Part shown: positions 1 to 64,000 of the stretch, one piece after another
Layout: each line of letters begins with the position of its first letter
Numbering within the stretch: the stretch's first letter is position 1
Origin: Eledone cirrhosa
Lineage: Eukaryota
DNA length: 64,000 nt
Direction of reading: 5' to 3'
NCBI GenBank assembly: GCA_964016885.1
Contig: OZ024743.1
Location: 90,520,001 to 90,584,000 of the forward strand
Translations under genes and position numbers: made by a program
The notes under the pieces: model-generated
What the model was told of the DNA's origin: nothing
Databases searched by the model: none
Seen by the model: the letters and a program-made list of their open reading frames with translations, nothing else

Positions 1-175
1 CGCAAAAAAAATTATCAAAATAATCCCCCTAGAGTCTATTGCACTTCCCCATCCCTCTCTGCCACGTCTCCATGTACTCATGGGGGGAATCTCGGCAGCT
101 CCATCATGGCCCTCTTGAAAGCTCTGGTGCTCATACTCAAAGATCCATGACGCACTGGTGATGACTCTCCTTCAA

Positions 176-376
176 ACAGTCGCTCAATGTTGGCTTCAGT
201 CCTGCTTGTTGAAGGCCTTCCTCTCCTGAGGATGTCTTCCACATACTCGCATCTCTCTTTGAACTTGTTGTGCCACTCGAAAATCCGTGAGTGTGACATT
301 GTCTCATCTCTGAGTGGTTCTGAGTTTTCCCCAGCTGGACTAGAAACTTCAAGTTGGTTTGTTGCTCTATGCCCAT
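176..376 (-). mobile_element. Tc1/mariner transposase N-terminal (HTH) relic, frameshifted
   Basis: Two frames give EQQTNLKFLVQLGKT and RIFEWHNKFKE...VED..RRGRPSTSRTEANIER, typical of the mariner DNA-binding region. Confidence 0.8.
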
Positions 377-2629
377 CGCTCGATGACCTAGTCCTTTATC
401 AGAAGATAGAGTTAGAAATAGAAGATAAATAGAAAGTAAAGAGGAAGGACTGGGGGAGAAAAAAATGTGCATATTATAAAGAGAGTGAGTGACTTTGCAT
501 GTGTCAGATGCACAAGGATAGTTGATACTGGTGATATAAACCTTTTTCAATCTCTTTAAGGTACCATAGAAATAGTTGATAATTTCTGTTTCTTAGGTCA
601 CCTAATTAGCAATAGATGTTGATTGCTTTGAAAGCATAGTAACTAGAATAAAAAGTTGGAGAATGTTCAGTGAGCTATTCTGTTTAAAACGAATTTTTCT
701 CTGAGTGATGAATAGCTAGTAATTTATCTGACACCAGCACTAGAGATGGATAAGTAACAGGTGTGGGGAGTTGTTAGTGATGATGGAATATGAATGTTAC
801 CTGAGTTTTGGGTGATGTAGGGAGAGAAAAGGTGAAAAGGCATGTTTTGGGGTGAATGAGGTGTGGTGGAGGTTTGACAAGGTGATGGGAGAGAGAAAGG
901 TTTGTGAAGATGGGTAGAGTTAAAATAATTCTTGTGGGTATTAATGTTTCATTGCTGGTCTATTTTGATACAACAGTGCTATTATCACTTAATGTTTTAT
1001 TGGTTGCAGAAAATTATGTTATATATAATATAGAAAAGCAGACATTAAATGATGATGAATATAATATATTAGGTGTGGGCATAACTGTGATCAAGAAGTT
1101 TGCTTTGCAACCACATGGTTGTAGATTCACTCTCACTGCACAGCTCTTTAGACTATCTTCTATAGTCATATCTTGATCAATGTTTGGTGAATGATATTTG
1201 GTACAATCTCTTACGTCTCCCTGACCGTCCTCCGGGGCAATGCATTCTCCATCATGTTGGCCGAGACCCAATAGTGGAGGGGAAGTTAGTTGGTGATGGA
1301 GAATACTCGTTTGGATGTCACTTCAACAACTAATGTATATTTACATATGAAGTATTCCACCTAAGTTAACACAGGGATAATAGGCGTTAAATGAGGATGA
1401 TGGTGATTTTAAATGTGTGTGTATGCATGTGTTGATAAAATAAGTACTTAAACGAGTACTGAACTCATGGTTGTCTGCATACGTTGTTCAAGGTGGTGTC
1501 AGCATGGCCACAATTTATGACTGAAGCCATTAAAAGAATAGATTCTAGGTAGCCATTAGAGATATTTTCAATTCAACTTTTATTTTTGTGTTTTATTTTA
1601 ATCAATTTATATATTTTATGGTTTATTTTGAGTGTATTTAAAAAAGAATTAATTATTGTTGAGAAGTGTTTCACTTATTTACTGGTTCTGTTCTATCAAT
1701 TTGTAGAATTAATAAGCAAGTGCATCCGGTGTGATAGCCGTCAGCCAATATTAGACATTTCCTATATATGTATTAAGTGATAAAAACTTTAGCTTTCACT
1801 ATTGCTGTCTTAGTTATATTTCCAGAGAAATAGTTGTTACAGTTCACACCTACGTAGATTTAGCTTTAGCTGGCCTCCTGTGAAGTTTGCATCTCAGAAG
1901 GATTCTCAGGTGGTTTAATAATAGAAGACCTCTGTCTTGTCATGAAATGCAATGTGTGAGGATCTAATTCATGACTTTTATAAAAGTTTATAACCCCTTT
2001 TCATTATTTTGGTTTCTGTCTTTGGACTGAGGCCATACTGGAGGGGGTTCTAGTTATCATAGCAACCAATTTTAAACTCTGGTACATATTTTATCCATCT
2101 ATTTGTAAAACTGGTGGTGGAAGAGGGAGAGGGTGGTGGTATTGCAAGAGAAGTAGGTGATGGTGGAAGAGAAGAGTAATGGAGGTGGTGGTGTTAGAAG
2201 AGAGGTAGGGTGGTGGTGGGATTAAACAGCAACAAATCAACTGCCTGCCATTCCTCATTACACAGGTGGTGTGGTACATTGACCAGGAAATGGTGATTAA
2301 TAAAGATGGCAGTGGATAGAGACTATATGACATATGGGGGGTGGGGTGTCCAGGTACACAAGGAGTGGTATTACCCATTATTGGTTTGTTTGTTTGTTAT
2401 TGTGTGATATTAATCGACATGTGAATGAATACTCAATACTGAAGTTAAGTTTTTATATATATATATTATATATATAGTGAAAGAGTGAAGAATAAGATGG
2501 TCGACCTTAAATACAATGTGTGTCTCTGATCAAATCATCGGAGTACTGAAGGGTACACATGGCACTGGTATTTATAGATACATTGGAAAATCAAGTAACT
2601 GGATTACCTAAAACGATAACTTGTTATCC

Positions 2630-2662
<33 letters not shown>

Positions 2663-3016
2663 AAAATGGCTTCTACAGGACTAGAACTGTTTCATTCAAA
2701 AGAGATCATCGGGAAAGGCATGATTATTTTTTTTTAATGAAATATTTCTAGTTCTGTAGAAGCCATTTCTATATTAAACATGATGTTTATTCTCTACTCA
2801 TGTATTGAGTACCTTACTGTGGTTACCCCAGGACTCACACATACAAACACACACGCATATATATTATATATATGAGAGAGAGAGGACTGATAATCCTGTG
2901 AGTTCACAGGTGAAACTCCTGAGTAACAAGGTTCAGCACTTAGCCATAATAAAGGATATTTAAATTCTACTTCAAGTATTGAATAATCGTTCTCACATCT
3001 GTCAGTATCACATAGA

Positions 3017-3340
3017 TCATCATCATTGTTTAACGTCTATCTTCCATGCTAGCATCGGTTTAGATAGGAATTGCCCCACTTGAGGCAAGATTGGTTGTCT
3101 TGTTCGTATAGGACTGTCTGGCGGGTTTTCTACGGCTGGATGCCCTTCCTAACACCAACCACATTTACAGTGTGGACCCGGGGGTTTTTACCATGTTACC
3201 TACACGGCCACATTACAGCGTGGACTGTGTTTTTTGTTGTGACACCTACACAAACTCATTTATTTAGGACTGGATGTTGTGGTACCAACATAACTTTACA
3301 GAGAAAGGGGTGGGGGTAGTGGGATGGGGGTGTATTTTTG
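3017..3340 (-). mobile_element. RTE LINE 3' UTR fragment with (GAT)n tail
   Basis: Collinear with 34162-34515 (ccacttgaggcaaga..., ggatgcccttcctaacaccaaccacatttacagtgt...). Confidence 0.85.
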
Positions 3341-3583
3341 ATGTACATGTGTGTGTGTGTGTGCATCCTCACATATATGTATACTTGATATGCACATATC
3401 TATGTCACTATAGTTACACGATAAACATTTGTACTCTGTGTCTGTATATCCTGCTTGTTATACACACACTATATCTGTGTTATGCTTCAAAGAGAAACAA
3501 AAAGTGAACGTGTTTTCCTGGCCAAGAAATTGAAGGTGCTTTCCTCAGGTGAAAACTGGAAATACTATTTATTTATTTGTTAA

Positions 3584-3793
3584 CTCTTTAGCATTTACAT
3601 TACTCTATATATACTATTATATTTTCATGGTAAATGCTTTATCTCACATAATTATCTCATATAATATCGAATCTATGAGATTTTTAAAGTATTTATTTTG
3701 AGAACAATACCTTAACATCAGTTTGAGTGACCTGTTACAGCCAGTTTCAACAGAAAAAGGTAGAGAATTCTGGCCAGTTTGAACATTAAAGGG
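3584..3793. mobile_element. piggyBac-type MITE family A (~200 bp). Other copies: 13444-13647, 18407-21096 (interrupted), 32943-33150, 36085-36272, ~47949-48154
   Basis: CCCTTTAGCATT-like TIRs, TTAA flanks, shared interior (gaattctctcacctctttctgttcaaac). Confidence 0.85.
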
Positions 3794-4801
3794 TTAAGCA
3801 AATAAATGGATCTAATATATTTAAATAATTGTATAGTAATATATTTAAATAATTGTTCAAGTATATCATTATTTATTACAAATGATAAAAAGACCTTGTA
3901 TCTTTCACTGACCCATTTAGTTTTATGTCAGCATGGAAGCTGGACATAAAACGATAATTATTTTATTCTATCATTTGGAAAGGCATAATGCCACATGTCC
4001 ATTTTTCCCATGCTAGCATGGGTTGTGTGAAACGTTTATGCAGGTCATAAACAACATTAACATTTACACTAGTAATATTAAATGCAAAGTAACATATGCA
4101 TGCACACATATCTATACATGCTTCCTTGCAGTTTCCATCTACCAAATTCACTCAAAATATTGGCTGACTTCAGGCTATAGTAGGAAACTCTTGCCATGTG
4201 GGTTTTCTTTTTAATACCATGATAGATTTTTAACCAAAATTGTTGAGCACCTTATAGGAACTAGAGGCTATTTCCCACCAAAAATAATGAAATTTTGACT
4301 CTATTTACAATAGCTTATACCTTGTTAATGGTGTGTGACCAAGAGTATAAATAGATGTATTTGAAGAAATATTTCTCTGGCCTTCCAGGTGATGAGTGTT
4401 AGTTTACATACATGTATCTTGCAGAAACACAGGGCCACATTTCAGCTAATGTATGTCCTTATAGACTGCAGATATACTTTCAAGGGATCTAGTCAATCAT
4501 ATCAACCACAATATTTTTCAAATCTGCTACTCATACCACTCCTGCTAAACAATCACAGTGTTTAAAAAAGGGGTTAAAGTATGCCCCAAGCCTAGTAGCT
4601 TTTCAAACTGGATCTTATCTTGATTTCATTGCTGGTCATTCACTGATTTAAACCCCACCCATACCCCAGTTACTGCTGATACTCATTTTCAGCTAAATAG
4701 ACTGGAGCTGTGTTGAGAGCCCAACATCCTAACCACTGGGCTGTGCACCTTCACATGTATGGTGATGAAAGAAACTTATCTAAGCAAATATTCTGTAAAT
4801 A

Positions 4802-5108
4802 TTCTCGGGTCTCAAATACCCCCCCCGCGCTCTTATTCCACCCCTACCCCCATTAAATTTTGCTAATCTATCTCCACCGAAATTTTATTTTAAGTGATAG
4901 CATTCCTGCAACAATTTTCTTTATACATGAAAAAACAACTGACAAGTGCATTACAAGAAATCCCATATGTTATAAAATAAATAGGATGTGTTGGGTTCTC
5001 AGTATGTAAACTCAGCGACTAATTCTGTTTTTTTTTTTATATATCAACAGAGACAACCTAGAAAAATTACTGGATCCCCTCCCCTCCCAATTATTTGGGA
5101 CCCAAGAG
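4802..5108. mobile_element. TA-flanked MITE with CTCTTGGGTCCCAAATAAT-like TIRs (probably Tc1/mariner superfamily). Other copies: 29397-29742 and ~62100-62390 (inverted)
   Basis: Three homologous ~310-350 bp copies with imperfect ~19-bp TIRs and TA flanks. Confidence 0.75.
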
Positions 5109-5394
5109 TACTTTGAGAGTGCACTTATGTGCAGGAAAATCTGATTAGAGTGCTATATAGGGGCTAGAGTTTAGGCCTATTTATTATATTTACATATAAA
5201 CAAAAAATGAACCGGCATCCAACCAACTCATATATATAGAAATTAATTGTATTCACTTTACCATGGTAACATTCAGAAATAGAAACAAATGAAATTATAA
5301 CTAGAGTATCAGATTCTACACAAACATAGCATTTAACAAAATATATATAATAATGGAACTAGCAATCGTGTAAACAATATTGTATGAAATGTCT

Positions 5395-5640
5395 GGGCAA
5401 TGCTTCTATTGTTTGGATCTATTATTAATCAGTGTTTATATTCCTTGGGTCTACCAAGTATATCTACAATATATTGGTCAGTGTTAATATAGCTTGGGTC
5501 AATCATTGGTCAGTGTTTGGGCAATGCTATTGTTTGGATCTATTAATCAGTGTTTATATTCCTTGGGTCTACCAAGTATATCTACAATATATTGGTCAGT
5601 AGTTCTATAGCTTGGGGCAACTGTTGGTCAGTATTTATAT
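5395..5640. repeat. Tandem duplication of a ~125-bp unit with internal tggtcagt sub-repeats
   Basis: gggcaatgc...ggatctatta...cttgggtctaccaagtatatctacaatatattggtcagt occurs twice. Confidence 0.85.
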
Positions 5641-6240
5641 CCAGGATTATTTACAATGTATTTGTCAGTAGCATTTTTTTATATACCAGTGTTAGACTAT
5701 GAAATTCATTCATAGTAATATTTTTGCCCAATGAGAAAGCGCATCCAAATTTTTACTGTTGATCTGCTTTGATCATCTCATTAATCATCACTGTTTAACA
5801 TCTATTTTCCATGGGTTAGACGGGCTCTCGTGTACTGAGGTTAGATTGGTTGGGTGACCACATCTTGCTTATATGCTCCATTTTGGGCTGTTTCTACGGC
5901 TGGAAGCCCTTCATATAACATTTCACAAGGCTAAGGGAATATACATTACTGGTATTTTATTTTATCAAACTTGTAAGGATGAAAGGCAAAGCTAACCTCG
6001 ACGGGATTTACACTCAGAACATAAATAATAAAGTTTGAGTTCAATGACTCAATTTGTGTGGTGTATCGATCAGATTTTGTAAAGAAGAGCTTCAACATGT
6101 TTGTATAGTGAGAGGAGTAACAGTGATCATGACATCTGCTGGCTGTCCCTAATTGCTGACATCATTTTAGTTGTTTTCACATCATATTTAAAAATGGACA
6201 AGTTTTAAGCCTTGGCAGTCAGACTATATTCTTCCATTAA

Positions 6241-6434
6241 CCCTATTGTTACCATATTTATGAAGAAAGACACTACTTGTGATTTTCTGATAATTTGGGA
6301 AAATTTTATAATATAAGTTTCTTAAGCTGGTGTTTGGAACATAACTTTAACAAAGTTTCTTTCATTAAATTATGAGAGAACGTTTTTATATCAAAGGAGC
6401 AAGGACTGTTTCATAGAGTTTAGTATCAAAAGGG
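6241..6434. mobile_element. piggyBac-type MITE family B (~200-270 bp). Many decayed copies, e.g. ~10590-10757, 24170-24600, 24978-25170, 31150-31480, 32836-33280, 44980-45233, 49108-49337, 53297-53560, 56001-56216, 61100-61527
   Basis: Ends ttaa-ccctttcattaccatatttctaatgaaa and ggtatcaaaaggg-ttaa recur throughout the window. Confidence 0.8.
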
Positions 6435-7994
6435 GTAATATATTTTCATCATGTCTTTCTTTATTGGTGTGTAGAGGCTATTTACTGTGAAATTGTGTTT
6501 TGGTTTCCTTTCAGTTAGAAGTTGTAGAAATACTTCTTGTTTTAACATATTTGATTAATTTGGTGTTTCTCTGTTTCAGTTTCATAATTGTGTTTAGAAT
6601 TGGTTTTACACCTGTTTCTTTTCCATGCTGATATGGGTTAGACAAGACTTTTTGAGGGAGTATTCTATGGCTAGACACCCTTTCTGGTATCAACCTTCAC
6701 TTGTAGTTTAAGTAAACTAAGGATCTTTGCGCATCTAACAGCTGAGCCATGGGATTTCTTTTTACGTGGGACATTATCTATGTTAATGATATTAAATATG
6801 CAGCAAAAGGAAGAGACTTCCTCCTCCCGTATACACACACCACCAACCAACACCGTTTAACAGCTATTTTCCATGTTTGTATGGGTTAGACTGGTTGTCA
6901 TGTACTAAGATTAGATCGGTTGGGTGACAACAACTTGCTCTTGTGCTGTTTCAGCCTTGTTTTCCTAATGCCAACTACTTTACAGCATAGGAGCATTTTA
7001 TTGTGACTCTGCTTTTACAGGGTCGACTGGGTGTTTTTTACAGATTCCATCTGCCAAATTCACTCACAAAGCATTGGTCTGTTCAAAGTAGAAGACACTT
7101 GTCCAAGTTGTCACACAGTAGAATGATTACAAACAGCCATGTCCGCACCTCCAAATATGTATAGATTTTTTTGTAGAGTGCAGCCTCTTTATTTATTCAT
7201 GGTCTCCAATAAGATGCATTAAAGTGTCTGTCCCTGTATTTATACTGTACAATTTTTGTGAGGTTTTGTGTATGCAGGTCTACTTCATATTTCTCAAAGT
7301 AAATGTATTTAATATATGTTATACATGTTAGTTTTTTAGAACAGTAATTCCCAAACTTTTTTTTAAGAGGAATCAGTGTGACATGGTGTGTGAAAAAAGA
7401 CTGGCCCTTTGAATTACAGGTGTAGTCCATCTGGCAGGCTTCCACATAGTTTCTCTCTACTTAAGATCTGGGTCGACTCAAGACTGTAGCGCAAGCTGGC
7501 TAGGAATCAGCTTTTTAACCACTTAACCAACCTGTGTATGTATGTGTGCGCACGCGCACAGCTATATTGTATTATGTATAATCTTTTACTGATTTGAGCC
7601 ATTGGACTGTGGCCATGCTAGAGCACCGCCTTCTAGGGTTTTATTTAATCATATGATTAAATATTGACGCAGTACTTATTTCAGTCTAGTAGTTACTTTA
7701 TAAATCTCTGCCGAATCACCAACATATAGGACCTAAGATAACACAGCGTAATCACAACTATAGGGTTTTTGTAGAAGACAATAGTTCAAGGTGTCATCCG
7801 GTAGGATTGAACTTTGCATCACATGATTACTGAGCAAGCTTCTTAACCACATAGCGACACCTATATATAAACTTTGTTTAAGTTTTGGGGCATTTGTATT
7901 TTGATTATTTATGTAACTACCAAAATGTTTGCCTTCAGTATATTTCAACAGTTTTGAGTTCATTGTTGACTGTGTAGAAAGAAATAGTAGGATA

Positions 7995-9044
7995 CATCAG
8001 GGTTCGGTCCTCAGCCTGCTTTTGTTTATTATAGTCCTCCAAGCCATAACAGAGGAATTTGACTAGCTGTCCATGGGAACTTCTCTATGCTGACGATCTG
8101 GTTCTTATAGCAGAATCAGTAGAGGAGCTAACGAATAAATTCTGGCTATAGAAACAGCAGTTTGAATCAAGAGGACTGAGAGTGAACCTAGCTAAGACAA
8201 AAATGTTGATGAGTAGAAAAGAGGGCAAAACTCTGATTCCGTCAGGGAAATGGCCATGTTCTATATGCAGAAAAGGAACTGGCATACATTCTATAAAATG
8301 TACACAATGCAGATCTTGGGTACACAAGAGATGTAGTGGGATAGCAGGCAAACTAACAGGTAGGGAAAACTATGTATGCAGTAGATGTACAGGGAAATTA
8401 GATAGTAGAAGTCGCATTGATAGACACATTTTTCAAATGCAGGTGGGTGCTATAGAATTGGTTGATAGCTTCCGGTACCTAGGTGATCAGATTAGCATGG
8501 GAGGGGGGGGGGGTGTTCCGAGGCCAAAGTATCTAGAATAAGGATGGGTTGGAAGAAGTTTAGGGAGCTGCTTCCTCCGTTGACGAAGAAGGGTTTCTCC
8601 CTGTGTACGAAAGGCCGGTTATATGATGCCTGTGTGAGGTGTGCGATGCTGCATGGTAGTGAGACATGGGCAGCAACTGCAGAGGATATGCAACGGCTGG
8701 AGAGAAATGAGGTAAGCATGCTCCATTGGATGTGCAATGTCAATGTGCGTGAACGGCTGAGCATGGATGTGTTGAGAGAGAAACTGTGTCTGGGAGGGAT
8801 AAATTGTTGTGTGCGGGAGAGGAGACTGCGATGGTATGCAGGATGACCGACGCGTGAAGAAGTACCAAGAAAAGCCAGCTGAAGGAAGACGTAGTAGAGG
8901 AAGACCACGAAAAACATGGGCGGAGGTGACCTCAGATCACTGAAGCTCACGGTGGAGATGGCAAAGGACTGTGACAAGTGGAGAAATGCTGTGCTGAATA
9001 GGACCCGTCCCGCCCTTGCAAGCACGTAAAATGATGATGATGAT
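7995..9044 (+). mobile_element. 5'-truncated, frameshifted RTE-clade LINE (RT C-terminal half + PHD-like finger + (GAT)n tail)
   Basis: [28 protein letters not shown] and RRLRWY motifs across broken frames; ends ~30 nt before the PDS5 exon-1 acceptor. Confidence 0.92.
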
Positions 9045-9088
9045 AATTAGTAAAGTAATTTATTTTATTTTGTAGGTGAAAACCGAAG

Positions 9089-9193
9089 ATGCCACTGCCA
9101 AAGGGAGGCAAGCCTAGTAAAATTGTCTATCCTCCAAACTGCAAAGAGGTATCAGAGGATATTGGAAAAGATGAACTCGTTCGAAGACTTAAG
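9089..9193 (+). CDS. PDS5: PDS5 coding exon 1 ([11 protein letters not shown]...ELVRRLK)
   Basis: Acceptor tgtag ends 9075, ATG at 9089, donor gtttgt; resembles the PDS5 N-terminus. Confidence 0.9.
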
Positions 9194-12100
9194 GTTTGTT
9201 TTTATTTAAATTTTGTTAATTAAATTCTTTTTTTTTTCTTTTTGATACAAAACTTTAATAGAATGTTTTTTATTCTTGAAAGTTCATTCAAAATATATTG
9301 TGGATATTTGACTGGAGCCACATATATCTGTTATGGGCTGCAAACAGTTGCATGAAGAAGGAAATTTACAGCTTGCACCAATACAGTTTTAACTGGCCTC
9401 CTATGGTTGTATCTCATAGGAGGTTTCTTGGATGCATTCATATTGTGAAAATCAACATAAAATGTCTTGGGAAAAAATCACTGGAAAGATTTTACAAGCA
9501 AAACCAACCAGGAGGAGGCCCATGAGTAGACCCTGAGCAAGATGGTTGGATAGCATATATGAGCTTGACAGGACCCACTGGAAGGAGTGTTTGAGGACTC
9601 TGCCCCCATGACCCTCTCAGGAATATGTGGGCGAAGAAGTGAAATATTTTGTATTGATTACATATCATTTTGTATAATATACATATTTTTTAATGAACTA
9701 TTTGTGTGTTAATTCCATGTATTGTTTTTGTGTTTTTCTATCAGATGTTGGCCAGAGTATTTCAGGATATGGGGCAGGATGAAAATGAAAAATACTCTGA
9801 ACTAGCATTACATCTTGCCACTGAATTTTTCTTTGATCATGCCAGTAAAGATGTTCGCTTGCTTGTGGCATGTTGTATTGCCGATGTTTTCCGTATTTTT
9901 GCTCCTGAGGCTCCATATAGAGATCCAGACCATTTAAAGGTATATAACCATTTGAATTGTAACAGTCTTACATATTTGTTAATTAATTTACTTTTGAAAG
10001 AGTTAACCTAACCAAAGTTGAATCTTTTAGATAGTTTAACCCCTTCATTACCATATTTCTAATGACACACTGAATGAAACTGGCCCTTGGTTTCAACTGT
10101 TTATATGAGGTGTTTATACTTAATCTAAACATAATTTTATATAAGAAACTTTATTCCAAATATGATTTTAATAATAATTTTAAAAAACGAACCGGCAGGA
10201 GACCCAGGGGTAGACCCTGTTCAAGATGATTGGATAACATCCATGAGCTTAGCTGGTCTTGCTTGGGGATCCAGCTGGATCAGTTGGAGACTGTTCCTTC
10301 TGACAGGACCTGCTGCGAGGATTGTTTAAGGAACGACTCTCTCAGGAATAATAAGAAAAAGTTCTTGATTATTACTTTTGAAAATTAATTATAAATCATA
10401 GTCAGTTTCTTTCATTAGAAATATAGTTCATAAAAAGGTTCCAAATCTTTGGAAATTTCTATCAGATTCTTGAAATCCTACCAATTACATGTTTCAGTAT
10501 CAAGTTTTATAGAAAAGTGGTTATTTCTATTGCTGATGACTGTGCCTGCTATTGGTAGGCTTAACCGCAATACCACATATTTGTTAATTTAATCCTTTTA
10601 ATACCAGCTCACCTGTTAAGTTATGTTCTAAACATCAGCTTAATGATGAGAAAATTAGTTGTATTAGTAAATACCTTCAAATTTATGATTATTTTCAAAA
10701 TTAATTGAAAAAGGTATGCAGTGTATTCCATTAACAATATGGAAATGAAAGGGTTAAAATGTGGGACATTTAGTTAATTAACTGTAATAATATGCCATGT
10801 GTGTTTGTATATTTATATATACTTGTCTGTAACTCTTTAAAATTTACATACACTAATGTATTTCCCATTTGTCATTTTCCTACAATGTTAGCTTTTCAAT
10901 CACAAGATCATAGGTTCTAATCCTACATTTGTCCCAGTAAATAGCTATTTCTCTAAAATTGCTCCTAATTTAATCCTGTATGTCATGTGACATATGTGCT
11001 GAACATTTATGCAATTATATTCTAGATATAAATTATTAAAATGCTATCTTTAATCATTTTCATGTATCAGTAATCAACATACACTATGCAAACCATCCAG
11101 CAATCCTGGTATATATGGCGTACCAATCCTGGACTCCAAAAATTAAATATGTCCAATGCTATTGTGATTGGTGTTAGGAAGGACCTTCCAACCAAAATAC
11201 AGTTCTGTTTGAGCAAGGTATGGTACAGTCAACTGACCAGGCATGCCTCATAACTTGGACGTTTTTTGCTCACACAGGACTGATTTTCTTTGTCAATGTA
11301 ATATGCAGGATATGTGTATTTGGTGTAGAAACAAGACAAAAAATCTATAGCAAGGCTTATACATTTATTTGAGGCTGAAGCTTCACTTAATTGCTGTTAC
11401 GTTTGAAGGACAGAAAAGTCGAAAGAACAACAACAGCCTGATGCATAAGTTTTGAATAAATGAACACTCTCTCTCTCTCTTTCTTTCTCTCTGTATCTCT
11501 CTCCCTCTTTCTCTCTCATGCTTAATTTATTGACTACTTGCTTTCATTGGTATGCTTAAGTGATTTTGTGTTGTTTTTTTAAGGAAATTTTCATGTTTTT
11601 AGTCAAACAACTGCGTGGGCTAGAAGATCCTGAATCTCCTTCTTTTAAGCGCTACTTTTATTTGTTAGAGGTAAGGATTTATATATATATTAATTGTATC
11701 TTCTTTTATACTGTTGTCCAAAATAATACAGATTTTTACCATTGTTGTGTAGGGGCCAAAAGTATAATGCTTTGTGAGTGAAATTTGGTAGATGGAAAGT
11801 TCATTGTGTGTGTGTGTGTGTATATGTGTGTATTTATATACTAGCAGTGGTACCCGGCATTGCACGGGATAAGGTATTTGGGAAGGCGGGCCACCAACAG
11901 ACTTAATCGTGGAAAAACTGCATGCCTGGACAATATGTAAAGAAAATAAACTGAATACTCTGATGGCTGGATAATCTTAAGATTTTCGTCGATGAAGCAG
12001 GAAAAATGTAGGTTTTCACCTAATGCGGGTCCTAGGGGATCAAGAAAATGAATTTTTTTTATGTGCATAATATGCCTTGAAATTTCGGAAAAATCGGCTA

Positions 12101-15100
12101 GACATAACGCCTCCAAAAAGCCCTAAAAAGCTGAAAAAATGAAGTTTTTCACCTAATGCGGGCCCTAGGCCATAAAAAAGTTGGATTTTCTTTGCTCATG
12201 GTATGAAGAAGAGACTGACCAATACATAGTTACAATTTCAAGGAAATTGGTCTGACGTAACACCTAAAAAACCCCCCTAAAAACCTTAAAAAACGCAGTT
12301 TTTCACCTAATGCGGGCCCTAGGAGAAAAAGTTGAATTTTTAATTGCATAACACTCCCTGAAACATAAGTAATACACATGTAAAGTTTGAAAGAAATCGG
12401 TTGGGTACTTCTCGAGTTTTAGGGATTCAAACTCACAGACAGACATCCTCAGGGAAGTGACGTAATGCAGACATACAGACATATTATAAGGGCACGACGT
12501 TATATGTATGTGTCTATCTAAAAAGAGAAACACTAACAATTATAGAGAGAGATCGCTTAATGCGGTTCCTAGGGCATTGAAAGTTTGAAAATAGTCGGTT
12601 GGGTGGTTCTCGAGTTTTAGGGATTCAAACTCACACACACACAGACATCTTCAGTTTTATATATATATAGATAAAATGGTCGTTTTGGAACCCTCTACAA
12701 TGCAGATGGATAAATCTCTGGGTCACAAAATCAGGTGGCAGTAGGAAGAAAGTGGGTAAGGAGGAAGGGAATGTAGGGAAAAAACGTAAAAGGAAATAAA
12801 AACCAGGGATGAAGTTACCTTGGAATAGATTTATTTGTTCCTATATTTCGGATTTCACATCCATCGTCGGGGTGTTCCGAAGAGAAATAGATTTGTCGGA
12901 AAAAGAAACTATGTAGCATATATATATACACACACACCAACATATATCTGTTTATCCAGCTCAAAATTGGTATATTGTATCGCTGTGTTGCAAGAAGCTA
13001 CTAAAAGGGTTGATGTTTTGAAGGGCACCTGACTGTAAAACATTGCTTCAAATAATCCCATCCAACCCATGCTAACATGGAAAGGTTGATGGTGAATTTA
13101 GTTTGATAGAAATAAAAACATCAATAAATTAAGTACCAGGCTTGAAAAAAACAAGTATTGAGGTCAACACAAATGATAAGTAGAATATATAGCATATATA
13201 CTCCTATATAAGCCGAGACCTACATGCTCCACTCCACAAAAAAATAAATCAATGGTAAAACGAGGGTCAGCTTCTTTCTATTTTGCTGATTTTTATCAAC
13301 TTCAAATTCTACGTAATTGAGATGCTAAAATATTTTCGCTTGGTGGTGAATATTACACTGATTTCACTTTGGAGGTGAAATTTCAAAACCATCGTTAGGT
13401 AATAGAGTTGTGAAACAAAAACTATACTCTAAGCGACACTTAACCCTTTAGCATTTAAACCAGCCGTATCTGGCCAGAATTCTCTCACCTCTTTCTGTTC
13501 AGACTGGCTGTAACCAGCTACTCATACTTATGTTAAGGTATTGTTCTCTAAATAATATAAAAATCTCATAAATTCGATATTATGTGAAGTAAAGCCTTTA
13601 CCATGAAAATAAAATAGTAAATATAGAGTAATGTAAATACTAAAGGGTTAAAACATTTTAATATCAAAATATAACTTCATAAATATATTTTCCACTCCTG
13701 AGAATTTTAAAACCGCACCATCTAAACATAATGTATTGATTACCTGCCTCAGCTTATACACACGGTTTTATTTTCTTGCCTATTTCTCCAACATAAATTA
13801 TGAGGTCAACTTATATTTGAGTATATATGGTGTGTTTTATTTGTGAAGTAATTTGGAACTGGCTTGCAGATTGTTTCTATTACTATTTCCATTGGTGGTG
13901 GTAGTAGTGGGGAAAGCATCCAAATTCTGTTGTTGAGTGAAAGGTATGAAGAAAATGAATGACTACACATCATCAAAATTGGATGGCACATCATTACCAC
14001 TTTTAAAACCACCTGAAAGCAGCCCTGGTTTTACAATACTAAATTATTTATATATGTTTATATTTATCTGAAACTTTCCAATTTTATGTAAGCATCTTTG
14101 TTTCAAACAAAAGTTTAATAGTGGTGATTTAATTCTTATCTTCTTTTTTTTTTTTCTAATTTCAGAATCTTGCGTGGGTAAAGTCTTTTAACATCTGTAT
14201 TGAACTTGAGGATAGCCAAGAAATCTTCTGCAACTTGTATAAACTTATGTTTTCAATTATCAAGTAAGTTTGTTTTTCATATTGACTTTGGCTATTGTTT
14301 TGTCTCAATGTTTGTTAATTTTGAGTGTTTAACATTTAAATCTAACGTAAAGCTGAAAATCTTGGCCAATATTTTAATATCAGAAAGAGTGATGGATGTA
14401 CAATAATTTACCTGTTGCATTTTTTGGTTGATATGCTATATAAAATGAAGATACCACCACCAGTGATGATTGACCATGGGTTTACACCTGGAAAGTAGTT
14501 CTTCTTCAAGACCTGGGTCCAAGGTGTTTTGTGGAAGATGAGCAGTGGTCTAAGCATTCCTGTCTCTTCTCTTTACATCACCAATGTACTGATTAAGTAC
14601 TGACTTGGTCTTTGACAACCCATCCAACCATGGAAAAACTAATGTTAAATGGTAACTCAGATGATATCTTGAGGCATGCTATACATTTAATAAGGATAAA
14701 TTTTACCTATTTGAAAATGTGAGAGTCCCAACCTCAGGAAATAATTAATTGTTTCTACTTTTGGCACCAGGCCAGCAATTATCTCAGTGCATTACTGGTA
14801 CTTTATTTTATCGACCCCGTAAGGATGAAAGGCAAAGTTAACCTCGGCGGGATTTGAAATCAGATCATAAATAATTAATAACAGTTGATTAGTATAGATA
14901 ATAATTGAGAACATTGGGTTAGGAAAAAAGTTGACAGATGCTGTAGGTGGCACACATTTCTTTCAATGTTAATTGTATTTTAGTAGTTATTTATATCTTG
15001 ATAACCTGTAGCCATTACTTTCAATGTTTTACTGTTTCAGTGAAAAACATTCAGCAAAAGTTCGTACATTTATGTTGGACATGATGGTTCCTCTCATCAC

Positions 15101-18100
15101 TGAAGCTGACACAGTTTCTCAAGAACTCCTCGATACTATACTCATCAATTTGATTGAACCATATAAAGTAAGGACTGGCTTTTCTTTACTACTGAATGAA
15201 ATTAACTAAAATGTTCCTTTTCTTTTAAATGTTTTGTCTTGTCTTGAAAGTTGATCAAAGATCATTATAGATATTTTGTTACACTCCGAACGTTAGTTAT
15301 ATTGTAAAATCCCTCCAAATTCTTGAGTATTTAAAATATTTGAATATCATAAGTTGTCTTTCATCAGAAATAGGGGAATGAAAGAGTTAATAGTGTAAAA
15401 AATTTCTTGTTGCTACAAAATATTCATCAATCCCATATTAAAAGTTAGAAGAGTTGATTGCTCAAGTGTAGTAACTTAGCTTATCTAACAAATATCTTTC
15501 TCTAATTTTATTCTTTAGTCCCAGAATAAACTAGCGTACAATCTTGCCAAAGATCTGTTGCGAAAAACCAGCTGTGCAGTAGAACCATACATACAAACTG
15601 TAAGTAATTTGCCTTATTCATTTGACAAAATATTTTCTCTTTATTTTGGTATCATCGTTATCATTATCACCGTTTGTCTGTTTTCCATGTTAGCATGGGT
15701 TGGACAGATTGTCAGAGAGGCTAGATTGGTCAAGTGATTACATCTTGCTTGTATGTTCTGCTTTTGACTCTTCTACAGTTGGATGCCCTTCCTAATGCCA
15801 ACCACTTTACAGTTTGTATTGGGATCATTTTACTGTGACTCTGAAACTACCAGTTTACAGGGTTGGCTATGTGATTTTGTCATGTCACTGGCACTACCAC
15901 TGTAAAGTGGTAGACAGAAACTGAAAAGTAGCCCTTTTTGTGTGTGTGTGTGTATCTGGTGATGCTGGTGTCATGATAAAATGCACCCAGTTCAGTAAGA
16001 CATTTGATGTTAGGAAGGGCATGCAACCGTAGGTACCATACCAAAAATACTGCGTATGAGTAAGACATGGTTCCTTGGGCTGCAACAACTCATTCAACCC
16101 ATGCCGGCATGAAAGGCATGATGGCAACTGATATATATATATATATGTGTGTATCTGTTGCTTTTTCTTCGGAAATACTTAACATATAAACAGCTCCCAA
16201 CGGGAACAAACGACGCAAATTCTACATACCTATATGATTGGCATCTTCCAGCCCGATAAGTTGAACACTACGGTTATAGGCAAATTAACCAACACTAATT
16301 AAACCTTTGGTAATGGAGTGGTTATATATTGTATTGTTCACATTTCTAATTAAATATATATATATATATACATACATTGAGTGTGTGTATCAGTCACCAT
16401 GAATTACATATTGACACTGTTCAAGTTGACCCAAGCTCTGTCTGAAATTATTTTGAAGCCTGTCCGATGGACTAGATCTTTAATTCAAAGGGCTGGCCGG
16501 GTTTCACACTGAATCTCCCTGAGAATTACATTAAGGCTATTTATGTCTGTAGACTACCCAGCCATTGACGTAAATTTTAGTATGTTCTATTGACTGGACA
16601 ACTGCAACAATCAGAATCAAAGCTAACAAAAGTCCATTCCATTACATCATCATCATCACCAGCAATCTATATTATAATAAGAGTGTTGTCTGTCTGACCA
16701 TCACACTCACTTATATAAAGAGGGGGAGCGCCAAGCGAGAGATATGTAGAGAAAAGGGGACGCTGTGTGTTTTTGAGGTGACAGAAACAGGTAGAAAGAT
16801 AGTTACGATTTCACCCTCATCTATATAAAGAGAGAAAAGGAACGTCATTTGTTTTGAGAGAGAGAGAGAGAGAGAGAGAGTGTGTGTGTGTGTGAGAAAG
16901 AGGGTGATGATGTTGCCCTCATCTAGTATTTCATGAAAGGCTTAAATGTTTTTTTTTTTTGTTTTTTTTTTTCTTCTAGTTTTTTAACAACTTGTTGATG
17001 ATCGGCAAAACATCTGAGAGTGAAGTGTCAGATCATCTTTATGAATTAATCTATGAACTTAATATGATATCTGGTACCATGCTTCTAGCAGTGTTGCCTC
17101 AATTAGAATTTAAATTGAAAGTAAGTATTTACAAGAATTTTGTTTTCGTTATTAATTTCATATACAAATTGGCACAGTTGTTAAAGTGTTAGATTAAATA
17201 GCTCTTTATTTGTTTCAATTTTCTGTGCTCTGGGTTCAAATCTAGCTGTATTTTATCTTGTCTGGGTAAATAAATAAAAATACAAGTCTAGTGGCAGTGG
17301 GTTGATGGAATTGTTAGAGAGTTGGATAGGATACTTTGTGCTGTTTGATCTGGTTCTATGTGTCTTTGGTTCAAATCCTGCCTCCTCTTGCCAAGAGTTG
17401 TGACCAGTAGATAATGTCAGCCATGGAAAGTCTAATGGAAGCATAGTTTCCTTGGTCTGATTTGGTAATCAGCTCCTTTCTCTTTCGTTTTTATGTAATT
17501 TGTAATTATCCTATATACTCATATATAAGCTACACCTATTTCCATGAACATATGTGAAAAACTAGCATGTGTCTGCAAAACCTTATATTTCAAAATATAT
17601 GATATATTTAAAAATTCAGCAAGTGGGGATGAGTGGGTGTTTAGTATTGTAGGTTTCATGATAGGCTTCATACACAAGCATTATTTTAACATGATTCGAG
17701 CAGTGTAAGCCTCAGAATTTAAAATGAAAGTAAGCATTTACAAGCATTGTAATTTCTTTGTTTGTGTAATTTTGGTATTTCTTATATGTGCATCAATTTT
17801 ATATAATATATAATTATCATATATATACTCTTATATGTCGTATCTTTTCCCATGGAAATTTGATATGAAAAACTAACATGTAACTTATCTATTGGACCTA
17901 CAAAGTTTAAAATATTTGGTATATTGTAAATATAGCAGGCGTTTTTAGGCTATCTTCCCTGCTAAAGTAGGAAAAAATACCTTGTGGGCCAAGCTTCATA
18001 CTCATAGGGTCTTCGAAGCAAAGGTTTACAGCTGAATGCCCTTCCTCTCTTCATTTGTCTCTTACTACATGTAGGGATATGGTGTACCTGTTTTAAAGTG

Positions 18101-21100
18101 GAAGTACACAGTGTTATATGTAAAACAGAGGTGTGACTCACCTACCATTTTAATATACAACTATAGAAAGAAATAGTTTTATTTAATTCTTTGCAATAAT
18201 TATTACATTTGATGGTGTGTGTAAAATGTGCAATTTTTTTTTGAATTGAGAAATGTCTACTTAAGTACATTAAGTGTGACTGCCTAAAAGTTTGAATGTG
18301 TTAAATATACAATTTGTTACATTGGTTCACTCACTACCAAGTAACTGTGGTGCACTTTAACGGCTTAAAATATTTGTGACATGAATAAAAATTCCTAGAT
18401 GTTTAACCCTTTAGCATTTACATTACTCTATATATACTGGTATATTTTCACGGTAAACACTTTATTTCACATAATATTGAAATCAGCTGGTTTGAACAGA
18501 AAGAGGTGAGAGAATTCTGGCCGGATACAACTGATTTAACCCTTTTGTTACGATATTTCTAACCAAAATGCACCCCTTATGTGTTTCAATTAATTTCTAA
18601 CATAATCATAAATTTAGTCTGGTTTCATTAAACAACTCTAACTTTTTTATTTATCAACATATTAATGTGATTTTTTGAAGGAAATTTAACGAAAGGTTCT
18701 CAACCAATTCTATTCCATAATTTTTGTCTCAAAGTGACTCTAATTACTGGTAAATTCAACAAAATATGAAATTATTTAAATTTTGTTCAAACATCGCTAT
18801 AGAAAATGGGTTATTAGCTAATATTCAATTGGGTATACAAACATTTTTTACTATAGAAGAGTTGTGCACATTACTGGATTTATCAGGTGAATTTAAACAC
18901 ACAAAAGACAGGTGTACCATAAAGGTATAAATAAAACGAAAGACTGGAATTTGTACACCATCAACTAGATTAAATAAGCTCTCCCACATACATAGATATG
19001 CAGAAATATACAATAATGATTTACAAAAGAAATTAATCAAAACTCGTCATTCACCTTACAGGTAAATTAAAATAACAGGTAAATTAAAATTACACAAAGA
19101 AAAATAAAAACGAAGTAAATTTGAAAATATTAATAAAATAAAATCACACATATATACAAATCAAACAATATTCCTATCATGAAAACTTGTGAAGCACCCT
19201 GCTCTACATAATGCAACCTTGCAGAATGCACATTGGAAAGTTGTTTCAACAGACCTTCCACTAGGAGCTTTCCTTTTTTGATGAAGGCATTCACGACACT
19301 GCCTTTTGCGACCCTCGATTTTTTTTTTTTCTAATTTATGGAGATAGGCTGAATTCAGAGGGATATCTCTTTGGCAGGCTTTGGTTTTTCTCCTTACAGT
19401 TATTTTTTTTTAGGAATAACCAGCTCTTAATTGTGTTGCTATATCTGCTCGGAGCTGCAGATGGTCGCATCGCTTTTGAGCCGGTCCCGATTTGGTATAT
19501 AGTATAAACGCATTAGTAATACTCATATTTACTATATACCAAACCAGGTATTGCCACCATTTATTTCCTGATCTGCCAACTGGATAATAAGACATCATCT
19601 GATTCATCCGATCTACACCACCCATGTACCTGTTATAATCGAGATTCACAAATGGGGTGTCATTTTCATCCACATGTGGCCATGCACAGGGAGACAGAAA
19701 ATTGATCTGCCTCGTATCTCTGTATGCGGTCGCTAGCAAATTTCCTTTCTGCCATTGAATTATTTCACCTTTTTTTTTTAATTTTGCTTTTTTTATATCT
19801 AACGGCAGTCCTTCTATATTAGCGATCACTGTAGCACATGTATGTGTTGCCACAGTATCTAAATTCTCCGCAAGTTTGACCGAACTGAAAAACCAGTCAA
19901 AAAATAATATACGGCCCTGGTTATGGTATGGCAGTGATAAATTCCAGACCACATCATACCCTAGGCCATGCTGACTTACATAATTGTCTCTTTTGCCAGT
20001 ATAAAATTCAAATCCAGAGCAGTACCCAGTATTCGATTCGCAAATCTTCCAAACTTTCATCCCCCATTTTGTGGGCTTTCCTGGCATATATTGTCGAAAA
20101 CGCACTCGGCCTTTATAGCCCACCATACCCTCATCGATAGATAAATATCGACCTGGTTTGTAAACTGTTTTATATGTGTTTTGAACACAATCAATGAGGG
20201 GTCTTATTTTAAATAAGGGATCATAGCTTGGTTCTCCACGTACTGGTGTACTGCTTGTGTCTCTTACATGTAAATACCGTGTCCTCGTCATTATACTTGA
20301 GACATATTCGTCTCCAAAGGGTTCATCGGTACTCGAGTAATTTGTAATTCTGGGTAGCTTTCTAATGCCCATAATAATATTTATGGCAAAATAAGCCCTA
20401 ATTTCATTTAAGCTTGTGAGAAACCACAAACTATCCTTTTTTTCACTTTGTTTACTTTCAGCGTAACGGTTTGTTTCCGCCGTAATAATTTCAAACAAGC
20501 TCATAGGAAAAAGTAAAAGGAAATAGTCTAAAGCTTTGCTCTCCTGGCATAGACTGTGACTTGGTCCAGTTTCTTCATAAAAATCACTGAAAGAAACAGT
20601 TTTCAAATTTTTTACTCCATTCAGGTGCCAATTCATTTTCTTTATCGCTCGGATTCACTGCTTTCACTATCGGAAAATGAAACATCGGATTCATTATCAA
20701 ATACCACGTGCTTTTTTTTTTCAGTTATAGAGTTAGATTTTTCAAGGTCTTCAGTAGAAAATCCTTCGAATTCTGACTCGCTGCTTGACTGAATGAAATT
20801 GGTATCCATTTTTTGTCAGAGTTAAAAATTTTCAAAATGCAACAGGAACAAATTTTGAAAAAAATCTCCCAAAATTCACAGAATTAAAATAACACGTCGA
20901 TATTTGTCCGAAACTATAGCTCGATTGTTTACGTAGTATAAACACGTGTTTTCACGAATGTACTAACGAGATTTGCTCTGATATTCTCATTTAAATATGA
21001 ATGTGTGAGTACGGGCGGTTTTGGGCGGCTTGGTCACATGAACCAAAATTTTTTTCGGGCGGCTTTGGACGGTTTGGTAACGAAAGGGTTAAAGGGTTAA

Positions 21101-24100
21101 GGCCATCTTTCCTGCTAAAGCAGGGGTTAGCCTTGCTGGCCCCATAACAAGCTTCCCTATCGTGTGCATCCCTCTTTGTTCTTACTTTGACTTTCATTTC
21201 CTCCATCTTTAGCCATGTCTTTCTTGGTCTTCCCTTTCACCTACTTCCTTCCACATTTGTTTCCATCATTTCATCTTATTCATCCTTCTTCAACACATGG
21301 CTCAAACTATCTCATTTCATTCCTTTTCACAACATTCATCATTGGCTCTATTCCTCTCAGCCAGTCATTTCAATCTTCCCTCAACACATAAACCAACCTA
21401 ACTCATTCCATCCCCCTTTAAAACATTCATTGGTTCCATTCCTATCATTATACAAGTGTTTAATTTTAAACTAAATCTTATTAAATATATGTTAACATCT
21501 ATTTACCAATTCTTTTTACTTTCTAGAGTAGTGAAGAAATTGAACGGAAAAATGTAACTCGTCTTTTGGCCAAAATGTTCTCTGATCCTGACTCTGAACT
21601 GGCATCACAGCACCGTGTTCTTTGGAATTGTTTTTTAGGAAGGTCAGTAAAAGACTGCAGTTTTTAATATTTTTAGTAGTTTTTGTTACACATATAATGG
21701 AGGCACATGGCTTAGTGGTTAGAGCATTGGCCTTGCAATCGAAAGGTTGTGAGTTCAATTTTCAGACCGAGTGATGTGTTGTTTCCTTGAGCAAGACACT
21801 TTATTTCACATTGCTCCAGTTTACTCAGCTGTAGAAATGAGATGATAGGGACTGGGGTCCCTATCATTCCACTGCAAAGTGGTCCACAGCAAAAAAGCAC
21901 CCAGCACTCACTGTAAATGAGGTTGTTGTTAGGAAGGGCATCCAGCTGTAGAAATCAAGGCAGAATCAGTTCCCGTCCCACCCTTGCAAACAGGGAAAAG
22001 CGGACATTAAATGATGATGATGATATCTTTTGTACAACTATTAACCTGTTTCATAGAAACTTGATAAAAAATTATACCTCCTTTCTTGTTAGCAACTCTT
22101 ATCTATTCATATCTAAATCAAAATATTGACATAAATTTCATTTCTATAAAATGGGATTTTATTGAAATGTGTAGAAGTTATGTGTTAATTATAAATATTG
22201 TAATGAAAGTGTTTAGTTTTTCATAGACATCTAATTTCTAATGTATTAAAATTAGGATAGTTTGTAAAATATGTGTATGGGTTTCACAACAAAATAAGTA
22301 TAAGAGTCACTGATCTTTAACTATTAATCTTGTTTAGATTTGTTAAAATCTTGTTTTTCTTGTATAACTAACTATGCTTGCTTGGATGAAATGAATTTTG
22401 AAAATTCAACTATGCTGGTGCCATGTTTGTCGTGGTGTTTCTTATTCTGTAGATTGTGGGATCGTGTTTAACCCTTTAGCATTCAAAGCGACAAAAACCG
22501 ACAAGATTATGTCCCCTTTCATTTATTCAAACCGACAAAAACCGACATTTAATACCACACGGAGATTTCCTTCTAAAAATAAACATTGACATCATCGAAA
22601 TCTCGTCAATTCGAGATTACTGCGAGATAAAGCCCTTACGCGCGAAAATTAACTCTTAGTATAGTTAAAGAACTTGCGATAACACGTGTTTTTAACGTTG
22701 AAACTGTAACATGGCTTCCGAAAGTAGCGACAACGAATTTGAAGGTTTTACGTCCGACGACATTCGAGATCAAAAAGAAACAGAAGATAATATCAGTGAT
22801 TTATCTTCAAACGAATCAGATATATTTATTTCTGATATATCTGATAATGATGATAGTTACTTTGAAAGTGAAAGAGAAGATTTGACTGACACCATTGAAA
22901 AAACAGCAACGTGGTTGAAAGAAACAACATCGATACATGTTTCGGATTTTACTGAAAATATTGGACCACAACACACATTACCACCCGATGCTAAAGCACT
23001 GGATTATTATTTTTTATTTTTACCACAATCTTTCTTCGAAGTTGTGGCAAATCGCTATGCACAACAACAAATTTCTAATATCGGAAAACCCGATCTGTTA
23101 TGTTGTCCGACAGATTCTGCCGAAATGAAAGCGTTTTTTACCATAAATATTATGTTTGGTATTAAACAATTTCCACGACTGTGGAATTATTGGAGTACTG
23201 ATATAAGGTTTGTTGACCCTTATATATCTAGTATTATGGCAAAAACGAGATTCATTAAATTAAACCAATATTTGCATCTGGTTGATACTTCAAATGCCCC
23301 TGGTAGAAATGAATCAAATTACGACCCACTGTACAAAGTACGACCATTAATTGAAATATTGTCAGAAAAATTTAAAAGTGTGTATAAACTTATATATTGG
23401 AAACTTTCTGTTACGTAATTTTACACCGTACATTTACAGAGTACATTGCCAATATTATTTTGACCGGTGAAAAGGTTTTATACATTTTTTTCAATGAAAA
23501 TATTTGCCTGGAATGTAGAGAAAGACTAAAACCGTGTACTGATTACACCTGCATTTTTAATTAATTCACCTGTTCGGAAAACTGCTAGAATTGATGGAAA
23601 TCAGCATCTAGATCATTATTGGATTTTTTTGCAACAAATCTAACAGATAAGGCAGATAAAGTTTAAATTTTTGTGTTTATCCATAAAGTTATTACTTTTA
23701 CACCTGTTAATTAATTTCACCTGCCCATAAAAGTCAAATTTAACAAAAATAAATCGGGTAAAAATATATAATTGTAAATTATAGTTATTTAAACATCTAC
23801 TGACAAAATTTCTACTTTTACACCTGTTAATTAATTTCACCTGCCCATAAAAGTCAAATTTAACAAAAATAAATCAGGTAAAAATATATAATTGTAAATT
23901 ATAGTTATTTAAACATCTACTGACAAAATTTCAAGTCTGCACATAGAAAATTAAAGTAATTACAAACAAATAAAATTGATAACCCTCTTGAGTATAATTA
24001 AGTGAAAATAATGCGAATAGATGAACATGACATTTGACAATTCAATGTGAATGCTAAAGGGTTAAAGGAAATGGGTCATGGCAATCTCTGAGATATCAGT

Positions 24101-27100
24101 GGCTTCATTTAAGTACTGACTTGGTTTGTTATGATCTGTCTAATCCTTGATAGCAGGGAAAATGGACATTGAAGAGCCTTTAGGTTGTGCTCCAAACACC
24201 AGGTTAATAATGAGAAAGTTATATTGCTAAAGCCCTCTAAGTTATAGATTATTTTCAATATGATTTGAGGATTTTAGGAGCAATATCTTTCATTAGAAAT
24301 ATGGTAACAAAAGGATTAAAGTGTTTATCTTTATTTAAATATTGGATTTTATATAAGAACCTTTGTTATTATGCTCCAAACACCAGCCCAATATGAATGT
24401 TAATTATATTACTAAATCTCTATTATTTTCAATATGATTTGAGAATTGTAGGCAGTGTGTTTCATTAGAAATATACTAACTTCCATAATGATGTATAAAA
24501 TTCTTACCAGGTTAATAATGAGAAAGTTAGTTCTGTTACTAAATTCTTCCAAGTTCTTGATTATTTTCATTAGAAATATTATAATGAAAGGGTTAAGATT
24601 ATAATGTAATGTCTTTGTCAATGTTTTAGCCTTTAATCATCTACTTCTCTTTATGGATAAATTATTAAAATGATGTTTCTTCTTTGCTAGATTCAATGAT
24701 ATCAGTACTGGAGTGAGAACAGTTTGTGTTCAGTATGCACAACGTTTCATTCTCCATCATTCCGATTTAGTGAGAGATATTATTGGTGAGTATTTCAAAT
24801 CTCTTTATTTACTTCCAGTTTTTGCTATGACAGTAGGTTTTCCCTACATGTCTAAGCATTTAACACTTTTGATAGCAAACCACCTGAAACTTTCCCTGGT
24901 TTTATGATACAAAACTTAGTTTTAAAGTGTTAATATTTTCATTTAAATCCCTTCCATGATAATTTTACTTATGAACTTTAACCCTTTTGATACTAAATGG
25001 CCTGAAACTGTTCTTGGTTCTACGATACAGAACTGTTTTAAAGGATTTATATCTACCCAAAAACCTTCCATAATAATTTTATGCCTCAAACAACTAAATA
25101 TTGAGAAATCTTTCCAAATTCTTGATTTATTTTCAAAATTATTTTAAAATCACAGGCAGAAATATGGTATTATCTGTGAAACCATTACAAGATCATTAGG
25201 ATATTAAAATAATAAAGATGATAATTAAAATATACGAAGTGGTTTAAGAAATATGTATATTTTATTATTTTAGAACAACTGAAAGTTCGTCAGCATGATC
25301 CTGAAGAGACAGTTCGAATGGAGGTTGTATCAGCAGTTCTGAATGCTGCAAAGAAAGATTTTAAAATGATAACTGATGAACTGCTAGCTTTTATTAAAGA
25401 ACGAACTCTAGACAAGAAGGTAAGTTACATATTAGCTTCTTTAATTTAAATACTAACTATAAAATGTTAAACTGTTTTCGACAAATGTTTGTTGAATGCA
25501 GATATGGTTCTGCTTATGTGGATATTTATTTATTTGATTTGTTGGTTTGCTAATAATATCAACTGTCTAACTAATGTGAGGAAGTATATCTTACTCACAT
25601 GTTCCATATTGTGGTATGGTTTCTACAGCTGGATGTGCTTTTTAATGCCAATCACTTTGCAGAGTATCAGCTGCATTTAAGCATGGCGTCAGCAGTGCCA
25701 CTTTGCAGAGTAAAGTGTATCTGGTTCAGAATTGATACTCTATATACTTGCATGTCATAAGAAGTGAGTGAAATGGTTCTCCTTTTCTGGAAGGAAGTGG
25801 CTGTTCATACCTGAAATGGGATGGGCTCTACCGGGCTTAAAGTGCCTCCATGACACCATGCATCTTCTTTCTCTCTCTGAGCGATACTCATGGAAAAATT
25901 TTCGGCCAAAATGTTAGCAAAGAGAAGATTATTTAGAACAGTGAGACAGAATTATAGGATAGCAACGATTGTAGATATATGGATGAATGAACCGAAGGTT
26001 AAGGAGACAAGAAGAAAATGTTATATTATACATTGCATTTTCGTAGAAGTCGACTGACCATTTAATAAGAGTTGACAAATTCTGAGTTTTGTCCTCCGTA
26101 ACATTCTTATTTATATTTGGTGCAAGTAGGGAGTGAAAGAGAGAGAGGGACGTATATGTTAGAGAGAGTGGGGGTAATAGCGATTTTGAGGAGCGAGGGA
26201 ATCTATTTTTATGAATCCTGGAAAAATTTTCGGCCAAAATGTCACTGGACCGAGATCTTTGGCGGTACTCAGTAATAGAGAAGACCCGCCTTACCTAAAT
26301 ACAAAGTAAAACCTACTACAGTCAGTAGGCATCTCTAACAAAATACACCCCCCATCCCACCACCCCCACCCCATCCACACCGCCCCTTTAAATGTAAAGT
26401 TATGTTGGTGCCACAACATCCAGGCCGAAACAAATGAGATCGTGTAGGTGTCACGACAAAAAAACACACAGTCCACGCTGTAATGTGGCCGTGTAGGCAA
26501 CACGGTAAAAACCTCCCAGTCCCACACTGTAAATGTGGTTGGTGTTAGGAAGGGCATCCAGCCGTAGAAAACCCGCCAGACAGTCCTATGCGAGCAAGAC
26601 AACCACTCTTGCCTCAAGTGGGAAAACTCCCGTCCAAACCCATGCAAGCGTGGAACATGGACGTTAAATGATGATGATGATGAAACAGTAAATGTAATTG
26701 TGAAGATTTTATAAACAAAATCACAAACAAATTCCATCGTTTAATGCTGTTGAATCTGATTTTTTCATTTAGTTTAAGATCCGGCGAGAAGCATTACTTG
26801 GGTTGGCCCATCTCTACAAGACCTATATCAATCAAGATCCTGATAACACGGCCATTGCAAAACGTCTTGCATGGGTTAAAGATAAAGTTTTTCATGCTTA
26901 TTATCAACATAGTCCCGAAGACAGGTAAATATTTGTAATATATTTAATTTTTTATAAATGAGATTTAGTAAGCAAATTGTAAAAATTGTTGAATGAAATG
27001 GAATAGATCTTTGTTAGTTTTGATGATGAATGTTCCTGTTGTTTTATCAATGGAACAACTTGCTTGTGGAATTAACGTGCAAGTGGCTGAGCATTCCACT

Positions 27101-30100
27101 GATGTACCTTTTATGTATAATTCTTTCACAAATGGGTTTAGGTAATGAAATTGTGAAAATTGTTAATGGAATGGAACAGACCATCATCAGTTTTTGAGGA
27201 TTAGTGTTCCAGTTTGAGCTACGGAATAGCTTTATCATGAAATTAACATGCAAGTGACTGTGCATTCCACTGACGTGTACTTTTAATGTAGTTCTCAGGC
27301 AGATTCAACGAGACACAGAATGTGACAAAGGCGGCCCTTTGAATTACAAGTACTGTTCATCCAACAGGCTTCAAAACAGTTTCTGTGTATCCAATTCCAT
27401 TCACTTGGCTTGGGACAACCTGTGACTATGGTAAAAGACATTTACCCAATATGGCAGGCAGAGAGATTGAACTTGAGACTGATTACAAAGTGAACTTCTC
27501 AATCATTTAGCTATGTTGCATACACAGTTTTCTTGTTATCAGTGTATGAAATAAAATTTATTTTATGGCAAGATGATAAAGTATTCTGTCTCAGTTTGTC
27601 TTCTATTTGTAATATGTGTATTCACAAAATATTTTTGTGTTAGATACAGTCATTGCATGCTGATGTGTGTGTTTCAAGAACATTTTTTTAATCCTTTTTG
27701 AAATCACATTAAAATGTACAAAGCTGCATTATGAGTGCATCACATATGAATGCATCACATATGCAATTTTTCAAGTAAATATACTATAAACATTTGAATC
27801 AACAAACCTGTTTGCAGTTATTTTCTGTCAAATCATTACAGGATGTTAAGAGATAGAGGTTATTGTTTTAATTTTCTTTTACGTTAGGTTACTTGTAGAA
27901 CGCATTTTTAACACTTGTCTTGTGCCATACACACTGCCGACATCAGAAAGAATGAAACGTCTTCACAACCTCTATACATCTCTAGACGAACATGCCCTCA
28001 AGTAAGCTTCTTTCTTTGATTTTTCTCTTTCTTGAAAGTAAACTACATTTTCAATTAAACTTAATTTTCAAATAAACATTTGTATCCAGTTAGCATTCTC
28101 TTATCTTTTTATTTATTTTACTGGTTTCAGTCTGAAATTGTGTCCATGCTAGGACACTGCCAGTTGATGATATTGACCCCTGCACATATTTTTTCAATTA
28201 TGTGGCTTTTTTTGTAGAACCACTAAATTATGGGTCATAAATACAGACATGCATACATATATATATATATATTATCATCATCGTTATTTGATGTCTCTTT
28301 TCTTGGATGAGTCGCCACAGACAGGGTCAGTACTCAAATCTAACTGCTAACCTCTCAGATAGCCAGGGGCTTGCATCTCGCTTACTTCTGTTCGTACACT
28401 CTGCTGAGTGCTCAGATAGGCTGGGAGCTCATATCTCGTTTACATGTTCTTGTGTTCTACCATGTTCATTTTATTGTGGCACCAACACTAGAGAAGTTGC
28501 CCTCCCTATCACTAACACTAGGGAGATTGTCATGTCTTCTCTCAACCCCTTGTTTAGCAAGTTTTCTACAGGTGGATGCTCTCTTCCTATCACCAACCAC
28601 TTTACAGAGAATACTGGGCATGTTTTACCATGTCACTGATATTACATAGGTTATTGTGCCTTTGGGTCTACTGAAGAGTTTTCTCGACTCATTTTTGGCA
28701 TGATTTCTACAGTTAGATGACCTTCCTATCACCAACCACTTTACAGAGTGTACTGGGTGTGTTTTATTGTGTCACCAACAGTAGAAAGGTTGTTGAGTCT
28801 TTCATACAACTGAAGAGTCCTGATCTTTTTTAGCAAAGTTTCTACAGCAGGATGCTCTTCTTTGTAATACTTGCTTTCCCAACTTAAAATTGATGCTAAT
28901 GCTTTTATTTCTATTTTCCAGAGCATTCAATGAATTGTTGAAGTACCAACACGGGTGCGTTGATTTTCTTCATATTTTTGTATCTTCTGAGTTTGTTATA
29001 ATTTTGCAGGATATGTCAAGCTGTGTTATGGTTGTATCTTATGTGGATGAGGTCTCTAGGGATGTAGTATGTCAAGCTCACAATTGTAAGGTTGTATGTT
29101 TGATTCTTGAACTGGGTGGCCTGTTGTGTCCTTGAAGAGCACACTTTATTTCATTTTGCTCCAGTTCACTTAATTGAAAAATGAGTACCAGCAGCAGTTA
29201 ACTGCTAACCTTGTGACAGACTAGCATCCCATCCAGAGGCAGTCCTGTACTCTCAGTTGCTTAACTTCAATGAAATAGGTTAAGGGACAGACTTTCTTTT
29301 TCAAAATGTAATGTGGCATTTCTATGAATGTATGTTTCATAAGTTGTTAATATGTAGAAAAAGAGCATAGGAGAGATAACCAAGTCTTGACATATACTCT
29401 TAGGTCTCAAATAATTTCACTCTCCCCTATTTTTCAGATATCTCCCTGCGCTTACTAAATTTTGCTAATCTATCTCTGGTGAAATTTTATTTTAAATGGT
29501 AGCATTCCTGCAACAATTAATTTTCTTTAGATATTAAAAAACATTATACATGACAAAAAAAAGTATATTACTAGAAACCCCAAACGTTATAAAATTAATA
29601 GTGTGGGTTGGGGTTCTCAATATGTAAACTAAACGACCAATTCTGTTGTTTTTTTCTCTTAAATCAATGGAGACAACCTAGAAAAATTACCAATTTTCCA
29701 AGCCGCTTGCTTATTCCCCCTTCATTATTTGGGACCCAAGAGTACCTGAATTTACAAGGTGAAGATAGGAAGACTAATAATGAATTGCAGATGATGATGG
29801 GAATAGAACCAATGATGAATGTTGCGAAAAGAAATGTTCATATTTGATTCAGTTATGCGTATTCTGAGTTCAAATTCCACCTCCTTCTGTCAGGTGCTGC
29901 AACTGACAGACAGTATCAGAAAGTATGGAAAGACCAATAGAAACATTTTCTTGGTTCGATCTGACAATCTTTTGTACCAGGAAAATACCCCATTTTGTTT
30001 TGGCAAAGTGACTGGAACTCTGCTACATAAATCATTAACCAGATGGTTCTAACTTAATTAATTCTTTCTCTTTCAGAGTTCGAGTATGTGTGCTGCAATG

Positions 30101-33100
30101 GATTGATGCTCTTGAGCAAAACTTGCAGGGATGCCCTGCCCCCGTCGTAGCCAAATTAATAGCTCTTGCCAGTATGTATACTATCTTCTGTAATAATAAT
30201 AATAATAATTGTCTTTTCTGTGTGTATGTCTAAATATCTAGAAGTGTCCAATTTCATGAAGAATTGATACTCTCAATAGAGAGTAGAGAAGACTGTTCAG
30301 TCTTGCCGAGTACATGACAATTCTCTAAAGCCAGTGTCATTATAAAATTCCCTCAGTGTTTTCTGTAAAGTGGTAGTGCCAGTGCTACGATAAAATTCAC
30401 CCAGTATTTTTTGTAAAGTGGTAGTGCTGGTGTCATGATAAAATGCAGTCAGTACACTCTGTGGAGCAGTAGTGCTGAGGCCATGATAAAATGCACTCAG
30501 TACACTCTGAAGCAGTGGTGCTGCTACCACGATAAAATGCACTCAGTATTTTCTGTAAAGTGCTAGTGCCAATCCCACAATAAAATGCACTCTACAAAAT
30601 GGTTGGCATTAAGAATGACAGTTCTGCATGAGTAAATCACAGCCATCTGATCTGACTTGTCTCACAATGGGACAACTCGTTTAACCCATGCTAGCTTGGA
30701 AAAATGGACGTTAAATGGTGATGATGATATCCAACTGTAAAACCAAGCTGTAAACACAAGCAAGATGTGGTCACCTGTCTAGACTTAGTATGTGATATCT
30801 CATCCATCATTATTTTTATGTTTGCTTTCCATCCCATACTTGCATGGTAAGCAGACATAAAAATAATAATAATGATGACTATCTCCCATAAATAAATAAA
30901 ATATTTCAAATGTATACTTGATGTGTGTGTTGTAAAATTTACTTACATCCAACATTGCGATTTCTATTTTCAGGACAATTACCTGAACCAAACAAAGCTC
31001 AGGAACATCTTAAGAAATTCAATCATATTTTGAGAGAGGATAAACGTGTTCGCCATTGTCTGAAAGCACTGGTCAGCCCAGACTGCACATGCCGCAAGGC
31101 TGAAGATGCTGTTGTAATTATTTTCTTTCCATTTGCATAAATTTTCTTTAAACCCTTTTGTTGCCATATTTCTAATGAAATACACTGCCTGTGATTTTCA
31201 AATAATTTGATGAGGGGGTTAGTAATGTAATAAAAAAAGTGCACTTGTTGAAGTGTCGAATGGGATACTTTGCAGTATCTGATCTGGCTCTGTGTATTCT
31301 CGCCTCCTGCCAGAAGTTGCGATTAATACATAGTATCAGCAATGGAAACATTGTTCCCCTTGTTCGATTTGATGATCGGTTCCCTTTTTATTTAAACAAA
31401 GATTCTTATGTAGAAATTATGAAATTTGTTCACTAAATGTAAACACTTGAAAGTAAACAGCTTTGTATCAAAAGGGTTAAGGAATATTTCTACTTGCTTC
31501 AGATATGAATAATTGAAAATAATCAACTTTCTCAAGTGTATCATTGGCCCTGTAGTATGTTATTTAGTGAATTATTTTTATCATCAGGCCTGCTATATTT
31601 TACAGAAAGAAATATTGCGAAAGGTTGGGAATCCTGGCCAGCAAACACCTTTTTATACAGCCGTGAAATCATTATTAGAGCGTATAGCTCCAGTGATGAT
31701 AGATGCAGATGCTATCAGTGCCTTGGTGAAGTACAACTGTGATGTAATAAATGGCTTGATCTATGTGGATGATGGAATTCTGGCAGCTGGGGAGAAAGGT
31801 CTTAAGCTTCTTCTGGTTAGTATTAAAATGTTTTTATATTCTTTTATGATGAATTGGTAGAGCCATTTGAACATCGGATAAAATGCTTTGTGATATTTGT
31901 TCTGGCTCTCTGCACTTATTTCAAAACCTGCTGAGGTTAATTCCACCTTTCATCCTTTGAAGGTTAATAAAAAAAAAAGAAGAAAAAAAGTACCATTTGA
32001 GTATGAGGGTAGATTCTTCCTCTCCTATCCCTTTCTCACTTCATCTCTCTCCTCCTCTGAATCAGCTGTGTTCAAACATGGAGAGAAGATGGGCTCCACC
32101 AGATTTTAAAAAATGCCCATGACATGTTGCCTGCACCCTTATGACTCCATCAGCAGTTATGGGTGTATGTATATATATTTCGTTTTTGTATTTCTTATGC
32201 AAGATTTCTTATCTGAAAATGTTTGCAGTGGAATGATAGTGACCCCAGTCCCTATCATCTCATTTCTACAGCTGAGTAAACTGGAGCAATGGGAAATAAA
32301 GTGTCTTGCTCAAGGAAACAACACATCACCCGGTCAGAGAATTGAACTCACAACCTTTCGATTGCAAGGCCAATGCTCTAATCACTAAGCCATGTGCCTC
32401 CATTTCAATTTATTATAAATTTCCATTTGTTTAGTTTAGTAGCTGGATGGTTGTTTATTGCCAAAGCTCTTTTGTCACACATTCTGTGACCTCAGTGACT
32501 AATTTGTTACTTTGTGTCTCTCCTTTGTTCTACACCATCTTGTTTTTGTGAGCTGGAAATTTATAATAAATTGAAGTAAAATCCAACAGGTGTGTGTGTG
32601 TTTTTATCAGCAGCACGACCCTCCAAAAGTATAACTATATATATATATTCATTACCTTTATACTGTTGAAAGACATTCATAGAGACAAATTTCCAAAATT
32701 ATTTATCTTAATTTATTTCTTTATTTATTTTTACAGGCTTTGTCCCACGTCTTCCCGCCCTGTTTTAACCGAGAAAGTGTTTTTGAAGATTTACTGACAT
32801 TCCTGAAAAATGAAGATGAAGTTATATGTGAGTACTTAACACTTTTCTTTACCATATTTCTAATGACATGCACTCCATATGATTTTCAATAAATTTAAGA
32901 TTTGGAAGGATTTAGTAATAGAAGTAACTTTCACATTATTAATCCTTTAGCATTTAAACTGGCAATATCTGGCCAGAATTCTCTCACCTCTTTCTGTTCA
33001 AACCGGCTGTAACCAGCCACTCATACTGATGCTAAGGTATTGTTCTCAAAATAGATAATATCAAAATCTCATAGATTTGATATTATGTGAGGTAAAGCCT

Positions 33101-36100
33101 TTACTGTGAAAATATAATAGTATATATAGAGTAATGTAAATGCTAAAGGATTAAGTTGGTGTTTGGAACATAACTTAAGAAAAGGTTCTTACATAGAATG
33201 ATAATGGAATGTTTATATTTAAATATGAAAATTTAAGATACTACTGTTTTGTTTTTCCAGGGTTGGTATCAAAAAGCTAAAATGACATTTTCTGTTTGGA
33301 TTTCTTAATTTGGGATTATCAAACGCCTTATATATTATTCTATTTTACTAAGTAAATGTATAAAAATATAAGTTCTTGTTTCTATGTAAAGAAGTATTTT
33401 GTAAAAATCCCAGCCAAAGTATTGTTCCATTTGAGCAAGCTACGCCCAGCTGGCGAGGCTTGTCTCATAACATGGATGACCCATCTAACTCATGCAAGCA
33501 TGGAAAAATCAACGTTTAATGATGATATATATGTGTGTGTATATATATATTTATTTATTTTTTTTACAGCTGATTTAACTCTTCAGATATTTGTGAACAC
33601 TGGTTCCAATTTGAAAAAAGACTGTCCGAACATATATTCGTAAGTATCAAATCATTCTAGAATATTTTCTCTGACATTGATAATGGAATTGGACATAAAA
33701 CATGATGAAGATGTATTTTAAAATGTTATATTGAATCAGATCTTATATTTAGCTCTTATTTCTTTCACAGAAGCCTGTTACCAGTTCTTCAAAACACAGC
33801 AAAAATGGGGAACATCAGACAAACCAAGCATGCAATCAAATGTATCAGTATTGTGTACAAACATGAAAAGGAATCCATTTTACAGCAGGTGTTTGAGGTG
33901 AGAATTTAATACAGCCTAAACTATTTTTCTTTAATTTTGTAGGTTATTAATCCTTACGTTACCATATTTTTAATGAAAAACCCTGCCTCTGTGCTTCAAA
34001 TAATTAACACTGTTGACACCAACCTAGTGAAAACCTCCTCTAGTTCTTTGAAACAAGACTGCTTATTCTAGAGTTCCTATTTAAATTAAAATCTGGCCGA
34101 ATATGCTAATTCTCAAAGTCATTTTCGCCATTTAAAAAATATAAATTTAAATCTTCATTTTCATCATCATCATCATCATCATCAACGTTTAACGTCCGTG
34201 TTCCACGCTTGCATGGGTTTGGATGGGGGTAGTCCCACTTGAGGCAAGAGTGGTTGTCTTGCTCGCATAGGACTGTCTGGCAGGTTTTCTACAGTTGGAT
34301 GCCCTTCCTAACACCAACCACATTTACAGTGTGGGTCTGGGAGGTTTTTACCGTGTTGCCTACACGGCCACATTACAGCGTGGACTGTGTGTTTTTTTGT
34401 CGTGACACCTACACGATCTCATTTGTTTCGGCCTCGATGGAGCGGCACCAACATAACTTTACATAGAACGGGGTGGTGTGGATGGGGTGGGGGTGGTGGG
34501 ACGGGGTGTATTTTGTTAGAGATGCCTACTGGCTGGAGTAGGTTTTACTATATATTTAGGTAAGGCGGGTCTTCTCTGTTACTGAGTACCGCCAAAGGTC
34601 TCGGTCCAGTGACATTGTCTTGGAGAGGTGTAAGTGTGTGATGTCGGAGTTTATCAGCTTGTCCCAGGTTTTTCTGGGTCTGCCTATTCCGTGACTACCG
34701 TCTATCTTTATTGCCCTGCACTTTGTTATACAGCTATCGACTTTCATGCGCATCACGTGTCCATACCAACGTAGCCTTCTCTCGAGTAAACAACATCTGA
34801 TCCCTCTTATCTCTAATTTTTTCCTTAGTTCGTTTATGCTTTGCCGTTCACGTATATTACTGTTACACATCCAGCGGAGCATGCAAGCTTCGTTCCTCTC
34901 TAGTCTGCGTATATCCTCTGCACACAATGCCCAGGTCTCACTGCCATGCAGCATTGCTGTTCGTATGCAGGCATCGTACAACCTGCCTTTCATTTTTAGG
35001 GAGAACCCTTTAGCAGCTAATAGTGGTATAAGCTCTCTGAACTTTTTCCAACCAGTTCTGACTCTAGCTACAGTACTTTCAGAGCACCCTCCCCCACTGC
35101 TGATTTTATCGCCCAGGTAACGGAAGCTGTCCACTATTTCTATAGAACCCTCTGCGCAATTGAAAGAGCTAGTATTTTGTGGGCACTTGCTGCTACTTAT
35201 TGCACCAGAACACCGGCCACATGTAAAATCTATGTTCTTAGTTAGCTTACCTGTGATCCCACTACATCTTTTATGCACCCATACTTTGCATTTAGGACAT
35301 AAAATGGAGTTTCTACCTACGCCTTTCCTACACACCGAGCACGACCAATTCCCAGAAGGGACCGCCGCCTTGTTTTCTTTCCTACAAACTAGTACTTTGG
35401 TCTTAGCCAGGTTAATTTTAAGTCCTTTTGACTCTAGGCCGTGCTTCCATATTTGGAATTTCTTCTCTAGCTCGGCCATTGATTCCGCTATGAGTGTCAG
35501 GTCGTTTGCGTATAGGAGTTCCCATGGGCAGCCTGTCTTGAACTCCTCTGTTATAGCCTGAAGGGCAATAATAAATAGTAGGGGGCTGAGAACAGAGCCC
35601 TGATGGACGCCAACTTTTACGCTAAACTCTTCACTATATTCGTTGTTAATTCTAACCTTGCTGACTGTTTCTTTATACATGGCTTGTATAGCCCTCACAA
35701 GCCATTCGTCAACGCCTAGTTTTCTAAGAGCCCACCAGATAATGGAGCGGGGGACTCTGTCGAAGGCTTTCTCCAAGTCGACAAAAGCTAAGTAGAGGGG
35801 TTTACCTTTAGCTAGGTACTTCTCCTGTAGTTGTCGTACTATGAAAAGAGCGTCTGTGGTACTTTTGCCTGACACAAACCCGAACTGCATTTCATCTAGG
35901 TCAATTCTCTCTCTGATTAGTTGCGCTATTACTTTTTCCGTGACCTTCATTTTACATTTATTTATTTTTATTAGTATCAAAATTTTCATTGCACTATTTA
36001 GGATGTGTGTTTTTTGAATGGCTTAAATGACTCAACCATGTTGTAGTTGTTTAATTTCAAATCACATTAGTTAGGCATTCTTAACCCTGTAGTATTCAAA

Positions 36101-36876
36101 CTATCCATATCTGGCCAGAATTCTCTCACCTCTTTCTGTTCAAACCGGCTGTGGGTGACCGATCATACTGATATTAAGGTAATAAATAATTTCATAGATT
36201 CGATATCATTCGAGATAAAGCCTTTACCATGAAAATATAATAGTAAATATAGAGCAATGTAATGCAAAAGGGTTAAACTAAAAACACATTGAAAATTAAG
36301 TCCAAATTTTCACAATATATCCAACAGTAGAAATTCTGTAGACATTTGCATTAACAAAGCTGCTTTTAAATATTTTCTGCTACATCATTACAAGATTTTA
36401 AATTTATATCGTATTTTAAACAATATTGAGTGACTATTTTTCTTCTTTTTCTTCTTCCTTCTCTGAAGCATGTCAAAAAGTCATTAAACCCTGAATCTGC
36501 AAATTTCCTGACCTCCATCGTATCAATGGGACATATTGCTCAAATATGTCCAGGAGAATTTAGTACTGAAATGAAAAATGTTGTGTCCAAGTTAATTGTT
36601 AAAGATTTATTAATGCAAGATCGAGTAAGTTGATATATTAATTTTGATAATATATTGTTTTTTGTTTTTAATGTTTAATAAATTTAATATTATTCTTTCT
36701 TTTATGGGGAGAGAAAAAGCATTCAACTGTAGAAACCTTGCCAAAACAATGTATGTGAGATGTGGTCCACCAACTTGTCTAAGATGATAGTCCAACCCAT
36801 GCCAGCATAGGAAATGGGCATAAAATGACCACACACACACTCACACATATAGCAATGGGTCCATATACGCCTTTAC

Positions 36877-36917
<41 letters not shown>

Positions 36918-39900
36918 TACAACAGTGACATATACAGGTACTTAAGTTTCGTTGGGTTATACACCCCAACTCATTCAGCCTGTCATATAAAATAAGAATG
37001 GCTACCTCCACAGGTTGATTTGACATACATATATCATCACAATTATCATTTTATGACCATTTTCCCTATTAGTGAGGGTTGTATCGGTGCATTTTATCGT
37101 GGTAGCAGTACTAAGAAGGTTGTTGCGTCCTTGACACAACTAGAGTCCTCCCAACCCTTTGTTAGGCATGGTTACTATGACTAAATACCCTTCCGAACAT
37201 CATCCAAATTACAGAGTGTACTGTGTACATTTTATTGTGGCACCACCACCATCACATGATACAGTGTACTGGGTGTATTTTATTGTGGCACCAGCACCAC
37301 CACATGATACAGTTTACTGGGTGTATTTTATTGTGGTACCAGCACCACCACCACATGATACAGTGTACTGGGTGTATTTTATCATGGCACCAGCACCACC
37401 ACCACATGATACAGTGTACTGGGTGTATTTTATTGTGGTACCAGCACCACCACCACATGATACAGTGTACTGGGTGTATTTTATCATGGCACCAGCACCA
37501 CCACCACATGATACAGTGTACTGGGTGTATTTTATTGTGGTACCAGCACCACCACCACATGATACAGTGTACTGGGTGTATTTTATCATGGCACCAGCAC
37601 CACCACCACATGATACAGTGTACTGGGTGTATTTTATTGTGGTACCAGCACCACCACCACATGATACAGTGTACTGGGTGTATTTTATCATGGCACCAGC
37701 ACCACCACCACATGATACAGTGTACTGGGTGTATTTTATTGTGGTACCAGCACCACCACCACATGATACAGTGTACTGGGTGTATTTTATCATGGCACCA
37801 GCACCACTACCACATGATACAGTGTACTGGGTGTATTTTATTGTGGTACCAGCACCACCACCACATGATACAGTGTACTGGGTGTATTTTATCATGGCAA
37901 CAACACTACTACATGATACAGTGTACTGGGTGTATTTTATTGTGGCACCAGCACCACCACATGATACAGTGTACTGGGTGTATTTTATCATGGCAACAAC
38001 ACTACTACATGATACAGTGTACTGGGTGTATTTTATTGTGGCACCAGCACCACCACATGATACAGTGTACTGGGTGTATTTTATCATGGCAACAACACTA
38101 CTACATGATACAGTGTACTGGGTGTATTTTATTGTGGCACCAGCACCACCACATGATACAGTGTACTGGGTGTATTTTATCATGGCAACAACACTACTAC
38201 ATGATACAGTGTACTGGGTGTATTTTATTGTGGCACCAGCACCACCACATGATACAGTGTACTGGGTGTATTTTATTGTGGTACCAGCACCACCACCACA
38301 TGATACAGTGTACTGGGTGTATTTTATCATGGCACCAGCACCACCACCACATGATACAGTGTACTGGGTGTATTTTATTGTGGTACCAGCACCACCACCA
38401 CATGATACAGTGTACTGGGTGTATTTTATCATGGCAACAACACTACTACATGATACAGTGTACTGGGTGTATTTTATTGTGGCACCAGCACCACCACATG
38501 ATACAGTGTACTGGGTGTATTTTATCATGGCAACAACACTACTACATGATACAGTGTACTGGGTGTATTTTATTGTGGCACCAGCACCACCACATGATAC
38601 AGTGTACTGGGTGTATTTTATTGTGGCACCAGCACTACCACCACATGATACAGTGTACTGGGTGTATTTTATTGTGGTACCAGCACCACCACCACATGAT
38701 ACAGTGTACTGGGTGTATTTTATTGTGGCACCAGCACCACCACCACATGATACAGTGTACTGGGTGTATTTTATTGTGGTACCAGCACCACCACCACATG
38801 ATACAGTGTACTGGGTGTATTTTATTGTGGCACCAGCACCACCACCACATGATACAGTGTACTGGGTGTATTTTATTGTGGCACCAGCACCACCACATGA
38901 TAGAGTGTACTGGGTGTATTTTATTGTGGCACCAGCACCACCACATGATAGAGTGTACTGGGTGTATTTTATTGTGGCACCAGCACCACCACATGATGCA
39001 GTGTACTGGGTGTATTTTATTGTGGTACCAGCACCACCACCACATGATACAGTGTACTGGGTGTATTTTATTGTGGCACCAGCACCACCACCACATGATA
39101 CAGTGTTCTGGGTGTATTTTATTGTGGGACCAGCACCACCACATGATACAGTGTACTGGGTGTATTTTATTGTGGTACCAGCACCACCACCACATGATAC
39201 AGTGTACTGGGTGTATTTTATTGTGGCACCAGCACCACCACCACATGATACAGTGTACTGGGTGTATTTTATTGTGGCACCAGCACCACCACCACATGAT
39301 ACAGTGTACTGGGTGTATTTTATTGTGGTACCAGCACCACCACCACATGATACAGTGTACTGGGTGTATTTTATCATGGCAACAACACTACCACCACATG
39401 ATACAGTGTACTGGGTGTATTTTATTGTGGTACCAGCACCACCACCACATGATACAGTGTACTGGGTGTATTTTATTGTGGCACCAGCACCACCACATGA
39501 TACAGTGTACTGGGTGTATTTTATTGTGGCACCAGCACCACCACATGATACAGTGTACTGGGTGTATTTTATTGTGGCACCAGCACCACCACATGATACA
39601 GTGTACTGGGTGTATTTTATTGTGGCACCAGCACCACCACCACATGATACAGTGTACTGGGTGTATTTTATCATGGCAACAACACTACCACCACATGATA
39701 CAGTGTACTGGGTGTATTTTATTGTGGCACCAGCACCACCACCACATGATACAGTGTACTGGGTGTATTTTATTGTGGCACCAGCACCACCACATGATAC
39801 AGTGTACTGGGTGTATTTTATTGTGGCACCAGCACCACCACCACATGATACAGAGTACTGGGTGTATTTTATTGTGGCACCAGCACTACCACCACATGAT

Positions 39901-41098
39901 ACAGTGTACTGGGTGTATTTTATTGTGGTACCAGCACCACCACCACATGATACAGTGTACTGGGTGTATTTTATCATGGCAACAACACTACCACCACATG
40001 ATACAGTGTACTGGGTGTATTTTATTGTGGTACCAGCACCACCACCACATGATACAGTGTACTGGGTGTATTTTATTGTGGTACCAGCACCACCACCACA
40101 TGATACAGTGTACTGGGTGTATTTTATTGTGGCACCAGCACCACCACCACATGATACAGTGTACTGGGTGTATTTTATTGTGGCACCAGCACCACCACAT
40201 GATACAGTGTACTGGGTGTATTTTATTGTGGCACCAGCACCACCACATGATACAGTGTACTGGGTGTATTTTATTGTGGCACCAGCACCACCACATGATA
40301 CAGTGTACTGGGTGTATTTTATTGTGGCACCAGCACCACCACATGATACAGTGTACTGGGTGTATTTTATTGTGGCACCAGCACCACCACCACATGATAC
40401 AGTGTACTGGGTGTATTTTATTGTGGCACCAGCACCACCACCACATGATACAGTGTACTGGGTGTATTTTATTGTGGCACCAGCACCACCACATGATACA
40501 GTGTACTGGGTGTATTTTATTGTGGCACCAGCACCACCACCACATGATACAGTGTACTGGGTGTATTTTATTGTGGCACCAGCACCACCACATGATACAG
40601 TGTACTGGGTGTATTTTATTGTGGCACCAGCACCACCACATGATACAGTTTACTGGGTGTATTTTATTGTGGTACCAGCACCACCACATGATACAGTGTA
40701 CTGGGTGTATTTTATTGTGGTACCAGCACCACCACCACATGATACAGTGTACTGGGTGTATTTTATTGTGGTACCAGCACCACCACCACATGATACAGTG
40801 TACTGGGTGTATTTTATCATGGCAACAACACTACCACCACATGATACAGTGTACTGGGTGTATTTTATTGTGGCACCAGCACCACCACCACATGATACAG
40901 TGTACTGGGTGTATTTTATTGTGGCACCAGCACCACCACCACATGATACAGTGTACTGGGTGTATTTTATCATGGCAACAACACTACCACCACATGATAC
41001 AGTGTACTGGGTGTATTTTATCATGGCAACAACACTACCATTTTACTCCTTTCATATTTAAGCCAAGTTTTTTATTTAGATTAATTCACCCCAAACTT

Positions 41099-41143
<45 letters not shown>

Positions 41144-43953
41144 ATGTGTATGTGTATGTATATATATATATGTGAATGTATTTATGTGTATGTGTGTGTG
41201 CGTGTTAGTGATATAACTGAATCAGTGACAAGATATAAATTAGATTCTGTTCACTTCATTGATTTTTGATTGATTCTTTAATTGATAAAGTTTTGTATTT
41301 ATTATACATTATTGTTATGCTAAATGGAGGGCGGTGGATTGGTAGTATCGGTGGAGGGTCGGACGCCATGCTTTCCAGCATAGTTAAGTCCCTTTACGAT
41401 CTGAGTTCAAATCCCGCCGAGGTTGACTTTGCCTTTCATCCTTACGGGGTTGATAAAATAGAGTACCAGTAATGCACTGGGTAATTGCTGGCCTTGAGCC
41501 TAAAGTTGAAACAATTATTATTATGCTAAATGAGTAACTAGACGTGTAAAGTGTATTAAAAATGGATACTTTTATATTTGTTCATCCTCCAGACCCAGGG
41601 TGTACATGTTCATGATAGCTGGTATGCAGATCATGCTATTTCTGAAGAAACTCAAGCAAAGGTGAGTGTTTCATTTCCTTGTCCACTACAGCAGGCAATG
41701 TTGTTTGAGAGCTTAGGTCAAAATACCTTGCAGTATTTGTTCCAACTCTCTTCACTCTGTGTTTAAATTCCACTGAGGCTAGGTGGTGTATTGGCAGAAT
41801 TGTTAGAGTTGCACAGTCTACCCTGTAAGATGTTCATACTGGTGGCACATGTGGCACCAGTCCACTCTAAGGTGATCATGCTGATGACGTGACAAAAAGT
41901 GTCCAGTCCACTCTGTAAGGTGGTTGTTACTGGTGACACATTGATAAAACACCTAGTCCACATTTTAAAGTGGTTGACAATGGGAAGGGCATCCAACCGT
42001 AGAAATTGAGCCAAAATTTGTGTGAGCAAGATTTTGGTCACCCGACCTGACTTGTTTCAAACATGGAAAAAAATGAACCTTAAACAATGATGGTGGATGA
42101 GATGCTTTGTGGTATTTCTTTTGACTATTTGCATTTGAAAATTATCTGAGGCCTACCTGGGTTGTAGAGTTAATCTGTCACCTCCTGGCTCTTGGCTGAT
42201 CTTAATGGAGTTCAATCTATTGCAAGCATTTAGGATAGGTCTCCAGTTTGATGATAATCATAAATTTTAAAAATTTAATAGCCCCCCCCCCCCCCATAGT
42301 TTTCCAGTAATGGCAGCCATATATAGCTAATTTATTAACCCCTTTGAGATTTAGGGCAGCATTTATTTGCTTTTTCCAAACCCCTAAATGCAATGTTTAG
42401 AAACATTATTAAAACAAGATTATTTTCTAAAATGAGGATTCTTTATATTAATTGTTATATGCAATTTGCATTAAAAAAAAAGTTGTCTATCTAGAAGAAA
42501 TGGTAATGTCTTAATTTTAATCTGTGCAGGTTTTGGCTATGAAAATGTTGGTTCGCTGGTTGTTGGGTTTACGGAATAATGCAGGAAATTCAGCAACATC
42601 TACGTTACGGCTACTTTATACTGTGATAATCCATGAGGGTGATCTTATGGAGAGAGGAAAGATAAAGTAAGTATTTACAATATATATTTTTAATACTGAT
42701 GGCAAGACCCCAGCATGGCCTCAGCCTGTCGGCTGGAACATGTAATAGAGTAAAGGGTTTAGATTGATATCCAGTGATTTTGATCTCATTGTTTACAATT
42801 TGCTCAACAAAATCATTTGGAGTACACATGGGATTAATTGTAAGACAACATTCCCAGCCAGAAGCCTAGCTAGGAAAACAGTTATTGTATCTACAGATTA
42901 ACATATGAAAATGTTAAAGTACTCTCAATTTCATCAATTGAAACAGCCAATAACCTGCTAGTTTAGCACACACATGTATATATAATACTTGATGTTTGTG
43001 TTGGTTCGATGTCATGTTTGATGATATATATAAAGTAAAAGAGATATAGAGATGGACAGAATTAACATATGGGTTGAAGGAGGAGGATACATACTGAGAA
43101 AAGTGACATGGAAAGCGTGTGAGAGATCAATGCTATACTAGAGCACAGAAAATAGGAGCATACACTTACACACAAGTAATTGTCTGTTGATCTTTTGTGT
43201 GAAATTTGTTTTCTTTTCACCTTTTCTCCCTTTTTTTCCCTCATATATAAAATCCTGGAAAATATATAATCTTTTTATTTTTTTTTCCAATTTGTTTTCT
43301 TTTCCTCAAACCATTGCCTTCTTCTTTCTGTCCTCAAGGGGTAATTTACTCACTTTATTCAACTATTTTATAGTTGATATCTAAATTGTGGTAGCTTTTC
43401 AAATTTTCAAGCGTGCCCAAATTTTTTTCAGAAACCTATTTATACATGCATTTAAATTATTTTATTTAAAGCAAACCTGAATTGGCCCGACTCCGGCTAC
43501 AAGCAGGCTGTTGTATGTTAAAGTTGGCAGAAGAACCCTGTTTTGCAGAGCTCATCACCAGAGAACAGTTCCAAGCATTAGCATTGCTTATTAATGTAAG
43601 ATTTAAAAAATTTTATTTAGTGTTATTTTACTCAAACTACTTTCAGCTGCTTTTTGTTCTTCAGTTTTTATGTTATGTGTTCATCTACTGAATGTTGGTG
43701 TGGACATTTAGAAAACATGGCAAATAAAGTATTCCCTATTCACTTTTTATATATATGTATATATATATTTATATATATGGAACAACCCATCTAACCCATG
43801 CTAATGTGGAAAGTGGATGTTAAATGGTGATGATGATGATATATATTGTCTGACAAATGACTTGATCTGAGACCCTGTGTTGAAACTAAAACAGTTACTG
43901 CATAAGTCATTTTAGCCATTTGAAAACACATAAAATGTACATACATGCATTCA

Positions 43954-44004
<51 letters not shown>

Positions 44005-46713
44005 TTAATAAGTACAGTAATGGTACTCATGTTGTAAAGGCTGGTGGCCTAGTTGTTAGTGTTAGACTCATGATTATAAGGCTGGTGGCCTAGTTGTTAG
44101 TGTTAGACTCATGATTATAAGGCTGGTGGCCTAGTTGTTAGTGTTAGACTCATGATTATAAGGCTGTGAGTTTCATTTCTTGGTAATGTGGCACATTGTA
44201 TTATTGAACAAGACATTTCATGAAAGTGTTGAGGGCCCTTTATCATTGAAACACCTGAGAAACCTCCTCTGAGATGCAATTTTATAAAGATGCCAGCTAA
44301 ACTTGCATGGGTGTGAGCTGTTTAATTGAGATGGTGAATTTTTGTGGTTTTAGCTTGTGAAACTGTAGTAAGAGGGAAAAAAATTTAAGCCCTATGTATT
44401 TAGATCACTTGACAATGAATTTTGCCTCTGGGATGATACGCATATAGCGTTCCTTTATTTTAAGGTACTCTAATGTGATCTTCCTTCTAGTCAATTCTGA
44501 GCCTTATTTGAGATAGATCAATATTAGTATTTATAAGCTTTGAATTATATTTTAAGCGATATTATTCATTGAGATGTTATGTATATTACTAATTTTTCTA
44601 ATGTATATTTATATATAATAGTGTTTTATTTTTATGTCTCTTGCAGGATAGCTGTTATCAAGTGCGTCTCCGGTTCGCTATGAAATTGAACAAAGGACTG
44701 CTAAGTCTTCGCTTACCTCTTGAATATATGAGTATCTTCTCTTTGGCAGCTAATGACCCTGTCAAGGAACGACGAGCTCAGGTGAAGCAGTTCCTTTATG
44801 CAAATATTAGCAAGAGGAGAGAATATCTCAAACAGCATGCATCACCAGGCTGTAAGTTATAACCCAGCTTTGCTTTTTACACTAAAACCTTTTACTTTGA
44901 AGTATGAAGCCTTTTTATAAAATTAGAGTAATTATTTAGTTAATTATTATTGAAGGAAGGCTTTAACTAATTGCATTAGCCCTTTCATTACCATATTTCT
45001 TATGAATGATGCTGCTTATAATTTTCATGTCATTTTGAAAATAATCAAGAATTTGCAGGAATTTTATGAAATAACTAACTTCTCATTATAAAGCTGATGC
45101 TTGGAATATAACTTAACAAAAGTTCTTACATAAATGTATGATGAGAGGGAGGGTTAGATAATTAAGATTACAAAATCAGTTTAATATCATAGAGCCAGGG
45201 TGGTTTCATGTGGTTTGGTATCAAAAACATTAAATATTTTATATCTAATTAATATTCTTTATAACTTAATTAAATTTCATTATTTCTGTTAGTCTTTCCA
45301 GTTAGTTGTCCTTGTTAAGGACTTGTTGCTAAAGTGGAATTGGCACTAATTCTCTGCTTTAATCCTGTTGATACCAACACTCCCAAAACTGGCTCTGGAT
45401 TTATGAAATAAAACCCATCAATTTTAACCCTTTCATTTCCATATTTTCAATGAAATACTCTATTGGGGGAACTTAGTGAAATAATTTTTTCTCAAATTGA
45501 TGATTAAAACAACAAAAAGTTCTTATATGAAATTAAGTGAAATATTTTAAGGAAGACTTCTTTAAAATGGTCAGTTTTGTATTACAGAACTAGGGTCAGT
45601 TTCAGGCAGGTTGGTACCTAAGGGGTATTAAAATCAAAATCTTTCAACATAATTTTATATAATAACGATTTGTTAAGTTAGTCATATTACATATGCTATC
45701 TTATTAATGATATAATTAATAATTTTAGTAAATTGTTATTTAATTAATTAAAATACAATGTATTTCATGAGAAATATAGATACAAAAAGGTTAAAGAAAC
45801 TGATGACAGTGAAACATTTCATAGACTATCTGTACATATTTGGAATGAGAATTTGAAATTTTAGCTGCAATGACACTTTTATCTGCAAAGAAACTTCCTG
45901 TGAATTGCAACATTGTAAGGAAAGGAAGCCAGCTAAACCTGTAGAGGTTTAAGCTGTAATAACGTGGTAGGACTGGGGTCTCTATCATTAAAATACCTGA
46001 GAATCCTCAAATGAATTGCAACCCCATAGGAAGTCAGCTAAACCTGTATAGTATGAGCTGTTCATTTAAAAAAAAAAGAATGTCTTCCTGTATAAATTAA
46101 GTTAACATTAATTGGATGTCTGATCTTTCTAGTCAAACACTCAATACTTCATACCAGTCTCAAAACTCTTTATTCTCTCACTATTTTCATTCTCCTACTG
46201 TAACTCTCTCTCTCTAACAAATAACAACACATTTTGCAAATTTATTATAATGTGGATAAAATATTTGCTCTTGCAATATATCCAAATTTTCCAAAGTACA
46301 TTCTGAAACATGAATTGTGAACCACATACACAAGTGCAGACACAAACAACAATAAAATAAATTCAATCTTATTAAAACAATTTTTTTTTGTTTGTTTTTC
46401 CAGCTAAAATCTATTCCTTACTCCCAGATTATATGCTGCCCTATACAATCCACTTGCTGGCTCACGACCCTGACCTCAAATCACATGATCATATGCAGGC
46501 TTTGAACATCATTAAAGAGTTTGTAACAATCAGCATTTCTTTTCTTTTTTCCTTTTTCCTTTCCATAAAATATATGTATATACAGTGAAATTCTGTTAAA
46601 ACAAAATTCACAGGGTATAAAAAAAATCAAAATTCTTTATAATGTGATCGACCTAACACATCAAGCGTGTGGTGTGGGATTTAAAAAATGTTGTTGTACT
46701 GAATGTGTGTGTT

Positions 46714-46762
<49 letters not shown>

Positions 46763-49700
46763 TTAATACTTTTCTGAGTGGATAATTAGTTTATTAATTT
46801 ATTAATATATCTTCTCCTTTCATTGAGATGCCTACATATTTGAGGCAGATAATTTTATAGTCATATATAAATATTATATATATTATATATAAAGCATGGC
46901 TGTTTCCAGTGGGTGTTCAGAAAGTACAATAACTAGGGTAAGAATGGGATGGAAGGAGTTCAGGGAGCTACTGCCACTGCTAGCTGCAAAAGGCTTCTCC
47001 CTCAAAATGAAAGGCAGACTGTATGATGCATGTATCCGAACAGCAATGTTACATGGTAGTGAGACCTGGGCGCTGAAGGTGGAAGACTTATGTAGATTAG
47101 AAAGAAACGAAGCCTGCATGCTCCGATGGATGTATAATAGTAATATACGCGAACGGCAAAGCATAAATGAATTGAGAGAGAGGCTGAGCATAAGAGGAAT
47201 CAAATGCTGTGTGCAGGAGAGGAGGTTATGTTGGTATGGACATGTGATGCGTATGAAGGATGACAGCTGCATAAAAAGGTGCAGAGCACTAGAAGTCAAT
47301 GGAAACCGCGGAGTGGGGAGACCCAAGAAGACCTGGGATGAGTGATAAAAGCCAACCTTACTCAATTACACCTCTCAAAGGCGATGACACATGACCGTGA
47401 CCTCTGGCGTCACGCAGTAATACAGAGTACCTGACCTCCCATGGGTACAAGCTGAAGCATATACACAATATGTCCCCACACCCTCCCACTGCAAAGTGGT
47501 CGTGGCGGTTCCACGGCAAAAAAGCACCCAGCCCACATTGTAAAGTGGACGTGTAGGCACCACGGACAAAAGCACCCAGCACTCACTGTAAATGAGGTTG
47601 GTGTCAGGAAGGGCATCCAGCTGTAGAAATCAAGCCAAAATCAGTTCCTGTATGAGCAAGGCATGGTCAGCCGACCAGACACTGCCCACAACAGGGCAAC
47701 CCGTCTAACCCATGCTAGCATGGAAGAACGGACGTAAAACGGTGATGATGATGGTGTGTGTGTGTGTATTTATGCCCCGTAACAAAACAGTGACAAAAAA
47801 AAAAAATGATAAAATAAATGGCAGATTAGAAAAAACGTACTGTGTTTGATGTGGTTGACTAAATTAAGGTGGTGCCCCAGCATGGCTGCAGTCTAATGCC
47901 TGAAACCAATAAAAGAATATGAACTAAATATTTCATAAAATCATTTGTCTTCAGCATTTGCGTTACTCTATATATACTATTGTATTTTCATGGTAAAAGC
48001 TTTATCTCGTATAAGATGGAATCTATAAGATTTTGATAATATTTGTTTTGAGAACAATACCTTAACATCAGTATGAGTGGCCAATTACAGCTGGTTTGAA
48101 CAGAAAGCAGCGAGAGAATTGTGGCTGGAAACAGCCGATTTAAATGCTAAAGGGTTAAATTTTTGGAAAAATATATTTGAGGTGTTATTTCATTTTCCTC
48201 TATTTTCAGATGTCTTTGGTTTGTGATGGATCCATTGATGAGTCGGAGTGAAGATTACAATTATGCGTTCTTTAGACGAATGATTGAAGATATTAAACAG
48301 ACTAAAGATGCACAAGGTCCAGAAGATGAGGAAATGAATAAGGTAAGATAACACATGATCTAGTTGTAGAAACTGTCTTTCACTATTTTCTTATTTATAT
48401 ATGAAATTGCAGGAGCTGGTGCAGTAATGTACCAGCTTCAGCAGTCCGCAATCAGAAGGAGGGAGGTAGGTGTAAAAGACAAATTCACTATCTTCTATTC
48501 AGTATAAGACACAGGCAGGCATTTTTGAAATGCGCCTTAAAAGCCATCAAATAGAGTATTTTAATATATATTGTATCAAGCCTTTAGATATGTATTGTTA
48601 TTTTTTTGTTATATAAATGTTCTTTGTTGCAGTTATCTTTATCACCATTTCACATTTGTTTTCCATTCTGGTATAGGTTGGATGGGTGAGAAAACCATGT
48701 TTTAATCATGTTCCATATTTTTGTGTGGACTCTATGGTTGGATGTCCTTAACACCAACCACTTTACAGAGAAAGTACATGGTACATACTAACATATGGCA
48801 GTGTACTGGATGCATTTTATTGTGGCACTGTTAGTAGAAAGGTTGTCACGTACTTGACAAAACCTGAGTGTCCTCTGTACTCTATATTCTATCTTGTATT
48901 GCATTGTACAAAATATGGTTTGGTTGAAGTAAAGAAATTATATGTATATTCTTAATTCTATATTTTATTAGAAATTATATGCTGTCTGTGACATTGCGTT
49001 GGGACTGATGATGACAAAAATATCAAATGTTGTTCTCAAAGATGTTGTCATTGAACCTCTTCTTCCAATAAAACTGTTCACCAAACCAGATCATGTAAGT
49101 ATTGCTATTAACCCTTTCATTATCATATTTCTCATGGAAGATTACTGTCTTATGATTTGCAATTAATTTTTTAAATAATCAAGAATTTGATGGGTTTTAG
49201 CAATATAACTAATTTTCTTCTTATTAAGCTTAACAAAGGTTCTTAAATAAAATTATGATAGAAAATGTAAATATCTTAAAATGTGTAGTTTTGAATTGTA
49301 GAATCAATGGCAGTTTCAGGCAGATATCCAAAGGTTGATGTTGCATTGTTGCTTTGTTTTCTTATCGCTTTCTCTTTTCTTCCTCATTACTATCTCTCAT
49401 TGTCATTATTGAAAATATTAGCCTGAAACCACTCCTGGTTTTATGATATAAAACTGTTTAAAGTATTTATATTTATCTAAAAAGCTTCCATCATAATTTT
49501 ATATAAGAAAATTTGTTTAAATTATGTTCCAAACACCAGTGCCCTATTCACCACCATTGACACGGAGTTGGCTACCTGCAGGTATGAGATTTGCAAGCTT
49601 GAATAGCTCTTCCAATGCTTCTCCCTCACCCTCCATGGGCTTCCATTTGCATATAATAGTTAGAGATGGGGAGAGCAGGAGAGAACATCAATGCACACTC

Positions 49701-52700
49701 ACATTTGATACCAACTTAATGAGAAAGTTAATTATGATATAAAAACTGGAAATAGTTTTAAAACAATCTAAGACCATAACTAAATTCAAATATTTTGACA
49801 ATGTATAGGCGGTATATTAATCATCTAAATAATGCCTCTATAAACTATAACAATGTATGGGCAGCAGATAACATTGTTTTAAATAACATCAATAGAAACT
49901 ATAATTCCTTTTAGTTATTCTTGAAGTATTATTATCTTTTATGTTGTGTTGATTTGGTATTCATATGAAACCCTATCTTTCTACTTACAGAGTTACAGCA
50001 ATACCAAATTATACCTCCCTAAAGATTTCATTTTTGATACAGGAAAGGTAAGATAATAGTCATCATCAGAAAATATTTTAACTAATTATTTCATATTTGC
50101 ATTTTTTTTTTATACAATAAAATCCACACAGATATGTTTTCTTGTGAGCCCTTTGTGGTGAATAAAAAGAAATTATTATTATTAGAGCATTGAGGTGGAT
50201 TGGTAGTGTTGGATAACATGCTTTGTGGGATATACTTACATTTTTTCACATTCTGAGTTCAAATCATGCTGAGGTTATCTTTAAAATAAAGCACCAGTAA
50301 TGCACTGGGGACGATTTAATTGACTTTCCTCTTCTCCAGAATTTTTGGTCTTGTGCTTAATCAGAAACCATTATTATTATTAGTGTTATTAGGGCGGTGG
50401 ATTGGCAGTATCGGTAGTGTCAGATACCATGATTTTCAACATGGAGTTATGGCCCTTTGCGTTCTGAGTTCAAATCCTGTCGCAGTTAACTTTGTCTTTC
50501 ACCCTTACAGGGGTCAATAAAATAAAGCACCAGTAATGCACTGCGGTAATTGCTGGCCTTGTGCAAAAAGTAGAAACAATTATTAGTGTCATGAGTAAAT
50601 ATGGCATGCAGCTTAGTGGTTAGGGTGTTAGATATGATCATAATGTCGTGTTCGATTCCTGAACCAAGAGTGTTCTTTAGCATGAGGCTTCATTTCATGC
50701 TGCTTTTCATGATATGACTGGGGTCCCTTTCATTAGAACGAATACTTGAGAAGCCTCCTATGAGATATAATCTCGTAGGCCAGCTAAACCTACATGGATG
50801 CAACCTGTAAATTTTATTTCATTCCACAATTATTAAAGACAAAGTTGACCATGGTGAGATTACTGGGTTCAATTTCTGCCAAGGTCAAATTTGCCTTTCA
50901 TCCTTCTGGGGTCAAAAAAATATAGTACTAGTTAAGTACTGAAGTCAATGACTTTCCCCTCTCGCCAAGATTGCTAGCTTTGTGCCTAAATTATAAACCA
51001 TTATTGTTATTGTTTTTATGAGTAAATATATTTTTCTGTTTTCATTTTGTCATTTTAAAATATTTTTTACTTTTCTAGAAGAAAGTTTCTCAGCCAGCTG
51101 TACTGAATACAACTGAGAAACCTATAGCTACCAAACCATCTGTGCCGTTCACTACAACAGAAATTATTGTGACGTCCCCCAAACCTGTTGTAAATCCCAA
51201 CCCCACATGCCCCCGGGAATCAAAGAAAAAGAAGGAAAAAGAAAATGAAGCAAAAGAAAGGTAAATAGACTTGCTAGAATAATAAAAAAAAAAGTTTCCA
51301 ATGACTACGATTGAGTGGTGTGTTGTGTTCTTGAGCAAGATGTTTCATTTCAACTGACAATAATTATAATTCGATTTCTCGGATTATATAAGGAATTGTA
51401 AAACTGTGATTAACTTTTAACATCCTGTAATAGCAAAAGTGTGTTGCTTATTAGGATGTTGACTTGTGATCATAAGGTCGTGGGTTTGATTCCAGGATCA
51501 GGCAATGCGTTGCTTTCCATGATAAGACTAGGGCTCCTATCATTAAATTATCCCCAAAAAAACCTCTTGCGAGAATCAACCTTGTAGGAGGTAAACCTAC
51601 ATTTTTATTTTTGTTTTAAAAACAAGTTTGTTAATTCATAGGCTTATATGGCCAATACTCTATTTGTGAAATATAATAAGTTCACCAAATTCAATCTTTA
51701 TTTTGACATATTGTGGCAACTAACCAGTTACAGTAATATACTTGTTTACTAATGAGCTGTAGTAAGTTTCAGAATTCATCCCCTGCCCTTATTTTGGTTA
51801 CTTTTTCAGGCTTAAAAAGTTATTTATATGCCACAATTTTACAAATACTTGAAATTTCTGTCTTCAATCTTTACTACCACTCCTAAATTCATTCACTTCT
51901 CACTTCTTTGTGGTGAAATGATTCACTTGATCCAACATTAACTGCCTCAGTTCTTCACCGGACAATTCTGTATATTCCTCAATAACTCCTTTTAATATTT
52001 GAAGAGGTCTTATGCGTTTGCTTTTCACATTAGTGGATGTCCATTTGCTAATTTCCGAGTTTGCGGCACACACACAGAATTAAGAACTTTCATTTATATA
52101 TGATATTTGGTGATGAAACTAAATATGATTTATTCTGTCCATAAAACAACAGGTTTATGTGTTAGTTTACAATAAATATTTCAAAGATGTTTTCCCTTTC
52201 TCTTCTACAATCCAGCACATCTTCACAGAGTGACAAGAAAAAAAAAAGCGAAGAATCAACTAGTGAACAGAAGGCTCGTACTAGCCGAGCCGTGAAACAG
52301 ACGTCTGCTGCTGTCAAAAAAAAGGGGGCTTTAGTGAAAAAAGCTGCACTCCAAGCTGGGAAGAAAAACAAAACACCTATAAAATTAACAAAAGCTACCA
52401 GCAAATCTAAAAAGCCAACAGGCATGCAGGCCAAAATCACAGACTTTCGCTCGCCAAAGCGACAAACTTCTAAAAATTCTCCATTAAAAGTGTTATCACC
52501 TACAAAACAAATCTTGAACGGCTCCACTAAAGGCTCATCACGCCGGACTGCTGCACAAAACCGATCATCATCCAGTGCATCAACAAATAACAAAGCTGAA
52601 AGTAGTACAAGAAAAAGGGCAGCAGGATCTCCTGATGAAAATGTTCCAGCAAAGAAGCGAGCAGCAAATGAAAAAGAATCTCGGTATGAAGCTTTATTAT

Positions 52701-53269
52701 TATTATTAAGGGCAGTGTATTGGCTAAATCGATAGAGCGTCGAACACCATGCTTTGTAACAGAGTTACGGCCCTTTACGTTTTCAAATCCCGCCGAGGTT
52801 AGCTTTGCCTTCCTTATGGGGTCGGTTTAAACCCCCCCCCCCCATTGTTGGTCTTGTGTCTAAATTGGAAACCATTATAATTATTATTATCATATATCTG
52901 TGTTGTGTGTATAAACACGTGGGTGTGTGTATGTATGGAATTCATTTTATATTTTTGCTTGTCCGATTTCTTTATATGCCCTCACACTTTGTAATTTGAC
53001 ATTGTAATGTCTCCTCATTCATATATTAAATATAATACTTTTTTTTCTTGTTTTGGGGTTTTTTTTAAAGTAAGAAAAGCAGCAGCAGCAGCAGTAGTAG
53101 TAGTGTGAGTAATGGTAGTGAAAAGGAAGACACTTCTGCTGAATCAAGTACATCCATCCAGTCACCAAGCAAGGAAAAGGAGGCAAAAGAAGCTGAAATA
53201 AATGTAAGTGTTGATGATGATGATGATGATGATGATAAGGATGATAAAGATGAGGATTTATTGCTATGA
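9089..53269 (+). CDS. PDS5: Sister chromatid cohesion protein PDS5 homolog (PDS5A/B family), 31 coding exons, ~1396 aa
   Basis: Manually spliced GT-AG exons join in consistent phase into one 4191-nt ORF with PDS5 hallmarks: [109 protein letters not shown] basic low-complexity tail follows. The acceptor 13 nt before the ATG implies an upstream non-coding exon that I did not locate. Confidence 0.96.
9745..9939 (+). CDS. PDS5: PDS5 coding exon 2 (MLARVFQD...[14 protein letters not shown])
   Basis: tcag/gtatat boundaries; contains the conserved APEAP motif. Confidence 0.95.
11584..11670 (+). CDS. PDS5: PDS5 coding exon 3 (EIFMFL...KRYFYLLE)
   Basis: taag/gtaagg; 87 nt, phase 0-0. Confidence 0.93.
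11841..12671 (-). mobile_element. Non-autonomous Helitron (~830 bp)
   Basis: Minus strand starts A|TCTATATATATATAAAA and ends with hairpin CCCGtgcaatgcCGGG + taccactgCTAG|T; internal repeat ttttcacctaatgcgggYcctagg x3-4. Confidence 0.8.
14166..14263 (+). CDS. PDS5: PDS5 coding exon 4 ([11 protein letters not shown]...MFSII)
   Basis: ttcag/gtaagt; 98 nt. Confidence 0.93.
14746..14870 (-). mobile_element. tRNA-derived SINE family with gcctttcatccttacggggtcgataaaataaagtaccag central domain. Other copies: ~5940-6025(-), 41329-41525, 50391-50585, 50860-51005, 52710-52880, 63276-63500, 63837-64000
   Basis: B-box-like gagttcaaatccc followed by the same central block in many copies. Confidence 0.8.
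15041..15167 (+). CDS. PDS5: PDS5 coding exon 5 (EKHSAKV...LIEPYK)
   Basis: ttcag/gtaagg; 127 nt. Confidence 0.93.
15519..15599 (+). CDS. PDS5: PDS5 coding exon 6 ([11 protein letters not shown]...EPYIQT)
   Basis: tttag/gtaagt; 81 nt. Confidence 0.92.
16666..16926 (+). mobile_element. Mini non-autonomous Helitron (~260 bp)
   Basis: A|TCTATATTATAATAA start; 3' hairpin GAGGGtgatgatgttgCCCTC then atCTAG|T; internal GA/GT microsatellites. Confidence 0.65.
16980..17120 (+). CDS. PDS5: PDS5 coding exon 7 ([10 protein letters not shown]...PQLEFKLK)
   Basis: tctag/gtaagt; 141 nt. Confidence 0.93.
18540..21088 (-). mobile_element. Full-length but decayed piggyBac transposon (PGBD4-like transposase)
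   Basis: TTAA at 18536-18539 and 21089-21092; TIRs cccttttgttac / gtaacgaaaggg; transposase remnants inside. Confidence 0.93.
19161..20809 (-). pseudogene. piggyBac transposase pseudogene (ATG 20809, main ORF 19410-20636, C-terminal Cys-rich domain to TGA 19161)
   Basis: [17 protein letters not shown] acidic start; [42 protein letters not shown]; CRD RRQCRECL...[16 protein letters not shown]; interrupted by frameshifts and a premature stop. Confidence 0.9.
21527..21642 (+). CDS. PDS5: PDS5 coding exon 8 (SSEEIER...LWNCFLGR)
   Basis: tctag/gtcagt; 116 nt. Confidence 0.92.
21699..22023 (+). mobile_element. Complete tRNA-derived SINE (A/B boxes, CORE-like centre, hairpin, RTE-derived tail)
   Basis: A box tggcttagtgg, B box gagttcaatt, tccttgagcaagacactt centre; tail matches the RTE 3' UTR at 47486-47752; (GAT)n end. 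Confidence 0.85.
22472..24061 (+). mobile_element. Internally deleted piggyBac transposon (second family), 1590 bp
   Basis: Perfect 14-bp TIR CCCTTTAGCATTCA/TGAATGCTAAAGGG with TTAA on both sides; ORF 22711-23418 is a transposase N-terminus ([13 protein letters not shown]...[11 protein letters not shown]) that stops before the catalytic DDD core. Confidence 0.93.
23693..23931. repeat. 120-bp direct tandem duplication inside the piggyBac right arm
   Basis: tacttttacacctgttaattaatttcacctgccc...ctactgacaaaattt twice, about one mismatch. Confidence 0.9.
24691..24785 (+). CDS. PDS5: PDS5 coding exon 9 (FNDISTGVR...VRDII)
   Basis: gctag/gtgagt; 95 nt. Confidence 0.92.
25274..25419 (+). CDS. PDS5: PDS5 coding exon 10 ([14 protein letters not shown]...ERTLDKK)
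   Basis: tttag/gtaagt; 146 nt. Confidence 0.93.
26238..26683 (+). mobile_element. RTE LINE 3' end (last codons [19 protein letters not shown] + full 3' UTR + (GAT)n)
   Basis: Near-identical reverse complement of 34162-34616. Confidence 0.9.
26773..26924 (+). CDS. PDS5: PDS5 coding exon 11 ([12 protein letters not shown]...YYQHSPED)
   Basis: tttag/gtaaat; 152 nt. Confidence 0.93.
27888..28001 (+). CDS. PDS5: PDS5 coding exon 12 (LLVERIF...LDEHAL)
   Basis: gttag/gtaagc; 114 nt. Confidence 0.92.
28922..28954 (+). CDS. PDS5: PDS5 coding exon 13, 33-nt microexon ([10 protein letters not shown])
   Basis: tccag/gtgcgt; phase 2-2; resembles the PDS5 segment KALNEMWKCQ. Confidence 0.8.
30077..30171 (+). 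CDS. PDS5: PDS5 coding exon 14 ([10 protein letters not shown]...KLIALA)
   Basis: ttcag/gtatgt; 95 nt; bridges the phases of exons 13 and 15. Confidence 0.85.
30330..30729 (+). repeat. About six diverged ~48-bp units embedded in an RTE/SINE-type tail ending in (GAT)n
   Basis: gataaaatgcactcagtacactctg-like unit repeated, followed by acccatgctagcttggaaaaatggacgttaaatggtgatgatgat. Confidence 0.8.
30974..31113 (+). CDS. PDS5: PDS5 coding exon 15 ([10 protein letters not shown]...KAEDAV)
   Basis: ttcag/gtaatt; 140 nt. Confidence 0.92.
31606..31815 (+). CDS. PDS5: PDS5 coding exon 16 ([10 protein letters not shown]...GLKLLL)
   Basis: tacag/gttagt; 210 nt; LLERIAPV motif. Confidence 0.92.
32222..32401 (-). 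mobile_element. 3'-truncated copy of the 21699 SINE
   Basis: Reverse complement of 21699-21879 with few mismatches. Confidence 0.9.
32737..32827 (+). CDS. PDS5: PDS5 coding exon 17 (ALSHVFP...NEDEVI)
   Basis: tacag/gtgagt; 91 nt. Confidence 0.9.
33570..33639 (+). CDS. PDS5: PDS5 coding exon 18 ([11 protein letters not shown]...PNIY)
   Basis: tacag/gtaagt; 70 nt. Confidence 0.9.
33771..33897 (+). CDS. PDS5: PDS5 coding exon 19 (SLLPVLQ...QQVFE)
   Basis: cacag/gtgaga; 127 nt. Confidence 0.9.
34162..35950 (-). mobile_element. 5'-truncated RTE-clade LINE with uninterrupted RT C-terminal ORF (34556-35950), 3' UTR and (GAT)n tail
   Basis: [45 protein letters not shown] (YADD mutated), FRYLG, GRPRKTW; possible TSD cttcatttt at 34153-34161 and 35945-35953. 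Confidence 0.95.
36469..36624 (+). CDS. PDS5: PDS5 coding exon 20 (HVKKSLNP...[10 protein letters not shown])
   Basis: tgaag/gtaagt; 156 nt. Confidence 0.92.
37211..41040. repeat. Minisatellite, ~77 units of 48/51 bp, in PDS5 intron 20
   Basis: Unit catgatacagtgtactgggtgtattttattgtggcaccagcaccac(cac)ca with a few recurrent variants. Confidence 0.98.
41593..41661 (+). CDS. PDS5: PDS5 coding exon 21 ([10 protein letters not shown]...EETQAK)
   Basis: tccag/gtgagt; 69 nt. Confidence 0.9.
42530..42666 (+). CDS. PDS5: PDS5 coding exon 22 ([13 protein letters not shown]...[10 protein letters not shown])
   Basis: tgcag/gtaagt; 137 nt. Confidence 0.93.
43472..43595 (+). CDS. PDS5: PDS5 coding exon 23 (KPELARLRL...LALLIN)
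   Basis: taaag/gtaaga; 124 nt. Confidence 0.92.
44037..44166 (+). repeat. 41-bp x3 tandem repeat of a SINE head
   Basis: aaggctggtggcctagttgttagtgttagactcatgattat at 44037, 44078 and 44119, then decayed SINE body (ttgaacaagacatttc). Confidence 0.85.
44647..44851 (+). CDS. PDS5: PDS5 coding exon 24 (DSCYQVR...LRLPLEY...QHASPG)
   Basis: tgcag/gtaagt; 205 nt. Confidence 0.94.
46404..46518 (+). CDS. PDS5: PDS5 coding exon 25 (KIYSLLPDY...LAHDPD...NIIKE)
   Basis: tccag/gtttgt (weak donor; position fixed by the phase of exon 26); 115 nt. Confidence 0.88.
46907..47752 (+). mobile_element. 5'-truncated RTE LINE 3' end (second 3' UTR subtype) with (GAT)n tail
   Basis: [14 protein letters not shown]...MLHGSETW...GRPKKTW; 3' UTR with a 2.5x ~48-bp repeat. 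Confidence 0.92.
48210..48342 (+). CDS. PDS5: PDS5 coding exon 26 (CLWFVMDPL...[10 protein letters not shown]...MNK)
   Basis: ttcag/gtaaga; 133 nt. Confidence 0.93.
48972..49094 (+). CDS. PDS5: PDS5 coding exon 27 (KLYAVCDIA...FTKPDH)
   Basis: attag/gtaagt; 123 nt. Confidence 0.92.
49991..50047 (+). CDS. PDS5: PDS5 coding exon 28 ([19 protein letters not shown])
   Basis: tacag/gtaaga; 57 nt; NTKxYLP motif. Confidence 0.88.
51079..51260 (+). CDS. PDS5: PDS5 coding exon 29 (KKVSQPAVL...NEAKE)
   Basis: tctag/gtaaat; open frame, 182 nt; low-complexity tail with weak homology support. Confidence 0.8.
52216..52683 (+). CDS. PDS5: PDS5 coding exon 30, Lys/Ser-rich disordered tail
   Basis: tccag/gtatga; 468 nt inside ORF 52187-52735; phase matches exon 29. 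Confidence 0.82.
53071..53269 (+). CDS. PDS5: PDS5 coding exon 31 (KKSSSSS...EAEIN[VSVDDDD...LLL*]); may instead end at donor 53203
   Basis: Poly-T tract + aag acceptor; open frame to TGA 53267-53269; internal AAT|gtaagt donor. Confidence 0.65.
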
Positions 53270-55309
53270 AACTATCTCGTTGGTTTGCATTGTTCTTTAA
53301 CCCTTTTGATACCAAACTGCTTGAAATTGTTCTCGATTTATCATACTACAATGCTGCTTGTTTTTAAATGTCTATCCTTATATTAAAACCTTCAATCATA
53401 ATTTTACTTAAGAAACCTTTTATGAAGTAATGCTCTGAATATCAGTTTACTAATGAAAAACTTATTTTAATGAATTCTTCCAAATTGTTGGTTATTTTCA
53501 AAATTTATATTGAAACACATAGGCAGTGTATTTCATTAGAAATATGGTAATGAAAGGGTTACTACTTTTACTGGTTCTAGTCCTTGAACTACAGCCCAAC
53601 TGGATCTCTGATTTTAAGGGTTTATGTCAGTCATATTGACTTTGGTCTCTGTCAATAACAAAATAGATATGATGATGGTGCAGCTGCATTTCATATACTG
53701 CTATTTCATTTTCCATCCCTGTTGTGGTAGATTTTGGTGAGATCTGTAATTTATATAATTAATGTTCTTTAATCTAAGTTAATTCTCAAATAAATTCTTA
53801 GAATATGCTGTCACATTCTTTGTGTTTATTTACTGGATTATCCAATATATAGCTGTAATATGTTGCTTACAATACAGATGTATAATTTAATATTTAAGAA
53901 TAAAAACTACTCCCACTAAATGTCATTCTCCCAGCATCCCCTCAATGTTCTATACATATGAAATAATGCCTGTTTTATGTGACTACTTCTATAATTGTAG
54001 ACTATCAAAATATAACTATTATGTTTTTTTTTCTTTTCGCTTTTTCATTTTTATTTCACACTAGATTAATGAATTTTTACTTTTTTTAAAACTTGATCTA
54101 CTTAATCAAGAATTGTTGTTCACTGTAATTAATGTAAAGTTATCTAAACTTATCCGTATTCTCCTTACTATAAAGATTGCTTTAGACTTTAGAGGAAATG
54201 AGATTTGATTATAAACAAAATAGCTTGTTCAAAGCTATTCTAAATATTGTTAATAAATAATTTATATATAAGCGTTGTAATCTACTCAATGGTTCTGAAT
54301 TTTAAATCCTTTCTTTTAGCCGTAGAGAGTTTGAAACTCTCTTCCATGGATAATTCTTGGGAATCCTGATTGGTAAAGACCATACTTTGTTTTTGTAATA
54401 CTTTTGTGTTGTCTTATAAATTTTTACGGTGAGCTTTTAAATTGTGCAAGCTGGCCTAGAAAAGGTTTTTCTATTATTGTATGTGGCTACCAGAAAATAA
54501 AACTACTACTACTACTACTATGATAGACCTTTTCAATCTTTGGTTACTGCATGAGCTGGCAAACTTTGTATGGCAAATATCATTTTATGTTGAACAGAAA
54601 ATAAAGTGCATATTCTATTTTAATAATGTTGATATAAGTTTCTGATTGTAAAGAAGAAAGAAAAAAACAATTTACAAATTTTATCTTGGTTCTTTTAAAT
54701 TTTCATCTTAAGGTTTTAGTCCTAAATTCTATCAAATTAACATGGAATACTTTAACATTATTTCCATATTTTTCTCAATACATTTACTAAATTCTGAAAA
54801 AGTATTATACACTTTATATTCTGTGAAGTTTGTGAAAGGATGTTTAGTAGAAATTAACTTGAAAAAAATTCGACTGGACGTCAGTTTGATGTCCTTTATT
54901 TTCTGTTCTCTACCTTTAGTCAGTGTTCTTCATTTTCTTAGAGAGGAAACTGCACTCCCTGTTCCTTGCTTGTACTGCGATCCCTCTTTTCATCAATACC
55001 TTGTCATTGTAACAGTTGGATATTCTTATATACATTTGGTCTTCATGAAGTCTTAAGGGCAAAGGTTTTTTATTAATTTTTATTTACTCTTCTTTCTGAT
55101 TAACAAGGAAAGTGCAATTAAAAACCACTAACCGAGCCACCATATTCTCCCATCTCCTCCCTTATCCAGCAAATAACATTACACCAGCTTAACAATTCCT
55201 TAAAAATATAATCACAACCCACTTAAGTATATTAATGCAATGTCATTTAAAATACTGCAGAAAAGTTATAATACCATCAAAGAAACTCCCAAATTACAGA
55301 GATTGTAGT

Positions 55310-55404
55310 GTTTGTGTGGGTATGTGTGTGTGTGTGTGTGTATGTATATGTATGTATATATATCTATGTGTATATATATGTATACATGTATATATGTGAG
55401 TATG

Positions 55405-55441
<37 letters not shown>

Positions 55442-55640
55442 ATATTATATTCTATAACTATATATGTATATCATCAGCTATAACTATGTATATTATATAG
55501 TTATAGCTATATATATGTATATTATATAGTTATAGCTATATATATGTATATTATATAGCTATAACTATATAAAAGTATATTATATAGCTATAACTATATA
55601 TATATATATATATATAATTGTAACTATATATGTATATTAA
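55310..55640. repeat. (TG/TA)n microsatellite plus ~32-bp tandem units arranged in inverted orientation
   Basis: tatagttatagctata and its reverse complement tatagctataactata alternate in blocks. Confidence 0.8.
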
Positions 55641-57152
55641 TTCAAAATATTGAAGCACCACCACCACATATGCACCAACCTGCACACTCAGTCTTTCAGA
55701 TTGTGATATTTTCCATTCTGTATTTCTTATGAATGTTGGACATCAGAGCAACATATTTTAGCTCTGAAGAAGAAGGCTAGTCATTTGTGATGCTATTTTT
55801 ATTGTGTTGTGGATGTGTTGTTTAAACCTAGGTTGGTTTTCAATAAGCAGGCTTGTGATCCATTTTGTACAGTCCAACATAATAATTTAGAAACAAAGTG
55901 CTGTCTATCGAGTACATTGTTATCTATTTGATTGAGTTGACATATTTTAAACTAAACTAAACTAAACTAAAAGAAAAAACAATTTAGCTGTTACAATATT
56001 TTAACCCTTTTGATATAAAACACCCCAAATTGGTTCTGGTTTTATAAAACAAAACCACCCCTTTTAAAGGTTTCCTTTTTAAATTAAAATCTTCCAACAT
56101 AATTTCATATAAGAACTACATGTTAAGTTAATATTTTAGTAATGAAATAACTAATTATTTTAGTAAATCTCTAAATATTCTTCATGAATTAATTGAAATA
56201 TGGTCATGAAAGGGTGAATATATTTATAATTCTTGTACTTGTAATCTTTATTCATATAAAACCTCATTTCACTATTTCTGTAGCCAAAGTGCTTTGCTTA
56301 TTCAATCTAAATAGCAGAGAAGAAATAATACCAGTTGTTTGAGTGGGTTATTGCTGTTGAAAGTATCATGTTCCAACACCACATTGATATATCTACCTTT
56401 GAAAACCTCTAATCCATGTCAGCATGAGAAGAATCTTAGGTTAAAAACAAATTACAGGTTCCAACTTACATTTTTCAGCTGGGTGAGCTAGAGTGAATGG
56501 AAAAAAGTATCTTGCTCAAGGGGACAGTGTATTGCTTTGAATTGAACTCATGCTCTTAAGAATTGGAGCTGGACACTAACCACTAAGACTTGTACTTTCA
56601 TTACTGCGCCAACACAGGAATGTGGAGGCTACAGTGTGCTATGCTATTTGATATCTAGTTTGCTCAGAAATGCCACATGAACATTCACCTTTGGACTTTT
56701 AACACAAATATAAACCAAATTATATATAATACCAATATTCTTTGCTAAACGCTGCCTCATATTTCTGTTCAATTGGAATAAATTACAGATGAAATAGGTT
56801 CACAAAGGGGAAATACTGGACATGTGTAATACACATCTCCATTTTCCCTACACTATTTATAGTACACCATATATTTTGAAGTGAGGTTTTGTAGATCCAG
56901 TAGGTAAATGAGATACATGTTGGTTTTTCACATTTTTGTGGGGGCATGGTTCTACATAATTATATACAGTACATACAAGCTAAAAGGGTTTCTCTCCCTT
57001 TCTCTTTGTCTCTCCTGGTCTCCTATTTAGTAGTTATGGTACAGTCTAGAAATGATAATTGTGTAGCAGATAATGTTGATCATTATTAGCTGTAGTAGAT
57101 GTCTATATTGTCATGTGTGATAGTTTGCCAAGCATAACAACAAACCAGGACA

Positions 57153-57231
57153 CACAGTGTCCATAAAGTCCGCGTGCAATTTAAGATACAAAAAGTATTA
57201 TAAATAGCACACAGACTTTATGGACACCCTG
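57153..57231. mobile_element. ~80-bp Tc1/mariner-type MITE (almost entirely TIRs)
   Basis: gtgtccataaagtccgcgtgcaattta ... taaatagcacacagactttatggacaccctg; CAGGGTGTCC-type terminus. Confidence 0.75.
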
Positions 57232-57239
57232 TGTGCGTG

Positions 57240-57270
<31 letters not shown>

Positions 57271-57749
57271 ACACACACATACATATATACATGCATACGT
57301 GTACATACATTGTTATTACTTATCATTTTTGCTTTTTATAGTCCAAGCTACATCAAGTCTGAATTATTATTTGCTTAAATCAATTTGTCAGCTTTGTCCT
57401 ATTTTTGGTTGTTAATTTTGTTTTACAGGCTCCATTGTGCAACATTAAATTGTCTTTAACTGTTTCTAATTATTCCTTTTAAGTAATAATTCTTTTTCAT
57501 TTAAACATCAATGTAATGCGTCTGACTGTGTGTGTGTGTGTATATATATACACGCACACATATATACACATGCACACATATATATTATATATATATATAG
57601 GAACAAGTATGACTCCGACGGCAGAGCTCAAGCTGTTTCGACGGCTATTTCTGGTTCCTTACCACAATTCCTTTGTTATATATATATATATATATATGGA
57701 AAAAGGAAACGAAATTTCATTTCTCACTCTTAGTGCGGCTGTTACTTAA

Positions 57750-58174
57750 ATATAAGTATGTATACGTACATACATACATGTATACAGACGTACAGTAGTA
57801 TGTATATATATATACATACATACATGCACACATATATATATGTACGTATGGATTCACTGAACATTTATTATAATGCTCGGTGTGTTTGTAAACAAACATC
57901 CCGTATTAAGCTGTACAGTGTTTAGCAACCATAGCTAATAAGCTTGAAACTAGTACAGCATTCTTTTGTCAGTGTTGAACAAACGAGCAACGATGGTTGC
58001 TGGACACTACGGCTTAATTCGGGATGCTTGTTTACAAACAAACCGAGCATTATAATAAATGTTCGGTGAATCCATACGTACATATATATATATGTGTGCA
58101 TGTATGTGTATATATATATATATATACATACTACTATACCTCTGTATACATATATGAATCTACGTATACATACT

Positions 58175-58179
<5 letters not shown>
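57750..58179. repeat. ~430-bp foldback / palindromic element (arms ~185 bp, spacer ~55 bp)
   Basis: gtacgtatggattcactgaacatttattataatgctcggt...tttgtaaacaaacatcccg is mirrored by cgggatgcttgtttacaaac...accgagcattataataaatgttcggtgaatccatacgtac. Confidence 0.9.
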
Positions 58180-58205
<26 letters not shown>

Positions 58206-58916
58206 CTTCTCTATTATTAAGGATAATAGTATATTTTTGTCATGAAATGTCAATGTTTAACTCTTAACTTGATGTATTATTTTGTTTCTATATTTTATGT
58301 ATAATGATCATCTGCACCTTGCTATTTTTTTAAATTAATTCATAACAAGTACATTTTCAGAATTAATGTTGTTGATTTTATAAAATAAACAAAAGTTTAT
58401 ATATATTTGTGAGTAAGTGTGTCTGTCCCCTTCCAGTTCTCTCCTTTGTTTTGTTTCACTAGCTCTTTTGGATTAACAACTGTAAGGAGTACTCAAAACT
58501 CCCCCTAGTCTCCCATGGCTTACTTGCTCTATATGGGCGTTTAAATTGATTAAATAAATATGCTGCTAACCACTACTTCCTCTTCCCCAGACCAGTTTCT
58601 ATGTGAAGGATTATACCTCATCCATCAGACCATCACTTTCTCTATGCTCCCAATCACTACTCCCTCTTCTCAAGACCCTTCTCAGTGGAAGAATGTACCA
58701 CTTCTGTCACCATCACACCACCACCACCATTTCTCACTCTTTCACCAGCAAACATGCTGCTACTCCAATACTTCTTCCATTATACTTTCACTACTCCTTA
58801 TTAATCCCTTTGACACACTCTCCCTTCACAAGGCTCTCACACTCCTTTGCCCACTCCTCTCATATTCAACTCCTGGCTTAAATAAGCAGAAGCAATGATG
58901 AAAAGGAAGCTCATCA

Positions 58917-60844
58917 GTGCTGGAGCCATGTTAGAATACACCCAGTACACTCTGTAATGTGGTAGTGCTGGTGTCATGTTAGAATACATCCAGTACACTC
59001 TATAATGTGGTAGTGCTGGTGCCATGTTAGAATACACCCAGTACACTCTGTAATTTGGTAGTGCTGGTGCCATGTTAGAATACACCCAGTACACTCTGTA
59101 ATGTGGTAGTGCTGGTGCCATGTTAGAATACATCCAGTACACTCTGTAATGTGGTAGTGCTGGTGTCATGTTAGAATACATCCAGTACACTCTGTAATGT
59201 GGTAGTGCTGGTGCCATGTTAGAATACACCCAGTACACTCTGTAATGTGGTAGTGCTGGTGCCATGTTAGAATACATCCAGTACACTCTGTAATGTGGTA
59301 GTGCTGGTGCCATGTTAGAATACATCCAGTACACTCTGTAATGTGGTAGTGCTGGTGTCATGTTAGAATACATCCAGTACACTCTATAATGTGGTAGTGC
59401 TGGTGCCATGTTAGAATACACCCAGTACACTCTGTAATGTGGTAGTGCTGGTGCCATGTTAGAATACATCCAGTACACTCTATAATGTGGTAGTGCTGGT
59501 GCCATGTTAGAATACATCCAGTACACTCTGTAATGTGGTAGTGCTGGTGCCATGTTAGAATACATCCAGTACACTCTATAATGTGGTAGTGCTGGTGTCG
59601 TGTTAGAATACATCCAGTACACTCTATAATGTGGTAGTGCTGGTGCCATGTTAGAATACACCCAGTACACTCTGTAATGTGGTAGTGCTGGTGTCATGTT
59701 AGAATACATCCAGTACACTCTATAATGTGGTAGTGCTGGTGCCATGTTAGAATACACCCAGTACACTCTGTAATGTGGTAGTGCTGGTGCCATGTTAGAA
59801 TACACCCAGTACACTCTGTAATGTGGTAGTGCTGGTGCCATGTTAGAATACACCCAGTACACTCTGTAATGTGGTAGTGCTGGTGTCATGTTAGAATACA
59901 TCCAGTACACTCTATAATGTGGTAGTGCTGGTGCCATGTTAGAATACACCCAGTACACTCTATAATGTGGTAGTGCTGGTGCCATGTTAGAATACACCCA
60001 GTACACTCTGTAATGTGGTAGTGCTGGTGTCATGTTAGAATACATCCAGTACACTCTATAATGTGGTAGTGCTGGTGCCATGTTAGAATACATCCAGTAC
60101 ACTCTGTAATGTGGTAGTGCTGGTGTCGTGTTAGAATACATCCAGTACACTCTATAATGTGGTAGTGCTGGTGCCATGTTAGAATACACCCAGTACACTC
60201 TGTAATGTGGTAGTGCTGGTGCCATGTTAGAATACATCCAGTACACTCTATAATGTGGTAGTGCTGGTGCCATGTTAGAATACACCCAGTACACTCTGTA
60301 ATGTGGTAGTGCTGGTGCCATGTTAGAATACATCCAGTACACTCTATAATGTGGTAGTGCTGGTGTTGTGTTAGAATACATCCAGTACACTCTATAATGT
60401 GGTAGTGCTGGTGCCATGTTAGAATACACCCAGTACACTCTGTAATGTGGTAGTGCTGGTGTCATGTTAGAATACATCCAGTACACTCTATAATGTGGTA
60501 GTGCTGGTGCCATGTTAGAATACACCCAGTACACTCTGTAATGTGGTAGTGCTGGTGTCGTGTTAGAATACATCCAGTACACTCTATAATGTAGTAGTGC
60601 TGGTGCCATGTTAGAATACATCCAGTACACTCTGTAATGTGGTAGTGCTGGTGCCATGTTAGAATACATCCAGTACACTCTATAATGTGGTAGTGCTGGT
60701 GCCATGTTAGAATACACCCAGTACACTCTGTAATGTGGTAGTGCTGGTGTCGTGTTAGAAAACATCCAGTACACTCTATAATGTAGTAGTGCTGGTGCCA
60801 TGTTAGAATACATCCAGTACACTCTGTAATGTGGTAGTGCTGGT
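58917..60844. repeat. Minisatellite, ~40 units of exactly 48 bp, downstream of the PDS5 CDS
   Basis: Unit gtgctggtgccatgttagaatacaYccagtacactctRtaatgtggta; related to the intron-20 array but on the opposite strand. Confidence 0.98.
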
Positions 60845-63800
60845 ATTAGGTTAATGCATCTATTATTGAGTCACTATTTTTATTGCTGATATATGTGAAA
60901 AAATCTATTGTTGATAAGGTGTATAGTCTGGTTTTATTTTCCTTTATTTAGCTTCATTAAATATATATTTTGTTTGAGATGCAAGCTAGGAGGCCAGAAA
61001 AACCCACATGTGTGAGCTATGAAGTCAGAGTGCTGGAATGTATGTAAGCGAAATACAGGCCCAAGCTTGCTATGGTGTCATTAGTACTTCAGCTTTAATA
61101 CCAACCCATTTTGCTCACAATCTGTCCTACCTTTTCTATTAAGGAAAGAGGGTGTTAAGCGAAAACTTTATATAAAAACCTTTTGTTAAATTATGTTACA
61201 AATACTAAATAAAATAATTTTGATAAGACGATAGATGTTAAGAGATATGTAGAAGAGGAAACAACTGTTGGATGTGTTGTCTGGTTTATAGTATGAGATC
61301 ATACCTACGGGCTATTTATATTGTTTTTATTATAAAAAAGCTTTAATATAAGTAAACTACCGGGGTACACAATATGAAAACAGAAAAATATTTTTAGCTT
61401 AACTATATATTTTGTCATATATAAAATCAAATCAACTTTTTACTATTTTAGTAAATCCCTCCAAATTCTTCATTAATTAATTCAATTGCTGTGTATTTCA
61501 TTAGAAATATGGTAATGACAGGGTTAAATATATAAATAGAAAATCCATTTGTTTCGCATAATTCTGACAATATAGCAAAATTAAAACTTGTTGGGGAAGA
61601 AGCAGTTGGGAGATTTATCATTTTAAAATTATATTTTATTGAGTATAGAGTGTTCTTCCCATATAGGGGCAAGACAACCTGTCTAAAGTTTGTGCTACGA
61701 TAAAATGCATCCAGTACTTTCTGTAATGGAGACAATGTAGGGTGGAGCGGGATCTTTAGTCTCGTTTAGGACAGGACAACTTTTCTAATGCTAGTACCTC
61801 AATAAAAAAAGTACACACTGTTATGTGGTTGGTGTTGTGATGGGGGATCTAGCCTAGAAATCATACTGAATATTGGAATGTAACAGTGCTGCAAGAGCCC
61901 CTCCCCTGACCCATACTTCTAGGAGGGCAGTAATTCTGAATAAGAAATGACTTGGACTGTTACCACCTGTCCAATTCTTTCCAATATGAAAAGTGGACAT
62001 AAAAATGAAGATTTTAATATCTGCAGGATATAATTATAACTAACTAAATAATAATTGTGTCCACATTTGTCGAGGAATTTACATATGATTTAGTACATAC
62101 TCTTGGGTCCCAAGTAATGAGGGTGAGGTAGGGGTGAAAATTGATAATTTTTCTAGGTTGTCTCCATTAATTTAAAAAAAACAAAACAGAATTAGTCGTT
62201 TAGTTTGCATATTGAGAACCTAGCCCATCCTATTTATTTTATAATGTATGAGATTTCTAATAATGCACTTTTTTGGCCATGTATAAAGAAAACTTTCGCT
62301 GGGGATAGCTTAGCAAAATTTAATAAAAGGGGATGGTTGGAAAAAATCTGAAAAATTAATAGGGGCTGGGGGATTATTCAAGACCTGATGGTAAATCATG
62401 TTTTACTGACTTTTCCATGCTGGACTTATGAGGCAATGTTTTACAGCTGAACACCCTTCCCGACACCAATTCTTTTAGTCACCTTTTACAACATGCATGG
62501 ATATGTTGTACCTTTTCTAAACTGGATACACACAGCCTAGGTCATCAAATTAATTATTTTTATACAATTAATATCGTTAGATGTGGGTTAGAAACGAGTT
62601 AGAGCTATATAAACTATTAGCGTTACGTCATTCTATTGTACCAACCAACTAATTATAAGATTTGGCTATCATCATCATCATCATCACATTTTAGCATCCA
62701 TTTTTCCATGCAATGGTTATATTTAAATTTTTTTTTATTTTGGGCTGAGTTTTTTTATGTCCCATTTTCCATATCTCAACATGAAATGGTAAATTATTCA
62801 GCATGTGGTCCGAGAAAAATGTGGTGAAAGTGGACTTTTGTAGGGGAGGGAATTTATAAGGTACAAAAACAATTAAGATTGATTGATTAGTTCTCAAAAT
62901 ATTTTCAAGAAATGTAATTAGTTATTGATAAAAACAATTTATCTGTTGATTTGATCTTGAAAATACCAAATATTCAATTGATCAACTAAAAATCTATTTT
63001 AGTTGATAGTTGCATGATAACTGTATATCTTGTGTAACTTATCAGTTTGTGTTCTCAAAGCTTGATTATATATTGCATGTTCTGAATAGAAAGCATGAAG
63101 TGGTGTATGTTGATAATCATTAATTATTTTCTTATTGATTGTTTATACTGTGATTGATTTTTTTCATTAACAACAGTTCCTGGATGTATATTTTAAAAAA
63201 GTTACTTATAGATAATAATGTCAATATATTGTAATTTATCATGTAAATGGTCTTATCTTTACGTTATATAGATAAGGGCGGTGGATTGGTAGAATCGGTA
63301 GTGTTGGACTCCATGCTTTGCAACATAGAGTTATGGCCCTTTGTGTTCTGAGTTGAAATCCTGCCGAGATTAGATAGCTTTGCCTTTCATCCTAACAGGG
63401 TCGATAAAATAAAATACCAGTAATACAGTAGGGTCGATTTAATCAACTATCCCCTTCCTTTTAAATTGCTGGCCTTGTGCCTAACTCAGAAACCATTATA
63501 TAGATCAGGGCTCCTCAAAGTTGTCCATATAAACCCCTAGTGTGTGGATTTACTAATTAATCTCTTTATAATGGAATAGTAAAAATTGCTGGATCGGGTT
63601 TATTAGCTGCCAGATATTGAACATCCCACCTAGCAGGATGCCTGATTAGGTAGCTTCTTCATGCTCACCAAAATTCAAGTTTTTTAAATTTATAATTTAC
63701 TGGTTCTTTTCTAATGTAAATTGTATTAAACAGTGAAACAGTGGTAAATTAATTGCTTTGTAATGAGATGAAATTATAGGTTCCTGTCCAGATGTGATGA

Positions 63801-64000
63801 TGCCTGAAAAAACATTTATATATCATTATTTAATATGGTCGGTGGATTGGCAATATCGGTAGAGGGTTGGACGCCATGCTTTCTAGCATAGTTACGTCCC
63901 TTTACATTCTGAGTTCAAATCCCGCCGAGGTTAACTTTGCCTTTCATCCTTACGGGGTCGATAAAATAAAGTACCAGTAATGTACTGGGTAATTGCTGGC

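What the first reader, a model, noticed from the sequence alone, without database searches (positions are those of the whole stretch)
37040..41040. A retrotransposon 3' UTR appears to seed minisatellites: graded series from 2.5 to ~77 copies in one window
Seen: the RTE 3' UTR holds ~2.5 copies of a ~48-bp repeat. Its unit at 47534-47581 aligns without gaps to the 58917 array unit at 31/48 positions by my count. A (GAT)n-tailed element at 30330-30729 has ~6 diverged units, and the arrays at 58917 and 37211 have ~40 and ~77. The intron-20 array runs directly out of a minus-strand tail remnant (37040-37230). Single or double units occur in other tails (~15890-16000, 28730-28780, 41850-41970, 48760-48830). 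Inference: an RTE/SINE-borne proto-satellite is dispersed by retrotransposition and then expands locally and independently at several loci. TE-derived satellites are known in general; I cannot say whether this family has been described.
Basis: partly seen in the sequence, partly recalled or inferred. Interest (0 to 1): 0.8.

Follow-up and report, generated by a model that had tools for sequence, protein, structure and literature searches.

The report
Retrotransposon tail repeat grows into minisatellites
A 48-letter repeat carried in the tail of jumping genes has grown in place into long tandem arrays at many sites of this animal genome, mostly on small chromosomes and above all on the smallest one, and the arrays likely also swap units with each other; this route to satellite DNA is known from reptiles and plants.

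Summary
In detail: 2.2, 5.5, 40 and 77 units of one ~48-bp family, and the 31/48 match (0 of 2000 shuffles reach it). Genome-wide, arrays of up to 505 units run into the retrotransposon tail on the matching side and strand in 24 of 59 cases (2 of 59 in each control flank). In-place growth is clearest in a young tRNA-headed SINE. It normally holds one unit, but 4-38 units between an intact head and tail in 35 copies, with no subfamily marks. In random stretches 6 of 13 copies on the smallest chromosome (C27, zinc-finger-rich) were expanded, against 0 of 18 elsewhere. One C27 copy of the window's own RTE-like family has at least 60 units. Two corrections: the window's arrays descend from an older lineage (85% alike, versus 65-71% to the 47-kb element), and old arrays are probably not independent, since eight arrays on five chromosomes share one consensus while their tails match only 50-64%. 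35 of 59 arrays lack a detectable tail, and unrelated arrays are abundant in this genome. A new member of a known kind (SINE-derived satellites; retrotransposon-UTR satellites), useful as a natural reporter of chromosome-specific repeat expansion.

The parts
37215..41040 (-). Minisatellite, 77 units of 48/51 bp, old ('gamma') lineage, in a PDS5 intron
37036..37214 (-). Tail remnant directly 3' of the array in element orientation: tail start, leader, one further decayed unit (37067-37112), tail end
58916..60844 (+). Minisatellite, 40 units of 48 bp (96% mean pairwise identity), gamma lineage; no tail detected by the profile, at most ~25 tail-like bases by eye
30330..30728 (+). Old headless element: 5.5 diverged gamma units, then tail and (GAT)n
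46899..47345 (+). 5'-truncated RTE-like LINE ('alpha' family), end of the reading frame (148 codons open)
   Evidence: relatives carry RVT_1
47346..47752 (+). Its 3' UTR: leader, 2.2 alpha units (47487-47592), tail (47597-47752) ending in (GAT)n
21705..22024 (+). tRNA-headed SINE with one partly deleted alpha unit and a shortened tail; the family that expands on C27
34175..35089 (-). Second LINE family ('beta'), end of frame 76% like alpha, about 3 units, same tail
26239..26681 (+). Beta-family 3' end with units and tail
3016..3251 (-). Beta-family 3' end with units and tail
15660..15910 (-). Old element, two units and tail
15954..16115 (+). Old element, one gamma unit and tail, head-to-head with the former
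28458..28860 (-). Gamma element of repeated leader-unit-tail-start modules
41868..42095 (+). Old element, about three units of another variant and tail
48637..48870 (-). Gamma leader, interrupted unit and tail
61685..62010 (+). Decayed gamma element (unit, weak tail)
36469..36624 (+). PDS5 exon upstream of the 37-kb array (start approximate)
41593..41661 (+). Next exon downstream of the array, read by eye from frame and splice sites

Best explanation
These are retrotransposon-derived minisatellites: a ~48-bp unit sits in the 3' region of several tail-sharing LINE families and a SINE, inserted copies carry it across the genome, it is amplified inside some copies (mostly on small chromosomes), likely by DNA-level slippage or unequal exchange after insertion, and arrays likely also exchange units between loci. 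Shown: shared unit and tail; tail adjacency; intact elements with 1-2 versus 4-60+ units; chromosome bias. Inferred: the first duplication uses the short direct repeat that brackets the single unit; later growth is by unequal exchange or conversion; old arrays are homogenised across chromosomes by ectopic conversion or templated insertion; the chromosome effect reflects a higher local rate of tandem duplication. No host function is needed or indicated.
For: Tail 3' of the array on the same strand in 24 of 59, versus 2 of 59 in each of three control flanks and 24 of 1500 random windows; in 17 it starts within 30 bases, versus 2 of 1500 (profile trained on random stretches only). SINE: 35 of 83 copies found hold 4-38 units. 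20 expanded and 38 unexpanded complete copies differ at no head or tail column (lowest p 0.11) and in divergence only 3.9% versus 2.9%. Flanks are unique except one segmental trio with 9, 11 and 12 units and one pair. Inner units carry the T of the downstream bracket repeat in 365 of 416, first units the C of the upstream one in 18 of 35. Alpha LINE: 2 units in 30 of 30 best copies and in 8 of 8 copies in random stretches, but at least 60 units behind the frame end at C27:17.44 Mb and 17 units behind the UTR leader on C12. Random stretches: expanded SINEs 6 of 13 on C27, 0 of 18 elsewhere, p 0.002. Best multi-unit hits on C27: 26 of 39 and 19 of 38; best single-unit hits 0 of 39. Old arrays on the four giant chromosomes (54% of the genome): 9 of 51 and 4 of 29, versus 30 of 39 for unexpanded old copies. 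Transfer: 8 arrays on 5 chromosomes share one consensus and 5 share another; among 20 tailed arrays units are 88% alike and the next 46 tail bases 71%, against 77% and 77% in 28 unexpanded modules. The LINE-type junction occurs in 19 of 35 expanded and 2 of 44 single-unit SINEs.
Against: 35 of 59 arrays, including the window's 58.9-kb one, have no detectable tail, and 5' flanks are mostly unrelated. Old arrays were found by similarity to two window arrays (best 40 of about 1000 candidates each, not all listed), which inflates their mutual likeness; of 3 non-alpha arrays in random stretches only 1 belongs to the homogeneous group. The most common shared changes are C>T or G>A (one is A>G) and recur in 17-39% of unexpanded modules. 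Only 2 strictly private variants amplified within one SINE array were found in 35 arrays, and the SINE family is star-like, so the subfamily test has low power. Four of the 9 random C27 arrays lie in one 10-kb stretch; by stretch the contrast is 6 of 20 versus 2 of 79. No beta-family UTR showed unit expansion in the random stretches, four on C27 included. Target-site duplications were rarely clear. One assembly; no second individual sized.
Confidence: 0.8

Rival explanations
1. Multi-unit master elements (SVA-like) were retrotransposed with their arrays already long; headless arrays are 5'-truncated copies.
For: Arrays begin abruptly in mid-unit beside unrelated DNA. The LINE-type junction is shared by 19 of 35 expanded SINEs. 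Two-unit SINE copies exist.
Against: No diagnostic head or tail variant. Unit numbers vary from 4 to 38, and from 9 to 12 in a duplicated trio. Tails beside near-identical old arrays are at most 77% alike. Retrotransposition spreads single-unit copies over all chromosomes, yet expanded ones cluster on C27.
Confidence: 0.1
2. Purely independent local expansion of each decayed seed, with no exchange between loci; likeness of arrays comes from convergent AT-ward decay and from how they were found.
For: The window's two arrays are only 81% alike; 2 of 3 random non-alpha arrays are private; shared changes are common mutation types.
Against: No pair among 28 unexpanded modules reaches 95%, whereas 13 arrays fall into two groups of identical consensus. 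A homogenising array should drift at the neutral rate (standard theory, recalled).
Confidence: 0.25
3. A free satellite came first and was captured by the LINE and SINE; arrays spread on their own and sit beside tails by homology-guided insertion.
For: 35 of 59 arrays are tail-less; arrays reach 24 kb. A precedent for satellite insertion into older clusters is in the abstract of PMC7403614.
Against: Arrays sit between intact SINE head and tail, or between LINE frame end and tail, at the place of the single unit. The unit is present in low copy in at least three LINE lineages of different age.
Confidence: 0.1
4. The arrays are assembly artefacts.
For: No independent read spanning an array was seen.
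Against: Units show ordered internal variant patterns, with 15 unit types in the 37-kb array, and locus-specific consensus units.
Confidence: 0.02

Closest known systems
SINE-derived satellites (sSat) of squamate reptiles, PMC10702118 (read: abstract, background, start of results, passages)
   Same: Dispersed retroposon copies with internal tandem amplification from a few to hundreds of units; element ends kept; plain SINEs evenly spread while arrays are regionally biased.
   Different: There the unit is a 70-290-nt piece of the SINE and the bias is subtelomeric. Here it is a 48-bp repeat already present in LINE UTRs, shared by LINE and SINE, and the bias is to small chromosomes, above all one.
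LTR-retrotransposon-derived satellites of Lathyrus sativus, PMC7004042 (abstract only)
   Same: Short tandem arrays inside dispersed retrotransposons expand occasionally, and mainly in one chromosomal setting.
   Different: Plant LTR elements and primary constrictions; here non-LTR elements, with intronic or dispersed arrays of 0.2-24 kb.
RTE-borne microsatellite families of Lepidoptera, PMC2887409 (abstract only)
   Same: RTE 3' ends seed families of tandem repeats with shared flanks.
   Different: Simple terminal repeats and slippage during retrotransposition; here an internal 48-bp unit, likely amplified after insertion.
Rsp-like and 1.688 euchromatic satellites of Drosophila, PMC7403614 (abstract only)
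   Same: Exchange of satellite units between dispersed clusters, as inferred here for the old lineage.
   Different: Not retroposon-derived; circular DNA was shown there and not tested here.
Octopus tRNA/CORE SINEs OR1, OR2 (named in passages of PMC4758252 and PMC4824008) and RTE-2_OV (passages of PMC9115989)
   Same: tRNA-headed SINE with a CORE-like body (CORE recognised from memory) and RTE-like LINEs.
   Different: No sequence comparison was possible. RTE-2_OV is described with a 3' UTR made mostly of a microsatellite, unlike these elements.

Membership tests
Retrotransposon-derived satellite or minisatellite | Unit homologous to part of a dispersed retroelement beyond chance | tested here: met
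   31/48, 0 of 2000 shuffles; 85-90% to the closest lineage
Retrotransposon-derived satellite or minisatellite | Arrays flanked by element sequence in register and orientation | tested here: met
   24 of 59 versus 2 of 59; both flanks kept in SINE and LINE cases; 35 of 59 old arrays lack a detectable tail
Retrotransposon-derived satellite or minisatellite | Expansion after insertion | tested here: met
   No subfamily marks, variable unit number, duplicated trio with 9, 11, 12 units; indirect, one genome
VNTR (polymorphic minisatellite) | Length differs between individuals | not testable with these tools
   No run spanned an array
Classical heterochromatic satellite | Very long centromeric or telomeric blocks | tested here: not met
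   Arrays seen are 0.2-24 kb and dispersed; the 37-kb one lies in a PDS5 intron; larger blocks elsewhere were not sought
Non-LTR retrotransposon (LINE) | Reverse transcriptase frame, 5' truncation, simple-repeat tail | tested here: met
   RVT_1 E 1.9e-21 in a 96%-alike relative; (GAT)n ends
RTE clade | RT groups with named RTE elements in a tree; single EN-RT frame | tested here: inconclusive
   Homologues are unnamed RT+PHD proteins; no tree with references; the C-terminal motif looks RTE-like from memory only
tRNA-derived SINE | tRNA-like head | tested here: inconclusive
   Rfam tRNA 22.3 bits, E 0.034, below the gathering score of 29
tRNA-derived SINE | Short, non-coding, high-copy, 3' end shared with a LINE | tested here: met
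   3800 first-look candidates, best 40 at 96-98%; shared unit and tail start
CORE-SINE (OR1/OR2) | CORE domain aligned to a reference | not testable with these tools
   No reference sequence available; resemblance recalled

The most novel reading that the evidence does not exclude
The smallest chromosome, rich in C2H2 zinc-finger arrays, is a chromosome-wide tandem-duplication hotspot in which about half of the copies of a young SINE have turned into minisatellites. The same process that drives zinc-finger array growth would be read out by this neutral SINE, while arrays across chromosomes are kept alike by ectopic exchange.
Probability: 0.3. Interest if true: 0.72.

Novelty: new member of a known kind. 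Interest (0 to 1): 0.48.

Why it matters
Satellite birth is usually reconstructed after the fact. Here thousands of near-identical young insertions start from one or two units in every chromosomal setting, so the rate of first duplication and of later growth can be mapped against chromosome size, recombination, chromatin and zinc-finger clusters. If the C27 effect holds, it gives a neutral measure of the duplication process acting on a gene family tied to cephalopod evolution (clusters on small chromosomes: passages of PMC9795677). In practice, these arrays can mislead repeat annotation and marker design.

Tried and rejected
Hairpin-driven instability or a structured RNA unit: not supported; RNA z-scores -2.2 to +1.1 in 8 stretches, DNA z-scores -0.7 to +1.6 for 6 units on both strands. 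Invasion of a seed by a foreign array at L065: rejected; it rested on a wrong TRF consensus, seen and corrected. The tree and counts used uncorrected consensus units; those replace them. Segmental duplication as the cause of the C27 cluster: only one trio (and one pair off C27) of 35 arrays share adjacent flanks. Local link to zinc-finger exons: only 1 of 6 array-bearing C27 stretches was motif-rich, so any effect looks chromosome-wide. Array size versus tail presence: no difference, p 0.28. The 48-bp unit tree is weakly resolved and is not used for order of events. Sequencing runs: no RNA holder listed; laid contigs did not span an array or show an orthologous site; a contig covers the 3' junction of the 58.9-kb array with 28 array bases, too few to count as bridging, and may come from the assembly's own sample. 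The window's 148-aa frame end has no Pfam hit. No genome-wide count of arrays was obtained. Rows dropped: two duplicate arrays in L105; arrays cut by a stretch end in the flank tests; one planned random stretch did not exist (59 of 60); the stricter rule missed one 5-unit C27 copy counted. Earlier findings of the scan: none.

Full report
Setting. The window is G000:C4:90520001-90584000 of a 3.0-Gb genome with four giant chromosomes (379-443 Mb, 54% of bases) and many small ones. It spans a PDS5 gene. That the animal is an octopod is my inference from recalled repeat families and zinc-finger clusters; no call named it.

Observation. All four copy numbers, the 31/48 match and the low-copy sites are real. 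The match exceeds all 2000 shuffles against the 58.9-kb array. The 37-kb array mixes 48- and 51-bp units in ordered runs and ends, on the minus strand, in a tail remnant. The 58.9-kb array has no tail by profile. The window holds 31 tail hits of 15 bits or more.

The family. In 590 kb of random stretches a tail profile found 80 hits at E 0.001. Reading 46 of them upstream showed several lineages sharing the tail: a young LINE 'alpha' (the window's 47-kb element; two units; best 40 copies 91-96% alike), a LINE 'beta' (about three units), a tRNA-headed SINE with one alpha unit, and an old lineage 'gamma' (75-88% alike) built of leader-unit-tail modules. In 1 of 30 gamma loci a LINE frame end runs into the modules with no poly-GAT between, which suggests that gamma is an older LINE UTR. 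An alpha relative carries RVT_1 with an inserted PHD finger. RTE-clade membership was not settled.

Arrays and tails. I fetched 52 array loci listed. TRF found arrays of 3 to 505 units. Of 63 arrays with four or more units, two duplicates were dropped and 59 had a full 3' flank. The tail lies 3' on the same strand in 24 of 59, against 2 of 59 for the 5' flank and for each reverse-complement control, and 24 of 1500 random windows. 35 of 59 have no tail, and 5' flanks are mostly unrelated. After correcting TRF consensus errors, 59 of 61 arrays are closer to gamma than to alpha (mean 89% versus 70%); the window's three are 85% versus 65-71%. The 47-kb element is thus a cousin of these arrays.

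Growth caught in a young element. A bystander at C27:3.577 Mb was an intact SINE with seven units. Searching with it returned SINEs with many units between a normal head and tail. Over all fetched loci, 83 SINE copies were found: 44 with one unit, 4 with two and 35 with 4-38. Expanded and unexpanded complete copies (20 and 38) share their head and tail alleles. Flanks are unique apart from a segmental trio with 9, 11 and 12 units and one pair. The single unit is bracketed by a short direct repeat; inner units mostly carry the downstream version of it (365 of 416) and first units often the upstream one (18 of 35), as expected if the first duplication used this microhomology (inference). Of 13 further long alpha-type arrays fetched, six had a SINE head, one stood behind an alpha frame end with at least 60 units (C27), one behind an alpha UTR leader with 17 units and a full tail (C12), four showed no head in the stretch and one was not resolved.

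Chromosome effect. C27 (22 Mb, 0.75% of the genome) holds 26 of 39 and 19 of 38 best multi-unit hits for queries from C27 and C19, and 0 of 39 best single-unit hits (counted by hand from the lists, tested). In random stretches 6 of 13 SINE copies on C27 had four or more units, against 0 of 12 on C22-C26 and 0 of 6 elsewhere. Family arrays lay in 6 of 20 C27 stretches and 2 of 79 others. Old arrays avoid the giant chromosomes (9 of 51; 4 of 29) while unexpanded gamma copies do not (30 of 39). C27 is rich in C2H2 motifs (114 in 200 kb, versus 4 in 300 kb on the giants) and in tandem arrays of every kind (84 arrays of 400 bp or more in 200 kb, versus 27 in 300 kb). Samples are small and partly clustered.

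Exchange between loci (inferred). Eight arrays on C6, C15, C18, C25 and C27 share one consensus unit and five more share a one-base variant. The four tailed members of the first group have tails 50-64% alike. Among 20 tailed arrays units are 88% and tail starts 71% alike; in 28 unexpanded modules both are 77%. A derived base is in 48 of 55 arrays and 7 of 41 modules. A junction typical of the two-unit LINE UTR is in 19 of 35 expanded and 2 of 44 single-unit SINEs. Selection by similarity and AT-ward mutation weaken this; I put transfer at about 0.65.

Context that lowers surprise. Arrays of 400 bp or more, microsatellites included, cover 25-47% of the random stretches, with many unrelated units. 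This genome amplifies many sequences; the retroelement unit is a frequent seed because it is abundant and pre-duplicated. Hairpin folding is not special.

Literature. The route is described for reptile SINEs (PMC10702118, parts and passages read), pea-family LTR elements (PMC7004042, abstract) and lepidopteran RTE microsatellites (PMC2887409, abstract); unit exchange between clusters is described for Drosophila (PMC7403614, abstract). Eight searches and passages of octopus repeat papers (PMC13282606; PMC9115989; PMC12988792; PMC9068888; PMC9795677) showed no description of this unit, its arrays or the chromosome bias. Repbase, Dfam, the 1994 octopus SINE paper, the 2015 genome paper (not held) and all supplements were not seen, so the SINE and LINE may already bear names.

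Verdict. Real; a new member of a known kind. Interest 0.48, carried mainly by the chromosome-specific expansion of a young SINE.

Noticed in passing
L121-L179, L240-L279 (random stretches): Long tandem arrays of many unrelated units cover 25-47% of bases; 11 of 99 stretches are 80% or more one array. Some units look, by eye, like pieces of other SINEs or LINEs (L153, L241, L245, L262, L278).
   Followed up: partly
C27 stretches L240, L251, L254, L255, L257; C26 stretch L263: Dense C2H2 zinc-finger arrays (84-bp period); C27 also has the lowest CpG observed/expected ratio of the four groups, 0.36.
   Followed up: partly
L119:1731-3197 (-): The LINE's reverse transcriptase is interrupted by a PHD finger; the same layout occurs in many unnamed homologues, among them ones from Hydractinia, Branchiostoma and Mercenaria.
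   Followed up: partly
window 8511-9044 (+) and 21972-22024: A further LINE with a very short UTR and no units; by eye its end matches the end of the SINE, so the SINE tail may be a chimera of two LINE families.
   Followed up: no
window 15660-16115; L077; L121: Tail-sharing elements or arrays in head-to-head inverted pairs.
   Followed up: no
L236 (C27:20.88 Mb): Expanded SINE (31 units) flanked by a direct repeat of at least 22 bases, a likely long target-site duplication.
   Followed up: partly
L073:1362-1779, L261:1182-1590, L245:8855-9309: Beta-family 3' ends duplicated as larger 112-139-bp modules rather than as 48-bp units.
   Followed up: no
window 44025-44166, 23693-23932, 5406-5636: Unrelated short tandem duplications: 41 bp x 3.5, 120 bp x 2, 118 bp x 1.9.
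   Followed up: no
run X5 laid on window 37209-37290: Contigs from a run labelled as another organism match the unit and show go-back joints, a hint that tandem forms exist in a relative.
   Followed up: no
L065:5980-6784: TRF printed the neighbouring array's consensus for this array; consensus units from TRF need rechecking where two arrays share a period.
   Followed up: yes

What the first reader, a model, noticed from the sequence alone, without database searches (positions are those of the whole stretch)
52427..52462. PIP-degron-like motif ([12 protein letters not shown]) in the PDS5 disordered tail
Seen: exon 30 encodes [12 protein letters not shown]. Established: the CRL4-Cdt2 PIP degron is Q-x-x-[ILMV]-T-D-[FY]-[FY]-x-x-x-[KR], as in p21 (QTSMTDFYHSKR). 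This motif has Q1, hydrophobic 4, TD at 5-6, F7 and the basic +4 residue; only aromatic position 8 is missing. It overlaps an S-P site (SPKR), and two full CDK consensus sites (SPLK, SPTK) follow. Inference: this PDS5 may bind PCNA directly or be turned over in S phase under phospho-control, a link to replication I do not know from vertebrate PDS5. No GRP AT-hook core (present in human PDS5B) is visible in the tail.
Basis: partly seen in the sequence, partly recalled or inferred. Interest (0 to 1): 0.7.

Follow-up and report, generated by a model that had tools for sequence, protein, structure and literature searches.

The report
PCNA-docking motif in invertebrate PDS5 tails
The floppy tail of the octopus chromosome-cohesion protein PDS5 carries a short motif, shared with snails, many bivalves, some worms and starfish but absent from the vertebrate copies examined, that likely docks PDS5 on the DNA-replication clamp PCNA and is probably not a destruction signal.

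Summary
The motif is real. [12 protein letters not shown] lies at 52427-52462 in coding exon 30 of an octopod PDS5 gene, spliced in frame in RNA-like contigs. What evolution keeps is a PIP-like core, Q-x-x-[ILMV]-x-x-F/Y: 4 of 4 coleoid, 18 of 18 gastropod, 7 of 12 bivalve tails, and 5 of 10 echinoderm tails fetched after the pattern was fixed (0.09 expected); 0 of 72 vertebrate PDS5B-type sequences. The degron marks are not kept. TD plus basic +4 occur together only in coleoids, position 8 is never aromatic in molluscs, and the +4 arginine is also the basic residue of a full CDK site (SPKR). A fold model seats the peptide in PCNA's PIP pocket (0.73, best control 0.02), but such pairs can pass from memory. 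Best reading: a weak, non-canonical PCNA-docking box, likely tuned by CDK (0.6). Coleoid-specific Cdt2 degron: 0.1. The precedent is the Scc2/NIPBL C-terminal PIP; my searches found no report for PDS5.

The parts
52427..52450 (+). PIP-like box Q1-A-K-I4-T-D-F7-R8; non-canonical at position 8
   Evidence: (Q, F, D are the three most conserved columns of the exon)
52451..52462 (+). SPKR: full CDK consensus whose last residue is also the degron-type +4 basic; coleoid-specific
52478..52507 (+). Two further full CDK consensus sites, SPLK (52478-52489) and SPTK (52496-52507), inside a block invariant in coleoids
   Evidence: 32 of 35 residues (exon residues 71-105) invariant across the window and 4 coleoid proteins
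52216..52683 (+). PDS5 coding exon 30, basic low-complexity tail
51079..51260 (+). PDS5 coding exon 29, start of the tail
53071..53203 (+). PDS5 coding exon 31
   Evidence: partly covered by X8 and X12 contigs
9089..50047 (+). PDS5 HEAT-repeat body, coding exons 1-28
   Evidence: (PF20168)

Best explanation
The motif is a conserved, non-canonical PIP-like box in the disordered tail of PDS5 that likely docks PDS5 weakly on PCNA, and probably does not trigger its destruction. Shown: the sequence, its splicing, its conservation pattern and its basic flanks. Predicted: Q1 enters PCNA's Q pocket and I4 and F7 its hydrophobic pocket. Inferred: with no aromatic at position 8 the grip would be weak and helped by the positive flanks; it would bring PDS5-bound cohesin next to PCNA left on newly made DNA, where the PIP-dependent acetyltransferase Eco1/ESCO2 acts, mirroring the C-terminal PIP of the rival HAWK Scc2/NIPBL. 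In coleoids CDK phosphorylation of SPKR, SPLK and SPTK would add negative charge to the flank and loosen the contact.
For: Core Q..[ILMV]..[FY] in 4/4 coleoid, 18/18 gastropod, 7/12 bivalve, 2/6 other lophotrochozoan and 5/10 echinoderm tails, against 0.02, 0.27, 0.15, 0.06 and 0.09 expected from shuffled tails. The echinoderms came, after the pattern was set. Q71 is the only invariant column of the exon in a 25-sequence alignment. In 32 non-coleoid instances, K/R stands at -1 in 27 and at position 3 in 25, against a 21% background; position 6 is D/E in 23. Basic 3 with acidic 6 is the combination reported to raise PCNA affinity (PMC8191301 passages), as is positive flank charge (PMC6881253 passages); the window flank is +5. 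Relatives show other PIP forms: an aromatic pair in two crinoids and one spider-like sequence, a hydrophobic 8 in starfish, sea cucumbers and annelids, and a compact QxxLxF in three starfish and Lineus, the form solved for Chaetomium PolD4 (PMC10087552 passages). Complex model: score 0.73 in three runs, best of 3 controls 0.02, runs agree in at least 52% of contacts, partner pLDDT at least 53. The mark was reached by 51 of 78 solved and 2 of 108 mismatched microbial pairs, and by 39 of 65 solved and 2 of 126 unrelated eukaryotic pairs. The contacts are PCNA 40, 44-47, 126-129, 208, 234 and 250-255, the known PIP pocket, and all 20 interface residues are identical in this genome's own PCNA.
Against: No binding was measured. 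Position 8, which inserts into the hydrophobic pocket, is small, polar or basic in all molluscan instances; no tail has the full canonical Q..h..aromatic-aromatic (0 of 87). The model used a stand-in PCNA, ignored the alignments, was not calibrated on peptides or disordered chains, had no mutated-motif control, and can pass from memory of the many solved PIP-PCNA complexes. The motif is dispensable in several lineages: the core is absent from 4 heterodont bivalve tails, 3 sea urchins, Priapulus, Ptychodera, Actinia, all 21 long arthropod-type tails and vertebrates. The counts are of related sequences, so 18 gastropods are one clade, not 18 events. PIP-like strings overlap motifs of other partners.
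Confidence: 0.6

Rival explanations
1. In coleoid cephalopods the box has become a CRL4-Cdt2 PIP degron that removes PCNA-bound PDS5 in S phase or after DNA damage, gated by CDK.
For: Coleoids alone combine T5-D6 with a basic +4 (4 of 4). TD is described as rare among PCNA partners and typical of Cdt2 substrates (PMC3973308 passages). Fission-yeast Cdt1 degrons lack the aromatic residues altogether (PMC3152358 passages), so a missing aromatic 8 does not exclude a degron. PCNA D122 and E124 are kept in this genome (their role in Cdt2 recruitment is recalled).
Against: The TD plus +4 pattern is in 0 of 83 non-coleoid tails; T5 is in 0 of 32 non-coleoid core instances and basic +4 in 11 of 32, near background (p = 0.055 without correction for kinship). 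In coleoids 101 of 155 exon residues are invariant and the motif sits in a 32-of-35 block, so keeping T5 and R+4 says little. R+4 is also the basic residue of the CDK site. PDS5 is needed to promote and protect cohesin acetylation and stays on chromatin behind forks (for yeast and mammals), so bulk S-phase destruction would be costly.
Confidence: 0.1
2. The conserved core is a real short linear motif but binds something other than PCNA, for example a REV1- or MLH1-type pocket, another clamp, a cohesin subunit or PDS5's own HEAT body.
For: Position 8 is consistently non-hydrophobic in molluscs, which suggests a pocket that does not need it. PIP, RIR and MIP motifs overlap (PMC6881253 passage). 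Only PCNA was modelled.
Against: The variation across phyla follows PIP rules (Q or N at 1, hydrophobic 4, aromatic 7, aromatic or hydrophobic 8 in several lineages, compact QxxLxF form). RIR and MIP need an aromatic pair (recalled), which molluscs lack. The model docks the motif in the PIP pocket.
Confidence: 0.22
3. The motif is a chance or vestigial string in a low-complexity tail with no present function in octopods.
For: Several lineages lack it. The coleoid tail is conserved overall.
Against: It is the best-conserved part of the exon between coleoids and gastropods, recurs in held-out echinoderms at about 50 times the shuffle expectation, and the listed base changes inside it are silent.
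Confidence: 0.08

Closest known systems
C-terminal PIP motifs of the cohesin loader Scc2/NIPBL (PMC10497406)
   Same: A PIP or PIP-like motif in the flexible C-terminal part of a cohesin HAWK; the vertebrate protein uses several non-canonical copies; links cohesin to PCNA on new DNA.
   Different: Here it is on PDS5, the HAWK that competes with Scc2; it is patchy across animals and absent from the vertebrate PDS5 tails examined; binding is only predicted.
CRL4-Cdt2 PIP degron (p21, Cdt1, Set8), signature Q/N-x-x-h-T-D-aromatic-aromatic-x-x-x-R/K (PMC3973308)
   Same: The coleoid motif matches at Q1, I4, T5, D6, F7 and basic +4.
   Different: Position 8 is arginine; TD and +4 are not conserved outside coleoids; no turnover shown.
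Non-canonical single-aromatic PIP motifs (human p12, Chaetomium PolD4 QSTLNF, CAF-1; PMC10087552, PMC6881253)
   Same: Q pocket plus a two-pronged hydrophobic plug, weak binding (22-38 micromolar for PolD4 and p12); starfish and Lineus PDS5 carry the compact PolD4-like form.
   Different: The mollusc form keeps the aromatic at position 7 rather than at 8 or 6.
Eco1/ESCO2 PIP box
   Same: A degenerate PIP in a disordered region that ties cohesion establishment to PCNA.
   Different: It is on the acetyltransferase, is essential and is conserved from yeast to vertebrates.

Membership tests
PDS5 (PF20168) | HEAT-repeat PDS5 domain with orthologous exons | tested here: met
   groups with Octopus, Argonauta and Sepia PDS5
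PIP box | Q at 1, aliphatic residue at 4, aromatic at 7 | tested here: met
   Q, I, F; conserved
PIP box | Aromatic at 8 | tested here: not met
   R in coleoids; never aromatic in molluscan instances; an aromatic pair only in two crinoids and one spider-like sequence, which lack Q at 1
PIP box | Lies in a disordered region with positively charged flanks | tested here: met
   coil with pLDDT 55-60 in a single-sequence model, a weak test; 2 aromatics in 258 residues and net +5 over 22 residues
PIP box | Occupies PCNA's Q pocket and hydrophobic pocket | tested here: inconclusive
   predicted, 0.73 against best control 0.02, may be from memory of solved complexes
PIP box | Measured, motif-dependent binding to PCNA | not testable with these tools
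   needs ITC, NMR or pull-down
CRL4-Cdt2 PIP degron | T-D at positions 5-6 | tested here: met
   met in the window and 4 of 4 coleoids; T5 in 0 of 32 non-coleoid core instances
CRL4-Cdt2 PIP degron | Two aromatics at 7-8 | tested here: not met
   F-R
CRL4-Cdt2 PIP degron | Basic residue at +4, conserved with the box | tested here: inconclusive
   R present but shared with the CDK consensus; 11 of 32 outside coleoids against a 21% background
CRL4-Cdt2 PIP degron | PCNA- and Cdt2-dependent degradation in S phase or after damage | not testable with these tools
   needs a reporter assay

The most novel reading that the evidence does not exclude
Ancestral bilaterian PDS5 carried one or two PCNA-docking motifs in its tail, making both competing cohesin HAWKs PCNA clients; vertebrates lost them, and coleoid cephalopods turned theirs into a CDK-gated CRL4-Cdt2 degron that strips PDS5 from cohesin at replication forks.
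Probability: 0.1. Interest if true: 0.75.

Novelty: new member of a known kind. Interest (0 to 1): 0.5.

Why it matters
How PDS5 is coupled to replication is open: mammalian PDS5 sits on nascent DNA and protects forks, and yeast Pds5 promotes PCNA-coupled cohesin acetylation, but I found no direct PDS5-PCNA motif on record. A motif present in several invertebrate phyla and missing from vertebrates would give a two-residue handle to test whether PDS5 is brought to forks directly, and would show that the PCNA link in the cohesin pathway has moved between subunits in animal evolution. It is one cheap peptide experiment away from a clear answer. Its reach is limited: the motif kind is well known, vertebrates appear to lack it, and fly, worm and yeast tails were not sampled.

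Tried and rejected
Profile search of 1.84 billion representatives with exon 30 gave only one coleoid fragment: the tail is too divergent for domain-level search. The 24-residue peptide matched nothing in the PDB sequence file at E up to 10 (low power), and solved PDS5 chains stop before the tail. A degenerate pattern for the last exon found nothing real inside the window; the exon lies just beyond it. The first shuffle run missed the tail anchor in 9 sequences and was redone with a BLAST anchor. The tree is the quick one; the careful search did not finish, so it was used only to place unnamed sequences. No earlier scan findings matched. The original degron paper could not be read. Absence of a GRP core was rejected as special: GRP is present in 7 of 16 anchored gastropod tails and lacking in the others. 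Reading the DDDD run after 53203 as coding was rejected: a strong GTAAGT donor precedes it and no homolog has it. In human cells PCNA did not co-immunoprecipitate with cohesin components (PMC12857682 passage); this concerns proteins that lack the motif, so it does not test it.

Full report
Observation. The 36 bases at 52427-52462 read [12 protein letters not shown] on the + strand. The window holds a PDS5 gene: PF20168 matches exon by exon, and tblastn with Octopus sinensis PDS5 finds 31 coding exons from 9089 to 53203, the motif exon being the 30th. Exon 30 spans 52216-52683 with AG/GT ends and phase 2 on both sides, matching its neighbours. A contig of run X20 with no differences, and contigs of three runs from relatives, join exon 29 straight to exon 30. 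The same frame is in annotated Octopus, Argonauta and Sepia proteins. The four listed substitutions inside the motif are silent (8 rows not shown). One correction: SPKR is a full CDK consensus. The tail has 5 such sites against 1.06 expected (P = 0.003).

What is conserved. I fetched PDS5 homologs in three searches (one search listed 120 of 664 hits, one search covered only proteins of 1468 residues or more). For the shuffle test I used 87 tails. I left out near-duplicates and isoforms, fragments without a tail, five fused or distant rows, and all but 8 of the 72 vertebrate rows; two vertebrate rows were added. The core Q..[ILMV]..[FY] is in 4 of 4 coleoids (0.02 expected), 18 of 18 gastropods (0.27), 7 of 12 bivalves (0.15), 0 of 1 chiton, 2 of 6 annelid, nemertean or unnamed lophotrochozoan rows (0.06), 5 of 10 echinoderms (0.09), 0 of 2 hemichordate and priapulid, 0 of 21 arthropod-type (0.67), 0 of 1 cnidarian, 0 of 1 nematode, 0 of 2 plants and 0 of 10 vertebrates. 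All 72 vertebrate rows lacked it when scanned. Only one PDS5A-like tail was seen (P0149), also without it. The echinoderms are a held-out test, fetched after the pattern was fixed. Unnamed rows were placed by a quick tree or, for nine mite-like rows, by resemblance only. Related sequences are not independent events. In an alignment of 25 coleoid, gastropod and one bivalve sequence, Q1 is the only invariant column of the exon and F7 and D6 come next (for the bivalve a different Q was aligned).

The variants follow PIP rules. Gastropods read KQTK[ILM][ED]DF. Oysters, mussel, scallop and ark shell read KQ[LT]x[ILMV][DE]QF, further down the tail, just before a conserved NVRR...NGTSDG island. The chiton has QTKITDIL at that second site and Solemya QPSIKEML. 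Starfish have Q[RK]PIKEFL at the first site and a compact QTTLxF at the second; sea cucumbers QTLMSKYV and QTNLNKFV; crinoids SQSIKR[YF]F; Owenia NKSITDYM; a spider-like sequence DTKIERYF. I infer two tail sites kept differentially. Across 32 non-coleoid instances, K/R is at -1 in 27 and at 3 in 25, D/E at 6 in 23, and flanks are net positive in 31.

The degron marks are not conserved. [ILMV]TD[FY]....[KR] is in 4 of 4 coleoids and none of the other 83 tails. T5 is in 0 of 32 non-coleoid core instances, and basic +4 in 11 of 32 against 21% background. Within coleoids 101 of 155 exon residues are invariant and the motif starts a 32-of-35 block that includes all three CDK sites, so R+4 may be kept for the CDK site. 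The defining signature needs two aromatics (PMC3973308), and position 8 here is arginine. Against dismissing it, TD is rare outside Cdt2 substrates (PMC3973308) and fission-yeast Cdt1 degrons lack aromatics (PMC3152358). I leave it at 0.1.

Docking model. This genome's PCNA is split by introns, so a full-length metagenome PCNA (L008) stood in; 213 of 256 aligned residues equal the own-genome exons. With 37 tail residues as partner the score was 0.73 in three runs, best of 3 controls 0.02; runs agree in at least 52% of contacts; partner pLDDT at least 53. The mark was reached by 51 of 78 solved and 2 of 108 mismatched microbial pairs, and 39 of 65 solved and 2 of 126 unrelated eukaryotic pairs; peptides and disordered chains were not calibrated, and the alignments were not used. 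Q1 touches PCNA 45, 208, 252 and 254; I4 touches 40, 44-47, 234 and 250-252; F7 touches 234 and 252. These are the pocket residues named in PMC6881253 and PMC8191301, and all 20 interface residues are identical in the own PCNA. Many PIP-PCNA complexes are solved, so the pass shows likeness, not binding.

Mechanism. Shown: a spliced, conserved motif in a basic tail modelled as coil. Predicted: PIP-pocket docking. Inferred: weak binding helped by flank charge; positioning of PDS5-cohesin near PCNA on new DNA, where PIP-dependent Eco1/ESCO2 acetylates Smc3 with help from Pds5 (PMC7619413, PMC10656103); loosening by CDK phosphorylation in coleoids. Confidence 0.6; other partner 0.22; degron 0.1; no function 0.08.

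Literature. The nearest precedent is the C-terminal PIP of Scc2 and the PIP-like motifs of NIPBL (PMC10497406: passages; section 10). Searches for PDS5 with 'PIP box' and 'C-terminal tail', with 'CRL4-Cdt2' and with 'PCNA-interacting' and 'invertebrate' gave 0 papers. PDS5 with 'PIP-box', Drosophila and PCNA gave 2. PDS5 with PIP and PCNA gave 97, of which 25 were listed and I read passages of 4; none of those passages reports a PIP in PDS5. The library lacks most subscription papers and I opened no supplements, so this is not proof of novelty. Other papers were seen as passages only: PMC8191301, PMC6881253 (and section 9), PMC6379725, PMC3152358, PMC10087552, PMC3973308. Searches were search listings.

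Verdict. It works like a non-canonical PIP box; it fails a defining test of both the canonical PIP box and the Cdt2 degron (aromatic 8) and is not filed as either. It is a new member of a known kind of motif, on a protein family where I found no record of one. Interest 0.5.

Noticed in passing
L001:4880-5336 (G000:C4:118330879-118331336): Processed PDS5 pseudogene fragment: residues 877-1038 with introns removed, 92-100% identical, with a stop, a 5-codon deletion and a frameshift.
   Followed up: partly
window:54320-54325 and G000:C4 about 90587178 (L005): Two alternative last exons after exon 31: Pro-stop inside the window, and IRRRTRPRKK-stop about 3.2 kb beyond it. Octopus vulgaris and Sepia isoforms end both ways, so the basic NLS-like end is an old splice choice.
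   Followed up: partly
PDS5 tails P0019-P0053, P0062, P0137, P0138, P0147; remnant at window:53071-53203: A conserved island N[VIL]R...NG[TV]SD[GE][ED] near the tail end in most molluscs, an annelid, a hemichordate and starfish; only a VSNGSEKE remnant in octopods. Function unexplained; it resembles a CK2 site (recalled).
   Followed up: partly
window:51150-51215 (exon 29): A mollusc-wide island TTEII[V]xSxxPVVNPxP at the start of the tail.
   Followed up: no
window:52298-52393 (exon 30 residues 28-59): A second coleoid-invariant block (30 of 32 residues), lysine- and alanine-rich, overlapping a predicted helix (residues 13-50); not conserved in gastropods.
   Followed up: no
P0036, P0037, P0039, P0050: Heterodont bivalves (Mactra, Mya and two unnamed kin) lack the PIP-like core and share other islands such as KRILKRT and KKRKF[ND]LEKDAVPAP; their PDS5 stem branch is long.
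   Followed up: no
window:8050-9026, 46893-47342 and 22702-23415: Intronic fragments that look like non-LTR retrotransposon ORFs and a piggyBac-like transposase; labels are recalled, not tested.
   Followed up: no
G000:C1:336782967-336783791 (-): Weak PF20168 match (34.5 bits) inside a 2116-codon open frame, probably another HEAT-repeat gene.
   Followed up: no
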